Source: Heptranchias perlo (Eukaryota). From it: 64,000 nucleotides of DNA. Positions 1 through 64,000 of this stretch are shown in pieces. Numbering within the stretch: position 1 is the first letter of the stretch; every line of letters starts with the position of its first letter. The position numbers and the translations under genes are program-made. The stretch is from positions 16,616,001 through 16,680,000 of the forward strand of contig NC_090339.1 of the NCBI RefSeq assembly GCF_035084215.1, given 5' to 3'. The notes under the pieces are model-generated. The model had not been told where the DNA came from and did no database searches. It saw only the letters and a list, made by a program, of their open reading frames with translations.

Positions 1-462
1 TTGGGGATGATTGGTAGAGAATGGCTCAAAGATCTCTTAACTTTAAGCAATAAAGAATGCTCCTATGTATCAGACCAGGGAATTGAGTATAGGAAGCAGA
101 TTGAAGGATGGGAATATCAGGTCAAGCTTTTTAATCAAACTACCTATACATAGTTCCCCTGGTACTCTAAGTGGGAAGTTCTTTATTGCTTTTCCATCAC
201 AGTTTCAGCTAGTATAGTCAAAAAAAGAAAGTACAAAATTTATGCTGAGCACAAGGAGTTAGTCAGTAAGTGTTCTAGTAAGAAGTGTGCAGCACTGCTG
301 TCTACTGTTAGACTTGTACTTCTGTGCAGCACTCAGGAGGAAAGCTAGCTGGAAAGAGCAGCAGCCTGTAGTCGTAAAGAAATCATTTTCTATTAACAAA
401 TGGAATGGCCTGTAACATACTAGCCTGGAAATGACTGAGTGCTGTTATTATACAAACACTTA

Positions 463-640
463 GGGGGTCATTTTGACTTTGGACGTAAGTTTAAAATGGG
501 CAATATTGGATCAGCTGCCTCCTAGACATTTTTCCCGATTTTCATTTCCATCGAAGTCAATAGAAATGAAAATCGGGAGATGTATAACAGGGACTGATCC
601 GATATCACCCGTTTGACACTATTGTTCAAAGTCAAAATTA
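463..640. mobile_element. Palindromic (fold-back) MITE
   Basis: TTTTGACTTTG...TCCCGATTTTCATTTC / GAAATGAAAATCGGGA...CAAAGTCAAAA forms a whole-length imperfect inverted repeat. Right terminal C-run is lost. Confidence 0.75.
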
Positions 641-1018
641 GAGTGCTTATATCAAATTCTTCTCTCATCTACTTTTAAAAAAAAATTAACCCATTAATAC
701 CATTATTAAAATAATGGGGAGAGAAATTTTGCATGAGCACATTAAAGATTCATATGATAATATTACTCCAATTTCCAAGGTGCATTTTTACTTTCATATC
801 AACTTTTTAAAAGATAGAAATGTTCCATTTTTCTCCTTTGGGGTGGTCTCCTGTGGGGAACTATTTTCCATGAGAATAATGCTTTTGACGATCGAATGAC
901 ATCCAGAACAGAGCTGCTGCGCACACCCAATCAGTCTTCCATGGATGGAGATTGCCAGTTTCTAACATAAGTTTACAGTGTCAGAGATGGGATTGCGAAA
1001 ACATCATTGACACTTATT

Positions 1019-1205
1019 GGGGGTGAAATTGGTATTATGTGCTGGGGCAAAACAGGTGATAGCGCATTGACAATCCCTTTTTAAACCCCTTCTGATGTTC
1101 TTTTGAATTGACTTCAGTGGAAAAGAAAATCAGTCAGGGTGTAAAATGGGCGGCTGATTCACCAGCACCCATTTTGCATTACTGCCCAGGACCAATTTCA
1201 CGCCC
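1019..1205. mobile_element. Palindromic MITE, TSD ATT
   Basis: GGGGGTGAAATTGGT ... ACCAATTTCACGCCC with ATT on both flanks and central TTGACTTCAGTGG. Confidence 0.8.
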
Positions 1206-1619
1206 ATTAAATTAAGGTGGGAAAGAGCCAATTAAAACAAGATATGTCACAGTTTCCAATCATTCAAAAGGCCCAGGCAGCCTAGAAGCCTAGCTCAGAG
1301 TTGGCACTAATGGATTAACATTTTGCCAAACATAACAAGATGTTATGACATGCTTGTATCATGGCTGACGATATCCTTTCAGATGAGAACTGGCCTGACA
1401 GGAGTTTTAGACGCACAGGAGCAGGAATCATAGAAGATGATACCTGAGGGAAAGCAGTGCAGATTTGATAACTCGTTATTGATTTTGCATGATTGTTTTA
1501 AGCATGATTCGCCATAATGAAAGACAGAGGAAGAGAGAGAGCTTTTTTTCTATCTCAGTAAATGACATACATTAAAACAAATAAAATCAAAATATTGTTA
1601 ACCAAATCATGAGCAACAT

Positions 1620-2160
1620 TGCGAGAGGGTCTACAGACCCAGAATCTTATACCTGGGATGGAGAAGTGTCGAAGAGGATTGACGCTCTTGGAAAGCAATT
1701 ATTGAGCACTGTAAAGCGGCAGTAGATTACTTGAGCTACCCCCCACTATAGGTGATGATGTAGCGGACATTTGCTAGAGTATGCTGTTCACCTGTATTCA
1801 AAATGTTGCCGTATCATCCATTTCAACAGAGATATGGAGCAACAATTGAAGAGACAGCAAGCAATCTTTGTTGTTGGTGCTTCCTTCAGCACATTGGATG
1901 TCATCAACCACGTGCACAGGGAGATTAGGGGCCCTACCATCAATCTCATGGCCAAACCACAAAGGCTTCCATTCAATCAATGTGTAGGTGGCCTATGATG
2001 CAAAATTAAGGACTTTGCAGGTGAATCAATACTTGACTCCTTCATCCTCAGTCGTCGTCTCTGGCTGCAGCATGTAGAAAGGATGCAAGAATGGTTGATG
2101 GGGAATTTGGAGTGTCGCCAGATTATGGGTCATGACATGACTGACACCGGCAACATGTAA
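1620..2160 (+). pseudogene. Old Harbinger transposase relic
   Basis: RVYRPR at ~1626, NHKGFHSINV*VAYDA at ~1955-2002, WLMG-like segment at ~2092. Confidence 0.65.
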
Positions 2161-3158
2161 GTATCTTAACACATAAGGCATGAAAAGAAAATGACCGTTT
2201 CTGCTTTGTTGTTATTTTTCCAACTCATAGAAACATTTCTTGACCTCCTGCTGGCATCTACTAATGGTGGATATGGCTCTGAACTGTTGATGATGTTTCT
2301 TTTGTGACATGTGTACTGGGAAGTGCATGTCCTCCTGACTGGTACCTGTTCCACAACTATTGACTCTTCAATGTTGATGAATCAGGCTTTCGTGAAAGGT
2401 TTCAGAACCATAAACCTGAAGTTCACAGCCAGCACATCTGGATTGGTGACCGGTTTGTTTTTCATCAGGATCAAAGAGGTTCATTTCCTGCTACTTAAAC
2501 GGTAATTATTACAGCTCAACTCTGATCAGTTTGTTAAATTCCATGAGCAATAGGTACCAAAGTGGTATTCAGAGCAACTGCAGTTCCTATACACTTACAC
2601 AAACAACTCCTCTATTAAAGAAAAGACCCTAACAGCCATAATCCAGAAAGTTTCTACATTCTGAATGCTATCAAATCAATTGTGTGAGATAACAGTAGTT
2701 CAGCAGTGACGTTTCCCCTCCCAGTCCAAGAGCACACTAACACTTACCGTCCAGGCTCACGTATTAAGACTGGTCACTGGAGTGCCCCAGTGAGCTCTAC
2801 AACCATATCCCACAAGTCATCTCTGTCAACAGAGGAAAGGTAAGCACCGAAACTTGAGAAGGAAAAGTTGGAGGGCGATACTAACAGTGTCATAATTTGA
2901 TAATTTGTGCACCACAGATAAATAACAGATTTCATCATTTCTGAAGGCCTGGGATAGCCATTTTGGAATCGGGCAGAAAACTAGGGAAGACCAAAAAACG
3001 TTTGATTCACTGACTGCAATTTTCCTTTCCATGTCCTGCTTAGAAACACTTTTTTCTTTTCAATATATTAATCTCTGTGAATATGAAAACATTGACATTC
3101 AAATCAATTTTTGCCTTTGCTCTTTGAAGGTAAGCACAGCTTATATATAAAACTGACT

Positions 3159-3344
3159 AGGGTAGATCTTGTCTTTGAATGATAGTGTAAAATGAGTGAT
3201 AGTGAATCGGCAGCCCATTTTACACCTCTCCTCATTTGTATTTCCACTGAAGTCAATGGAAATAAAACTGGAGAGAGATGTAAAATGGGCTGCTGATTCA
3301 CTATCACTCATTTTACACTATCGCTCAAAGTCAAGATCTACTCC
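3159..3344. mobile_element. Palindromic MITE, TSD ACT
   Basis: AGGGTAGATCTTG ... CAAGATCTACTCC. Arms GATAGTGTAAAATGAGTGATAGTGAATC / GATTCACTATCACTCATTTTACACTATC are exactly complementary. Confidence 0.88.
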
Positions 3345-3483
3345 ACTGTGTTGAGAAAAAAAGTCCAAAGCCATAATTTTGGATCCAAAAACTGGAAATT
3401 CTGAATGCAAACCTTGCATTTGAATTATTCCAATTTACACAAGCTTCTTATAAATAATCCGCAGTGTAACCCTCAAACACCAT

Positions 3484-5251
3484 GGGGGTTATATTGGATA
3501 ACCCCCGAAACTGGGCATGGGGCCATGATGCGCGATTAACCCATGCCCGGTCATTGAGATTCAGGCAGCATGAATTTACCTGATTGCTGCATCCAGCCAG
3601 CGCTACCTGCGCTGTTGAGTGACCATCGCGAGTGGCTAGCACCACTTTAAGGCTGCCTGCACATCTAATCTGCAAAATATAAGATACGGGTCTGCACGGA
3701 GTCTGAACGGCGGTCAGACATCGCACACGTGAAACACAGATGTAGGTCCTGTCCCTATATTTACAAACTGTTGAGTTATTTTAAAACATTGAATAGAGGT
3801 TACGCACTATTAAATCCCACATCCTCCAATCCTCCAGATCCCATCAATCTGCCGATTTGAGTTTGTACAGGCCCTGCGAGAGAGCATGCACCAAGGTTCT
3901 CTGATGATGCACTAGAGCCTGGGTGCAAGAGGTGGACAGAAGGAGGGGCATCCTGTATCCGCAGGAGGCCGTCCAGACATATGCTTCCCAGGAAGTGGGA
4001 GGTAGTAGGGGATGAAGTCAATGCCATGTGCATAGCACCATGAACATGGATGTAGTGCAGGAAGAAGTTCAATGCTTTGACATGAATGGTCAAGGTGAGT
4101 GAGGTCAACTGTCAAGTGGCATCTCCTACCAACTGCATCACTAGCTGCATCCACTGCTCCACGCACTACACCCCCCCATCACACACATACCAACAAACTC
4201 TTTCGATCAGTACTCAACTCTTCCAATCATATGCTTCCTCTCACCCTCAACTCACAGGTCACACGCACTGGCAGCTATTCAACCATGACAGCCGCATCAC
4301 CCAAACATCTTGTAGAACACTCACCGACACACATCCCGCTTTCTTGCAGGAGAAGGTGGCGCATAACAGGAGGCAACAAGTGGCAGTGGCTCCATGGAAC
4401 ATGAACCTGCTGTCCTCTCTCAGGATGACAGCATTCCTGTCCCACCCCTGCCACTCCGCCAGTGCCCTTGCTATTGCCTGTCAACTAGCCAGCCCACTCC
4501 CCGTAGATTGTTGAAACTTTATGATAGGAACATAGGAAGATAGGAACAGGAGTAGGCCATTTAGCCCCTCGAGCCTGTTCCGCCATTCAATGAGATCATG
4601 GCTGATCTGTGACCTAACTCCATATACCCACCATAGCCCCATATCCCTTAACACCTTTGGTTAACAAAAATCGATCAATCTCGGATTTAAAATTAACAAT
4701 TGAGCTAGCATCAACTGCCGTTTGCGGAAGAGAGTTCCAAACTTCTACCACTCTTTGCGTGTAGAAGTGTTTCCTAACTTCACTCCTGCAAGTCCTGGCT
4801 CTAATTTTTAGGCTATGTCCCCTAGTCCTAGTATTCAAGTATAGGAGACCTTCAAAAAAAACAGGTACAAATGCATCAGCAGCCAAAAGCAATAATCCAG
4901 CAACTATTCTGTAACTCCTGCATGATTCCTTTAAATAGCGCTGGTGGGGGGGCCCTCCATGGTGTTTAAGACCTGTTCAGCTATGCAAAGTTAAGACAGT
5001 GCGTTGGCTGGAGCGTGGAATTCCAAAATCATATCTGTCCCTTTAAATCAGCTTGCTTACTGATCTACCGCATATTCTCCCTACTTTACACGGTGCCGAT
5101 GTTCGTTATCTGCGCGTGCGCGAACGCCTTTCTAAGACGGTGTACAGCGTACGTCACACTAGAAGTGCGCACCACTCTGGACACCTTTTTTGTCCTTAGG
5201 AGCCCGCATAGCGCGTACACAATGGACGCCACGCGGCTCAATTTAGAGCCC
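3484..5251 (+). mobile_element. Non-autonomous Harbinger-CR1 chimera, copy 1 (least deleted form)
   Basis: Left end GGGGGTTATATTGGATAACCCCCGAA resembles element B's left end. Myb exon 1 relic, intron 4095-4349, start of exon 2 and a piece of the last Myb exon. CR1 3' end on - at ~4523-4831. Right arm ends CAATTTAGAGCCC. No clear TSD. Confidence 0.85.
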
Positions 5252-5753
5252 TACGTACTTTATGGACAGCTCGACATTCTCTTCAGAAATTTACCTTGGA
5301 GCTGCCGCTACACATAGCTACTGAGCATTCCACCACACCTCCGTTGCATAATTCAGTTCAATTGACCCCTGAGTTTGTCAGCACATTTTGCATGGTGCAC
5401 TGGCAGCTGTCTAATCAGTGAGTGCTATTCTTATTTAAAAAATTGCACCAGTCCCAGACAGACTGCAAATGCCAGCTCCCAGTCTCAACTGCACCTTCAG
5501 ATTCAGAGCTGGCGATGGACAGATCCTGAAAGTGCCTCATTAAATGTAACTTTGCGAGTTTTTTTTTACACCTGGCAGGTCAGAAATGATTCTCTGTTGG
5601 GAATAGGGGCGGGAATAATAGAAAAGAAAGGCAGGAAGTTTTTCTTCAGAGAATCACCAAAGGTCTACGATAAAAACAAAAAATGCTTTAAGTGCACAGC
5701 AAGTCAGTCTGCTTCTGTAATAAAGATAGGTTGACATTTTGGGTATATAGAAC

Positions 5754-6432
5754 CATAGCATCATAGAATCATAGAAAGTTATGGAACGGAAGGAGGCCAT
5801 TCAGCCCACTGTGTCCAAACCGGCCGAAAAAGAACTATCCAGCTTAATCCCACTTTCCAGCACTTGGTCCGTAGTCCTGTAGGTCACGGCACTTCAAATG
5901 CACATCGAAGTACTTTTTAAATGTGATGAGGGTTTCTGCCTCTACCACTCTTTCAGGCAGTGAGTTCCAGACCTCCACCATCCTCTGGGTGAAAACATTT
6001 CTCCTCAGCTCCCGTCTAATCCTTCTACCAATTACTTTAAATCCATGCCCCCGGTCACTGACCCCTCTGCTAAGGGAAATAGGTCCTCTCTATCCACTCT
6101 ATCTAGTCCCGTCATAATTTTATATACCTCAATTAAATCTCCCCTCAGCCTCCTTTGTTCCAAAGAAAACAACACCAGCCAATCCAATCCTTTCTCATAG
6201 ATAAAATTCTCCAGTCCTGGCAACATCCTTGTAAATCTCCTCTGTACCCTCTCTAGTGCAATCACATCTTTCCTGTAATGTGGTGACCAGAACTGTATGC
6301 AGTACTCAAGCTGTGGCCCAACCAATGTTTTATACAGTTCTAGCATAACCTCCCTGCTCTTATATTCTATGCCTCGGCTAATAAAGGAAAGTATCCCGTA
6401 TGCCTTCTTAACCATCTTATCTACCTGCATGT
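5754..6432 (-). mobile_element. CR1 LINE, 5'-truncated
   Basis: ORF 6032..6439 LYKTLVGPQLEYCIQFWSPHYRKD, ERVQRRFTRM. CATAGAAT-type microsatellite tail at ~5754. Confidence 0.93.
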
Positions 6433-6879
6433 TCTTCATCAGAATTCATAAAGGATATACACCCAAAATGTTAACTTGTCTTTTCTATTTGCAGATACTG
6501 ATTAACCTGTTGTGCATTTTCCATTTCTGCTTTCTATAATTTGGATATAGAACTGAACTTCTTTCCTTATAATTTCTTCGGACATTTTGGTCATGAATTA
6601 CACACTGTGATCCATTTTCCACCTTTTAAGGAGTTGAGTGGTCAGGTCCTAGATTATGAAATGCCCAGCCAGTAATGAATTATTTAATGACCGTCTGCTT
6701 TGGATCAAAATCCAGAAATGAAAAGGATGCAGATCTCACTTGTGGGTGCTTATCAGGTAGAATCTATACCTGTGTATGTCCTAAGTCCGCAAAATGATTT
6801 AAAATGTCATGTATGTGTGGTGATACAGTGCGAAGTTAGGGAATAATAATCTCCTAACCTTTCTGAAATTTTTAACAAG

Positions 6880-7110
6880 AAGTATTATGATGTCCAAGGA
6901 GAAAGTACTTTGCATCGTGTGTAGTCCATTATAAAATATTCTTCCTTCAAGAGGAAAAAGATTAGGTTTGCTGATTGACCAAATGTTGATCATGTTGTCA
7001 GATTGTATGATAGCAATTGTAAGTAGGATGTTAGGGTGTATAAGAAAATCTGTAGAGAGTTCCAAGGAAGTCCAACTGACACTATAAAGCATTGGTGAGA
7101 CCACACAGAA
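6880..7110 (+). mobile_element. Old CR1 fragment
   Basis: Degenerate EK.LG.LID, RMLGCIRK and YKALVRPH motifs. Confidence 0.55.
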
Positions 7111-7619
7111 TGCTTCATCCTCAATGGTGACGATCGTAGTTGCAAATCAGTCACTGACTATTAAGGTCAATACAAGAGGTAAGCTCTCTCACATGTTTCA
7201 CAAACCCAAATAGCTTGTCTGGAGTTGAAGGACTGATCACATTTCTGCTGTTGCAGCTTCTCCTTCAGGAGGTCAATGCACTGGCTCTCATTCTGGCTGA
7301 CATGTCACACTGTTTGGAAGCTCATGTGATCAGCTGCAAGATTTTCCTAGCCATTGATATTGATACTACATAGCTTGAGGTTGTGCCTGGTGTCTCCTTT
7401 ATAAGGGTTATTTGGCAAGGTTCTGCTGCCATCACAAAGCCTCACTAGTGGCAAGCGTAGGTCAGTGAATCGGCACTGTATTGTTATAGGCCTAAATCCA
7501 ACCTACACTTGCATCTAGTGAGGCTCCATGCTGACAGCAGCATTTCATGAGATTACTCTTTATATCTCTTTTATTACCTACCCTGCTTTCACCTGTCATG
7601 TTCCAGCTCATTGTATGAC

Positions 7620-8975
7620 CTCAATACCTCCATGCACCTTCTCACTTTCTGCCCAATCTCAGCCTCTCCTCAGTGACTTTAATCTCCACCTGAGCTCACC
7701 GTCCCCAACCTTTATTGACTTCCTTCCCCTGTTCATCTCCCTCAACGGCACACTCTACATAGACTCCCATGTTACAATCTATTTGAAGATGTTTTTATTA
7801 ATAGTTGGATGACTTATCTATCCGGCATAATCAATAAGATTCTTGGGAACGTTAAGGTCGAACACTCATAGATCTATTAAGATTTTGTATTTCTAATCAC
7901 ACCTGACGATTGGAGAATCGAACGTGTTATTGTTCTGAGCTCAGTATGCAGATTGATCAACCATCCGAATCCAAATTCACGTTGCAATTTGCTACTTTTA
8001 TACCTTTGCTGGACCCTAATCCAAATAAGGTACACTGAGCAAGGCATGATTGTGCCTCGTTCACATGTTCTATTTTACATCTCAAAGCTACAGAATATAT
8101 GAGCGATGGGTAAATTGTACTATTGATTGACGTGGAGAGGGAATTTTTCTGCTGGATTGTCTGTGCTTCAACATGTGCTGCAATCAGTATCCTAGCTTTT
8201 AATTCTTTCTCACCCATGACTCTTTACGTGCCAAACCATGCACATGGTCACTACTTCAATTTCATCATTCCAAGTGTGTTTATGACCTCCAGGATCTGTA
8301 TTGTATTCAGGGTACTGTCCGACCAATTCCTCATCTGGGTTCTCCCTCATAGCCCCCAACATGACACAAACCTCTTAATTGTTACTTTCCACCCTAGGAA
8401 GAATTATGCCCCACCTCTCAAGCACCTTCTCTAACTCTAATCTCCCCCTCTTCTGCTGCTACCTATTCTGCCATTGACACCTCTGTTGACCTTATCCACA
8501 ACTGTCTTGCCTTTACATTTTACGCCCTCATCTCCATCAGATCCCAGACAGTCTCCCATCCCCACCATTTCTCCACGAACAATTCCATGGGCTAGAAACT
8601 TGACAGGCTTGTCCTCCACCCAACCCAGCCCTCACCCATTCCATTCTCTACAGTTTCTCCCACATCTCCCCCTCAACTTTCAGCACATTCAGCATAACTA
8701 ACCATCTGGTCACTTGATCCACTCTTCTCCCAACTGCTAACCACTGACTTCATCTCCTCAGCCCTATGTTTATCAACCTCATTGCCTGTCTCTTTCCATC
8801 AGCACTGTCTCTACCTCATTCAAGACCACCATTATCACCCCCTCCTTAAGAAACCCACCCTCAATCTCTCCGTTCTCTTGAATATCTGCCCTCTTTTCAA
8901 CCTTCCTTTGCTTTCCAAAGCCCTGGAACACTTTGTTGCTTTCTAACTACATTACCATCTCTCCCACCATTCCAA
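7620..8975 (+). mobile_element. Old L2-type LINE ORF2 pieces (endonuclease to RT), discontinuous
   Basis: C-rich strand. SDFNLH at ~7672, FKT.IITP.LKKP.L and FNLPLLSKALEH at ~8820-8930. Confidence 0.55.
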
Positions 8976-9639
8976 TTTCTGGGCACTTTTGTACTGTGAA
9001 TTCATACACAATAAATTCACGTAACACTCTTGCATGGGTATCAAGAGGAAGCTTCCATTTCATGGGTGTGACTTGATTCCAACCCTGGTCCCCTAGATAA
9101 AAGAGGTACCATGTACCACCCTGATCTTATATTCCAATTTAACTATACAGTGCAATGTGGATAATCATGCACTTCCAGCAGGAAGCCTCACTCAATTGAA
9201 ACAGAGGTCGAAGATTGGGATACTGCTGCATTGATTCTCCGACCCATGCACCCATTTAGCGAGGCTACCTGCTAGGAGTGCAGGATCTGTGAATAAGCCC
9301 TCACATTTCAAGGGAACAAGTCATTTCATAGATTGTGACAGACTAGGCAAAGATTTGTCACAAGATTACACAAACTCACATCGTAGCTTTCAGAAATATG
9401 CAGATAGCTTGGAATTTCCCAAATTAAAATTGTATTAACTACCCCTCACAATTCAGGAGCATATAAAAGAAGACACTATCCCTCATAGGGTTATAACAGC
9501 AACGATTTTGTTTTAATGATGATTTGGCTGAATGAATTATTATTTATTAATGGTTCCTCTGGGCTATCTTATGTACCGTATCCTGGAATGTTTTTTAACC
9601 AAAGTTAAATAGCAGCCATTGAGTAAATAAATTCTTGTT

Positions 9640-9852
9640 GAGCTCCCCCGACGGTTCAGTTCCTTAAGATATTGAATAGCTGAGCCATACAGACCAGGAT
9701 TCCTTGATGGTGCTGAGTTAACTGATCTTAACTGGGACAGCGATGGGGATGTTACAATTAGCCATCATGCCTCTAAGGGAGGGAAAACTGACAGGAATCC
9801 TGTTTCTATTATCCACTGCTGGAAGTGGACGTGTGGACATAAGGTGAGGACA
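9640..9852 (+). mobile_element. Ancient SINE-like dispersed repeat fragment (related pieces at ~2735-2810, 16700-16850, 17880-17990)
   Basis: Shared AAAA(C/A)T(G/C)AGACAGGAATCCTG and GCTGGAAGTG motifs between the 9780-9830 and 16780-16840 pieces. Family name not established. Confidence 0.45.
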
Positions 9853-10185
9853 ACAACAAAAACAACTTGCATTTATACAGTGCCATTAACATAGTAAGAA
9901 CGTCCCAAGGAGTTTCACAGGAGCGTTATCAGACAAAATTTGACATCGAAGCAAATAAAGAGATACTAGGACAAGTGACCAAAAGTTTGGTCAAAGAAGG
10001 TAGGTTTTAAGGAGCGTCTTAAAGGAGGGGAGAGAGGTAGAGAGGCGAAGGGGATTCCAGAGCTTAGGGCCTAGACAGCTGAAGGCATGGCCGCAAAGGG
10101 AATCGGCGAGGCACAAGAGGCCAGAATTGGAGGAGCGCAGAGATCTTGAAGGGTTGTAGGGCTGGAAGACATCGAGATAGGGAGG
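9853..10185 (-). mobile_element. L2-type LINE 3' end
   Basis: Revcomp ends in a ...TATAAATGCAAGTTGTT tail. Homologous to 17620-17878 and 39200-39855. Confidence 0.85.
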
Positions 10186-11284
10186 ACTCTATTGTGCTGC
10201 ATGTAAACAAATATCCTGCAGTTCTCTCAATGCCTAGCCTCACACATTGATATGCCTGTACATTTGGAATGTAAATGAACTGTGGGGGCTGATAAGCTGG
10301 TCCTAGCACAGAAGCACTGGGACCACTGCTCCTTGGGTGCAGCTGTGCACATCTATAGTGGAGTCAACTCATCTCATGTAAGGTCAACTCATTCAAAGAG
10401 ATTTCCAGCACTTCATCACACAATGCATGATGTGCTGACGGCTCCCTGCGATCAAGGCATAGGTTATCCTGCTTTGGCATCTCTCAGAGGGCTGGTGGAT
10501 GCTCTTAAAACTGTCCATTTCTGAAGACAGAGGAGAATTGACTGCAGCTCTATTTAAAGGGGCAGCCTTGGAGATGCTTCTGGAAGGAGGTCTTTGAAAA
10601 TGAGGGCCACCCACCAGTAAAGGGCAGTGTTGAATAGCTTGGATGGAGGTGGTGGAAAGAGTCCATGCTGTCTCATTTGTGCAGTAAACCTGGGAGCAGC
10701 TGAAGAAAGAAAGTTGCTGGTCTCAGGAAGGCTGCCAAAGTAAAATATGCTCTCATTTTGCTTTATTTTATAATGTGCCAGTTTTAAGTTTGGGGTAACA
10801 TCACATCACACACCAATTTGACAACTTTTCATGCACTTTCAAGATTACAGGCATGCCGTTGTTTTACTAGGACGCTGAGCATTGCAATGACAGCAAGGTG
10901 TTTGCCCTGTAACCCATTGTATGTGGAAAGTAACAAACACCAATCACACTCCCAACACTACCTATATGTTGTATGTTCACAGAGTCACATAAGGTGGTTG
11001 GCAACCTGGGCGCTTGGCTGGAACACATCTTCTCTCACATTCCTCGTTTCAACATATGTCCTTTTTCTATCTGCTTGCAGAAGACTGCATATAACAAAAC
11101 ACAGCTCATGCGGACAGGACATGAATCATCTAAGCTATGACATGACTCATGAAGAGAAGAGAATCTAGGAGAAATTAAATGGTGAGTTCAAAAGCTTCTC
11201 CAAACTCATGGCTAATACCTTTTTTTCTTAGTCCTTATCTTCTTACTCACTCATTAATGCACTTCCTCATGCATAACAGACACT

Positions 11285-11562
11285 AGAACCCAACTGGTTC
11301 ACCAATGTCCTTTTAGGGAAGGAAACCTGCCGGCCTTACCCAATCTGTCCTATATGTGACTCCAATCCAACACCAATTTGGTTGACTCTTAACTGCCCTC
11401 TGAAGTGACCCAGTGGATCACTTAATTGTATCAAACCACTACAAAGAATAATTGCTGCGGTTCAAGAAGAAAGCCCACCCCTGCCTTCTCAAGGGCGACT
11501 AGGGATGGGCAATGAATGCTGGTTTTGCCAATGACCCCCAAATCCCAAGAATGAATCAAAAA
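11285..11562 (+). mobile_element. SINE body plus 3' tail shared with the poly-A LINE family
   Basis: AACCCAACTGGTTCAC...TAGGGAAGGAAACCTGCC matches 42000-42090. It ends CCTTCTCAAGGGC..GGGATGGGCAA...AAAA like the LINE 3' end at 23280-23360. Confidence 0.75.
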
Positions 11563-11907
11563 AATTGTTGTGTCATGTAAATTCTGTTTTAAGAAATCAC
11601 CTGTTGCCAACAATCTAAAATAGGCTCTTTTTCTGCTTCTCCAGGTGCACAAGAGCAAGAGATGTGGTAAGTCCAATGACTGGCCTCGTCCGAGCACCTC
11701 TCAGCACTCTGTGTCATCCACTCCTACAGTGGTAAGCACCAAGGCTGCACCCGTACTGTGGGGATTAGTTAGTGAGTGGCAGGCGGGAGCACCAGGTCAA
11801 GAACAGAACAGGAATGAAGAGGATTAAGTGCAGATGGAATTGGAGGATCTGCGACCTGTTGGCCAGATGCCCAGCTCATGAGCTCCTTCAGGAAATTGGA
11901 AATAGAA

Positions 11908-12165
11908 AAGAATCATAGAATTTTAGAAGGAGGCCACTCTTCTGCTCTTTCCCCATAACCCTGCTAATCAGGCAGTGCATCCCAGATCATAAGTCGCTGC
12001 ATAAAAAGAATTCTCCTGATCTCCCCCCTGTTTCTTTTGCCAATTACTTTAAATCTGCGTGTCCTCTGGTTATCGACCCTCCTGCCAGTGGAAACAGTTT
12101 CTCCTTATTTACTCTATCAAAACCTTTCAAAATTTTGAACGCATCTATTAAATCTCTCCTTAAAA
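11908..12165 (-). mobile_element. CR1 3' fragment, internally deleted
   Basis: RRDLIDAFKILKGFDRVNKEKLFPLAGGSITRGH and a CATAGAAT tail. Confidence 0.85.
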
Positions 12166-13730
12166 TCCAGAAATGCACTTTGGTAACAACGCAGTTCATG
12201 AAGTGGTTTGAGAATGTGTCAAAAATCCTGCTCAGTTTAGAGATGGGGGAGTCCACAAGCCGCTCTGTGCAGTGCTAGGTTAAAGGCGCTATATAAATGC
12301 AAGTTGTAGTTGTTGCATGTCCACCTGACTCAGCTGCAGACCAGCAGAACTCCAGGTACCTCTGCAGCAAACCTTTCATGGATGAGGTCCAAAGCTCAGG
12401 CAAAGTTTCCATCATGACGTGCTTTCACTGGGGCTCCAATCTACAGTAGATGGGGAACAGGTAAGGCAAGGCTTCACAGCTGTCCACAGCCTCCTCTCAC
12501 GGATTTCTGGACATACTGAGTGAGTGTTTGGAATAACCCAGCAGCATAAAACTACAGGGCAATGGTTACCACTGACTGAGTCATCCCTCGATCTGCCTGC
12601 TGGATATTGCAAAGTTTGTCACGACCTCCTTGTGCAATAGCAGTTTCTACATGCAGACCCTTCGGACATATCCAGCATTGGTTGCCTTGGCCTGTGTACA
12701 GGAGTGGCGGTGTAAGAGCAGGTTAGAACTTAGATAGCTTTAGGTGCATATGCTATGGGTGGTGGACATCAGCCTCATGAAGAAATTTGGACAAGGGACC
12801 ACAGGGCAACCACCACTCTTGGGACTGTACCGCTGCAAGAAGTCAACATGTTCAAGGAAGCAGAAGAAAAATAATTGGTGAGAAAAGGAAAGGAAAAAAA
12901 CTGCTTAACAAAGACACATATTCTCACTGGAGAAATACTGTTGTCATACTGGTGGAGCCCATGACTTATGGCACTTTCATACAGTTATCTGGGAAAAACA
13001 GTAAGGAATTGTCATCATCCATAGCTACTCAGTAAGCAAATGGAATTTTAACTGCTTTCTACACACTGCCTGTCTTTCCTGCCATTATACTATTTTCTAA
13101 TATTGAGGTGATGAATCTGTGCTGCCCTTTTCCCAGTTTGCTTTAAAAATTCTAGATTGTTTAAAAAAAATTGTAAGTGTGGCATTCAAAGTATTTAAGG
13201 AAGAAAACAGTTTTTTGTAATATTTATGCTGTCTTTCAAAATGTCCTCATAAGTATATAATAATAATTAAAAATTGCAATGGCATGATTAATGCAGTGGT
13301 TTAGAGAAATGTGGATTCCTAACTATTACTTTTATATAACCATTGTCATAAATAAGCGGGGCAGATTACGCTGCCAACCATGGATTATCCTTTGTATACC
13401 TGGTATAAAATATTCATGCTCTTTGCTGTCTATTTTACATATTGTGAATAATGAGCCAGGTAAAGCTCATTTAGAAAAAGCTACTGGCTGGTATTAAATA
13501 AAACATAACACAGAAGCTCATTGATGAAGTCTATCAGTAAAACCTGGGGTATAAATGGCTGCAGATGTCTCAAATCAATACTTAACATCTAGGTGCACTG
13601 TCAACAATGTTTTGCATAAAACCCTGAGTGCAGTTCAGTCAATCTGTAACCACCATTTGCACCACAGACCAAATTGAAACTTACTTCAACCTAATTTGAA
13701 TTACTACACTGTCTGTAGTGTGAAAGAAAG

Positions 13731-14087
13731 AAATAACTTGCATTTAGATAGCGCCTTTCACAACCTCAGAACATCCCAAAGCACTTCACGGCCAATTAAT
13801 TACTTTGCATACAGCAAGGTCCCACAAACTGCTTTGAGATAAATCACCAGATAATATGCTTCAGCGATGTTGATTAAGGGCACCGGGGAGAACTCACTTG
13901 CTGTTCTTCGAATAGTGCCATGGGATCCTTTATGTCCACCTGAGAGGGCAGACAGGGCCTCAGTTTAATGTCTCATCTGAAAGACAGCACCTGCGACAGT
14001 GCAGCGCTCCCTCAGTACTGCACTGAAGTATCAGCCTAGCTAATTTGACTGAGGCAGACACTGCTACAACTGAGCCAAGGCTCACAC
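13731..14087 (-). mobile_element. tRNA-derived SINE with Deu-type core and L2-like tail
   Basis: Core ATAGTGCCATGGGATC..CCACCTGAGAGGGCAGAC (revcomp of a Deu-type core). Tail matches the L2 3' end. Family assigned by recognition only. Confidence 0.8.
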
Positions 14088-14142
14088 AAATGGTGCACAT
14101 GGTGCAGACACTGTTCCTTGATTAGACAATGAGAGTTCTAAG

Positions 14143-14362
14143 AAAGAAAGAACTTGCATTTATATTGCACCTTTCACGACCTCAGGACATCCCAAAACAA
14201 TGAAGTACTTTTGAAATGTAGTCACTGTTGTGATGTAGGGAAATGTAGCAGCCAATTTGCGCACAGCAAGGTCCCACAAAAAGAAATGTGATAATGAACC
14301 AGATAATCTGTTCTACTGATTTTGGTTGAGGGATAAATATTCAGGACACTGGGGAGAACTGA
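14143..14362 (-). mobile_element. Same SINE family, 3' part
   Basis: Homologous to 13731-13900 and 53415-53640. Confidence 0.8.
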
Positions 14363-14397
14363 TCATGCTGGGGCTGGAGTGGAAAGAACACTCCAGC

Positions 14398-15035
14398 CTC
14401 AGCCATATAAATACTGTGGTTACAAAAGCAGGTCAGAGGCTGGGTATTCTGCGGCGAGTGACTCACCTCCTGACGCCCCAAAGCCTTTCCACCATCTACA
14501 AGGCACAAGTCAGGAGTGTGATGGAATACTCTCCACTTGCCTGGATGAGTGCAGCTCCAACAACACTCAAGAAGCTCGACACCATCCAGGACAAAGCAGC
14601 CTGCTTGATTAGCACCCCATCCACCACCCTAAACATTCACTCCCTTCACCACCAGCACATAGTGGCTGCAGTATGTACCATCCACAGGATGCACTGCAGC
14701 TACTTGCCAAGGCTTCTTCAACAGCACCTCCCAAACCCGCGACCTCTACCATCTAGAAGAACAAGAGCAGCAGGCACATGGGAACAACACCACCTGCACG
14801 TTCCCCTCCAAGTCACACACCATCCCGACTTGGAAATATATCACCTTTCCTTCATCGTCGCTGGGTCAAAATCTTGGAACTCCCTTCCTAAAAGCACTGT
14901 GGGAGAACCGTCACCACACGGACTGCAGCGGTTCAAGAAGGCGGCTCACCACCACCTTCTCAAGGGCAATTAAGGATAGGCAATAAATGCCGGCCTCGCC
15001 AGCGACGCCCACATCCCATGAACGAATAAAAAAAA
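14398..15035 (+). mobile_element. Non-LTR retrotransposon (CR1/L2 group, poly-A-tailed family), 5'-truncated
   Basis: KAGQRLGILRR, IYKAQVRSVMEYSPLAW. 3' end CACCACCTTCTCAAGGGCAATT...GAACGAATAAAAAAA. Confidence 0.9.
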
Positions 15036-15105
15036 GACTAAATGTTGTAGAAGCAGGGTGCAAGTATTGGAGCTTACCATTTCCTTTGCACCTTTTATAC
15101 AACAT

Positions 15106-16650
15106 AGGGGTAATTTTCGGTTGGAATGCTATTCGGGCAGGCAGTGGGCATGGCGTACATGGTGGCCACCCTGAGGAGTCATCATAGGCCCCGTGCAGGT
15201 TAATCTGATTTTCAACAGAGCCTGAAGGTTCTCCAATGTGGCAGTGAAGATATTGATAGAACAGGAAGGAGATCCTCTTCCCTTCTAAGAATTATAGAAT
15301 GGTTACAGCACAGAAGGAGGCCATTCGGCCCATCGAGCCCTCTTTTGACGGGAAATAGGTGCCAAGACAAATTAATCAACACACTTGGAGAGAGGTGGCA
15401 GCGAATATGAATGGCACCAGCATTGATCACACTTGCTGTGTCTTCTTGTCATCGTGCACACTATGCCAAGCTGCCTCATGTTGAAAACCTTTCAGCAGGG
15501 CACATATTAACCCACTTCCACTCTTCTTGCAGGAGAAGCTGGCACACAACAGATGGGGCAGTACAAGAACAGAAGGAGGTCCTGCCACTCTAAGACTGAC
15601 ACCAATAGGATAGGCTGCCATTGACATTATTGGCAGACAAAGGGGATGCAGCATTGGAGATGGTGAGGCTGGGAGCATGGCACAGGGTGTTTGGGCATCT
15701 TCCCTTCCTTTTATCCTTCTACTTAACTCCTTCCGTTACATACTTACACAGTCACACACGCAGCACGACAACCTGGTGGTGCATTGCGCTGCTTATTCTT
15801 GCCACCATATGCAAACTCTTGACCCTCTCTCCTTTTTCTAGGTCCATCCGACAACTCTGGCCTTCCAGTCATACAGACTGAGGAAGAGAACCTTCCAGAA
15901 GATGCAACCTCACTTGCTCTTTCTTTCCAAGCACAAGCATAGAAATCGGCACAAATTGTGAGTTAGAAGCTTCTGGAATGGGTAATTCAACGAGCACAAA
16001 TGGGCAGTTGCAAGTGGCAAGATCTCTTGGGAAAGTGCTCACTGAGGGGTCAGCTCATGTCCCAGCTCAGTTAAAGAGGACAGGAATGCGGCCTTTAGAG
16101 GAACAACCTTTAAAAGAAAAATGCTACCTGTGCACCAACATTTGGTGAATGCATTGGATAGCCTGACAAGAAGCTTCTGTAACATGTAAGAGAGTGTGGA
16201 GGAGTCCATGACCAACTTGTGTGGAGTTCTGGGACATGGCATCAATACTCTGCAGTCAACCATGGGGCACGGGGGACCTCAGTGGAAATTGCAGCCCAGC
16301 CCACTCTTGTCTGTGGCATCAGTAACGGCATCTCTGAACAGGCTGGGAGACCAAATGGATTAGAGCTTCAATCGGATAATGGATGTCCTACAGTCTAGTG
16401 TCCCACAGATTAGTAGGAAGGCTGAGTTGCAGCCTAGTAGCATAGACCGTCTTGCAATGTAAATGGGACCATGTGGCCATCTCTCGTGATGACAGCATAT
16501 CTGGACCCTGGCCGACGCTTAACCAATGCTCACCCTGGTGGCAGAAATCCAGCTAGACCAGTTTGCACTGGCAGCCGCTGATTTCATGAAGACTGCAGTT
16601 GTTGGCCTCTCAGGCCCCAGCTCCATGGTGTCGCTAGTCACGGTGTTATT
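15106..16650 (+). pseudogene. Old Harbinger Myb-like gene relic with a G-rich terminus
   Basis: GGGGTAATTTTCGG end, RFS..AVKILIE, EILFP, TWREVAANMNGTS. Acceptor TTCTTGCAG then EKLAHN...RTEGGP at ~15533. A short CR1 tail is inserted at ~15290-15340. Confidence 0.6.
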
Positions 16651-16844
16651 TTTCTAAGGCTAAGAGTCAGTTAACCTGTGGAATTTACTGACAAGGAGAT
16701 CAGAGCTGAACTGATGGATCACAACCCAAATGGAATGAGGGGTGCTATAATCTTCCTTGGTGACCCTGGGTTGGGGAGGCGAAAAATCAGACAGGAATCC
16801 TGCTCCTGACCATTTCCTCGCGATCCTTGCTGGAAGTGTATGTG

Positions 16845-17558
16845 TGGAGAGACCTTGGAGTGCATGTGCACAGGTCCCTGAAGATGGCAGTACAGGTAGA
16901 TAAGGTTGTGAAGAAGGCATACGGAATGCTCTCCGTTATTAGCCAAGGTATAGAATACAAAAGCAGGGATGTAATGATGGAACTGTATAAAACGCTGGTA
17001 AGGCCACAGCTGGAGTATTATGCGCAGTTCTGGTCACCACATTACAGGAAGGACGTAATTGCTCTGCAGAGAGTGCAGAGAAGATTTACAAGAATGTTGC
17101 CAGGGCTTGAAAATTGCAACTATGAGGAGAGATTGGATAGGCTGGGGTTGTTTTCCTTGGAGCAGCGGAGGCTGAGGGGTGACTTGATTGAGGTGTACAA
17201 ACTTATGAGCGGCCCGGATAGAGTAGACAGGAAGTACCTGTTTCCCCTAGCGGAGAGTTCAAGAACTGGAGGACATAGATTTAAGCTGATTGGCGGAAGA
17301 TTAGAGGGGACATGAGGAAAAACTTTTTTACCCAGAGGTGGTGGGTGTATGGAATTCGCTGCCCGAATTGGTGCTAGAGGCAGGGACCCTCAACTCTTTT
17401 AAAAAGTACCTGGACCTAAAGTGCTGTAAGCTGCAGGGCTACGGACTGGGTGCTGGAAGGTGGGATTAGAATGGGCACCTGGTTGTTCTTTGAGCCGACG
17501 CGGACACAATGGGCTGAATGGCCCCCTTCTGTGCTGTATCTTTTCTATGGTTCTATGG
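16845..17558 (+). mobile_element. CR1 LINE, 5'-truncated
   Basis: RDLGVHVHRSLK...LVRPQLEY...RGDLIEVYK with a TTCTATGG tail. Confidence 0.93.
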
Positions 17559-17619
17559 AGACTGGATGAGCACTGCTCCCACTGGTTGTATGGCCAACAG
17601 CAATCACTGTCTCTCCCCG

Positions 17620-17878
17620 ATTTCCTTTGCCCCACCATTGGCAGCCGTGCCTTCAGCTGTCTAGGCCCTAAGCTCTGGAATTCCCTCCCTAAACCTCTCC
17701 ACCTCTCTCCACTCCTTTAGTACACTCCTTAAAACCTACCTCTTTGACCAAACTTTTGGTCACCTGTCCTAATATCTCCTCATGTGACTCGGTGTCAAAT
17801 TTTATTTGAGAATCGCTCCTGTGAAGCGCCTTAGGATGTTTTACTATGTTATAGATACTATATAAATGCAAGTTGTTT
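17620..17878 (+). mobile_element. L2-type LINE 3' end
   Basis: IGSRAFSCLGPKLWNSLP, then CTCCTGTGAAGCGCC...TATATAAATGCAAGTTGTT. Confidence 0.88.
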
Positions 17879-18033
17879 TCTAGCCTCACACATGAAGAAT
17901 GCTCGCCTGCAAAGTTACCAAAGGACAACCAGTTAATATGGAACTATACCACAGCAAAGAGTCAGCATCTTCAGATAGAGAGGAGGTGAGAATAAAATCA
18001 GAATTTCCACCATAACGCACAGAAAATCAAAAA

Positions 18034-18072
18034 ACACTCAGACGCACACATACACACACACATACGCACGAT
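18034..18072 (+). repeat. Imperfect (CA)n microsatellite
   Basis: CACACATACACACACACATACGCAC. Confidence 0.7.
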
Positions 18073-19069
18073 GCAAACCCACATATTCTTTGATCACCGT
18101 GCAGTTGTGTATGAAATTTTGTTTACTGCAAAACTGCCCTTTTATATAGTATATTTCAAGAATGGATGTTAATTAATTCACATTCACTGTGAATGATCAC
18201 TGTCAGCACAACCCAAATTATGGAGAGAAGTTGGAGATAGAACTGCAGAAAAGGATTAATAAAAACAACAAGTCAGCTTAAAGGTTAACAGAATCATTAG
18301 ATCTATTCAGCAGAGTATTATGGTTTTGGGAATCATTATTCTTTTGGTCGTCGTTGTTATCCTGTTGCTATGGATATTATTTTTAGCACATGTGCAGAAT
18401 ATCTTGTATAGTACTTCAAAATTCTGAATGTCAGTTTCATTATTCTTTAATGCAGGCTGTTCAGAATGTGACCCCTGCTTGTTCTACTTATCAAATCACA
18501 GAATTGTAGAAATTACAGCATAAAAGAAGGCCATTTAGCTCATCGGGCCTGTGCTAATACTAGATTATTCCTATTTAAAATTTTCCAGTACCTTTAAGTA
18601 TAAAAAAAGCTATATACGTATAAATCTACATACACAAAAAGGGGCTGATAATGCAATGATGGGCACCTGTAGCACTGCTCAGCCCTGCTCAGTGTCCATT
18701 AAGCATCATGCTGTTTAATATGATCCAGAAGCGCACTAGGTCTGAAAAACCCATGCACCTATTTTTGAATCAGGTTCATTAAAGGTTCCCCAACAATGCT
18801 GATGAGGTCCTAACCCCATAGTGCAGCCGAAGCACCTGCAAAGCACTCCAGACACTCAGCCCCCATTTGAAACAGGTGCAGCAAGGGAGGCACATTGGTC
18901 CTTTCCCTTAAAGTACACTCATATGTTTTTACTTGTAGCAAGTAGCTGCTCTGCTTCCACCAGTTTGAGTGCTATTTTACTGTTGAACTGTATTTCTAAA
19001 TGTCAACGTACTAAGTGCTTCTTAAAGTTTCAATCTGCTATCTGTGCCTATTTCCCCAAGGAAGTGTCA

Positions 19070-19490
19070 TCATCTGCCGTCTATCGAGGAGCAACGGGTA
19101 TCCCTGTTCCTTTACTTGCAGGTCCTGGAGGAGAAAGAAGAGGATCAGAGAAGTTAGGGCAGGTTGGCGCTGTCATTGTGCTGTCTTGAATTTTTATGCA
19201 GCTGGGTCCTTCCTAGGAGACCCAGGAGATGCATGTGAAATTTTCAAACCTGCAGTGCACAGATACATCATGCAGGTCACAGATGACTTATTTGCCTGCT
19301 GAATTCATCAATTTCCCCACGAAAGATAAACAATGACATGAAATAGCCCTGCACTTTTACCATCTGGCTGGATTCAATAAACGGCAGTGATTAATTGACA
19401 GTAAGCATGTGGTGATTTGGGCCCCTATCCAAACGCCATCCACTTTAGGAACAGAGAGGAATTCGACTTCATGAATGTGCAGCTAGTCGA
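19070..19490 (+). pseudogene. Old Harbinger transposase relic, cut by a CR1
   Basis: LNFYAAGSFLGDPGDACEIFKPAVHRYIMQVTDDLFA, ID.KHVVIWAP, FRNREEFDFMNVQLV. Confidence 0.8.
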
Positions 19491-19494
19491 AATC

Positions 19495-20305
19495 GGAAGT
19501 ACAATTTCAAAATTTGCGGACAACTCCAAATTGAGGGGTGTAGTTAATAAGAAGGAAGAATGCGTCAAAATCCAAGAAAACATTAATAAACTTGCAGAAT
19601 GGGCATGTAATTGCAAATTAATTTCAATATAGATAAGTGTGAGGTGGTGCATTTTGGTAAGAAGAATAAGAAGGCCACACACTACTTGGATAATAAGAGT
19701 CTAAATGGGGTAGAGGAGCAAAGGGATCTAGGGGTACAGATACACAAATCACTAAAAGTAGTGATGCAGGTTAATAAGGCCATAAAAAAAAACAAAGCAC
19801 TGGGGTTCATTTCTAGAGGGATAGAATTGAAAAGCAGGGAAGTTATGTTAAACTTGTATAGAACCTTGATTAGACCACACGTGGAGTACTGTGCGTAGTC
19901 CTGGTCTCCATATTATAAAAAGCATATAGAGGCATTGGAGAAGGTACAAAAAAGATTTTAAACGATGATACCAGAAATTAGAGGTTATACCTATCAGGAA
20001 AGATTGAGCAGGCTGGGGATCTTTTCTCTAGAAAAGAGACGACTGAGAGGTGATTTGATGGAGGTCCTTAAGATTATGAAAGGGTTTGATAGCGTAGAGA
20101 TAGAGAAGATGTTTCTACTCGTGGGGAAGACCAAAACTAGGGGCCATAAATATAAGATAGTCACTAATAATTCCAATAGGGAATTCAGGAGAAACTTCTT
20201 TACCCAGAGAGCAGTTAGAATGTGGAACTCGCTACCTCAAGGAGCAACTGAGGCAAATAGCGTAGATGCATTTAAGGGGAAGCTAGTTGAACACATGAGG
20301 GAGAA
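19495..20305 (+). mobile_element. CR1 LINE fragment
   Basis: ISKFADNSKL, QRDLGVQIH, LIRPHVEYC, FFTQRAVRMWNSLP. Confidence 0.93.
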
Positions 20306-20747
20306 ATGTGCTGTACATTCTATGTAGATCTATGTAATTGACTGAGAGCAGAGCTATGATAATCAACTTCTCACGGTTTTGGCAAGGCAATTGGCGGAGC
20401 AACACGAAAGCCCAAGGAAATTGTGGCGTGGAGTGAATAATAGCCTAACTCAATTACGCCATAATTCCTGGTACTTTCATGCTGGAAAATGAACCCAAGA
20501 CTGCAGATGAGCCATTACAGTGGCTCAAGTCTCCAGGAAAGTCTAGGCCATTGTAACTAGGGGCAGAGGCACTGCAGCTCCCAGTTTCCTGCTTTTATAT
20601 TCGCAATGCACTCAGGGTAATTCAGACTGAGAATTATACGGCATAGCTGCTGCCAGGATCAGCTGAGTCAGGCGGAAGTGAGGAGTTTCTGGACCTGAAG
20701 AGTTTGGAGAGTTTCACTAGTGAGTTCCACTGGTTCTCCCTTATCTA

Positions 20748-21405
20748 TTCTAACAGTTCCCTGTTTCCTCTCTCCCTCCTTTTGTAAATAGTGGGGTTAC
20801 ATTTGCCACCCTCCAATCTGCAGGAACTGTTCCATAATCTATAGAATTTTGGAAGATGACAACTAATGCATCCACTATTTCCATGGCTACCTCTTTTAGT
20901 ACTCTGGGATGCAGATTATCAGGCCCTGGGGATTTATCAGCTTTCAGTCTCATTAATTTGGCCAGCACTATTTTTTTTACTAATATTAATTTCCTTTAAT
21001 TCCTCCTTCTCACTAGTCCCTTGGTTCCCTAGCATTTCTGGAAAGTTATTTGTGTCCTCTTTCATGAAGACAGAACCAAAGTATTTGTTTAATTGCTCTG
21101 CCATTTCCTTGTTCCCCATTGTAAATTCTCCCGTTTTTGACTGTAAGGGACCTACATTTGTCTTCACTAATCTTTTTCTTTTTACATACTTGTAGAAGTT
21201 TTTACAGTCGACTTTTATGGTCCTTGCAAGTTTACTCTCATACTCTATTTTCCCCTCTTAATCAATCTCTTGGTTCTTTTTTGCTGAATTCTAAACTGCT
21301 CCCAATCCTCAGGCTTGCTACTTTTTCTGGCAACTTCATATGACTCCTCTTTGGATCTAATTTCTTTTGTTAGCCATGGTTGGGCCGCTTTTCCTTTTGT
21401 ATTTT
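20748..21405 (-). mobile_element. CR1 LINE internal ORF2 fragment
   Basis: KSPGPDNLHPRVLKE, DWRVANVTPLF, QPWLTKE. Confidence 0.92.
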
Positions 21406-21599
21406 TGAGCCAGAACGATATGTTTTTGCACCAGAATAGAGACATGGCTTACAGATTTAACCTTCACTCAACACCACGCCCCCGCATAAGCAGGTATGAC
21501 ATTCCCTTTGGGCATACCCTTGTATGCCGTTATCAAGGGATTAGGAGGTGTAGCACAGGATGGAGCAAATAAGAGTCATGCAGCATTTGAAGAGGTTGC

Positions 21600-22170
21600 A
21601 CACCACCAACTATTACCCATCTCCTAGAATATAAAGGCAGCACAGGTCATATGAGGGCCCCAGTCAGGAGATGTGCATATGAGTGTGCTTCACCAAAGAG
21701 GCTCTGTCACCTAATGCACGAGGACCTGCAGCCATGCTTATCTGCTCGCACTACTCTTTCTGTGGCTATGAAGGTGACCATCACACTTAACTTTTATGGC
21801 ACTGGCTTATTTCAGGAACCACGGGGATCTCCGTGGTAACAGGCAGGCTGCAGCACGAGCATGCATTCATCAGGTCATTGATGTACTTTACAGGAAAGCT
21901 GGCAAATTCATCACCTTTGGCATCACAGCAAGGAACTAGCGAGGTAGGACCATCAAGTTTTAAAGGGTTGCTGGTTTTCCCAAGGTCTAGGGTGCATTCG
22001 ATGGCACCTATGTTACTTTGTGAGCTCTGATAGAAAACCCCCTCAACCACCTCAACAGGAAGGCCTTACACTCCCTCAATGTATAGACTGTGTATGTCAA
22101 CATGCAGAGGATCCTACAAATCAACACCAGATATGCTGGAAGTTGTCACAAAACATTCATCCTTCAAAAT
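21600..22170 (+). pseudogene. Old Harbinger transposase relic
   Basis: LSVAMKVTITLNFYGTGLFQ, AGFPKV*GAFDGTYV, LNRKALHSLNV*. Confidence 0.8.
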
Positions 22171-22191
22171 TAAATCTTCCTGAAAATAAAA

Positions 22192-23425
22192 ACATAGGAA
22201 GGGACATAGGAACAGAAGGAGGCCATTCAGCCCCTCGAGCATGTTCCACCATTCAATTAGACCATGGCTGATCTGTACCTAAATTGTGGCTGGAGTCATA
22301 CCTGGCACAAAGGAAGATGGTAGTGGTTGTTGGAGGCCAATCATCTCAGTCTCAGGACATCACTGCAGGAGTTCCTCAGGGCAGTGTCCCAGGCCCAACT
22401 ATCTTCAGCTGCTTCATCAATGAACATCCCTCCATTATAAGGTCAGAAGTGGGGATGCTTGCTGATGATTGCACAGTGTTCAGTTCCATTCGCAACCCCT
22501 CAGATAATAAAGCAGTCCGGGCTCGCATGCAGCAAGACCTGGACAACATCCAGGTTTGGGCTAATAAGTGGCAAGTAACATTCATGCCAGACAAGTGCCA
22601 GGCAATGACCATCTCCAACAAGAGAGTGTCCAACCACCTCCCCTTGACATTCAACGGCATTACCATCGCCAAATCCCCCACCATCAACATCCTGGGGGTC
22701 ACCATTGACCAGAAACTTAACTGGACCAGACACATAAATACTGTGGCTACAAGAGCAGGTCAGAGGCTGGGTATTCTGCGGCGAGTGACTCACCTCCTTA
22801 CTCCCCAAAGCTTTTCCACCATCTACAAGGCACAAGTCAGGAGTGTGATGGAATATTCTCCACTTGCCTGGATGAGTGCAGCTCCAACAACACTCAAGAA
22901 GCTCGACACCATTCAGGACAAAGCAGCCCGCTTGATTGGCACCCCATCCACCACCATAAACATTCACTCCCTTCACCACCAGCGCACTGTGGCTGCAGTG
23001 TCTACCATCCACAGGATGCACTGCAGCAACTCGCCAAGGCTTCTTCGACAGCACCTCCTAAACCCGCGACCTCTACCACCAAGAAGGACAAGGGCAGCAG
23101 GCACATGGGAACAACACCACCTGCACGTTCCCCTCCAAGTCACACACCATCCCGACTTGGAAATATATCGCCGTTCCTTGATCATCGTGGCTCAAAATCC
23201 TGGAACTCCCTTCCTAACAGCACTGTGGGAGAACCTTCACCACACAGACTGCAGCGGTTCAAGAAGGCGGCTCACCACCACCTTCTCAAGGGCAATTAGG
23301 GATGGGGAATTAAATGCTGGCCTTGCCAGCGACACCCACATCTTATGAACGAATAAAATAAAAGCCCATCTACCCGCTTGGGTTCCGTAATCCTTAATAT
23401 CGGTGCCGAACGAAAACCTACCAGT
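22192..23425 (-). mobile_element. CR1 3' fragment (22192-22283 and 23363-23425) split by the poly-A LINE
   Basis: CATAGGAA tail plus GGCCATTCAGCCCCTCGAG. CR1 3'UTR sequence resumes after the A-tail of the inserted LINE. Confidence 0.7.
22285..23362 (+). mobile_element. Poly-A-tailed non-LTR retrotransposon, RT C-terminal half
   Basis: ORF 22284..23348: WLESYL, AGVPQGSV.GP, LADDCT. Same 3' end as 14398-15035. Confidence 0.93.
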
Positions 23426-23609
23426 GAAATAACTGAACTCCTCAGTGAAGAAAATCAGGTCAATGGATAGCTTCTGGGTAATAAAGCCTACCCTCTACTC
23501 CCAGAGATAAGGCATTTGCACCACTTTTCCCAGGTTTCTGCTGCTCTTCTGCGATTGTTACAATGTATGATCAGAAGGACCCCTTTGGAAATTCCACCCA
23601 CCGCCCCCG

Positions 23610-23850
23610 TAATCTCAGTTGACACTTTAGTGCAGTGGTGAGGGAATGCTATATGGTCAGAGTTGCTGTTTTGTGAATGAGACATTAAACTGAGGCCCCG
23701 TCTGCATGCTCAGGTGGATGTGAAAGATTCTATGATCATCGAAGAAGAGCATGGGGTTCTCTTAATGTCCTGGCCAACATTCTTCCCTCAGCCAACACCA
23801 AGATTATCTGCCTATTCATTTATTTGATGTGTGTGTATCAACTGATTTAG
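23610..23850 (+). mobile_element. Deu-type SINE core fragment
   Basis: ATGAGACATTAAACTGAGGCCCCGTCTGC..CAGGTGGATGTGAAAGAT. Confidence 0.7.
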
Positions 23851-25110
23851 CAATTTTATTTGATGTGTTGGCTGCATGGCTAAAAAAAAATTACAGGAGG
23901 TGAAGATTTAATATTCAAAGCTTGAAGGTTTAATTCAACCCAAGAGTGAAAGGAACAGAGAGTTTGGGAGGGGGAATTGTCGGGTTGGAGGAGGTTACAG
24001 AGATGGGGTGAGGCCATGAAGGGATTTAAACGCAAAGATGAGAATTTTTAATTTGATGCATGGTGGGCACCACGAGCCAGTACTTTGTCACGATGTTTAG
24101 TCTATGCTATGGTCTAGTGATGAGTTTATTCTATTGCCTTCCAAAGTCAAGGACGATCACATGAGGGCACATGGTAGAGTCAGTAAGCCAAAATACAGTG
24201 AAGAGGATTCCAGTTCAACCCCCAGGCTCACCAGTCAGGATAACTAGAGATGGGCAATAAGTGTGGTCTTGCCAGCATCACCCACATTCTGAGAACAAAT
24301 TAAAATAAAATGACCCAGATATTAGGCAAGTTAAAGCATACTCTGAGTTATAAGGAGTGAGGGAACAAGACCTTGCTCAGGGAAATAGTCTGAAATGCTG
24401 AACCTGATAAAAATTTATAGAGTAAAGACTCAGAAACCTGAAGTGATGATGAAGGGAAAAGAATCCAAACCCTAAGTTTGGAGCTCTCAATACTAAACCC
24501 AGTAGTAAAATCAAATGTAAAAGTGCCATTTCATTCTGTAGAGCTGGAGCTGACAAACATAATGGGCCCGATTTTAGCACCCACTATCGGGTGCGTTCTC
24601 GGCGGGGGGCCCCCGAAAATCGCGAAATCCCGGAGTGGGACCGGATCCCGCCTCGATCCCACCCACTTCCGGGTTCCGTGCTGACGTGCGGGGGTGCGTG
24701 CGCATCCCCCGCTGGTGGGAATCCCGCAGGCAATTAAAGCCAGCGGGATGCCACTTGACAGTATTTATCTAGCTATTTCAGGTCATTAACTGACCTGATT
24801 CAGCTGTCTTATTAGGAAGGGTGGGATTTTTCCTTCAACTGAGACTGTTTCACATACTGGGGGAAACACTCTCACTCCAAACGGACGTGTTGCAGCCAGC
24901 AGCCTGTGGCAGCTGCCAAGGTGCACTCCACAGGGGGGGGTGGGGGGGGCAGACCCTTCACCAATGCAGGAGGCCACTCCGTCACATAGGGCAACGCCTG
25001 CCCTCCACCACCCCCCTCCCAGACAGAAGATACACCGACGTGGAACCGCAGCCCCAGTGCGAGGAAACACCTACCTACCGTGCACAACCCCTCAGACCTA
25101 CACCTGCCAG

Positions 25111-26367
25111 ATGGGGGCCGCCTCGACATCCTCGGAGGACGAACAGCATCACCAGCCCCAGCAGCCTCGCAGTCCACGCCGTCCGCCTCAGCGACGTGGA
25201 GCCCCCCAACACGGTGCTGTGGTACACTCACCTGCACAGCAGGAGGGAGGGCAACCGCAGAGAGAGATGCGTCGCAGGAGACACTACCCTCCGCACAGGG
25301 TCTACAGACCGAGGCTCAGCTTCATGGACCTCTCCGAGGAGCAGTGCATACGTAGGCTCAGAGTCACTCGCCAGGTAGTCGCCGACATCTGCAGCCTCCT
25401 TAACGACGAGCTGCTCCCTGATGGACCAAGCAGCATCTTCTTACCCGTCACCGTCAAAGTCACCACTGCCCTCAACTTCTTCGCCTCCGGATCCTTCCAG
25501 GGTGCCAGCGGGGACATCACCGGGGTCTGTCAGTCCTCTGCACACAAGTGCATAAGGCAGGTCACCGATGGGTTGTTCCACAGGGCCTCGCACTACATCA
25601 ACTTCGCCATGGACGAGCGCAGCCAGATGGAGAGGGCGGTTGGTTTCCATGCTGTGGCTGGCTTCCCACGGGTGTAGGGTGTAATCGACTGCACCCACAT
25701 AGCAATACAGGCACCTCCACATGAGCCAGGTCTGTTCATCAACAGGAAGGGGTATCACTCCATGAACGCCCAGCTCATCCGTGACCACCGCCAGAGATTC
25801 CTACACGTGTGCGCCAGATACCCCGGCAGCTGCCACGATGCCTTCGTCCTCAGGGAGTCCCCCGTCCCGCCCCTCTTCCACGCACCCAACACCGGCAACG
25901 GCTGGCTCCTCGGCGACAAGGGGTATCCCCTGCACACGTGGCTCATGACACCTCTGAGGAACCCCATCACCGAGCCGCAGCGTCGATACAATGACAGCCA
26001 CATTGCAACCAGGTCTGCAATTGAGCAGGTCATAGGGCTGCTCAAGATGCGCTTCAGGTGCCTTGATCGTTCTGGGGGAGCGCTCCAATACACGCCACTC
26101 AGAGTGGGACGAATTATAGTTGTCTGCTGTGCCCTGCACAACATGGCCCAACAGAGAGGGGTGCAGCTGGAGGAGGCCCCATCCACACCCGCCACCCACA
26201 TTGAGGACGACGATGAGGAGGAGGAGGTGGAGGAGGAGGAGGTGGAGGAGGAGGAGGGGGAGGAGGAGGACGAGCGCGAGGATGAGGAACGACCCATGGG
26301 CCGAACACTGGCTCACTGGGATGCTAGCCAGGCCAGGGAGGCACTCATATGTCAACGGTTCTCCTAG
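25111..26367 (+). pseudogene. Harbinger DDE transposase (HARBI1-like) of element A, one in-frame TAG at 25675-25677
   Basis: ORFs 24940..25677 and 25762..26367 are in the same frame. Motifs: [30 protein letters not shown] (D1), [27 protein letters not shown] (D2), [18 protein letters not shown] (E), CCALHN, acidic tail. The start at ATG 25111 is inferred. Confidence 0.93.
26203..26289 (+). repeat. (GAG)n-rich low-complexity tract encoding the transposase acidic tail
   Basis: GAGGAGGAGGAGGTGGAGGAG... translates to [29 protein letters not shown]. Confidence 0.9.
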
Positions 26368-26666
26368 GATCAGACAGTCTGAGGCGTTCACATCTCATCA
26401 CGTGCACAGACGAGGGGCCATACCAGCCCCCTCCACAGAAGAGTGGTGCCAGTACTCCTGCACCCACTGTAGTGTGCCCAATGGGCGGGACCAGGTGTTC
26501 GTCGTCATGATGGCCCGCACGGAAGGAACCTATTGCACAAGCCGCAGAAGAATGGACGAGAGGTGGCAGGAGTGGTGAGAACGATTGTGTTTACTCTGTA
26601 CTTAGTGAACGACTATAAACAAAAACATTACAAATTGACAGACACCCTGGTGCATTCCCTTTGTGC

Positions 26667-28504
26667 TTATAACACCCTTGGCTTACGTTTACGGGAACCC
26701 CTACGTGGTGCTACCCCTGTGGCTCCAGCAGAGGTAGTGGCAGGTTGCTCCTGTTCGTGCCCTGACCGGGTAGATGCTTTGGGCTGACGCCCCCTGGGTT
26801 TCGGTGCCCGTGAGGGCACCTCCACAGACTGCTCCTCCTGCACCTGTGCAGGGGCAGACTCGGCCACCTGGAGAGGAGGCACCATTGCGGGTACTGGTTG
26901 AGAGGGGGGCAACGGGTGAGACGTGGGGGCACCTCGAGTAGCGTCCCAGCTTCCATGTCCCCATTCACCATCATCCCTCTCATGGCCTCGGCCCACATCA
27001 CCCCTTCCACCCTGCTGGACGACAGTTTGGATGGCATGTGTGAGGCCTTGCAAGGCCACCTCTAGTGTATCCGTCAGCCCGTTTATGGCGGCAGAATGTT
27101 GCTCACCCTGAATCCGAACAGCCGTTGTCAGGGCCTGCATGGACTCGATGTTGAGCTGTGCGTGCCGCTCGAGGGAGGCTAGCCTGTCCTCCACCGCAGA
27201 CGTTCCCGCACCTACCCGCGACACTATGTCGCTGATACCCTCCTGTACCTGCGCCACCAATGCCCGCATGCAGGAGTTGGACTCCTCCATCACCTGCGCG
27301 ATTGTGGACAATGCGCGTGGCACCTCTCCCAGTACCTCGGCAATGTGCTGGTGCCCCTCGACGACTCTCCTTTTGACTGGTGGCCCCCTGGGTTCAGCAT
27401 CTGGGTCCGGCTGAGCAGAGCCTGGAGAAGAGTGCTCCCACCGACGCTGACCCTCCGCGGCTGCCCCTGCCACCAGGGTCTGCTCATGCTCACACGTGCG
27501 CGGTGACTCACCATGTGCAACCCCAACTAGTTGGTGAGGGGGACCCACCGAGGTGTGTGTATCTGCGCTGGTGGGTGGTTGGCTCATATGTGATGATGGA
27601 CCCTCAGAGACCGGCATGTCCTCTGAGGAATCGCCCTCCTCACACACAGCGCTCGCAGACGGCCCTGCAAGAGAACAGAGGGCAATATCAGGCATGTGCA
27701 CAAACGTTGCGGTGCGGCAGATGCCAGGTGATGCTAAGGTCATTCGCGATCATGAGTGCTGAGTGTCAGCTTTCCCTTACCGGCCGTTTCTGCAGCCCCA
27801 GCCTCGCCATCCGCCACGGAGAGGCAATGTTGCGTGCGGCTGATATCCAGCGTCTCCACCTCTGCGTCCGTCAGTACCAGCAGGTGTGGCGGGCCCCCTC
27901 CGGTGCGGTCCCTTTCTCTGGCGTTCTTGCATCTCTTCTCCTGTCAAGGCAAAACACAGATGCGTGAGTGAGTGCAGATTGCATAGTGAGACGCCTCAAG
28001 CATCGGTGTGGGTGGGTTGAGCGTGGGGCAGATGGATGGGAGGATGCGTGTGCCACATGCCCATCCCATTGCATGGGGATTGGGGTGTGTGGTAGTGTTC
28101 GAGTGGGGACAGGGACGGTGGGTAGGTGCAGGCACGGTGAGGATGGTAGTTGAGTGGCTGTGAGGATTGCTGTGGGAGCGCTGTGGTGGCTGTGCAGAAG
28201 GGGTTGTGAGATGTTTGGCGTGATTTTGGAGACGGGTTGTGGGAGGGTGCATTAGTGTACTCACTTTGCCGGACCTAGTGAGGTCATTGAATCGCTTTCT
28301 ACACTGCACCCATGTCCTGGTGGTGCTGCCCCTGCTGCTGACCTCCGCCTCCACCTCTGCCCATGCCTTCCTGGTGGCGGAGCCAGGGCTCTTCCGTCCG
28401 TCACTCGGGAACAGCGTGTCCCTCCTCCTCCTCACACCATCCAGCAGCAGCTGGAGCGGGAGGTCCGAAAACCGTGGTGCAGCCTTACCCCTGGGGTGCT
28501 CCAT
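26667..28504 (-). CDS. Myb/SANT-like (trihelix) DNA-binding partner protein of element A; 3 exons 28504-28265, 27940-27781, 27664-26667; 465 aa, no stops
   Basis: Exon 1 MEHPRGKAAPRFSD...AWAEV...RTWVQCRKRFNDLTRSGK then GTGAGT. Acceptor TTGACAG, exon 2 EKRCKNARERDRTGGGPP...ETA then GTAAG. Acceptor CTTGCAG, exon 3 in frame with ORF 26667..27743 ending RRGSRKRKPRVL*. Exon lengths 240+160+998=1398 nt. Confidence 0.88.
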
Positions 28505-28550
28505 GGTGTGCTGCCTCTTGTTTGCAGCTGGAGGGGCTTTGGTGGACTGC

Positions 28551-28562
28551 CCCTTTAAATAG
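28551..28562 (-). promoter_or_regulatory. TATA-like box (CTATTTAAAGGG) upstream of the element A Myb gene
   Basis: About 47 nt upstream of ATG 28504. The same motif recurs upstream of other Harbinger ORFs in the window. Confidence 0.5.
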
Positions 28563-29984
28563 AGCTCCACCATCGCGCGAACGTCAATGCGCATGCGCAG
28601 GCCGCCGGCGCGCAGCTGGGGAGCGGAGAACCCGTAACCACGGCTTAATGGCATCAATTATCCCGCGATCGCGCGGGGGGTGCACTCATTTAGCCGTCCG
28701 CGTTTTCCACGCTCCCAATGGACCACCCGCCGGGAACCCACAGGCCTGCTAAAATCAGGCCCAATGTGTATGAATAAATGGGAGGAAACTATGTGCACTT
28801 ATTTCTGGAAGAAGAGGCTTAGTATCCCAGAACAGGAGGGAGAAATTATGGATAGACTTTATGGGAAGAGCTAAAGAAGTAGCCAAATTTGGTACTAGAA
28901 CCTCGCAAATCAATATACAACAAGACCTAGAAAAGAAGACTGCAGTTTGACAGCAGCATTTTTGTAAAAAAATAATCTCAAGTAATAGTGCCATTGATTG
29001 ACTTTTATATGACTCTTCCTGGAAAATGAGAAAACCTTTTTCATTATTGAGACTAAATAGAGTTATAGAGTTGGAGAAGTGGGAGGGCAGAATTTCGTCA
29101 GGGGTTCCTCAGGCCTCCCACCTTAACTCCAGCAGAGAGCCCTCAACATTGACAGTGGTGACTTGCAATCAGTCCATCAATATTATTCATAAAGCCCAGA
29201 GATTCACAGAGAGTAATAAGCTGTTCTATCCAACAGTATTAGTGGGAGGAATTATCCATGTTGTAGCTATAATAGGTAACGGCTCAATGGCTTACATCAT
29301 CAGGGAGAGGACTGAGCAAAGACGTAAAATAATAGGATCCATCACTGACCCCACAACTCAGAAGAACTGGATGTCATCTTAATGGGATGAGGGGGACAGA
29401 AGGTTAGACCCACAGCCATTTGTGATTTACAGTTAAAGATACTTAGCACTAAAATGTTAGTCATGGTTTGATGGTCCCAAGCCAGTGCAACAACATGATC
29501 ATAGGTACAAATGTCCTTAAGCACTTACTAGGCAATTGAAGGGGACTAAGGTTTATTGGAGATAACTCTGACTTATGAGACAAGAGGAAGAGCAGTAAGC
29601 TTCATGACTTACTAGCAAACCTAACTAGGTAGAGGGTTAAGGAAATCCCAAAGAGAGTGGAACCACAAAACTCCAGCAAACAATTTATGAGAATAATCAG
29701 TTCTAACACTGCAACACTAAATTCCCTGACATTAGAATAATAGAATTCTTGAATATTACAGAACAGAAACAGGCTATCAACCCCACAAGGCTGCACCAGA
29801 ATCGTTCTCCATGAGTCGTCTGGTCTAGTCTAATCATCTAGTCTAATCTCTCTTTTCATACCCTTTAATATTTGTTTTTACAATCAAATATTTAATTACT
29901 TTTTAGAAGAATTAGTGGACTCTGTTTCAGCAATGGCTTGTGGCAGAGGATTCTATATCCTAACCATCCTCCATTAAAGACTTT

Positions 29985-31669
29985 AGGCGCTAAATTGGGC
30001 CATGTAGCGCCCGTTGTTTCGGCACTACATGGCCTCTCCGACATCCAAGATGGCTTTTTGGATGCGGACACACGTTCCCTGCGTGACGTGCGCCAGACGC
30101 CATCTTGGTATAGGAGTTTGCGCAGGTGCAGATAACAAATGCTGGAATCATGTAAAGTAGGGGAAAAATGGCTTCAATCAGTGTACAATGCTGACTTAAA
30201 GTGATAGACACCATTTTGGGACGTAACGCTCAACTCAATGCACAATCTTAACCCCTACCATCTGAACATGTCTCAGAGTGGCTGGAGGACCCCCCACCGG
30301 CGCTATTTAAAGGGACCATGCAGGATTTACAGGTTAGTGGCTAGATTATTGCTTCTGGCTGACGAGAAATTTGTAACTGTTTTTGGAGGTCTCCTAGGCT
30401 TCAATACTAGGACGCGGGGACATAGTCTAACATTTAGAGCCAGGATGTGCAGGAGTGAAGTTAGGAAATGCTTCTACATGCAAAGGGTGGGAGACGTTTG
30501 GAACACTCTTCTGCAGACGGCAGTTGATGCTAGCTCAATTGTGAATGTTAAATCTGAGATTGATAGATTTTTGTGAACCAAGGGTATTAAGGAATATGGG
30601 GCTAAGGCTAGTGTATGGAGTTAGGTCACAGGTCCACCATGATCTCATTGAATGGTGGAACAGGCTCGAGGGGCTAAATGCCACGGTGACTGGCTGCCTC
30701 TTGATATGCGCCACCTTCTCCTGCAAGAAAGCGGGACGTGTGCCTGGGTGATGTGCCTGTCATGGTTGAATAGCTGCCAGTGTGTGTGGCCTGTGAGTTG
30801 TGGGTGTGTGGCTTGAAACAGTGGTAATGTGTAAGGGTGAGAGGAAGCATCTGATTGGAAGAGTTGATTACTGATGGAAAGAGTTTATTGGTATATGGGG
30901 GATGGGGGGGTGTAGTGCGTGGTGCAGTTGGTAGGAGACGCCACTTGACAGTTGACCTCACTCACCTTGCCCACTCATGTCAAAGCATTGAACTTCTTCC
31001 TGCACTGCATCCATGTTCATGATGCTGTGCGTCTGGCATTGACTTCATCCCCCGCTGCCTCTTACTATCTTCTGACTTTATATCTGGAGGGCCTCTTGCC
31101 GCCCCCCCAGCCTCCTGCGGATATAGGATGTCCCTCCTTCCGTCCACCTCTTGCACCCAAGGCCTCTAGTGCACCAGCAGAGAACCTTGGTGCATGCACT
31201 CTCGCAGGCCTGGTATCAACTCAGATCGGCAGATTGGTGAGGTCTGGTGTGCAGATTGGAGGATGTGGGATTTAGTAGTACGCAATCTTTATTTAATGTT
31301 TTAACATAATTCATCAGTGTGTAAACATAGGGATGGGATCTGCATCTGTGTTTTATGTGTGCAATGTCTGATCTCTGTTCAGACGCCATGCAGACAGTAG
31401 ACTGTTATTTTCAGCAAATAACAGGTACCAGATACCTTTAAGAGATTTCTAAGAAACATCCTCCCCTTAAGAGATTGAGTTCCCTCTGATGGTAGAAAGT
31501 GCAAATTGCATTGATTCCACATGCAAGGCCTGGAAAGGAACGCCGATTGCAGGTAAGTGCTCCCGTGGGTCCAAACTTGCGTCCTGCCTGCGCAGGGTCT
31601 GTCGGGCGTGGGGTGGTTGCGCATCACGATACCACCGCCCAAAACAGACCCTTATTGAATTTTTCCCCC
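29985..31669 (-). mobile_element. Non-autonomous Harbinger-CR1 chimera, copy 2
   Basis: Reverse-complement homolog of 55608-57271 with TTT on both flanks. CR1 piece at ~30405-30681. Confidence 0.9.
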
Positions 31670-31789
31670 TTTTTTTCTATTCTCTCCTTTAATTCTTTCT
31701 GTGACTACCATAAATATGTGCCTCTTGTTGCTATCTCGCTGACCAATGAAAACAGTCTATCACTGTTCACCCATCATAATCTTGAAGAC

Positions 31790-32350
31790 AACTGTCAGGT
31801 CAACCCTTAACTTTCTCAGCTCCAGTGAACAAAACTCTTAACTTTTGAAGTCTTTCTTCAGAATTTAAACTCCATCTGCCAGGTAACATCCCAACAAATC
31901 TACATTGTACTTTTTCCATTACTTTTATATGCTTCCTATAATTGGATGCCCAAAACAGTACCCTGTATTCTAACTGTTTTCTGACTAAGTTCAACACTAC
32001 CTCTGCTTTTGTATTCAATGAATCTAGATGCTAAACCAAGGATTCTGTTTGCCTTTTTCAATTTGCCTTAGCTACTGTGCTGTCACCTTTAATGACTTGT
32101 GTATTTGTACACCAAGGGGCCTCTGTTCTTCTACTCCATTTAAAATCTTACCATTTAAGGCATATTTCCTTTTCCTTTTCTTACTTCCAAAATGTATAAC
32201 CTTACAGTTTCTTTTTACATTCATTGCACTACATCTGCCACGTATCTGCCCATCCTGCAATACTACATTTGTCCTCCTGTAGTCTTTCACAATCTTCATC
32301 ACAATGTGCATTACCCCCCTCCCAATTTGGTGTTGTCAACAAATTTCAAT
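31790..32350 (-). mobile_element. Old CR1 fragment
   Basis: CKVIHFG, QRPLGVQIHKSLK, QLEYRVLFWA. Confidence 0.85.
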
Positions 32351-32352
32351 AT

Positions 32353-32520
32353 TGGGGTAAATTTTCTAAGTAAGCGCCACCAATGTGTATCCAAAAATCA
32401 CAGATGCGTTTTCCATTTTTGATGCAATGGACAGAAAATTGCAAGCCATATGCTTACAAGTTTCTGATCTGTTCTAGTGGTGGGTGCTTGTTGTTAGCAC
32501 ATAGTTGGAAAATTTAGGCT
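32353..32520. mobile_element. Degraded MITE
   Basis: GGGGTAAATTTTC ... GAAAATTTAGG ends, central CCATTTTTGATGCAATGG. Confidence 0.45.
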
Positions 32521-32759
32521 ATTGTTCCCTCAATTCCTGTCCAGATCATTTAAGTATATCATAAATAAAAGAGGCCCTATCACATGTTTCCAGTCTGAGA
32601 AATTTCCTTTTACATTAGCTCATAAACAGCTCTGGAAGATTTGGACTTGGAAATAAAGAGCAAGGTGTACATACTGAGAATCAGAGGGCCATGTCAAGCT
32701 CTCAGACATCCCAGAACGACAACAATAGTCCATCTGTAGAATGCCTAGTGATGTTAATC

Positions 32760-34300
32760 CCCTTTTCAAAGAACCAGGTTTGAATGATGTTGATATGATT
32801 CCATGTGAAGTGTCTGATGTTTGGAAAGGTCAATTTGTGGATTTGATGGTAAAATATCAAGACATATTTTTGAAGGAGAAGCTGGACTGTGGGAAAACCA
32901 AAGGCTTTACACACCAAATCAATTGAAAGTTGAGAGATTTCATTCCGGCTGCCGCTTCATAGATTTCTGCTGCTAGTTGCAGTAAATTAGACAAGCCCTA
33001 AATGAAATGGAAGAGAAGGAGATCATTCAAAAATCAACCTGTGAGCAGGCTTCTTCCTTCTGGTTATATAGAAGAAATTTGGCAAGAGTTTGTACAGACT
33101 TCAGAGAGCTCAACATTCATACCTTCAAGAACACACACCCTCTACTATCACAGTTTGATGCTTTGGCAGCATTGGGAGGGAACATCATATTCACCTTTAT
33201 GGACCTCACATCAGGCTTTTATAACATGTCCCTACACAAAGAAGGCAAAAAGCTTACAGTACAGTGGGGCTTGTTTTAGTATTATTAATTACCCCAGGTA
33301 ATTCTGTAACTCCACTGGCTCTTTTATGAGAATCACGACTTGCATTTTTGAAAACCAGAATGACATCAGCCTTCTCTGCTGTCTAGACGATCTCTTGCTC
33401 TTTGCACCTAATGAAGAAACAACCTTGCAAACTGGTTTTCAGTCACTTGTGGCAGAATGGGTAGAAAATTACAGAATGTGTACCTGCAATGTGCTCTCAA
33501 GGCATATGGATCCCCACTGGAAGTGTGGCATCAGCCCTTTGATTCATGAGCTGTCATTAACTGCTGGTGTGGAAATATCAGGCACCACCATTTACCGCTC
33601 AGCAGGGATTGGAAATGTGGCCCAACTGAAGCTGACACTTGGCAATTTGACCAGAGTTCTGCCTCCTCAGTGTAAGAATGGGTGGCCTCAAATGTTAAAT
33701 GTTTTTTGCTTATAATTGTGCCATTCATGAATCAACACCACTCAACCTTACGTTCGAGCAGGTTCCAAAAATTACCATGGAGCTTATAAGATGGATTTTC
33801 AACTTGCTACCCGGGCGTAAAAGTGGCTTTGCGGATCAGCTGTAATATTGATTTGATTGGAAATGAAAGTCGGGCGGTTTCTATAACAGGCGGCCGATCG
33901 GCAATGCTGGTTTCACACCCGGGTGGCAAATTGAAAATCTACCCTTATGTTTGGTCATCCCCCCTTGCAAGCTGAGATTACTGCCGATTGATGATGCACA
34001 CCTCAAAAGTGTACATGAAGACCACTGTGAAGCTGTAGGAGTTGCCTGGAAGAATGTTACCAAAGAACATCAGCGTCAGAGAGCGCAGTACAACCAGAAA
34101 GTAAAAGGAGTCTCAATAGAGGCACGTGATCAAGCATTCCTTACTAATAAAAAGGAAAGGAGAGAAATAAAATTAGCAGACTACTAGGGAACCACTATGT
34201 ATCAATGAGTTGAGAAGCACACATGAATTTTAGTATTCAGAATAAAATATGCCTTAACAAATGAAGAAAAAATATTACATAGTAACCTTCTGATGGAAGC
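32760..34300 (+). pseudogene. Gypsy/Ty3 LTR-retrotransposon pol relic (RT and integrase pieces)
   Basis: KYQDIF...GKTKGFTHQI, EIIQKST, RVCTDFRELN, FMDLTSGFYNM, CLDDLLLFA (YLDD-like), QRAQYNQKVK. Many stops and deletions. No LTR recognised. Confidence 0.8.
33792..33944. mobile_element. Palindromic MITE inserted in the Gypsy relic
   Basis: GATTTTCAACTTGCTACCCGGGCGTAAAA / TTTCACACCCGGGTGGCAAATTGAAAATC inverted arms. Confidence 0.7.
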
Positions 34301-36514
34301 TAACTTACTTGGAGATGACCACAATTCAATCTTGATGACAGGAGGAATTCAAATTGAGAGTTCTGACTCAAGGGTCCAGGGGGTAAAATTCAATTTCAGC
34401 CAGGATGCAAGACAAGCGGTAGCACGTAGCGCACCTGTTATTCGCCCCATTAGATTTTCCTTTCCATTTATGTCATCTACAGAGTTACAAACTGAAAAAT
34501 AAGTGGACCGATGGGATCCAGATGATATGAGCAGCCACTCTGAAGCTTTGAAAGTTTCTCAGATTATTCTTGACTACAAACGTAGATATGGAGCAGCAGT
34601 GAAGTTCAGTGAGACGCGGCAGCAGATTACTGTGAAACTCCGGGACGATTTTCAACTTTGGTCCAAAAGTGGGTGCCCGCCCGATGAATTGTGCGGGAGG
34701 CCTGAACAATTTTCCTATACCTTTTAAAACAAATATAATCAATTAATTTGACCTGTTTTTCACAGCTACTTCACTTTTTTTTTAAAAAAAAAGCAAAATA
34801 TGCACAATCCAAAAATTATATATCGCATTAGAATACATAGAATTTACAGCATGGAAACAGGCCATTCCTCCCTTCCCAACTGGCAAACTTGCAGCATGCC
34901 AGCAGCCACACAAGTGAGGCCCTAGCTTCAAACTGGCTCAGGGCTCAGGGCGGTAACAACGTGTGGGTGGTAGGACTGCTCCCCCACCAACCGCCCCCAT
35001 TGAACCAATATAAACCAACCGTATAGTGTGAAAAATTGTTTATGGCATGCTATTAAACTTGTAAAATGACTGTGATGAATATTAGCTTGGTATTTGTGAC
35101 CCATTATATTTCAGTAATGGAATAAAAATGATAAAGGGCCCTGCAAATGGTAGATCTTGTGTCCAGTATAAAGTTCAAAAAGTTGTGTTTACATATACTA
35201 ATGAGGTTAGCATAGCTATTTCATAAAATAAAGTGTTCAGTCGTAATACGTAGCAAGGAATAGTAAACAGCCTATAATAGTGAGAGCTAGAAATCTTCTC
35301 ATAAATATGTTTAAATAACTTGGCAGGGTTACTTATGTACTGGCTTATGAAGTAGAGATATATTGGGACTCCAATCCCCTGTAGTGATACTGTACTGATG
35401 GAAATATGAAAAGAGTTATGAATAATGTAGTTTACATGTTGTTATTGTTATTCTACCAATTGGCAATATTTTTAAAAAGGGATGAGATTTGAAACGTTAA
35501 GTTTTGCACTTAAAATCTTGCCACTCTATAAAGTTTATTTTGTTATAACTTGTGAGTGATTGAGCCGCCTGAATTTTTTATGTATCTGTATATCTGAGAG
35601 AAATATATATAAAGAACAGTAAAAGGGTCAACATAAAAGAGGGGAATGGGACTAATTGGATAGCTCTTTCAAAGAGCCAGCACAGACACGATGGGCTAAA
35701 TTACCTCCTTCTATGCTCTATGATTCTATGAAATCCTGTAAAGGTTGTATAATCATTTAAATTTGAAGGAGGTGAAAGATTTTGAGTAAAAGTCCTGAAT
35801 TTAAACATGTAGCAGAACCTTTTTTTAATAACATGAAGTACCATCGCAGGTATATTTGATTAGGAAAGTAAGATGCAAGTTAGTTCAGTCAGCCTTGAAT
35901 TTGCACGGACTGCAATTCTGGCAAATACACTTGGATCAAGACTACCAGTGCTCTCCAGTGCTCACCGATGGGGGACTATGCAGCGTCGGGGGACAGCTAT
36001 TGCCATTAGGGCACATCTTAGGCATCGGTCTCGTCCCACAGGTTGGAAACTACAGTGCAACTCTCCCATTCTGGGGAATGGCTGTTCCCCTCCCCTTCCC
36101 CATCCTCAAAAACCCACAGATGATATGACAGGGGTACTTTAACAATTAAGAAAAAAGATCCTTTCCTCCTTATCTTGGAGGCCTCAGAAGGCTGGAATGC
36201 CTCATCTCACTCCGCATACTGGCCTCAAACACCAGCTCACTTTGAGGCCAAGGATGTGGCACTTCCAGCATAGTGAGTGCCTGCCCTTGGTCCCATCCCC
36301 TCCACATCAGTGGCCTTGTTTGGGGTGGGTAAGATCGGTACCTGCCGAAACCAGACCCCAGTCGAATTTGCAGCCAATCCAGAATGGACAAGAATTTCAG
36401 GGCCATCTTTTCAGTTTTATCATTTCTGATCTTAATTTAAAGAACAATCCCCAAAGTAAAGGAGCAATTTACTTATTCAATATTGTAGGTAGGAGCTGAT
36501 GTTTTCAATCTCTT

Positions 36515-38120
36515 TTTTATTGTTTGTTCTTGGAATATGGGTCACATTGGTGAAGCCACATTTATTGACCATCCTTAGTTGTCGTGAGATGGTGGTGGTG
36601 GGCCTTCTCCTTAAAATGTGGTAGTCCTTATTATGATAGCACTCCCACACGGTTTTCAGTAAACAATTCCCAGATATTGACCCATCAAGGATTAAGGAAT
36701 TTTAGTATATGTGGGGGAGACGAGGTTAATTTTTTTTTTACACAGCAAGTTGTTATGATCTGAAATGCATTGCCTGGAAGAGTGATGGAAGCAGATTCAA
36801 TAGGGAATTGGATACATACTTGAATACTCCTTCTGTGCTGTATGATTCTTTGATTCTACAGCCAAGTCAGATGGTGGGTGACTTTGAGTGGAACTTGGAG
36901 GTGATGGTGTTCCCATTATACTGTCGCCCTTGTCCTTGGTGGTATCAAAATAACCTTGCTGAGTTGCTGCAGTGCATCCTGTAGATCATACGTACTGTAG
37001 CCACAGTGCTTTTGTCATCGAAGGGTGGGTATGGAGCCCAGTGGTAGGGGCACCAATCAAGTGGGCTGCTCTGTCAAGATTCCCTCGAGCGTCGTTGTGG
37101 CTGCATCCATCCGGCCAGTGGTGAGTATTCCATCACACTCCTGACATCAGTGTTGTGGAGAGGCGTTGAGGGGTCAGGAGATAAGCCACTTGTCATGCGG
37201 TATCCAGCCCCTGCTCTGTTCTTGTAGCCACAACATTCATATAGTGAATCCAGCCAAGCATCTGGTCAACGGTGATCCCTGAGATGTTGATGGTGGGGGA
37301 CTTGGCGATCGTGGTGCTATTGAAGATCAGGGGAGATGGCTAGGTTTCCTTTTGTTTGAGATGGCCTTTCCCTGATACTATGTGGGATGAATTTAACCTG
37401 CCACTTGTGAGCCTAAGTGTGGCTGTTGTTTAACTCCGGCTGTAGGCTGGCATGGGCTGCTTCATTATCAGACAAGTTGTGAATGGAGCGGAAGATTGTA
37501 GAATAGAGAGTAAACAACCCCACTCGTGACCACACAATGGAGGGAAACAGATGAAGATGGATGGACCGAGGACGCTTCCCTAAGGAACTCCTGCAATGAT
37601 ATCCTGGGCTGTGGTGATTGGCCTCCAACAACCACAACCATCTTCCATTATGTCAGGTATGACTCCAGCCACTGAAAGATTTTGTCTGTGAGCCCCATTG
37701 ACAGTTTTGCTATGGTATCATACTTGGTATCAATACTTGGTCGAATGCTGCCTTGATGTCGAGGGCAGCTACTCTCACCTATCCTCTGGCATTCAACTCT
37801 TGTGTCCATGTGTGAATCAAAATTTTGATTAGGACTAGAGCTGAGTGGTTCTGGTGGAACTTGAACTGAACATCGGTGATCAGGTTCCTGGTGAGTGATT
37901 GTCGCTTGATGGCACAATGATTGACTCATTCCATCACTGTACTGATGATTGGCAGGAGGCTGTTAGGCTGATAATTGGCCGACTTAGATTTACCCTGTTT
38001 TATTCTAGACAGGCCCATACCAAATATCCGCATGATACCAGTGTTATAGCTGCCCTGGAACAGCTTGACTAGGGGAACGTCTAGTTCTAGTGTGCAGGTC
38101 TTGAGCACCACAGCTGGGAG
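36515..38120 (-). mobile_element. Older copy of the poly-A LINE family, with a CR1 tail inserted at ~36725-36855
   Basis: QWLESYL and NYQP.SLL motifs. Revcomp homology to 22285-23362. Confidence 0.8.
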
Positions 38121-39199
38121 TAAACTTTGATAGGAATTATAATTTGCTTTTACTCCAAACATTGTATTTTATACCTCTCACTATAAAGGAAACATAGAAG
38201 GAACTGTAAAGCAGAATATTAATGTTTAAAGTTGTATCTAGAATTGAAAGAAAATCTGGTTAAAACAGAGAGGAATGACTTGGTTTAGTTTATATCCTGC
38301 AGTCAGGTAAATGATCTGTACTTTTATACTATAATATGTTTGACTCTTGGGTTCCTGAAAAAAATGTCTATTTTCCAAACAGACGGATTATTCCTATTGT
38401 CGATGGCAGTGTTGGCCTGACCTCAATAGCACCATCTCTGCGGTTAAATAAAAGTAATTATTTTAACCACGCCTGGTTGATTTCCTTGGACAAGAGAGAA
38501 ATGCCTGTGTAGAAATAAAGATAATAAAACACCTGGTTTTGTCATGGGAATTACGGAGGTGTGCTGTGCCCGCCCGATGGCATATGCTCATGAAATTTCT
38601 CAAAACATAAGGCCATCTCTTTGCAAACTAAAAATACTATTATTGCTGACAACATGAATTCAAAACAGATTTTTTTTATATATTCAAAAAACGAAATTTT
38701 GGACCCAATTTTAAAAATATTAGCAGCTTTGCAAATCATTGCTAACATTCCTGACACCTATGTGAGATGTGACATGTTTGTACATGTTCGTACCTCCAGG
38801 GAGTATTTCCTTTTAACTCTGGTGTACCACCAGCTCAATGCTGCTTTCCAAACTCATTTTCAGATCAGCTGTTCAAGGAGCTAAATTATCGCTCCCATAT
38901 TTATAATATTCCAAAGCAATAATTTTCACAATTCAGGTATTGGTTCGAGACCAGTAACCGTTTATAGTGATACAGAGCCGATAATCCTCAGTTATACTGC
39001 CGGCTTCGCATCTATCTCTGGGGAAAAACTGAACTCCCTTCACCAGCATTCAAATATCAGATAAATTCAACATATTTTAAGTTACCGTAAACCCGAGACT
39101 GCTTTACATTGAAACAGAATGTGTAGTTCCTGCTGTCTTGGTTGAGTCTGGTGATTCCATCCGCTGCTTCTCAGGACTGCTGTCTGTTTCATGTGATGG

Positions 39200-39855
39200 C
39201 AACAACAATATCAACTTGCATTTATATAGCGCCTTAACGTAGTAAAACTTTCCAAGGTGCTTCACAGGAGCGTTATCGGACAAAATTTGACACTGAGCCA
39301 CATATGGAGATATTAGGGCCAATAATCAAAAGCTTGGTTAAAGAGGTAGGTTTTGAGGAACGCCTTAAAGGAGGAGAGAAAGGTAGAGAGGCACAGAGGT
39401 CCAGGGAGGGAATTCAAGAGCTTAAGGCCTAGACAGCTGAAGGCACGGCTGCCAATGGTGGAGGGAAGGAAATTGGGATGTACAAGAGGCCAGAATTAGA
39501 GGAACGTAGAGATCTTGGAGGGTTGTAGGGCTGGAGGAGATTACAGAGATGGGGGGGATGGGGGAGTTAGGCCATGGAGGGATTTGAACACAAGGATGAG
39601 AATTTTAAATTTGAGGCGTTGCTGGACTGGGAGCCAAAGTAGGCCAGCAAGCATAGGGGTGATGGGTGAACGGGACTTGGTGCGAGTTAGGATACGGAGA
39701 GCAGATTTTTGGATGAGCTCAAGTTTACGGACGGTGGAAGATGGGAGGCCAGCCAGGAGAGCATGGGAATAGTCGAGTCAAGAGGTAACCAAAGCATGGA
39801 TGAGGGTTTCAGCAGCAGATGAGCTGATGTAGGGGCGGAGATGGGGGATGTTATG
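39200..39855 (-). mobile_element. L2-type LINE 3' part
   Basis: Tail revcomp of GGCGCTATATAAATGCAAGTTG. Homologous to 9853-10185. Confidence 0.88.
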
Positions 39856-39872
39856 AAGGTGAACTAGTTGGA

Positions 39873-41700
39873 CCACCACCATCAACATCCTGGGGGTCAC
39901 CATTGACCAGAAACTTAACTGAACCAGCCATATAAATACTGTGACTGCAAGAGCTGGTCAGAGGCTGGGTATTCTGCGGTGAGTGACTCACCTCCTGACT
40001 CCCCAAAGACTTTCCACCATCTACAAGGCACAAGGCAGGAGTGTGATGGAATACTCTCCACTTGCCTGGATGAGTGCAGCTCCAACAACACTCAAGAAGC
40101 TCGACACCGTCCAGGACAAAGCAGCCCGCTTGATTGGCACCCCATCCACCACCCTAAACATTCACTCCCTTTACCACCGGTGCACAGTAGCTGCAGTGTG
40201 TACCATCCACAGGATGCACTGCAGCAACTTGCCAAGGCTTCTTCGACAGCACCTCCCAAACCCGCGACCTCTACCACCTAGAAGGACAAGAGCAGCAGGC
40301 ACATGGGAACAACACCACCTGCACGTTCCCCTCCAAGTCACACACCATCCCGACTTGGAAATATATCGCCGTTCCTTCATCGTCGCCGGAACTCTCTTCC
40401 TAACAGCACTGTAGGAGAACCTTCACCACACGGACTGCAGCTGTTCAAAAACATCAAAACATAGAAACATGGAAAATAGGAGCAAGAGTAGGCCATTCGG
40501 CCCTTCAGGCCTGCTCCGCCATTCAAAATGATCAAGGCTGATCGTCTAACTCAGTACCCTGTTCCCACTTTTTCCCCATATCCCTTGATCCCTTTAGCAT
40601 TAAGAAATATATCTTTCTCCTTCTTGAATACATCTAATGACTTGGCCTCCATTGCCTTCCGTGGTAGAGAATTCCACAGGTTCACCACCCTCTGAGTGAA
40701 GAAATTTCTCCTCATCTCGGTTCTAAATGGCATACCCCGTATCCTGAGACTGTGACCCCTGGTTCTAGACTCACCAGTGATCGGGAACATTCTCCCTGCA
40801 TCTAGTCTGTCTAGTCCTGTTAGAATTTTATATGTTTCGATGAGATCACCTCTCATTATTCTAAACTCTAGTGAATCTAGGCCTAGTCGACCCAATCTCT
40901 CCTCATACGTCAGTCCTGCCATCCCAGGAATCAGTCTGGTAAACCTTCGTTGCACTCCCTCCATGGCAAGGACATCCTTCCTCAAATAAGGAGACCAAAA
41001 CTGCACACAATACTCCAGATGTGGTCTCATCAAGGCCCTGTACAACTGCAGTAAGACATCCCTGCTCCTGTACTCAAATCCTCTTGCAATGAAGGCCAAC
41101 AAACCATTCGCCTTCCTAACTGCTTGCTGCACCTGAATGCTTGCTTTCAGTGACTGGTGTACAAGGACACCCAGGTCTCGTTGCACCTCCCCTTTTCCCA
41201 ATCTATCACCATTCAGATAATAATCTGCCTTTCTGTTTCTACAACCAAAGTGGATAACCTCACATTTATCCACGTTATACTGCATCTGCCATGTTCTTGC
41301 CCATTCACCCAACTTGTCTAAATCACATTGGAGCCTCTTTGCATCCTCCTCACAGCTCACATTCCACCCCAGCTTTGTGTCATCTGCAAACTTGGAAATG
41401 TTACATTTAGTTCCCTCATCCAAATCATTGATATATATTGTGAATAGCTGGGGCCCAAGCACTGATCCCTGTGGTACCCCACTAGTCACTGCCTGCCACC
41501 CGTAAAAAGACCCATTTATTCCTACTCTCTGTTTCCTGTCTGTCAACCAATTCTCAATCCATGCCAGTATATTCCCCCCAATCCCATGTGCTTTAATTAT
41601 GCACACTAACCTCTTATGTGGGACCACCATCTTCTCAAGGGATGGGCAATAAATGCTGGCCTTGCCAGCGACGCCCATATCCCATAAACAAATTTTTAAA
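39873..41700 (+). mobile_element. Poly-A LINE family 3' part (39873-40447 and 41624-41700) split by a CR1
   Basis: Near-identical to 22675-23350. The 3' end CTTCTCAAGG..GATGGGCAATAAATGCTGGCC resumes after the CR1. Confidence 0.88.
40450..41623 (-). mobile_element. Young CR1 LINE, 5'-truncated, RT C-terminal half without stops
   Basis: VPHKRL, WIENWL, SGVPQGSVLGP, KFADDTK, through to GYGEKVGTGY*. CATAGAAA tail. Confidence 0.96.
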
Positions 41701-41849
41701 AGTTGGAATTAGGCAACAACAGAAAGAGAATACAGCAAATTATAGCATCATCACTCTATAGTGGCTGGTAGAATTAAAGGGGTCGATTTTGAATTTTGGA
41801 CAACCAAGCAATGGAGCATGCTAGCCAGTCACCAAACCCGCGGCGAAGA

Positions 41850-42090
41850 CTGTTATGTTACTAGACCTGTAACCCAGAGGCCTGGACCAATAATCCCGAG
41901 AGTGTGAGTTCAAATCCCACCGCGGCAGTTTGAGAATTTGAATTAAAGAAAATGTTGGTATCAGTAAAAGTGACCATGAAGCTGTCGGATTTTCGTAAAA
42001 ACCCAACTGGTCCTTTAGGGAAGGAAACCTGCCATCTTACCTGGTCTGGCCTGTATGTGACTCCAGTCCCACTCCAACGTGGTTGACTCG
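41850..42090 (+). mobile_element. tRNA-derived SINE 5' part
   Basis: B-box-like GAGTTCAAATCCC at ~41905, body matches 11285-11400. Confidence 0.7.
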
Positions 42091-42365
42091 CCAAATTTGC
42101 ATGCCGCACACTCCAACTATTTCCATCCTAAAATAGCAATTGGGGCCCTAGGACTCTGATTCGATTTTAAAGGGGGCCGACAGCATTTGATGTGCAGTGG
42201 TAGGCCCCTTTCAAAATGTCACTGGCCGCTTCACTGGGATTAACGAGGCGGTATGGTTGCTGACCCCATTTTGAAGCTGCTAACGCCAAGTGAAACGATG
42301 AAATCCACCACAAAGTCTCTTTCCCACAAACACGCCGGAAAAATTTTGCAGGACTGGAAGATAAT

Positions 42366-43040
42366 GGGCCAGAATTTGCTGTCAAAATAATGGTGAGGCT
42401 AATGGCCATCATCGTTATTTATGGTAAATAAATGGTAAAGCAACTTCAGGTGAGGGGCAGATACGCAGTTAAACGCGAATCCAAAAGTTCCTGTCTGAGA
42501 TGCGCCGCTCTGCCGTTAACTTCGCGAAAACGACATCTCGCTGTGACTCACCATTGAAGTGCATTGAATGTCGTGAAGTTGCTGTATTTGCACAGTAGAT
42601 ACGAACTAAACCCACCGCAGATATTTAGGGCTTGTAATTAATAGTGTAAGTACCTTTTTACCGATGTGATAAGTGTTAATTACTGCCAATCAACCTCTCT
42701 AGCAGCGAAAATTAACTATTACAAGTGTGGAGTCTCGTTCCTTCAGGTTTTGAATTTTTCGGGGAGATTATTCTCTCTCTTAATTCAATCTTTCTCTCTC
42801 TTTATTTCTCTTGAACTCACTCTCCTTCTCAGTCTGTCCTGTGTTTATTTCCCAATCCTAAATCTCATTGGTTAAGGAGTTACCCCGTTGGTTGCCCTGT
42901 TCATTCAGGTCCCAGATGCTCTGTTTCCTTTGCTGCCGTTATCAGCTCGCACTTTCAATTTTTTGAGGCTGAAGGGTGCAGGAGCAAGTGTAACTCATGG
43001 CAGATGCCATTAGATGCCCTGCTACAGCAAAATCCAGCCC
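42366..43040. mobile_element. MITE / non-autonomous DNA transposon, probably Harbinger-type
   Basis: GGGCCAGAATTTGCTGT vs revcomp of ACAGCAAAATCCAGCCC, flanks AAT/ATT. Termini resemble element A TIRs. Confidence 0.75.
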
Positions 43041-43369
43041 ATTGTATTGAAGAAACTAATGATGAGTGTCGGCTGGACTTAATTACAACTGGCAAAAAAT
43101 CTAATCCACTGAGGCAGAAATAAAGGCCAAATTGGAAAAGATGTATGGTGACGTGATTGGAAGTATGCAGGGTTATAATTGCTGTTGCCACTGGTGATGA
43201 GCTTATTATTGCACAGATAACAAAAATACCGTGAAGGTGTAACAATGCAAATTAAACAGCTTAACGACCCATTTTGTTGGCAAGTCTGACTAGATTTTCT
43301 CCTGTCATTAACTGACTCAAAATGATTCATTAAACCCTAGTGAGGTGAAAGGTATATTTTAGGAACCTT

Positions 43370-43934
43370 GGGGTTGATTTTATCTTGTTTCGCCTGGCGT
43401 TAGTGGGGTGGTAACGACTTCAAAATGGTGTCGGTAGTCTCACTGCCCCGTTTATGTCGGCGACGCAGCCAGCGACATTTTGGGCGCCCAAAACCCCTGC
43501 TTGTTTCAAGCAGTAAGCCTCTTTTAATATCAAATCCGGGTCCTCGGACTCTGATTGCCATTTTAGCTTCGAACTGGTTGGAGCCTGCCCCTTGCCGCAG
43601 CCCAGCAAAGGTAAGTTTGAAATTCATTTTGTAGGGCCTGGAGGAGCAGGAGTGCTCTTCCAGGCCCGACAAAAGTAATCTAGGCCACTGACCCCACCCC
43701 TTTCTTCCGCAATCGCAACCCCCCTCTTGCACTTACTTTGCTGGTGGCTAAGGCAGCCTGATAAAGGCCAGCCTTAAGAGCTACATCAGGGCGACTGTTT
43801 GGCTCTCCAGTAGCGCACCGGTCCAATGTAAATGAGGCCAGGACCTTAAAATGGCGGCCGCCTCTTCGCCGTGGGTATGGGCGATCGGCCAGTGCGCTCT
43901 GCCAGTTGGTCGCCCATAAGTCAAAATTGACCCC
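43370..43934. mobile_element. MITE, TSD CTT
   Basis: GGGGTTGATTTT ... AAAATTGACCCC with CTT on both flanks. CpG-rich interior. Confidence 0.8.
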
Positions 43935-45142
43935 CTTCAGTTGCATATTTTAGTGAAAGAATTCATGACACAGAAATTGGGCAAATCAGAAAGCCATAAC
44001 TCAGAGCAAGGATAATGCCAAGGCCAGAACTATCCCCTAAAAATTAATAACATTTGACAGAAGCAAAAGATGCACAAGGATGGAGGGGGTGGCTGAATGA
44101 TTGCAAAGAGTGGCCCCATATTTAACATCGATCAAGTGTGAACAAGGGTGGAGCTGTAATTCCACAAAATTATTGACTGCCACGGGATGAAAGGTACCAA
44201 TAATCTTTCATTCCATGAGTGAGAAAAACAACTCGGCCAGCAAATCCTTACATTGTTTTTTTTGTATTTAATGTATTATATTGTGCCATTCACTGTATAA
44301 AAACATCAAATAAGCTTTGAGGACAACTTCCACTCATTGTGCTAAGCATTTACAATTTGTACAAAGGATTGAAAGAAACATATAAATAGAACAGAGCAGT
44401 CAGCACTAAGTGGGCCTTTCATGTGACAATTTTCTGAGGGATCAGATGGAAAGATATTCCCAACAAAACCTGCCTGCTAACTTTTTGATGAGCCTGCTGT
44501 GATATACTGATTTCAGCCAATTCCACTCTCCTCACTCCCTCAATCACACATAATTGATACCTGGAGCTCTGATACTGCTTCCCACGTGCATAACTTTAAA
44601 CCGTCCAATGGTTATTTAACAAATGCCGATCGTCCACTAGAAATTCGATGTGCCACGCCTATTTTTCAGGTGCTAAACGGACACCTAAGTATCCAATATG
44701 GAGGGCAGGGAGCACGTGCTCATTACAAGCTGGAAGTGCGCTGCCCGCCATATTAGTACAGACAAAATATAGGCGTTCAGAGCCCGCGCCTGAAACAGGC
44801 ATTAGGCCCATTCCATAAGCAAATAAAGGGCTAATGCCTGTTTGAGGCCCCTTGTGCAATATTAGGCCATAAGGGGGCCGCTGCAGGCCACCACCAAAAC
44901 AGTGGGGGTTAAATTCGATAACCCCCGAATCCAGGCGCGGGTATCACGTGATTAATCCGCGCCCGGTGCTTCCGATGCAGGCAGCACGTGAGATTCGTGC
45001 TGCCTGATCATCACCATGATCATCACATGCAGCCATGTTGCACGCACCAACAGGAGGCCTGAAATGGGGCATGGCCAGCACTAGTTAAAGGCAGCCTGCA
45101 CCTCTTAAAGGGGAGGTCCACAGTCAATGAAAGCAGTGGAGG

Positions 45143-46998
45143 ATGACAGGAAGGATTGCTGGACCGGCAATAGAGTGCACACCAAGGCTCTTGGACGATG
45201 CACTAGAGGCCCTGGTGGAGGGAGTGAATGAAAGGTGGGCCATCCTGTAACCACAGGTTGGTAGGAGACCCTCCAGACACCAGCTGCATGGGCAGTGGGA
45301 GGGAGTGGCCCAGGAGGTGAACGCCAGGAGCATGGCACCATGCATGTGGGTGCAGTGCCAAAGAAAGTTCAATGATTTGACATGAGTGGTCAAGGTAAGT
45401 GAATGCAAGTGTCAAGTGGCACATCCTACCAACTGCACCACTGCTCCACGCAAAACCCCCCCCTCACCCACCCACCAACACACGCTGCCCATCCATGCAC
45501 AATACTGCACTTGGAATGCTGCATCTCACCCTCGCATAGTGCCACACAACCACCACTCACAGGTCACACACACTGGCAGCTATTCGACCATGACAGGCAT
45601 ATCACCCAGACACCTTGCAGGATACTCACTGACACACTTCCCTCTGTCTTGCAGGAGAAAGTGGCGCATAACTGCCAGCAGCAGGAGAGACCTGAGGGAG
45701 GACAGGCACGCCTACAGGTCCTTACCCCTCTGGAGGAGATGGTGCTGCAGATCATTGGCCTGGCCATCATTGCGGCCGTGGCCACTGGCGGCGCTGGAGG
45801 TCCCGATGAAAGGGGTCTCTGCATTTCTAATCCTCCTTTTCATTTCCCACATCTCCCTCATCCCACAATCTTTTCTGATGCACGTGCTGCAGATGGTGCC
45901 AGTACACATGTCTTACTCGCTCCTATCCCCACTCCACAACACAACCCGTCTCCCTACATTGCAGGTACCCAAGAGCTGGAGCCGGCACTGTCCGACGAGG
46001 AGGAGGAGGGGGACTCTGAAGCCATACCGTCATTTGATCTGACACTCGCATCCACCAGGTCAGATGCTGACACTGCGCGTCCTTTAGAGGATAGGTTCGA
46101 GGAGGGATCTGCACGTAGTGAGACACCGGGCACAAGTGCGCAGGAGCCTAGGTGGGGGGGGGGGGGGGGAACAGATACCACAGATGCCAGCTCACCGGAG
46201 GGTGAGGTCGCTCAACGTTCTGCTGCTGAGGAGTCAGATGATGACTTCGATGGGCCAGGCTACAGAAGACGGCTGATGGGTGTACACCACCACAGTGCTT
46301 AGTGCACTGGAAAGCCTGTCAGAAAGCTTGCACACGATGTCAGGGAGCATGGAGGAGTCCACCTCGAACTTGGCACAGGGCTTTGCGGAGAGTTTGGAAC
46401 CCTTTTCTACATGGAACGGACGGTCACCTCCATCAGCACACTTGTGGAATTCACCATGATGCAGCATCTGATGACCAGTCGCGGCTTCCATTGCAGCACA
46501 AACCGATGTCATCAAAGGTCTGCAAGCTTTGGTTGAAGCTCAGACTGCTGCAATGGCAGCTCAGACTGATGCTATTGTGGCTTTGGGTACCACTGTGGAA
46601 CAGGGCAGTCCGTTCTCCAGCTGATCACCATGAGAGCTGAGGCGCCGCCCCGTGTGAGTGGCAGTGGCGCCATGGCAGTCGAGCCTGCTGTCCTGTGTCC
46701 GGATGACAGCATTCCTGCTTCCACCCCTGCCACTCCTCCAGTGCCCTTGCCGTTGCCTATAAGCAAGCCAGGCCGGACTCTTGCAGCCCATGCTGAGATG
46801 GTGCAGTCTGAAGCCGGTCCCTCTCGGCCGAGAACTGCTCGAGGTCGTCCTCCACGGCCATCTGCACGCTCCTCCATTGAAGGTCAGCAGCCTCCCACCA
46901 CCCACGCTCCAGCCACTGGGAATTCACCTCGTAGGAGCACTAGGATAGGTAAAGGCACACAAACAACAGGCACTAAGGGAACACACAAGGTTGAATAG
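45143..46998 (+). pseudogene. Myb/SANT-like gene of element B (decayed, spliced)
   Basis: PR..DDALEALVEGV...WEGVAQEVNARSMAPC.WVQC.RKFNDLT*VVK, donor GTAAGT after 45394. Acceptor CTTGCAG, exon from 45655 EKVAHNCQQQERPEGGQ. Ser/Pro/basic C-terminus to 46998. Contains stops and frameshifts. Confidence 0.8.
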
Positions 46999-47195
46999 TC
47001 TCATTTTGTTTGCATCATTTCATGTGTTCATTCATAAATGTGAATTTAAATTTGCATTTGGTGGTGATTTTTATTTCTGCGATGAGCTGAGGGAGGAAGC
47101 AATGTGTAATCATATGGAGGGTGATTTGATGGTCATGTGGGAGAGGACGGGTGGGGAGTGTACAACTGTTGGCGACTTGGGAGATGTTGTTCACG

Positions 47196-48062
47196 TTATT
47201 GATATCGCTCACGGATCAGGTGAGCATGCCGAGCCCTGGCAGACAGGGCCAGTGTTCCTTGTTGCCCCCTTGCATCTTCCTCCACATTCCTCTCCGTCTC
47301 CTCCCCCTCATCCTCAGCCTCCTCTGGCTCAGGGTCTTGCCAGATAATCGATGGCAAGGGCTGTTTCTTCTTAATGGTGAGGTTGTGCATCATGCAGCAT
47401 CCCACAATGAATCTTGACACCCACTCAGCAAAGTACTGCAGGGCTCCACCAGAACGGTCCAGGCAGTGGAAGTGTTGCTTTAGGACGCCTATGGTATGCT
47501 CAATGACATTGCTTGTGGCAGCATGGCTGAGATGACATGTGGAGCACGCATGGCAATAAGCATGCAGTCAATGGCACCCTGCACCATGGGGAAGCCTGCA
47601 ATGTGAGCAAACTCTTATGCTCGCTCGTTCTACTTCTCTCTTTCAAGAGGGAACGTGATGAACCTGTTGCACATCTCGTATGGTGCTTCCATAACTTCCC
47701 TTTTGCAACAGTGCACTGCACATTGTGAGATGTTGCACAGCTCGCCAGCAGAGGCTTGAAAGGATCCAGAGCTATTGAAGTTCAATGGCACGAATACCTT
47801 CATAGCCTCAGGCAATGCTGTCCTTGCCCTGTTCTGAGGCTGTAGTTGTGGCTGCAGCAGGTGACAGATCTCTGTCATGACCTCTTTGGTGATCCTCGCT
47901 CATCTGGAGGTAAGAATATTGTTCCCTGAAGGCCCTCATGGGATATGGCCTCCTGCTCCTCCTCCTCCTCCCTCTCCTTGCAGTTTGACCTGGTCTGCGT
48001 GGTCTTTCAGCATGCTCCCAGTCATGTTCTATGCCGAGTGGGAGCCCTAGCAGACCACCCAT
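47196..48062 (-). pseudogene. Harbinger transposase of element B (frameshifted, internally deleted)
   Basis: MGGLLGLPL...RRPYP, LNFNSSGSFQASAG, AGFPMVQGAIDC, then jumps to H.ATS...[14 protein letters not shown] and GCCMMHN. The NRKG..GD segment is missing. Confidence 0.85.
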
Positions 48063-48123
48063 GGTTGCCAGGAATCTTGTTCAAACACTGTTGTAAATTA
48101 CACCAGCTGTAAGGCAGTACCTG

Positions 48124-48165
48124 TCAAATATACTATAGCAACTCTCAAATATACTATAGCAACTC
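48124..48165 (+). repeat. 21-bp perfect tandem duplication TCAAATATACTATAGCAACTC x2
   Basis: Read directly from the sequence. Confidence 0.9.
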
Positions 48166-49279
48166 TCTGTAAGTATAGGAAGCTTCAACAAACACGTCCT
48201 ATTCTGCCAGCAGTCAGAAGTAATAATCTAGCAACTAACCTGCAACACCTGCATGATCCCTTTAAATAGCGCTGTTGGGGGTTCCTTCAGGCTGTCTAAG
48301 ACATGTTCAGGTGTTCGTGGTTAAGACAATGTGTTGAGTGGAGAGTTAAGTGCCAAAATGGGGTCTATCACTTTAAATCAGCGTTGCACACTGATCTAAT
48401 GCATATTCTCCCTTCTTTATGTGCTGCCGGCATTTGTTATCTACGCTGCGTGAAACCCTTTACCAAGATGGCGTCTGGCACATGTAATGCTAGAAGAGTG
48501 CGCATGCATTCCAGACGCCCTTTTGGAACCCACATAGCACCGAAGGAACAGGTGCTACACGGCTCAATTTCTAGCCTGGTGTGCGTTTAAAAAATACTTG
48601 CTGAACGTGGATCCCAGAGGTCCAGGAGTGCTCCTCCTAGCTCCACCACGGGCCGCTATCGGCCGCCACTCTCCCCCTTCCTGATGTCCTGATTGCCCCT
48701 ATCCCGGTGTCGCGATCGCCCCCCTTCTGATCGTCATCCTCTTCCAGTTGCCCTCCTCCCGTACGCCTTCCCTTCTCTTTTAACCACTTGCCTGGGGACG
48801 GCCAGCAGGTGTTCACAGCTGGCTGGTCTCATTTAAATCAGGCAGGAGGCCCAATATTTGGTGGGCCTTGGGCTTACCCGTTCAGGTGCAGGGGCCGCTC
48901 CCTTGCGTCCAGTTCACGTAGGCAGGCGCGAACGGATTTCTAAGCCAATGCTTCTTAAGATACAAACATTAATTCAATATTATGAAAAAATGGTCCAAAA
49001 TTCCAATGATCCTGTTGCGCCATCATAAGAGAAGTGGGATGGGGCAGGACTTACGGTTGCCATGACATTGTAGCAGTAGATCCACTGTAAATTGCGAGGT
49101 CAGATCACTTACATAGTGAGAGGCATACAGGCTGTGCAAATCCAATCTGCAACATCTCACATATATTGAGGGGGCGGAAATCTCACAAAGAACCAGAACC
49201 AAAAGTTAGGCCCAAATGTGTCCCGAATGGTTGGCAGTGGGATGGCGGGCAGGCAGAAAATAGTGGACTCTCATGAGCT

Positions 49280-49505
49280 CCTCTTCCTTCAAAATAGTGC
49301 CATGGGATCTTTTACAACCACCTGAGAGGGCAGACGGGTCATCGGTTTAATGTCCCATCCAAAAGACAGCACCTCTGACAGTGCAGCACTCCCTCAGTAC
49401 TGCACTGAAGTGTCAGCCTAGATTTTGTGCTCAAGTCTCTGGAGTGGAACTTGAACTCACAACCTTCGAACACTGGAAGCGAGAGTGCTACCAACAGAGC
49501 CACAG
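49280..49505 (-). mobile_element. Deu-type SINE 5' half
   Basis: Deu-type core plus tRNA-like head (revcomp GTGGCTCTGTTGGTAGCACTCTCGC...GTTCAAGTTCCACTCC). Confidence 0.8.
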
Positions 49506-50669
49506 CTTACATGTAAATCATGCAGAATCCCCCCCCCCAAAAGAATATCGGCTTTGTACGGTGCAAAGTCAGCAGCAACCAAGGATAAGGAAGGAAAATA
49601 CTGTTAGGAAAAAGCCCAAAGTGCAAAAGTGACAGTCCATGCAGCAGAACCAACTAATGCATGGAGCAAATACAGCATTATGTAATTAAAACTGCAAAAA
49701 AAAAAGATTTTACCAACAACTGAAACTGTCATCTCCCTTTAAGAAGCTTGCTTGAAGTCCCAGGGCTCCCATGGTGCCCAGTTTATATGGGCCAGGTCTA
49801 CGCTGCAGATAGATCCTCACACCCTAAGTCCAAAGATTCGGACTGAGACATGTTTTCAATAATTCATATGCGTTAGTGTGGCCAGCGCATACTAGTAGTG
49901 CAGCCTCATTTATTGGCAGAGAAAGTAGAGGTTCATAAATATAACACAATTGATTCTGTTCATACATAAAAATGGCTTGTTTGATGACATTTTGGCTTTT
50001 GCTTGTTTTAGGTCAAAGTAATGCAGTCAGGCTCATCTAAGAAAAGGCCACGCATAGAGCAAAGTAGGACATGAGCTGTCAGTTGGGGAATTCAACAGGG
50101 AATAAGCAACAAGCCAAGGGCCGATGGGGGAATGAAGGAACATGGAAGAACCTACCGTAATCGCATCCAATCGGGGTTAGCTTTTGTAAAGTTTTTTTCT
50201 TACACTCTAACCAACATCAATCAAAATTCCCACTCTTCTGACAGACAGGCCAGTATAATACATCATTTTATGAGGGTAAAATTCAAAAAAATGAACCAAG
50301 AAAATCACCTGAGGATTAAGTACTTCCTTGTTTCAGAACTTTTTCTAACTTTCTTTAAAAACCGGGAGGTAGATAGACAAAATAATAAACCTGTCAAGCA
50401 CCTCATAATATTTTAGAACTAAATCTTGTCACATGCAGTTTGGCTTTCCTTCGAACTTACATCTTGCTGTGCGCATTCTATATATTTAAGCACCAGAGAA
50501 AAATAAATGTTTATATGATTGGATTGTCAATGTGAAGCTGTTATCACAAGGCTAATCCAGTGCTGGGGTGAATCTCAAAGTTGTTTGATTACAAATAAAA
50601 GTAAGTTGTTTAGTCCTGTATAATTCCTTGTTAAGATCACACCTGGAATACTGTCTGCAGCTTTGAAAC

Positions 50670-50910
50670 TTCTTTACTCAACGTGTGGTAAGAATGTGGA
50701 ACTTGCTACCACAAGGAGGAATTGAGGCAAATAGCATAGATGCATTTAAAGGGAAGCCAGATAAGCTCACTCGGGAGAAAAGAATAGAAGGGTATGCTGA
50801 GAGCTAGATGAAGTAGGGAGGGAGGAGGCTCGTGTGGAGCATAAATGCCAGCATAGACCAGTTGGGCCAAATAGCCTGTTTCTGTGCTGTAGACTTGACG
50901 TAATTCGATG
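50670..50910 (+). mobile_element. CR1 3' end
   Basis: FFTQRVVRMWNLLP followed by the CR1 3'UTR. Confidence 0.8.
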
Positions 50911-50929
50911 TAACCCTAACTCCAAAAAA

Positions 50930-51350
50930 TAAAGAACTTGCATTTATTAAGTGTCTTTCACATCTCAAAGCACTTTCCGTCCAATGAAGTACTATAACTG
51001 TTGTTGTTAGGCAAACACAGCAGCCATATTACACATAGCAAGTTTCCATAAACACTGAATGACCACTCAGTTTATTTTTGGTGATGTTGACTGAGGGAGG
51101 ATGTTTGACCAGGACACAGGGAAAACTCCTTATTCTTCTTTGAATCGTGCCTTGGAATCTTTTAAATCTGCCTGAACCACTGGAACAAACAGAAAGGGCC
51201 TTACTTTAACATCACATCCAAAGAACAGCACCAACAATAATGCAGACTCCCTTAACACTGCACTGAAGCGTCAGCCTAGATTATGTGCTCAAATACCGGA
51301 GTGGGGCCTTCCAACTCAGAAGCAAGAATTCTACTAACTGAGCCCAGCAT
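50930..51350 (-). mobile_element. Deu-type SINE, near full length, diverged
   Basis: Homologous to 53415-53848. Confidence 0.75.
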
Positions 51351-51687
51351 CGGAGAAAGTTCTGAGAAAACTCCCCTAATGTTATATTTCTTTCATCCCA
51401 CCGGCAAATTATTTCAAACATATGTCATTCTTTGATATATTTTCTTTTAATTTGCTTTGTACTAATTTACGTGCATGTCCTATGTTAGTGACTTAATTTA
51501 AAGTAACACTTTGTCATTTTAGTATTAAATAAAGATAAAGGCATCACTGTACACCTCTCCAGTTCCTCTTAGACCCTCTCGAACAGGTTTTATGGAATTA
51601 AAGGAATTATTATTTCAGCAATTACTTGGATGATATATCTTATTGTATAAAATATTTCTGTCTGTATTATGATTTGTCATAGAAAGG

Positions 51688-51952
51688 AATATAGAAACAT
51701 AGAAAATAGGAGCAAGAGTAGGCCATTCGGCCCTTCGGGTCTGCTCCGTCATTCAAAATGATCATGGCTGATCGTCTAACTCAGTACCCTGTTCCCGCTT
51801 TTTCCCCTTGATCCCTTTAGCATTAAGAAATATATCTATCTCCTTCTTGAATATATTTAATGACTTGGCCTCCACTGCCTTCTGTGGTAGAGAATTCCAC
51901 AGATTCACCACCCTCTAAGTGAAGAAATTTCTCCTCATCTTGGTTCTAAATG
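51688..51952 (-). mobile_element. CR1 3' end, near-identical to 40455-40730
   Basis: Direct sequence match including the tail. Confidence 0.9.
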
Positions 51953-52094
51953 ATTTGATTTTAATGGTGTTTAATTTTCAGGTAAAACTAACAAAATACA
52001 AGATTTTTTTAATAATGCCTGCCCTCAATATTATGTAATTAAACGGAAAGTACTTTATTGGAGTATTAGAGGGCTTGTCTCAGGTCTTGTGTAT

Positions 52095-52345
52095 CAGCTT
52101 GGCTCAGCTGGTAATATTGCCGCCTCCAATGCAGAAGGCTGCAGCTTCTAGCCCAACTCCAGGACATAATCCAGGTTGACCATTTTCATACAATATTGAT
52201 GTAGTGCTGCATTGATGGAGATGCTGTTCTTTGGATGAGATGTTAACCTGTCTACCCTGTTCTGCTGGTTCATGTGGCCATTAAATATCCAGTGCCACTA
52301 TTTGAACATGAGCAGCGAGGTGTGCTGGTCCAACATTCTTCCAGA
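52095..52345 (+). mobile_element. Deu-type SINE 5' half, diverged
   Basis: TGGCTCAGCTGGTA A-box-like head and GGATGAGATGTTAA core. Confidence 0.6.
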
Positions 52346-53414
52346 GAACTACATAGAAATTACAACGCAAAAACAGGATATTGCGTCCAAACAGTCGATA
52401 TTGGTGTTTATCCTCTACACAAGCAGTAATCTTATTCATATGTGCCCACTTTCTTCACATATCCTTTATCCTATCTAACCTATTCTTAAATGTTAACATG
52501 GTCCCTGCTTCAATTACTAACTCTGGCAGTGCATTCCACAGCCTCACAATCCTATGTGTAAAAAGGTTTCTCCTGTTCTATCCTAAATCTCTTACATTTA
52601 ATCTCATATTTATGTCCCCTTGTTCTAGACCCATTAACTACTGGAAACAGTCTGTTGCCATCTACGCTGTCCCATCTCTTCGTAATTTTAACTTCTATCA
52701 AATCACCCCATAATCTCCTCCATAGTAATGAAAACATCTCCAATTTTTCAAGTCTTTCTTTATATCTGCATTTCCTCATACCAAGCAGCATCCTAGTGAA
52801 TCTACTCTGTACCCTTTCTATTGTCTCAACATCCTTCCTACAGTATGAATCCCCAAAAGTGCACACAGAACTCCAACTGTGGTAATACTAAGGTTTTATT
52901 TAGATTCACCATTATATTTCATTTTTTTATATTCTGTACCTCTTGCCATAAAACCCAGCATTGTATTAGCTTCTTTTCAAAGACCTTATCCCCTTGAGGT
53001 GCTGCTTTTAATGTCTTATGAACTTGAACCTTCAAATCCCTCTGCTCTTCCACATCACAGAATCTTCCCTCCAATCAAAATATAATTATTACCTTTTTTA
53101 ACCAAAACATATCACCTCACATTTAATGACATTAAATTCCAACTGCCACATTTTTGCCAATTCAACAACTTATCACTACCCCCTTGCAACTTCCTTTGAT
53201 CCTCAGAATTATTTACTATTCCTCCTATTTTGATATCATCAGCAAATTTGGACACGATTCCCTCTAGCCCTACAGAACCTAATTCCAACCACTCTGAGAA
53301 ACTACCCTTAACTCCTATTCTCGTTTCCTCCCTTCTAACCAATTTTTAATCCAGTTTATTACCCTCCCCATAATTCCATACCCCTTAACCTTCTCCAATA
53401 GTCTCCTGTATGGT

Positions 53415-53848
53415 AAGAAAGAACTTGCAGCACTTTTCATGACCTTAGGATGTCCCAAAGTGCTTCACAGCCAATGAAGTACTTTTGAAGTATAGTCACT
53501 GTTGTAATATAAGGAAACGCAGCAGTCAATTTGCGCACAGCAAGGTCCCGCAAACAGCAATGAGATAAATGGCTAAAGAAGCTGTTTTAGTGGCGCTGGT
53601 TGAGTGATGAATGTTCGCAAAGATACTGGGAGAACTCCCCTGCTCATCTTCAAATAGTGCCATGGGATCTTTTATGTCCACCTAAAAGGGCAGACAGGAC
53701 TTTGGTTTAACATTTCAACCAAGGGGCAGCACCTCCAGCACTTCCTCATTACTGCACCGGGACGTTAGCCTTGATTATGTGCTCAAGTCTCTGGAGTGGG
53801 GTAGAGTGAACCCACCCCCTTCTGACTTAGAGGCGAGAATTCTAGCAC
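53415..53848 (-). mobile_element. Deu-type SINE (head tip displaced to ~54970-54985 by a CR1 insertion)
   Basis: Tail, core and tRNA head present. CTGAGCCAAGACTGAC reappears after the CR1. Confidence 0.8.
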
Positions 53849-54968
53849 GAACATACGAACATACGAATTAAGAGCAGGAGTAGGCCATTCAGCCCCTCGA
53901 GCCTGCTCTGCCATTTGATAAGATCATGACCTCAACCCTACTTTCCCGTCTACCTACTATAACATTTGACTCCCTTGTTAATCAGGAATCTATCTAACTC
54001 AGCCTTAAAAATATTCAATGACCCTGCCTCCACCGCTCTCTGGGGAAGGGAATTCCACAGACTCACGACCCTCTGAGAGAAAACATTTCTCCTCATCTCC
54101 GTCTTACATGGGAGACCCCTTATTTTTAATATGTGGCCCCCAGTTCTAGTCTCTCCCACAAGGGGAATCATCCTCTCAGCATCTACCTCTTCAAGTCCCC
54201 TCAGGATCTTATATGTTTCAATAAGATCAAATCTCATTCTTCCAAACTCCAGTGTATACAGGCCCAACTTGTCCAACCTTTCCACATAAGATAAGCCCCT
54301 CATCCCAGGAATCAGTCGAGTGAACCTTCTCTGAACCACCTCTAAAGCATGTCCTTTCTTAAATAAGGAGACCAAAACTGCACACAGTATTCTAGATGTG
54401 GTCTCACCAATGCCCTGTACAACTGTAGCAAAACATCTCTACTTTTATATTCCATTCCCCTTGCAATAAATGACAACATTCCATTTGCCTTCCTAATCAC
54501 TTGCTGTACCTGCATATGAACTTTTTGTGATTCATGTACTAGGACACCCAGATCCCTCTGTACCTCAGAGTTCTGCAATCTCTTTCCATTTAAATAATAT
54601 ACTGCTTTTCTATTCCTCCTGCCAAAGTGGACAAGCTCACATTTTCCCACATTATACTCCATCTGCCAAATTTTTGCCCACTCACTTAACCTATCTATAT
54701 CCCTTTGCAGACTCCTTATGTCCTCTTCACAACTTACTTTCCTACCTACCTTTGTGTGATCAGCAAATTTAGCAACCATACATTCGGTCCCTTCATCCAT
54801 GTCATTGATACAGATTGTAAGTAGTTGAGGCCCAAGCACTGATCCCTGTGGCACTCCACTCGTTACATCTTGCCAACCTGAAAATGACCCATTTATGTCC
54901 ACTCTCCGTTTCCTTTTAGCTAACCAATCCTTTATCCATGCTAATATGTTATCCCCAACACCATGAGC
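53849..54968 (-). mobile_element. Young CR1 LINE, 5'-truncated
   Basis: SGVPQGSVLGP, KFADHTK, LVRPHLEYCVQFWSPY, with one frameshift. (GAACATAC)2 tail. Confidence 0.95.
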
Positions 54969-55607
54969 GCTGAGCCAAGACTGACATTTATGTTAAACTA
55001 ACTGGTCTGTACTGACCTGAGTTAACTGTGTCCCCTTTTTTGAAAATGTGTATCACACTGGCCACTTTCCAGTCCTCCAAAACACATCCACTCTCAATAG
55101 AACCCTGAAATATAATTTCTAGTGCCTCTGCTATTCCGCCATTTCCGTCAGGATCCGAGCATGTATCCCACCAGGTTCGAGCACTTTGGTCTTTATCTTA
55201 ACTAACTTCTCTAATACTTTCCTTTTATTAGTTATCTCTCTCATCTTGCTTTTAACCAATTCAGTGTTTACCTCTGCTCCCAACATCCTTCTCCTTTATA
55301 AACACTGCAGCAAAGTACTTGTTAAGTATCCCCACAATTTCTGTTTATCCTCTACTAACTCACTATCCTCTCCCTTCAGGGGTCCCACCTCACATTTAAC
55401 AATTCTCTTTTTACTGATACATTTGTAGAATACTGTTCTTTTTAATATTTTTTGAGATTCTCTCCTCGTACTCCCTCCTTGCTTTCCTTATCCCTTTCTT
55501 AACCTCTTTCCTTTTTTTTTATATTCTCTCTTACCATTAACATTTCTTTCATAGCTATAGAACCCATATGCCCTCTTCTTCAATGTTAGCTTGTTTCTAA
55601 GCTCTTT

Positions 55608-57271
55608 GGGGGAAAAAAAATTGGATCGAGGCAATTTTTGGGCGCAGGCAGAGTGATGCGCTATTACCCCGCGCCCAGTGACCCCTGCGCAGGCAGGACG
55701 CATGTTTCGGCCATCCTGAGGACTCACCTGCAATCAGCATTCCATTCCAGGCCTTGTACGTGGAATCAATGCAATTCACATTTTTCATCACTGGGGAAGC
55801 TCAATCTCTTAAAGGGAGGATGTTTCTTAGAAATCACTTAAAGGTAGCTGGTACCTGTTATTTGCTGAAAATAACAGTCTACTGTCTGCACGGAGTCTGG
55901 ACGGAGATCAGACATCGTACATGTAAAACACAGATGCAGATCCCATCCCTATGTTTACACACTGATGAGTTATGTTAAAACATTGAATAAAGGTTGCACA
56001 CGACTAAATCCCACATCCTCCAATCTGCATGACAGGCCTCACCAATCTGCCGATCTGAGTTAGTACCAGGCCTGCGAGAGTGCATGCACCAAGGTTCTCT
56101 ACTGATGCACTGGAGACCTTGGTGCAAGAGGTGGACAGAAGGAGGGGCATCCTATATCCACGGGGGTGGGGGGGCAAGAGGCCCTCCAGGCATATGCCCA
56201 AAAGGCAATGGGAGGCAGCGGGGGACGAAGTCAATGCCAGGCACACAGCATCATGAAGATGGATGCAGTGCAGGAAGAAGTTCAATGCTTTGACGTGAGT
56301 GGTCAAGGTGAGTGAGGTCAACTGTCAAGTGGCGTCTCCTCCAACTGCTCCACGCACTACACCCTCCATCCCCCACATACCAACAAACTCTTTCCATCAG
56401 TAATCAACTCTTCCAATCAGATGCTTCCTCTCACCCTTACACATTACCACTGTTTCAAGCCACACACCCACAACTCACAGGATACACACACTGGCAGCTA
56501 TTCAACCATGACAGGCACATCACCCCAGACACACGTCCCGCTTTCTTGCAGGAGAAGGTGGCACATATCAGGAGGCAGCAAGTAGCAGTGACATTTAGCC
56601 CCTCGAGCCTGTTCCACCATTCAGTGAGATCATGGTGGACCTGTGACCTAACTCCACATACCCGCCTTAGCTCCATATCCTTTAATATCCTTGGTTCACA
56701 GAAATCTATCAATCTCAGATTTAACATTCACAAGTGAGCTAGCATCAACTGCCATCTGCAGAAGAGTGTTCCAAACGTCTCCCATCCTTTGCGTGTAGAA
56801 GCATTTCCTAACTTCACTCCTGCACGTCCTGGCTCTAAATGTTAGACTATGTCCCCGTGTCCTATATTTGGAGACCTCCAAAAACAGTTACAAATGTCTC
56901 GGCAGCCAGAAGCAATAATCCAGCCACTAACCTGTAAATTCTGCATGGTTCCTTTAAATAGTGCTGGTGGGGGGGTCCTCCAGGCACTCTAAGACATGTT
57001 CAGATGGTCGGGGTTAAGACTGTGCATTCAGTTAAGAGTTAATTCCCAAAATGGTGTCTATCACTTTAAATCAGCGTTGCTCACTGATTGAAGCCATTTT
57101 CTCCCTACTTTACATGATTCCAGCGTTCGTTATTTGCGCCTGCGCTAACTCCTACACCAAGATGGCATCGGCGCACATTACGTTGCATGCGCATCCAAGA
57201 CACCATCTTGGATGTCGGAGATACTGTGTAGCGCCGAAACAACGGGCGCTGCACGGCCCAATTTAGGGCCC
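55608..57271 (+). mobile_element. Non-autonomous Harbinger-CR1 chimera, copy 3
   Basis: Ends GGGGGAAAAAAAATTGG ... CCAATTTAGGGCCC, TSD TTT/TTT. Inserted into an old CR1 ORF2. Confidence 0.92.
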
Positions 57272-59324
57272 TTTATTTATCCATGATATCCTGAAACTTG
57301 ATGAAGTCTGCTTTTTTAATAGTATGTATTTATTCTGGAACTTTGCAATCTCCTTCTGAAAATTATCCCATTGTTGATCTACAGTCCTTTGTTCCTTCAA
57401 CATTATTGCTACTAATTACCCCACACTTGCAATGCATGCACTTTATCTATTTTTTTGCTCATACTAATGCTGCTTCATTTCCTTTGATATTTTTGTCTAA
57501 GCTAACGCCTCATTGCCTTATCTCAGTCTTTTCCCTACTTAAAACCGGTCAGTTTGATTTTCTTCTTATACTCCCTTTATTCCTTCTGCGTGCTATCCTT
57601 TTGCTAGTTTTGTTTTATTTGTACATTTACGTCATCCATTTCTACCTACTTTTCTTGCTCTTTCTGATTGCTTTTAATTCCGTTTACCCCCTTCCTCCCT
57701 AGCCTAAATGATCTTCACTTGCCTATTTATCTGTTTTGCTAGTTCATTAGCTACCTTCCTCTTTAGATGTAGTCCATCCTTGCAGAATAGCTGCCATCTT
57801 CCCCAGTACCAGTTCCAATGCCCCATAAAATGAAACCTTCTTCCTGAGATCATTCCTTTAAGGATGTGTTGAGCTCCCTAATTTCTATCTTCCCTTCCAA
57901 CGCCACCAAAAACAGATCAACTGGTCATTCATCCTATTTTTGTTCATGAGATCTTGCTGTGTGCAAAATGGGTGCTGTATTGACCCATCGAAAAACAGTC
58001 ACTGCAGTTCAAAGTAATTCACTGAACATGAAGCATTTTGAGATTGATAACATGCTGTGTCTTTCTTTTTTGTATGCACATTTAGCATGGGTGTGTTGAA
58101 ATACTGAAGGGCTCTGAATGTCTTTGGGGCCTGGGGTATAATGGGTGGAAGACGAATTGGGCGCAAAAGGCCATTCAAGCACGGAAAATCAGGCGAGACA
58201 CAGAAACAGCAGATCTCCGCCCAGAAGCCGAGGCAAAACAATTTTCCATTGGGAGCTGGGGTGGGAGGAACTTCCATCTGCACCAACCACGGCCCCTGAT
58301 GTAACAAGAAGGCAGGCCGTCAGGACGATATCCCCCCCTCCAAGAATTCCCGGGAAGAACCCAGCATCCAGGTCATTTCAGGGACTGAAGTAGGGCGCAC
58401 CTGAATGTCCAGGCCTGGATACCCTTCGAAAATACCGAAAAGCTCAGGGTTATTAACCGTGTTATAAAGGGGGCTATTAGACGCCTTACAAAAAAACTTT
58501 TGAGTCGCTGGCGCCACCTGGCCCCTCAATTATCCTGCCAGAACTGCCTCTACCACTCCCCCTTTAACGGGCATCCAAATGGGTGCAGGCACTCGTCAAA
58601 AATATTCAAATGCTGTGACGCTGCCCGAGCCCAATATACTCCAATGAGGGTCAGGAGCAGAGATCAGAGGTGGAATGTGCCACCCGCTCTACCACACTTA
58701 CGCCAGTACAGAGGGCTCAAGGACTTTCGGGGCCCTGACCATCATATTAATAGTGACCAACTAACATTTTACATCATACAGTGCAATGCTGGTAATTTGC
58801 AATGACAGCCCGGCAAATATTCTGCCTGTGGTCGTAAGCCACCTGTGTGGTGCCTTCAACTGTAAGTGCTCTCAACAACACCATACAAGCATGCCATTAT
58901 GCAGCCTGCTGCTATGTGTTTAACCTGAATACACCTGACATGCATAATTCATATGTTTTATTGTCAACTTTGCATATTATTTCTGGTGAAAATTAATAGA
59001 GAAAGCTGGTACCTTGTATTAATTAAAATAGAAAGCAGATGCTCCTGAATTGAGGTCATTCAGGTGATGACAGACTACAGTGTACAGCGCACAAGATGTT
59101 TGTCACAAAGCATCTGTTTCCAGACCAACATGAAATAGCACAAAGCGTACCACAAAAGATGCATTAAGAAAAGTGACCTACTTTCCAATTGATCAAGCGC
59201 CTCATTTTTTCAGACAGTTGGATTTTCATGTTTCTCTACATTAGAGAATGCAAGCAATAAATGGTTTACAGGTATAAGTGCAACAAGATATTTGTGTATA
59301 CTGTAAACGTCTATAAAATTCCTT

Positions 59325-59905
59325 ATAAAACCTTTAGAAAACACTGGATCGGCCTCAGATGGAGTATTGTGTTCAATTCTGGGCACCACACTTTAGGAAG
59401 GGTGTCGAGGCCTTAGAGAGGGTGCAGAGAGATTTACTAGAATGGTACCAGGGATGAGGGACTTCAGTTAGGTGGAGAGACTGGAGAAACTGGGGTTGTT
59501 CTCCGAAGAACAGAAGGTTGGGGGAGATTTGATAGAGGTGTTCGAAATCATGAATGGTTTTGAGAGCAAATAAAAAGAAACCGTTTCCAATGGCAGAAGG
59601 GTCGGTAACCAGAGGACACAGATTTAAGGTGATCAGCAAAAGAGCCAGAGGCAACACGAGGAAACGTTTTTTTACGCAGTGAGTTATAACAATCTGGAAT
59701 GCACTGCCTGAAAGGGTGGTGGAAGCAGATTCAATAGTAACTTTCAAAAGGGAATTGGATAAATAGTTGAACGGAAAAAATTTACAGGGCTATGGGGAAA
59801 GAGCAGGGGAGTGGGACTAATTGGATACCTCTTTCAAGGAGCTGGCACAAGCACAATGGGCTGAATGGTCTCCTTCTGTGCTGTACCCACTATGATACAA
59901 TGATA
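59325..59905 (+). mobile_element. CR1 LINE, 5'-truncated
   Basis: EYCVQFWAPHFRK, TRGHRFK and the CR1 3'UTR. Confidence 0.9.
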
Positions 59906-60449
59906 CTATTCCCACTCCATTTGTTTTTCCTCTGCTTTTCAATGCGAGAGATGTCAGTGTGGAGCAATGGGATGTTTTTCCACGTTATGCTGACTCAGTA
60001 TCAATGACATGCATTCCTAGCACCAGCTGGACATAATGTTCCTTCTGCACTGCCCCAACAATGTGCTGTAAGGCTGACCGGAGAAGAATATCCTTTATTG
60101 AACCAGTGTGACATTTCCTTTTCCCACCCCTAACATCCTTATGACCATTTCTGAGAAAGACACTAATTCAACACTGAATAGTACTGAATTATGGGCTGTT
60201 CTGTGCTCTGGACTCACACCGAATAGGAACTGCATTGAGATTTTCACTTATGACTCCTACAGCTGACAAAGAGGGACTTAATTCTATCATTGCAGGGTAG
60301 ATTTCAGCTTATGTCTCAGAGATGACAAAAATACTCGATCACTGCTGTAGAACCTGATAAAGGTTCAGGTGAAAAGAGATCCGTGGGTATTGGTAGATTT
60401 GGCACTTAACAGTCAAATCACTCTACATCTGCATGACACATTGCTGAAG

Positions 60450-60850
60450 TATATTGTTAAATCTGTACAATAAAAATTGGAGGATGTTCTGGTGAAACAG
60501 CACAGACTGCATCTTGAGTACTGTGCTCAGTTTTAGTCATTAAGAAACAAGGAAAACATTCAAGCCTGGAGAGGCATGAAGACTGTTGTATATGGAAGAC
60601 TGGAGACTTTGATAAACTGGGGAGGGGACCTTATAGAAGTACACGAGATATTAAACAGTATGGAAAAGGAAATCTGGAGATCCCACTTAAGGTAAACTGC
60701 AACAGTAGGACAAGGGGACATAGGTTCAAAATAATGAAAGGTCAGTTTAGGTCAGATATCAGGAAGAATTTCAACAATAATCAACACTGAGAATAGATTT
60801 CGCAGCAAGGTAACAAAGGTAAAAACTTTAGAATCATTCACGAGCCAGTG
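60450..60850 (+). mobile_element. Old CR1 fragment
   Basis: Degenerate HLEYCAQF, RGDLIEV and RTRGHRFK. Confidence 0.65.
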
Positions 60851-60957
60851 CTTGCTGTGATGGGGGGTTTGTAGATTTTTCTTTCTGGATGGTTCAGCTA
60901 AAAGGGTGGAATGTCTTTCATTGTTTGTATTGATCATGAAATCTTTCAAAAAGGTTG

Positions 60958-61052
60958 TGGGGGTCATTTTAATGTTTGGCAATGGTATCAAATAGGAGAT
61001 ATTGGATCGGCTGCCCATTATACGCCCAGCCCGATTTCCCTTTCCATTGATA
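60958..61052. mobile_element. Half of a palindromic MITE (same type as 463-640)
   Basis: GGGGGTCATTTT...ATATTGGATCGGCTGCCCATTATAC...CCCGATTTCCCTTTCCATTGA. Confidence 0.55.
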
Positions 61053-61917
61053 TCAAATTATTAAAATAATTAAAGTTATCCCCAGTGTCTTCCCCAGCTG
61101 TTATTAGGACCGTACTTTCTAAGGCTAACTTTGTCAGTTCATCAATCAAAAACTGAACAATTTATAGCATTCTAAAGTCTTTCCTAAAATGACCCTTATA
61201 TGCAAAAACATGTTTTAATTAATGGAATGTAATAAAACAAACATTGCTGTATTTAATTACTGTAGAGATGTCATTTAGCCTGGTAGGCATGACCAGACAT
61301 GTAGGCCGCAGTCTGACACCCCACAGTCCCAGTCACATTCACACAATGTGATTTATTGGAAATGTTCATTGAAAAGGATCACTTACTCTGCCTTGCTCGT
61401 CATATAACCTGCTGCATTTGTTTGGAAATGTTTGGCCATCAGAAACACTTGCTCACCCAGGGACGACCTTATTAACAGGGTTATACTGTATAAATTTAGC
61501 AAAATGTATTACCTGCACAGTGGCGTGCTTTATTTTGTTGTTTCAGAATGCATTTTGTGCTACATTTGCATTCAAATCACCAACACTGAACCTCGAAATA
61601 TGTTAATATAAACGATCCTTCTGTATATACTGATAGTACTACTTCCTCATAGTTAACTCTTGATCAGCAACTGACAAACATGAAATGATTAAATTACTGT
61701 AATTAATCCTACAATGTAGTCGTGATGATGATTCCATGACACAGAGCGCGCTGGTTGTCAGCATCCACCATGACACCCGTCGCATTGAGCATCAGAATAG
61801 AATTAACTCTAAATTATAAACTATAATAATAGATATCATGGGAGTAACTTCTCAGATGTAATATCAACCCATAGCTCAATTGATGCTGATAAATTGTTCA
61901 AGCTTTGCTATTGAGCT

Positions 61918-62115
61918 TTAGAATCATAGAATCATACAGCACAGAAGGGGGTCATTCGGCCCATCGTGCCTGTGCTGGCTCTTTGAAAGAGCTATCCAAT
62001 TAGCCCCACTCACTCGCTCTTTCCCCATAGCCCTGCAAATTTTTCCTTTTCAATATATATCCGACTCACTGCGTCCACCGTCCTTTCAGGCAGTGCATTC
62101 CAGATCGTAACAACA
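61918..62115 (-). mobile_element. CR1 3' end
   Basis: (TAGAATCA)n tail plus 3'UTR, revcomp homolog of 59690-59890. Confidence 0.85.
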
Positions 62116-62546
62116 TTTTTATGGTGTTATATAAACCTTTTGATAAGATTACTTTTATTATCTGTTGCTGTATATAAAGTGCACTCTACTTATAGTGGAC
62201 TTGGCTTATCCAGACAATCAGATAAATCTGCCTGAAGTCAATATATTAAAAGCTATGCCCATGTCATCGGTTTCTCAGGACAGGATTATCTCTTTGTCTA
62301 CACTGCTCCTTCAGACATGTCCCAACCAACTCTCTCCAGGCCTGATCTTTTTTTCCAGACGTGTCCCGACTCCATATTCTCCAGGTATAACTAATAAAAT
62401 GGACAGTGTTTACAGTGGGAAAACCAGCACCTGACCAATTAGTCTGTTATAAATGTTCATAACAGATAGAAAAGAGAAGGCTGACGGGTGGCTTAATAGA
62501 AGTCTTTAAAATTATAAAGGGGGTTAGGTTAGACATAGAGAAGATT

Positions 62547-64000
62547 GGGGGAAAAAAATTGGATAGGGCCTATTATTGGGCCAGGGTAGCCCGATCCGCT
62601 ATTGCTCTGCGCCCAATGGCCCCTGCGCAGGCAGGGCAAGACTTTCATCAGGCCTGAGGACTTACCTTCAAGCAGGGTTCCGAATCAGTGTTGACACAAG
62701 GATTCAATGCAATTCACACTTTCCACCAGCAGGGGGAGCCCCAATCTCTTAAAGGCAGGCTGTCTCTTAAAAATCTCTTAAAGGTAGCTGGTAGCTGTTA
62801 TTTGCTGAAAACAACATTCTGTTGTCTGCACGGAGTCTGAACGGAGATCAGACCTCGCACATGCAAAATACAGATGCAGCTCTCATCCGTATGTTTACGA
62901 ACTGATGAGTTATGTTATAACATTGATCGTGCACTACTAAATCCCACATCCTCCAATCTGCATGTCAGACCTCACCAATCTGCCGATCTGAGTTGATACC
63001 AGGCCTGCGAGAGTGCATGCACCAAGGTTCTCTGCTGATGCACTAGAGGCCTTGGTGCAAGAGGTGGACAGATGGAGGGATATCCTATATCCGCAGGGGG
63101 CTGGGGGGGGGGGGGTGGCAGGAGTTCCTCCAGACATATACCCAAATGGCAGCAGGAGGCAAGCGCACAGCATCGTGAACATGGATGCAGTGCAGGAAGA
63201 AGCTCAATTCTTTGACATGAGTGGTCAAGGTGAGTGCGGTCAACTGTCAAGTGGCGTCTCCTACCAATCGCGCCACTAGCTGCATCCACTGCTCCACGCA
63301 CTATACCCCCCCCACCCCCCCCATCACCCACATACCAACAAACTCTTTCCATCAGTACTCAACTCTTCCAATCTGATGCTTCCTCTCACCCTTACACATT
63401 ACCACTGTTTCAAGCCACCCACCCACAACTCACAGGCCACACACACTGGCAGCTATTCAACCATGGCAGGCTCATCACTCAGACACACGACCGGCTTTCT
63501 TGCAGGAGAAGGTGGCGCATATCATGAGGCAGCAAGTGGCAGTGGCATTTAGCCCCTCGAGCCTGTTCCGCCATTCAATGAGATCATGGTGGACCTGTGA
63601 CCTAACTCCATATACTCGACTTAGCCCCATATCTCTTAATACCCTTGGTTCCCAGAAATCTATCAATCTCAGATGTAGAATTCATAATTGAGCTAGCATC
63701 AGCTGCCGTATGCAGAAAAGCATTCCAAACTTCCCTCACCCTTTGCATGTAGAAGCATTTCCTAACTTTGCTCCTGCACATCCTGGCTCTAAATGTTAGG
63801 CTATGTCTCCTAGTCCTAATATTCAAGTATAGGAGACCTCGAAAAACAGCTACAAATGTCTCGGCAGCCAGAAGCAATAATCCAGCCACTAACCTGTGAA
63901 TACTGCATGATCCCTTTAAATAGCACTGGAGGGGGTCCTCCAGACACTCTAAGATATGTTCAGCTCTGCGAGGTTAAGACTGTGCGTTGAGTTGAGCGTT
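62547..64000 (+). mobile_element. Non-autonomous Harbinger-CR1 chimera, copy 4 (runs off the window end)
   Basis: Same left end, Myb exon 1 relic, intron 63230-63505, CR1 junction at ~63546 and right arm as copies 2 and 3. Confidence 0.9.

Follow-up and report, generated by a model that had tools for sequence, protein, structure and literature searches.

The window analyzed here is the whole of a 64,000-nt stretch from the shark Heptranchias perlo (NC_090339.1, positions 16,616,001 to 16,680,000); it has 45% GC and is dense with LINE pieces and Harbinger-like elements. By self-comparison, four related Harbinger-like elements (copies 1 to 4, Table 1) together make up 10% of it. All four retain a Myb/SANT exon 1 (E 2e-12 to 6e-6 in tblastn, with the Pfam-confirmed Myb ORF of element A as query), the start of Myb exon 2, and TATA-like words and splice sites; a DDE transposase is absent from every one of them. 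A LINE piece is placed between the inward-facing Myb and transposase promoter regions, and facing this LINE there is a right-arm TATA-like word, located ~317 nt from the right end. The original prediction of one layout in four elements holds for Myb exon 1, the intron, the exon 2 start, the antisense LINE and the right junction, but not for the left side, where the left arm is divergent and copy 1 has 168 extra nt at the LINE junction, keeping 121 nt of the last Myb exon, a 24-nt spacer and the complete LINE tail.

Table 1. Harbinger-like elements of the window and the internal parts of copy 1 (positions counted from the first nucleotide of the window).
Feature	Position	Strand	Remarks
Copy 1, long-core type, whole element	3484..5251	+	Flanking triplets CAT / TAC, no match
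Copy 1 left arm	3484..3689	+	TIR short and imperfect; resembles B (75% over its first 87 nt, E 9e-10)
~190-nt segment	3690..3878	+	Common to all four copies (82-90%); B lacks the segment
Copy 1 Myb/SANT-like exon 1	3879..4094	+	Decayed, with in-frame stops
Copy 1 Myb intron 1	4095..4349	+	Best-conserved segment (91-97%); GT/AG intact in all four copies
Copy 1 Myb exon 2 stub	4350..4378	+	Joined to the last exon through a ~970-nt deletion
Copy 1 Myb last-exon piece	4379..4499	+	84% to B 46657-46774; copies 2-4 retain only the first ~11 nt
Copy 1 spacer, 24 nt	4500..4523	.	Confined to copy 1, where it separates the Myb piece from the LINE tail
Copy 1 CR1-type LINE 3' end	4524..4836	-	5'-truncated; ORF2 C-terminus, 3'UTR hairpin, 8-nt tandem-repeat tail
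Copy 1 right arm	4837..5251	+	Transposase upstream region and right TIR
Copy 2, short-core type	29985..31669	-	AAA/AAA duplication inside an A run; LINE piece ~30400-30680
Copy 3, short-core type	55608..57271	+	TTT/TTT duplication; LINE piece ~56592-56866
Copy 4, short-core type	62547..64000	+	Cut by the window end; LINE piece ~63546-63824
Element A	24564-28762		Near full-length Harbinger-like; transposase (+) and Myb (-) convergent; clear TIRs; AAT duplication
Element B	44904..48577	+	Decayed, two genes (Myb +, transposase -); layout reference

Two parts of copy 1 have no counterpart in element B. Neither the ~190-nt segment nor the 24-nt spacer gave a meaningful match elsewhere in the masked window, nor did the spacer in B, and Rfam, which matches nothing anywhere in the window, has none for the segment; the segment may derive from a long Myb leader in the true parent or represent a second cargo. 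Two open frames were considered as possible genes and rejected. A 120-codon frame across the LINE/arm junction in three of the four copies, a would-be fusion gene, has no in-frame ATG in the arm part of copy 1 and no Pfam match, and a 61-codon frame running from Myb exon 2 into the antisense LINE in copies 2 to 4 is preceded by an exon 1 with stops. A protein search with the ORF spanning right arm and LINE returned no match, as did a search of the LINE C-terminus against longer proteins. Of 150 HMMER matches, 33 extend into the arm-derived part by at least 15 residues, with 14-42% identity, and in that part the four examined from this set are ordinary LINE ORF2; no copy of the junction from outside the window was found among the HMMER matches, all of which are LINE C-termini.

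The transposase of element A (DDE_Tnp_4, E 3e-36) is closest to shark proteins named 'putative nuclease HARBI1' (Pristiophorus, Heptranchias, Scyliorhinus and Heterodontus, up to 66% identity), and is broken by an in-frame stop at 25675-25677. Element B shares its arms and Myb gene with the four copies, and its transposase matches DDE_Tnp_4 just under the cut-off (E 5e-5); its Myb exon 1, like that of each copy, matches the Myb_DNA-bind_5 ORF of A. Because B is only 68-80% identical to the four copies, it is their relative and not their direct parent. No intact helper element lies within the window, given the stop in the transposase of A and the decay of B. Smaller Harbinger-like pieces are also present: a 187-nt miniature element with Harbinger-like ends and an ATT duplication at 1019-1205, a palindromic piece related to it at 3183-3350 (80% over 75 nt), and a transposase scrap at 19186-19293, with further Harbinger-like end motifs at 32353, 34380-34402, 36376-36405, 42366 and 44620-44860 that suggest more small derivatives.

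The 3-bp duplication of Harbinger-like (PHIS) elements is exact in two of the three complete copies. The TWA duplication given for strict PIF/Harbinger in the relevant part of PMC4482050 was not seen, the duplications found being TTT, AAA, AAT and ATT, and because of this difference the elements are best filed as Harbinger-like (PHIS) only, not as strict PIF/Harbinger. Among Myb-bearing and related elements of the window, the duplications or left flanks at 24561-24563/28763-28765, 1016-1018/1206-1208 and 44901-44903 are AAT, ATT and AGT, that is, ANT-like and not TWA. The TIRs of the copies are ~12-14 nt long and imperfect, of the form GGG...AATT as in B, whereas the usual Harbinger TIR is 25-50 bp, and an inverted-repeat finder did not detect them. 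Compared with vertebrate Harbinger as outlined in parts of PMC9179366 (and PMC4482050 for the PHIS groups), the window's elements are alike in their Myb/SANT gene and DDE_Tnp_4 transposase, their ends starting with GGG and their 3-bp duplication, and unlike in that the four copies have no transposase, the TIRs are short and imperfect, and the duplications are not TWA.

On the minus strand of copy 1, the cargo comprises ~73 ORF2 codons with a stop at 4614-4616, followed by a 3'UTR and an 8-nt tandem tail. Its C-terminus has 4913 relatives at E<=0.001 (HMMER). Twelve long relatives were scanned, of which eight carry RVT_1 (two of these with an endonuclease as well), three are host-gene models with a LINE piece attached, and one has no domain; the cargo is also 58% identical to the end of an RT ORF in the window (40551-41708). 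Because of these RT-bearing relatives and this similarity, the cargo is the 3' end of an RT-encoding LINE, which bears out the prediction of an antisense LINE ORF2 C-terminus and 3'UTR inside the elements. We take the LINE to be of CR1 type from its motifs, the cargo itself having no RT. The 3'UTR hairpin and tandem-repeat tail are found in copy 1, and a free copy at 40461 has the same hairpin, with folding z-scores of only -1.5 and -0.7. A search of the PDB found no relative of the window's RT. The window also holds three copies of a younger LINE family (14400-15035, 22727-23362 and 39873-40451; 92-93% identical) that differs from the cargo. Three database proteins (P0006, P0047 and P0123) combine such a LINE C-terminus with HBS1-like, amino-acid permease and BBS7 domains, combinations that are probably gene-model artefacts or exonised LINE ends.

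The LINE 5' junction with the right arm falls, as predicted, at the same place in all four copies (4831-4837 in copy 1, with 8 nt missing from copy 3 at this point). It joins a point equivalent to ~48171 of B, ~110 nt upstream of B's likely transposase start and ~90 nt inside a TATA-like word. The ~970-nt deletion that joins Myb exon 2 to the last exon (B 45683 to 46657) is likewise common to all four. The CR1 piece had been proposed to replace the entire transposase together with the Myb C-terminus. The transposase is indeed gone, but there are two separate losses relative to B, one of ~970 nt within Myb and another of ~1390 nt that spans the Myb end and the transposase, and a portion of the C-terminal Myb exon persists in copy 1. 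Among themselves the embedded LINE pieces have 86-93% identity, compared with 41-65% to nine longer free CR1-like ends of the window, against which they form a clade with support of 100/100. The predicted monophyly is thus seen in what is a weak test, since the window has no long free copy of the same LINE subfamily, and the only piece of a similar subfamily, a ~90-nt free tail at 22191-22282 (83% to copy 1), was left out of the tree.

Shared damaging changes are stronger evidence of one origin than the cargo tree. Copies 2 to 4 share K7T, H20C, V27G/R, P34L and F46V/S at residues conserved among 150 database relatives, and I8F at a position that is otherwise L/I/V, the derived residues occurring in at most 2% of these relatives; a stop in the LINE frame is common to copies 2 and 3. 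Copies 2 to 4 were therefore copied from an already dead piece, and by DNA copying instead of from an active LINE master, because such a master would not pass on damaging changes. The synonymous share between copy 1 and copies 2 to 4 (6/16, against a neutral expectation of 22-28%) comes from a sample too small to be used alone. Three derived features are common to the four copies: the LINE 5' junction, and the Myb deletion and ~190-nt segment, on neither of which the original prediction drew. Taking these together with the cargo clade, unrelated flanks and 3-bp duplications, we consider it highly probable that, as proposed, the LINE piece was captured once and the element then amplified as a non-autonomous DNA transposon.

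The cargo did not remain 'fixed', as it had been described. The 168-nt deletion of copies 2 to 4 is identical to the base and takes with it the LINE tail and half of the 3' hairpin, and because these three copies share it, the cargo was trimmed after capture, in their ancestor. Stringent LINEs require a 3' hairpin and tail, according to the part of PMC3747384 that deals with them, and copies 2 to 4 have lost the LINE 3' end that such LINEs need.

The element boundary was set from element A (AAT/AAT) and the 187-nt element at 1019-1205 (ATT/ATT). With this boundary, copies 2 and 3 have exact 3-bp duplications and copy 1 mismatched triplets, and the chance of at least two exact duplications in three is 0.001, or 0.012 for A/T-rich targets; both exact duplications lie in mononucleotide A/T runs. 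The triplets flanking element B agree at two of three positions. Seven 300-nt flanks of the four copies are unrelated, sharing nothing longer than 21 nt (best match 17 nt, E 0.006), so that no shared flanking sequence is seen; homology between copies ends at the element ends, and copy 2 is inverted. Judged from these boundaries, the copies very likely spread by transposition and not by duplication. Segmental or tandem duplication, or gene conversion within the region, would suit the density of four copies in 64 kb, as well as copy 1, which lacks a matching duplication and resembles a core copied between foreign arms. It is nonetheless improbable to the point of being a minor concern, since homology stops where the elements do, the flanks are unrelated, orientations differ, and copies 2 and 3 each have their own 3-bp duplication; gene conversion may explain copy 1 alone. 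We give hardly any credence to movement of the element as RNA, SINE-like, with the transposase promoter driving and the LINE tail and LINE reverse transcriptase completing the cycle: the copies include both arms and the promoter side, retain an intron and run ~1 kb past the LINE 3' end, and copies 2 to 4 are without the tail and half of the hairpin, even though the LINE piece is in sense downstream of the right-arm TATA-like word and copy 1 retains the 3' hairpin and tail described for stringent LINEs in the same part of PMC3747384.

How the LINE piece arrived can be considered along similar lines. CR1-group elements make up 22-34% of elasmobranch genomes by the figures given in PMC13343379, because of which a LINE landing in a Harbinger is to be expected, and several LINEs might have inserted independently, by target-site preference, into an already amplified and deleted Harbinger derivative. 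A contact of this kind exists in the window at 21581-22282: a decayed Harbinger transposase fragment ends at ~22175 and is directly followed by a ~90-nt antisense LINE tail (83% to the copy 1 cargo) and then by another LINE. This unrelated contact is independent, with breakpoints that differ from those of the cargo copies. The left LINE junction of copy 1 also differs from that of copies 2 to 4, but the difference is a simple nested deletion, base-identical in those three, and with the 5' truncation point identical in all four copies and both non-conservative and nonsense changes shared, repeated insertion is extremely unlikely. On balance we favor a direct insertion of the LINE, with an accompanying or later deletion, as the probable route: the piece is tail-complete and 5'-truncated, and in copy 1 its frame is unbroken and its branch short (0.018). 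A serious competitor, to which we give somewhat less than an even chance and which implies the same single origin, is that template switching in the course of gap repair copied the piece from a locus in the genome, a capture like that of Pack-TIRs. It would account, as well as insertion does, for the 24 nt of sequence beyond the LINE tail that are neither Harbinger nor LINE, and for the coincidence in place of the large Harbinger deletion; such capture is documented for animal TIR elements in the portions of PMC8277862 on this process and argued for Anolis hobo in those of PMC3014272. Against it, the natural LINE 3' end is no more than 24 nt away from one of the boundaries, the piece had barely decayed when acquired, the copy 1 frame still being open as for a fresh insertion, and no donor locus is present in the window.

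We hypothesize that a Harbinger-like (PHIS) transposon with two genes was deprived of its entire transposase and of the central part of its Myb gene, and that on a single occasion it would have taken up the final ~313 nt, 5'-truncated, of a CR1-type LINE, immediately downstream of the transposase promoter region. With both ends retained, the element could be mobilized by cut-and-paste through transposase and Myb proteins acting in trans, and the LINE piece would multiply as a passive passenger. One descendant would then have lost 168 nt including the LINE 3' tail, giving rise to copies 2 to 4, and recombination with other Harbinger-like elements would have swapped outer arms, leaving the same core with different ends. 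We hold this history of capture, trans-mobilization, trimming and arm exchange as a whole to be very probable; within it we infer the trans-mobilization, the order of events, the mechanism of insertion, and recombination as the cause of the arm differences. Harbinger transposition needs both proteins, as stated in the Introduction of PMC9179366, and movement in trans, which had also been proposed for this non-autonomous family, follows by inference because the element has no transposase and a dead Myb. To call the family a 'class I/class II hybrid', as was done, is an overstatement, since the LINE piece is carried passively and shows no sign of contributing to mobility.

The ends of the copies have diverged differently from the core. 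Between copy 1 and copies 2 to 4, identity is 82-84% in the ~190-nt segment, 85-86% in exon 1, 91-94% in the intron and 86-87% in the LINE, whereas the left arm of copy 1 is 53-55% identical to theirs and 65% to that of B. In the distal 270 nt of the right arm, copy 1 is 68-70% identical to copies 2 and 3 and 72% to B, and of the informative sites, 86 of 116 in the core group copy 1 with copies 2 and 3 against B, as opposed to 19 of 72 for that distal part of the arm (Fisher p 1e-10). Copies 2 to 4 are themselves only 64-74% identical over their first ~180 nt (31490-31669, 55608-55790 and 62547-62730), with 11-18% transversions, versus 88-91% identity and 2-4% transversions in the remainder (p <= 4e-6). 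CpG decay was rejected as the cause of this divergence: identity barely rises when CpG columns are removed, and transversions are 3-4.5-fold higher. Because the ends of copy 1 differ far more than its core, one core travels with more than one set of ends, and the copies are not a single uniform family. The best reading of these comparisons is that outer arms were exchanged by recombination with other Harbinger-like elements. It is possible that the arms instead simply evolved fast; arm and core trees agree in their unrooted five-taxon topology and differ in distances alone, and a global aligner gives 58-62% on shuffled arms, which is close to some of the arm values. Whether by exchange or by fast evolution, the most interesting point here is how unevenly the outer 180 nt have diverged, and it is one that a specialist might pursue.

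The closest parallels are the hobo-N7 to N15 families of Anolis carolinensis (hAT), for which the sections of Novick et al. (PMC3014272) on these elements describe non-autonomous DNA transposons amplified with an embedded CR1. The same sections report that hobo families also embed Chapaev, Penelope and SINE pieces, that embedding raises the copy number of the passenger, that later partial deletions of the cargo define subfamilies, and that recombination between elements swaps ends, giving elements with the termini of one group and the center of another. The deletions, and probably the end swapping, have their likeness in the shark copies. The differences are that hobo is a hAT element in a lizard and the present elements are Harbinger-like in a shark; that the hobo families are young (<10% divergence), whereas the shark copies are 7-14% apart in the core; and that in the shark one tail-complete LINE end forms the cargo, flanked by a pair of promoter regions that face inward. 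Animal Pack-TIRs, as treated in part of Tan et al. (PMC8277862), are alike in being TIR elements with a foreign internal filler of a few hundred nt, whose multicopy cases were amplified by transposition, but their filler is host sequence with a traceable parent and the shark cargo is a LINE end; the word 'Harbinger' is absent from the main text of that paper. Ricksha (MuDR), in mammals, is a non-autonomous DNA transposon that multiplied together with a retroelement fragment lodged inside it. It belongs to another superfamily with another class of cargo, and the entry for it in PMC5753468 lists it as MuDR with no description of the cargo. The novelty implied by the original prediction is not supported, the Anolis families of PMC3014272 already carrying a CR1 insertion and swapping ends in the sections cited: the cargo-carrying DNA transposon is the same biology as Anolis hobo, and what would be new is its Harbinger-like member in a shark. 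We found no description of a CR1-carrying Harbinger in sharks in the literature, beyond the scope of which Repbase, Dfam, subscription journals and supplements may hold one.

Four copies in 64 kb correspond to a Poisson 95% range of 17-160 per Mb if the copies are uniformly distributed, a range derived from a single window that was chosen for interest. That choice and the breadth of the range leave room for the four copies to be a local cluster of a family that is modest genome-wide. DNA transposons can hop locally. A local cluster is nevertheless rather unlikely, in that the divergence among copies 2 to 4, at 9-12% for the body and 26-36% for their first 180 nt, suits sampling from a large, old family better than a single local burst. 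Should the family prove large, transposase-copied LINE 3' ends would enter counts and age estimates as products of retrotransposition, and each element would be broken up by automatic tools into a CR1 piece between two Harbinger pieces.

It is tempting to speculate further, although we think it improbable, that the core may be a long-lived cassette of tens of thousands of copies, kept mobile by repeatedly taking the arms of active Harbinger-like families. Such a cassette would supply a sizeable, DNA-amplified share of the annotated CR1 3' ends of sharks and, because its LINE end lies between inward-facing Myb and transposase promoter regions, could yield antisense or double-stranded RNA against the dominant LINE of the genome. 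A 2022 survey (PMC9179366), in its coverage of cartilaginous fish, reports Harbinger as absent in the elephant shark and leaves other cartilaginous fish open. The present elements point to Harbinger-like elements that are abundant and recombining in one cartilaginous fish, and their relevance is mainly to the annotation and dating of repeats.

What the first reader, a model, noticed from the sequence alone, without database searches (positions are those of the whole stretch)
24564..28762. A vertebrate Harbinger apparently one substitution away from full autonomy
Seen: near-perfect TIRs, an exact TSD, abundant intact CpG, an intact spliced 465-aa Myb/SANT protein (trihelix N-terminus, heptad-like middle, basic RRGSRKRK C-terminus), and a transposase with all DDE motifs whose only visible open-frame lesion is a TAG (probably from CAG) at 25675. 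Established: Harbinger transposition needs both the transposase and the Myb-like partner; the zebrafish system had to be reconstructed from a consensus. Inference: this is a very recent or still active family and a candidate for resurrection. This copy could still supply Myb protein in trans.
Basis: partly seen in the sequence, partly recalled or inferred. Interest (0 to 1): 0.7.

Follow-up and report, generated by a model that had tools for sequence, protein, structure and literature searches.

The report
Decaying Harbinger transposon copy in shark
This is a real, full-length two-gene 'cut-and-paste' transposon in a shark genome, but it is an ordinary ageing copy of a very abundant family with several damaging changes in both genes, not an element one mutation away from jumping.

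Summary
The anatomy is right: a 4,199-bp Harbinger with 16-bp TIRs (15/16), AAT duplication, a DDE transposase broken by TAG at codon 189, and a three-exon 465-aa Myb gene whose two introns are spliced in RNA of sister copies. The closest relatives are all proteins of the sevengill shark Heptranchias perlo.

Against 75,171 family contigs, this copy carries at least ten private substitutions. They include Arg224 in the catalytic core (Cys in 102, Arg in 0 of 116 homologues) and Glu52 in the Myb helix (Ala in 41, Glu in 0 of 54). Most family contigs are under 95% alike. Private divergence of about 1-2% means roughly 10-30 million years on the shark clock. No listed RNA piece comes from this copy. 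Intact natural vertebrate Harbingers are already published (269 in a sea krait).

One lead remains: a sister subfamily, 83% alike in Myb protein, has 99-100% identical copies on several H. perlo scaffolds, so the lineage moved recently. This scan noted a similar shark/ray Harbinger before on other DNA.

The parts
24561..24563 (.). left target-site duplication AAT
24564..24579 (+). left terminal inverted repeat, 16 bp, begins GGG
   Evidence: 15 of 16 match to the right TIR
25111..26367 (+). Harbinger DDE transposase pseudogene, 418 codons, single exon (D193 25687-89, D269 25915-17, E305 26023-25)
   Evidence: AlphaFold model mean pLDDT 80.6
25123..25125 (+). place where sister copies carry four more N-terminal codons (this copy is 12 nt shorter, in frame; low-confidence, probably disordered region)
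   Evidence: loose ends at 25125 in 85, 10, 4 and 5 contigs of four runs; P0004 has the longer N-terminus
25675..25677 (+). premature TAG, codon 189, four residues before the first catalytic Asp
   Evidence: Gln in 91 of 118 homologues
25780..25782 (+). private missense, Arg224 at a conserved Cys at the end of a core beta-strand
   Evidence: family depth with the other letter 701,728 of 701,785 in X1 and all of X5; Cys 102, Arg 0 of 116; strand E216-224
26203..26286 (+). acidic (Glu/Asp) low-complexity tract of the transposase C-terminus
   Evidence: present in homologues
26667..27664 (-). Myb-like gene exon 3 (helical middle, basic C-terminus)
   Evidence: 83-93% identical to H. perlo sister proteins
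27665..27780 (-). Myb intron 2, 116 nt, GT-AG
   Evidence: joint skipping 116 nt (CT..AC on + strand) in 1 contig of RNA run X7, none in DNA runs X1, X5
27781..27940 (-). Myb-like gene exon 2
27941..28264 (-). Myb intron 1, 324 nt, GT-AG
   Evidence: joint skipping 324 nt in 1 contig each of X6 and X7, none in X1, X5
28265..28504 (-). Myb-like gene exon 1, Myb/SANT trihelix domain; carries Pro16 and private Glu52 (28349-28351)
   Evidence: Pfam PF13873 E 3.3e-10; Pro 0 of 54 at 16; Ala 41 and Glu 0 of 54 at 52; other letter at 28350 in 284,832 of 284,879 depth
28554..28561 (-). TATA-like box about 50 nt upstream of the Myb ATG (inferred promoter)
   Evidence: sequence; function not tested
28747..28762 (-). 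right terminal inverted repeat
28763..28765 (.). right target-site duplication AAT

Best explanation
A once-autonomous Harbinger (PHIS superfamily) copy that inserted by cut-and-paste into an AAT site of a hexanchiform-type shark genome, probably 10-30 million years ago, and has decayed neutrally since. How the family works is taken from zebrafish Harbinger3_DR, not shown here: the Myb protein binds subterminal DNA and the transposase and brings it to the nucleus; the DDE transposase cuts at the TIRs and inserts, leaving a 3-bp duplication. Shown here: this copy's transposase stops at codon 189, before all three catalytic residues. Inferred: Arg224 would independently damage the catalytic fold, and Glu52 and Pro16 weaken or disable the Myb domain. 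The copy can at most be moved passively, through its near-intact ends, by proteins of a younger sister. It looks almost intact because the shark clock is slow: at 1-2% neutral divergence, 0.9-1.7 new stops are expected over both genes, and at most one stop has probability 0.79-0.49 (indels not modelled).
For: Ten of the 38 places I scored (from the 40 of 869 rows shown) carry a letter found at depth 170 or less among 9,000-700,000 family depth in the run that holds this locus. Five of the 6 coding ones are non-synonymous, as neutrality predicts (0.74-0.77). Arg224: 0 of 116 homologues, and 0 among the 68 with an intact D-D-E. Glu52 and Pro16: each 0 of 54. Identity bands of the 75,171 contigs laid: 11% at 99+, 26% at 95-99, 42% at 90-95, 21% under 90. 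Organism B has the same shape and the same majority letter at 16 of 17 near-fixed places. The nearest annotated sister Myb is 195 of 210 identical in exon 3; terminal branch 0.028 per site. The word share of 0.50-0.57 in runs of the carrier equals 1.8-2.2% if independent. Clock 0.6-1.1e-9 per site per year, derived from dS 0.0612-0.111 over about 50 My (PMC13100897; arithmetic). TpG/CpA excess.
Against: No assay shows that Arg224, Glu52 or Pro16 abolish function. The hard floor of private change is only 0.24% (2-4 My); the 1-2% figure rests on indirect estimators. Short contigs over-weight rare variants, and CpG-rich methylated DNA runs faster than the synonymous clock of other sharks. This copy has the shortest end branch (0.074) of the 18 rows in its H. 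perlo clade, so it is better preserved than annotated sisters. Sequence age is not insertion age for a cut-and-paste element.
Confidence: 0.82

Rival explanations
1. One reading: a very recent copy whose only defect is the TAG, with a functional Myb protein supplied in trans.
For: No frameshift in either gene, D-D-E present, canonical splice sites, TIRs 15/16, exact TSD; CpG o/e about twice the flanks; family transcripts are spliced at both introns.
Against: Private Arg224 and Glu52 at conserved sites, Pro16, a 12-nt N-terminal loss and at least 10 private substitutions. All 16 RNA pieces listed inside the element differ from this copy by 6-19% (over 83,000 pieces not shown, and contigs drop rare variants).
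Confidence: 0.06
2. An old, already defective copy that was moved to this site recently in trans by an active sister, so the insertion is young though the sequence is not.
For: Cut-and-paste moves a copy with its private changes (established mechanism); ends are near-intact; a sister subfamily has 324-326 of 326 identical Myb exon-3 residues at loci on different H. perlo scaffolds.
Against: The young sister is only 83% identical in Myb protein, so it may not recognise these ends. No empty-site joint among the 15 of 95 joints shown (weak, one individual).
Confidence: 0.08
3. The TAG is an assembly error or is read through, so the transposase is made in full.
For: The place 25675 could not be inspected in reads (row not shown).
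Against: The junction contigs of X1 match the window with 0 differences, and the window's letter has single-locus depth (about 50) at other private sites such as 25780, so the assembly is faithful there. Arg224 would remain. TAG-G is not a known leaky context (recalled).
Confidence: 0.03
4. The Myb gene is kept by host selection (early domestication) while the transposase decays.
For: The Myb frame is open over 465 codons; Harbinger Myb and transposase genes are often domesticated (PMC9710019).
Against: Three of the 4 private coding changes seen in Myb are non-synonymous, one at a conserved helix position; an open frame is expected by chance at this age; TIRs and TSD are retained.
Confidence: 0.02

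Closest known systems
Harbinger3_DR of zebrafish (reconstructed; Sinzelle et al. 2008, not held; known to me through passages of PMC3016246, PMC9710019 and PMC9179366)
   Same: Two genes, DDE transposase plus Myb-like partner; 3-bp TSD. The reconstructed empty site here matches the printed 15-nt palindromic target consensus at 10 of 15 positions (one site, chance not tested).
   Different: The central triplet is AAT, not CWG. No sequence comparison with Harbinger3_DR itself was possible.
NuwaI / NuwaII groups of the PHIS superfamily (Han et al. 2015, PMC4482050, Results read)
   Same: TIR starts GGG, Myb/SANT second ORF, length near 4.2-4.7 kb, animal host, same secondary-structure setting of D, D and E.
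   Different: The TSD is AAT, not CWG or TNA; it fits the ANT of Pangu, whose second ORF lacks Myb. One copy cannot define a family TSD.
Harbinger-Snek of sea kraits (PMC8437027, passages)
   Same: Vertebrate Harbinger with a massive expansion, expression, and many defective copies.
   Different: Arrived by horizontal transfer and keeps 269 fully intact copies in L. colubrina; this shark lineage looks vertically inherited and this copy is broken.
LatiHarb1 and relatives in coelacanth (PMC3787270, passage)
   Same: Abundant, diverse Harbinger families in a slowly evolving fish (9.3% of that genome).
   Different: Different host lineage; no sequence comparison made.
RefSeq 'putative nuclease HARBI1' and 'MYPOP-like' models of Heptranchias perlo (e.g. 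XP_067858713.1, XP_067827223.1)
   Same: Same family: transposase 79-80% identical; a 465-aa Myb protein that aligns without gaps, 84.5% identical.
   Different: They are other decayed copies annotated as host genes; none of those found is this copy or an intact transposase of the subfamily.

Membership tests
PIF/Harbinger superfamily (broad sense, PHIS) | DDE transposase of the DDE_Tnp_4/HARBI1 type | tested here: met
   PF13359 E 9.7e-36; D193, D269, E305; gene interrupted by a stop
PIF/Harbinger superfamily (broad sense, PHIS) | second ORF with Myb/SANT domain | tested here: met
   PF13873 E 3.3e-10; splicing seen in sister RNA
PIF/Harbinger superfamily (broad sense, PHIS) | short TIRs and 3-bp TSD | tested here: met
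   16-bp TIR 15/16, AAT on both sides; no empty paralogous site available
PIF/Harbinger superfamily (broad sense, PHIS) | both proteins needed for transposition; Myb binds a subterminal motif | not testable with these tools
   a hexamer repeated 5 times in the ends and 0 times inside is not above chance (314 of 1000 null sets)
PIF/Harbinger group in the narrow sense of Han et al. 2015 | TWA target duplication | tested here: not met
   AAT; definition
NuwaI (Han et al. 2015) | TIR begins GGG; Myb/SANT partner | tested here: met
NuwaI (Han et al. 2015) | CWG target duplication | tested here: not met
   AAT in this one copy
NuwaI/NuwaII (Han et al. 2015) | transposase falls in the Nuwa clade | not tested
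   no labelled reference transposases were in the tree
Pangu (Han et al. 2015) | ANT duplication and second ORF without a known motif | tested here: not met
   TSD fits ANT but the second ORF has a Myb domain
Autonomous ('potentially active') copy | two intact ORFs | tested here: not met
   stop at codon 189; conserved-site changes in both proteins
Domesticated HARBI1/NAIF1-type host genes | single-copy, no TIRs, intact frame | tested here: not met
   TIRs, TSD, 75,171 related contigs, stop codon

The most novel reading that the evidence does not exclude
The family, though not this copy, is still transposing or did so very recently in a hexanchiform shark. A sister subfamily has Myb proteins 99-100% identical at loci on at least four scaffolds, and family Myb transcripts are correctly spliced. 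A naturally intact Harbinger with an A/T-rich target triplet outside the published TWA/CWG/TNA scheme may therefore exist in one of the slowest-evolving vertebrate genomes, where Harbinger lineages appear to have turned over vertically across sharks and rays.
Probability: 0.3. Interest if true: 0.5.

Novelty: new member of a known kind. Interest (0 to 1): 0.22.

Why it matters
As a single copy it matters little: it is one of many thousands of ageing Harbingers (number inferred, not counted). It is a useful caution that in sharks an almost intact-looking transposon can be millions of years old. At family level there is modest value. A 2022 survey found no Harbingers in elephant shark and asked for other cartilaginous fish to be tested (PMC9179366); a 2025 shark genome paper names Harbinger among its commonest DNA transposons only in passing (PMC12498223). 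My searches listed no dedicated description of shark Harbinger families; Repbase, Dfam and subscription papers could not be searched. If the young sister subfamily holds an intact pair of genes, it would give another natural vertebrate Harbinger to test, possibly with a different target triplet.

Tried and rejected
No whole genome is held for this window, so copies, TSD consensus and intact-copy counts could not be collected directly. Insertion polymorphism: no empty-site joint among the 15 of 95 joints shown, and the two junction contigs reach only 27 and 20 letters into the element, under the tool's 31-letter rule; X1 may be the source sample; no verdict. No RNA holder was listed on record; X6 and X7 are RNA by the tool's guess and share one sample and study. 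Horizontal transfer was not supported: in a quick tree of 63 of 120 homologues the copy joins P0004 (100), inside an 18-row H. perlo clade (98) and a 46-row chondrichthyan clade (99); listed non-chondrichthyan or unnamed hits reach at most 50%. Subterminal Myb-binding motif: not above chance. No solved structure matched by sequence; Foldseek gave only weak DDE/integrase hits, none at E 0.001 or better. My first exon coordinates were off by a few bases and were corrected. Summed contig depth was not used as a copy number. Earlier-findings look-ups by sequence and by place gave nothing. Supplements of PMC4482050 (family tables) were not read and may list related families or TSDs.
Full report
Observation. 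The element spans 24564-28762. Its 16-bp TIRs match at 15 positions and AAT flanks both ends. It is 60% G+C against 44% in the flanks. The + strand holds a 418-codon transposase frame (25111-26367) with one stop, TAG at codon 189; it matches Pfam DDE_Tnp_4 and keeps D193, D269 and E305. The - strand holds a three-exon gene of 465 codons, the best-scoring of 12 open splice combinations, with a Myb/SANT domain in exon 1. TIR plus TSD would be weak evidence alone here (190 comparable inverted pairs, 3 with a 3-nt repeat), but family depth drops from 10^5-10^6 to about 50 just beyond the right end. CpG o/e is 0.61, but TpG and CpA are enriched beyond the flanks, which indicates partial decay.

Host and family. 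The best transposase hits are shark and ray proteins named 'putative nuclease HARBI1', led by Heptranchias perlo at 79%. All 10 hits to Myb exon 3 and all 3 to exon 1 are H. perlo models; one is also 465 aa and aligns without gaps at 84.5%. The host is therefore most likely H. perlo or a close relative (inference). In a quick tree of 63 of the 120 listed homologues, the copy sits in an H. perlo-only clade inside a chondrichthyan-only clade; nothing points to horizontal transfer.

Splicing. Two runs guessed to be RNA, from one sample and study, show a joint skipping 324 nt (1 contig each in X6 and X7) and one skipping 116 nt with CT..AC ends (1 contig in X7). The two DNA runs show neither. Lengths and places match the predicted introns; the first is placed one base off, which fits a sister with a different last exon base (inference). 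The spliced contig differs from this copy at 30 of 162 and 13 of 102 letters, so it comes from another copy. All 16 RNA pieces listed inside the element differ by 6-19%, but over 83,000 pieces were not shown and contigs drop rare variants. The gene structure is supported; expression of this copy is not shown.

Further lesions. Run X1 holds this locus (three flank or junction contigs with 0 differences, depth 25-39) and 75,171 related contigs. Of the 40 of 869 difference rows shown, I scored 38. At 17 of them at least 95% of X1 depth has another letter, and 16 of these hold in organism B too. At 10 the window's letter has depth 170 or less, so it is essentially private. One gives Arg224, at the end of core strand 216-224 of the model, where 102 of 116 homologues have Cys and none Arg; none of the 68 homologues with intact D-D-E has Arg. 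Another gives Glu52 in the second Myb helix, where 41 of 54 related domains have Ala and none Glu; Pro16 is likewise seen in 0 of 54, though the other letter there holds only 52% of X1 depth. Loose ends at 25125 in all four runs, and P0004, show that sisters carry four more N-terminal codons; this region is low-confidence in the model and may be neutral. The functional effects are inferred from conservation, not assayed. They remove the basis for 'one substitution away' and weaken 'Myb in trans'.

Age. Contig identity to this copy is 11% at 99+, 26% at 95-99, 42% at 90-95 and 21% under 90; organism B gives 12, 24, 41 and 24%. That pattern fits 6-8% divergence for typical contig lengths, inflated by rare variants and subfamilies. 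For private divergence, the floor is 0.24%; the Myb exon-3 end branch of 0.028 equals about 1.3% in DNA; and a word share of 0.50-0.57 equals 1.8-2.2% if contigs keep only shared words. Whale and zebra sharks differ by dS 0.0612-0.111 over about 50 My (PMC13100897, passages), and a pedigree rate of 7e-10 per generation agrees that sharks are slow (PMC10587355, passages). That gives 12-33 My, floor 2-4 My; CpG-rich DNA may run faster. At 1-2% neutral change, at most one new stop over both genes has probability 0.79-0.49, so the near-intact look needs neither youth nor selection. Against my reading, this copy has the shortest end branch in its clade, and a cut-and-paste copy can be older than its insertion.

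A younger sister. The cluster of P0126 has four members. P0126 and P0134 are identical over 326 exon-3 positions and P0133 differs at 2; P0133 is on record on two contigs, and the scaffolds differ in length, so at least four are involved. They are 83% identical to this copy. Their gene models lack Myb exon 1, and I could not see their DNA, so segmental duplication or a non-autonomous derivative is possible. Still, this is the best sign of recent movement in the lineage, and it concerns another subfamily.

Mechanism. Shown: anatomy, stop, splice sites in sisters, family abundance. From the literature: both proteins are required, the Myb protein binds the transposase for nuclear localisation and binds a subterminal motif (PMC9710019, passages; PMC9179366, introduction and passages; the primary paper was not held). 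Inferred: this copy makes at most a 188-residue fragment without catalytic residues and a Myb protein of doubtful function, and can move only passively. The target arms (24554-24560 and 28766-28772) form an imperfect palindrome (5 of 7), and the site matches the printed Harbinger3_DR target at 10 of 15 positions with a different centre (PMC3016246, passage). This is one site and was not tested against chance.

Comparison and novelty. It meets the broad definition of a PIF/Harbinger element. In the scheme of Han et al. 2015 (PMC4482050, Results) it resembles NuwaI in GGG ends and Myb partner, but its AAT duplication fits neither CWG, TNA nor TWA, so I do not file it in a subgroup. That paper already lists 11 NuwaI and 22 NuwaII families with two intact ORFs, in groups whose hosts include bony fish, an amphibian and a turtle, and a sea krait holds 269 fully intact copies (PMC8437027, passages). 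A near-intact vertebrate Harbinger is therefore not rare. Shark Harbingers are little described in what I could search.

Verdict. Real feature, correct anatomy, over-read significance: a decaying copy of an abundant shark Harbinger family. New member of a known kind; interest 0.22.

Noticed in passing
window 44613-48443 (ends approximate): A second, older two-gene Harbinger of another family in the opposite orientation (Myb on +, 45155-46944; transposase on -, about 47205-48030), with stops and frameshifts in both genes.
   Followed up: partly
window 3690-5251, 29985-31669, 55608-57271, 62547-64000: Four copies (74-88% alike) of a 1.6-1.7-kb non-autonomous Harbinger derivative with a Myb exon-1 relic in at least three; TTT flanks both ends of two copies, so shark Harbinger TSDs here look A/T-rich rather than CWG or TWA.
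   Followed up: partly
window 19186-19429, 21554-22251, 15992-16393: Further Harbinger relics: two transposase fragments and one Myb-like fragment.
   Followed up: no
proteins P0006/P0007, P0017/P0023, P0020/P0032/P0053, P0011/P0013: HARBI1-like proteins conserved between distant sharks or rays, with short branches (83% Carcharodon-Chiloscyllium, 79% Mobula-Narcine). P0006 and P0007 lack the third catalytic Glu. Candidate elasmobranch-specific domesticated transposases; synteny not checked.
   Followed up: partly
proteins P0132, P0136: H. perlo gene models in which pieces of this family's Myb gene are joined to a CDK2-like kinase and to a sialyltransferase: exonisation or annotation artefact.
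   Followed up: no
window 14320-14973, 16764-17315, 22272-23348, 40551-41708, 53950-54992: Fragments of LINE reverse-transcriptase genes, CR1/L2-like by recalled motifs; no host gene exon was noticed in the window.
   Followed up: no
window 24238-24297: A short host repeat just left of the element, with raised depth in DNA and RNA runs, probably a SINE.
   Followed up: no
window 24964-24966: An in-frame ATG 49 codons upstream of the assumed transposase start; P0004 begins at the downstream one.
   Followed up: no
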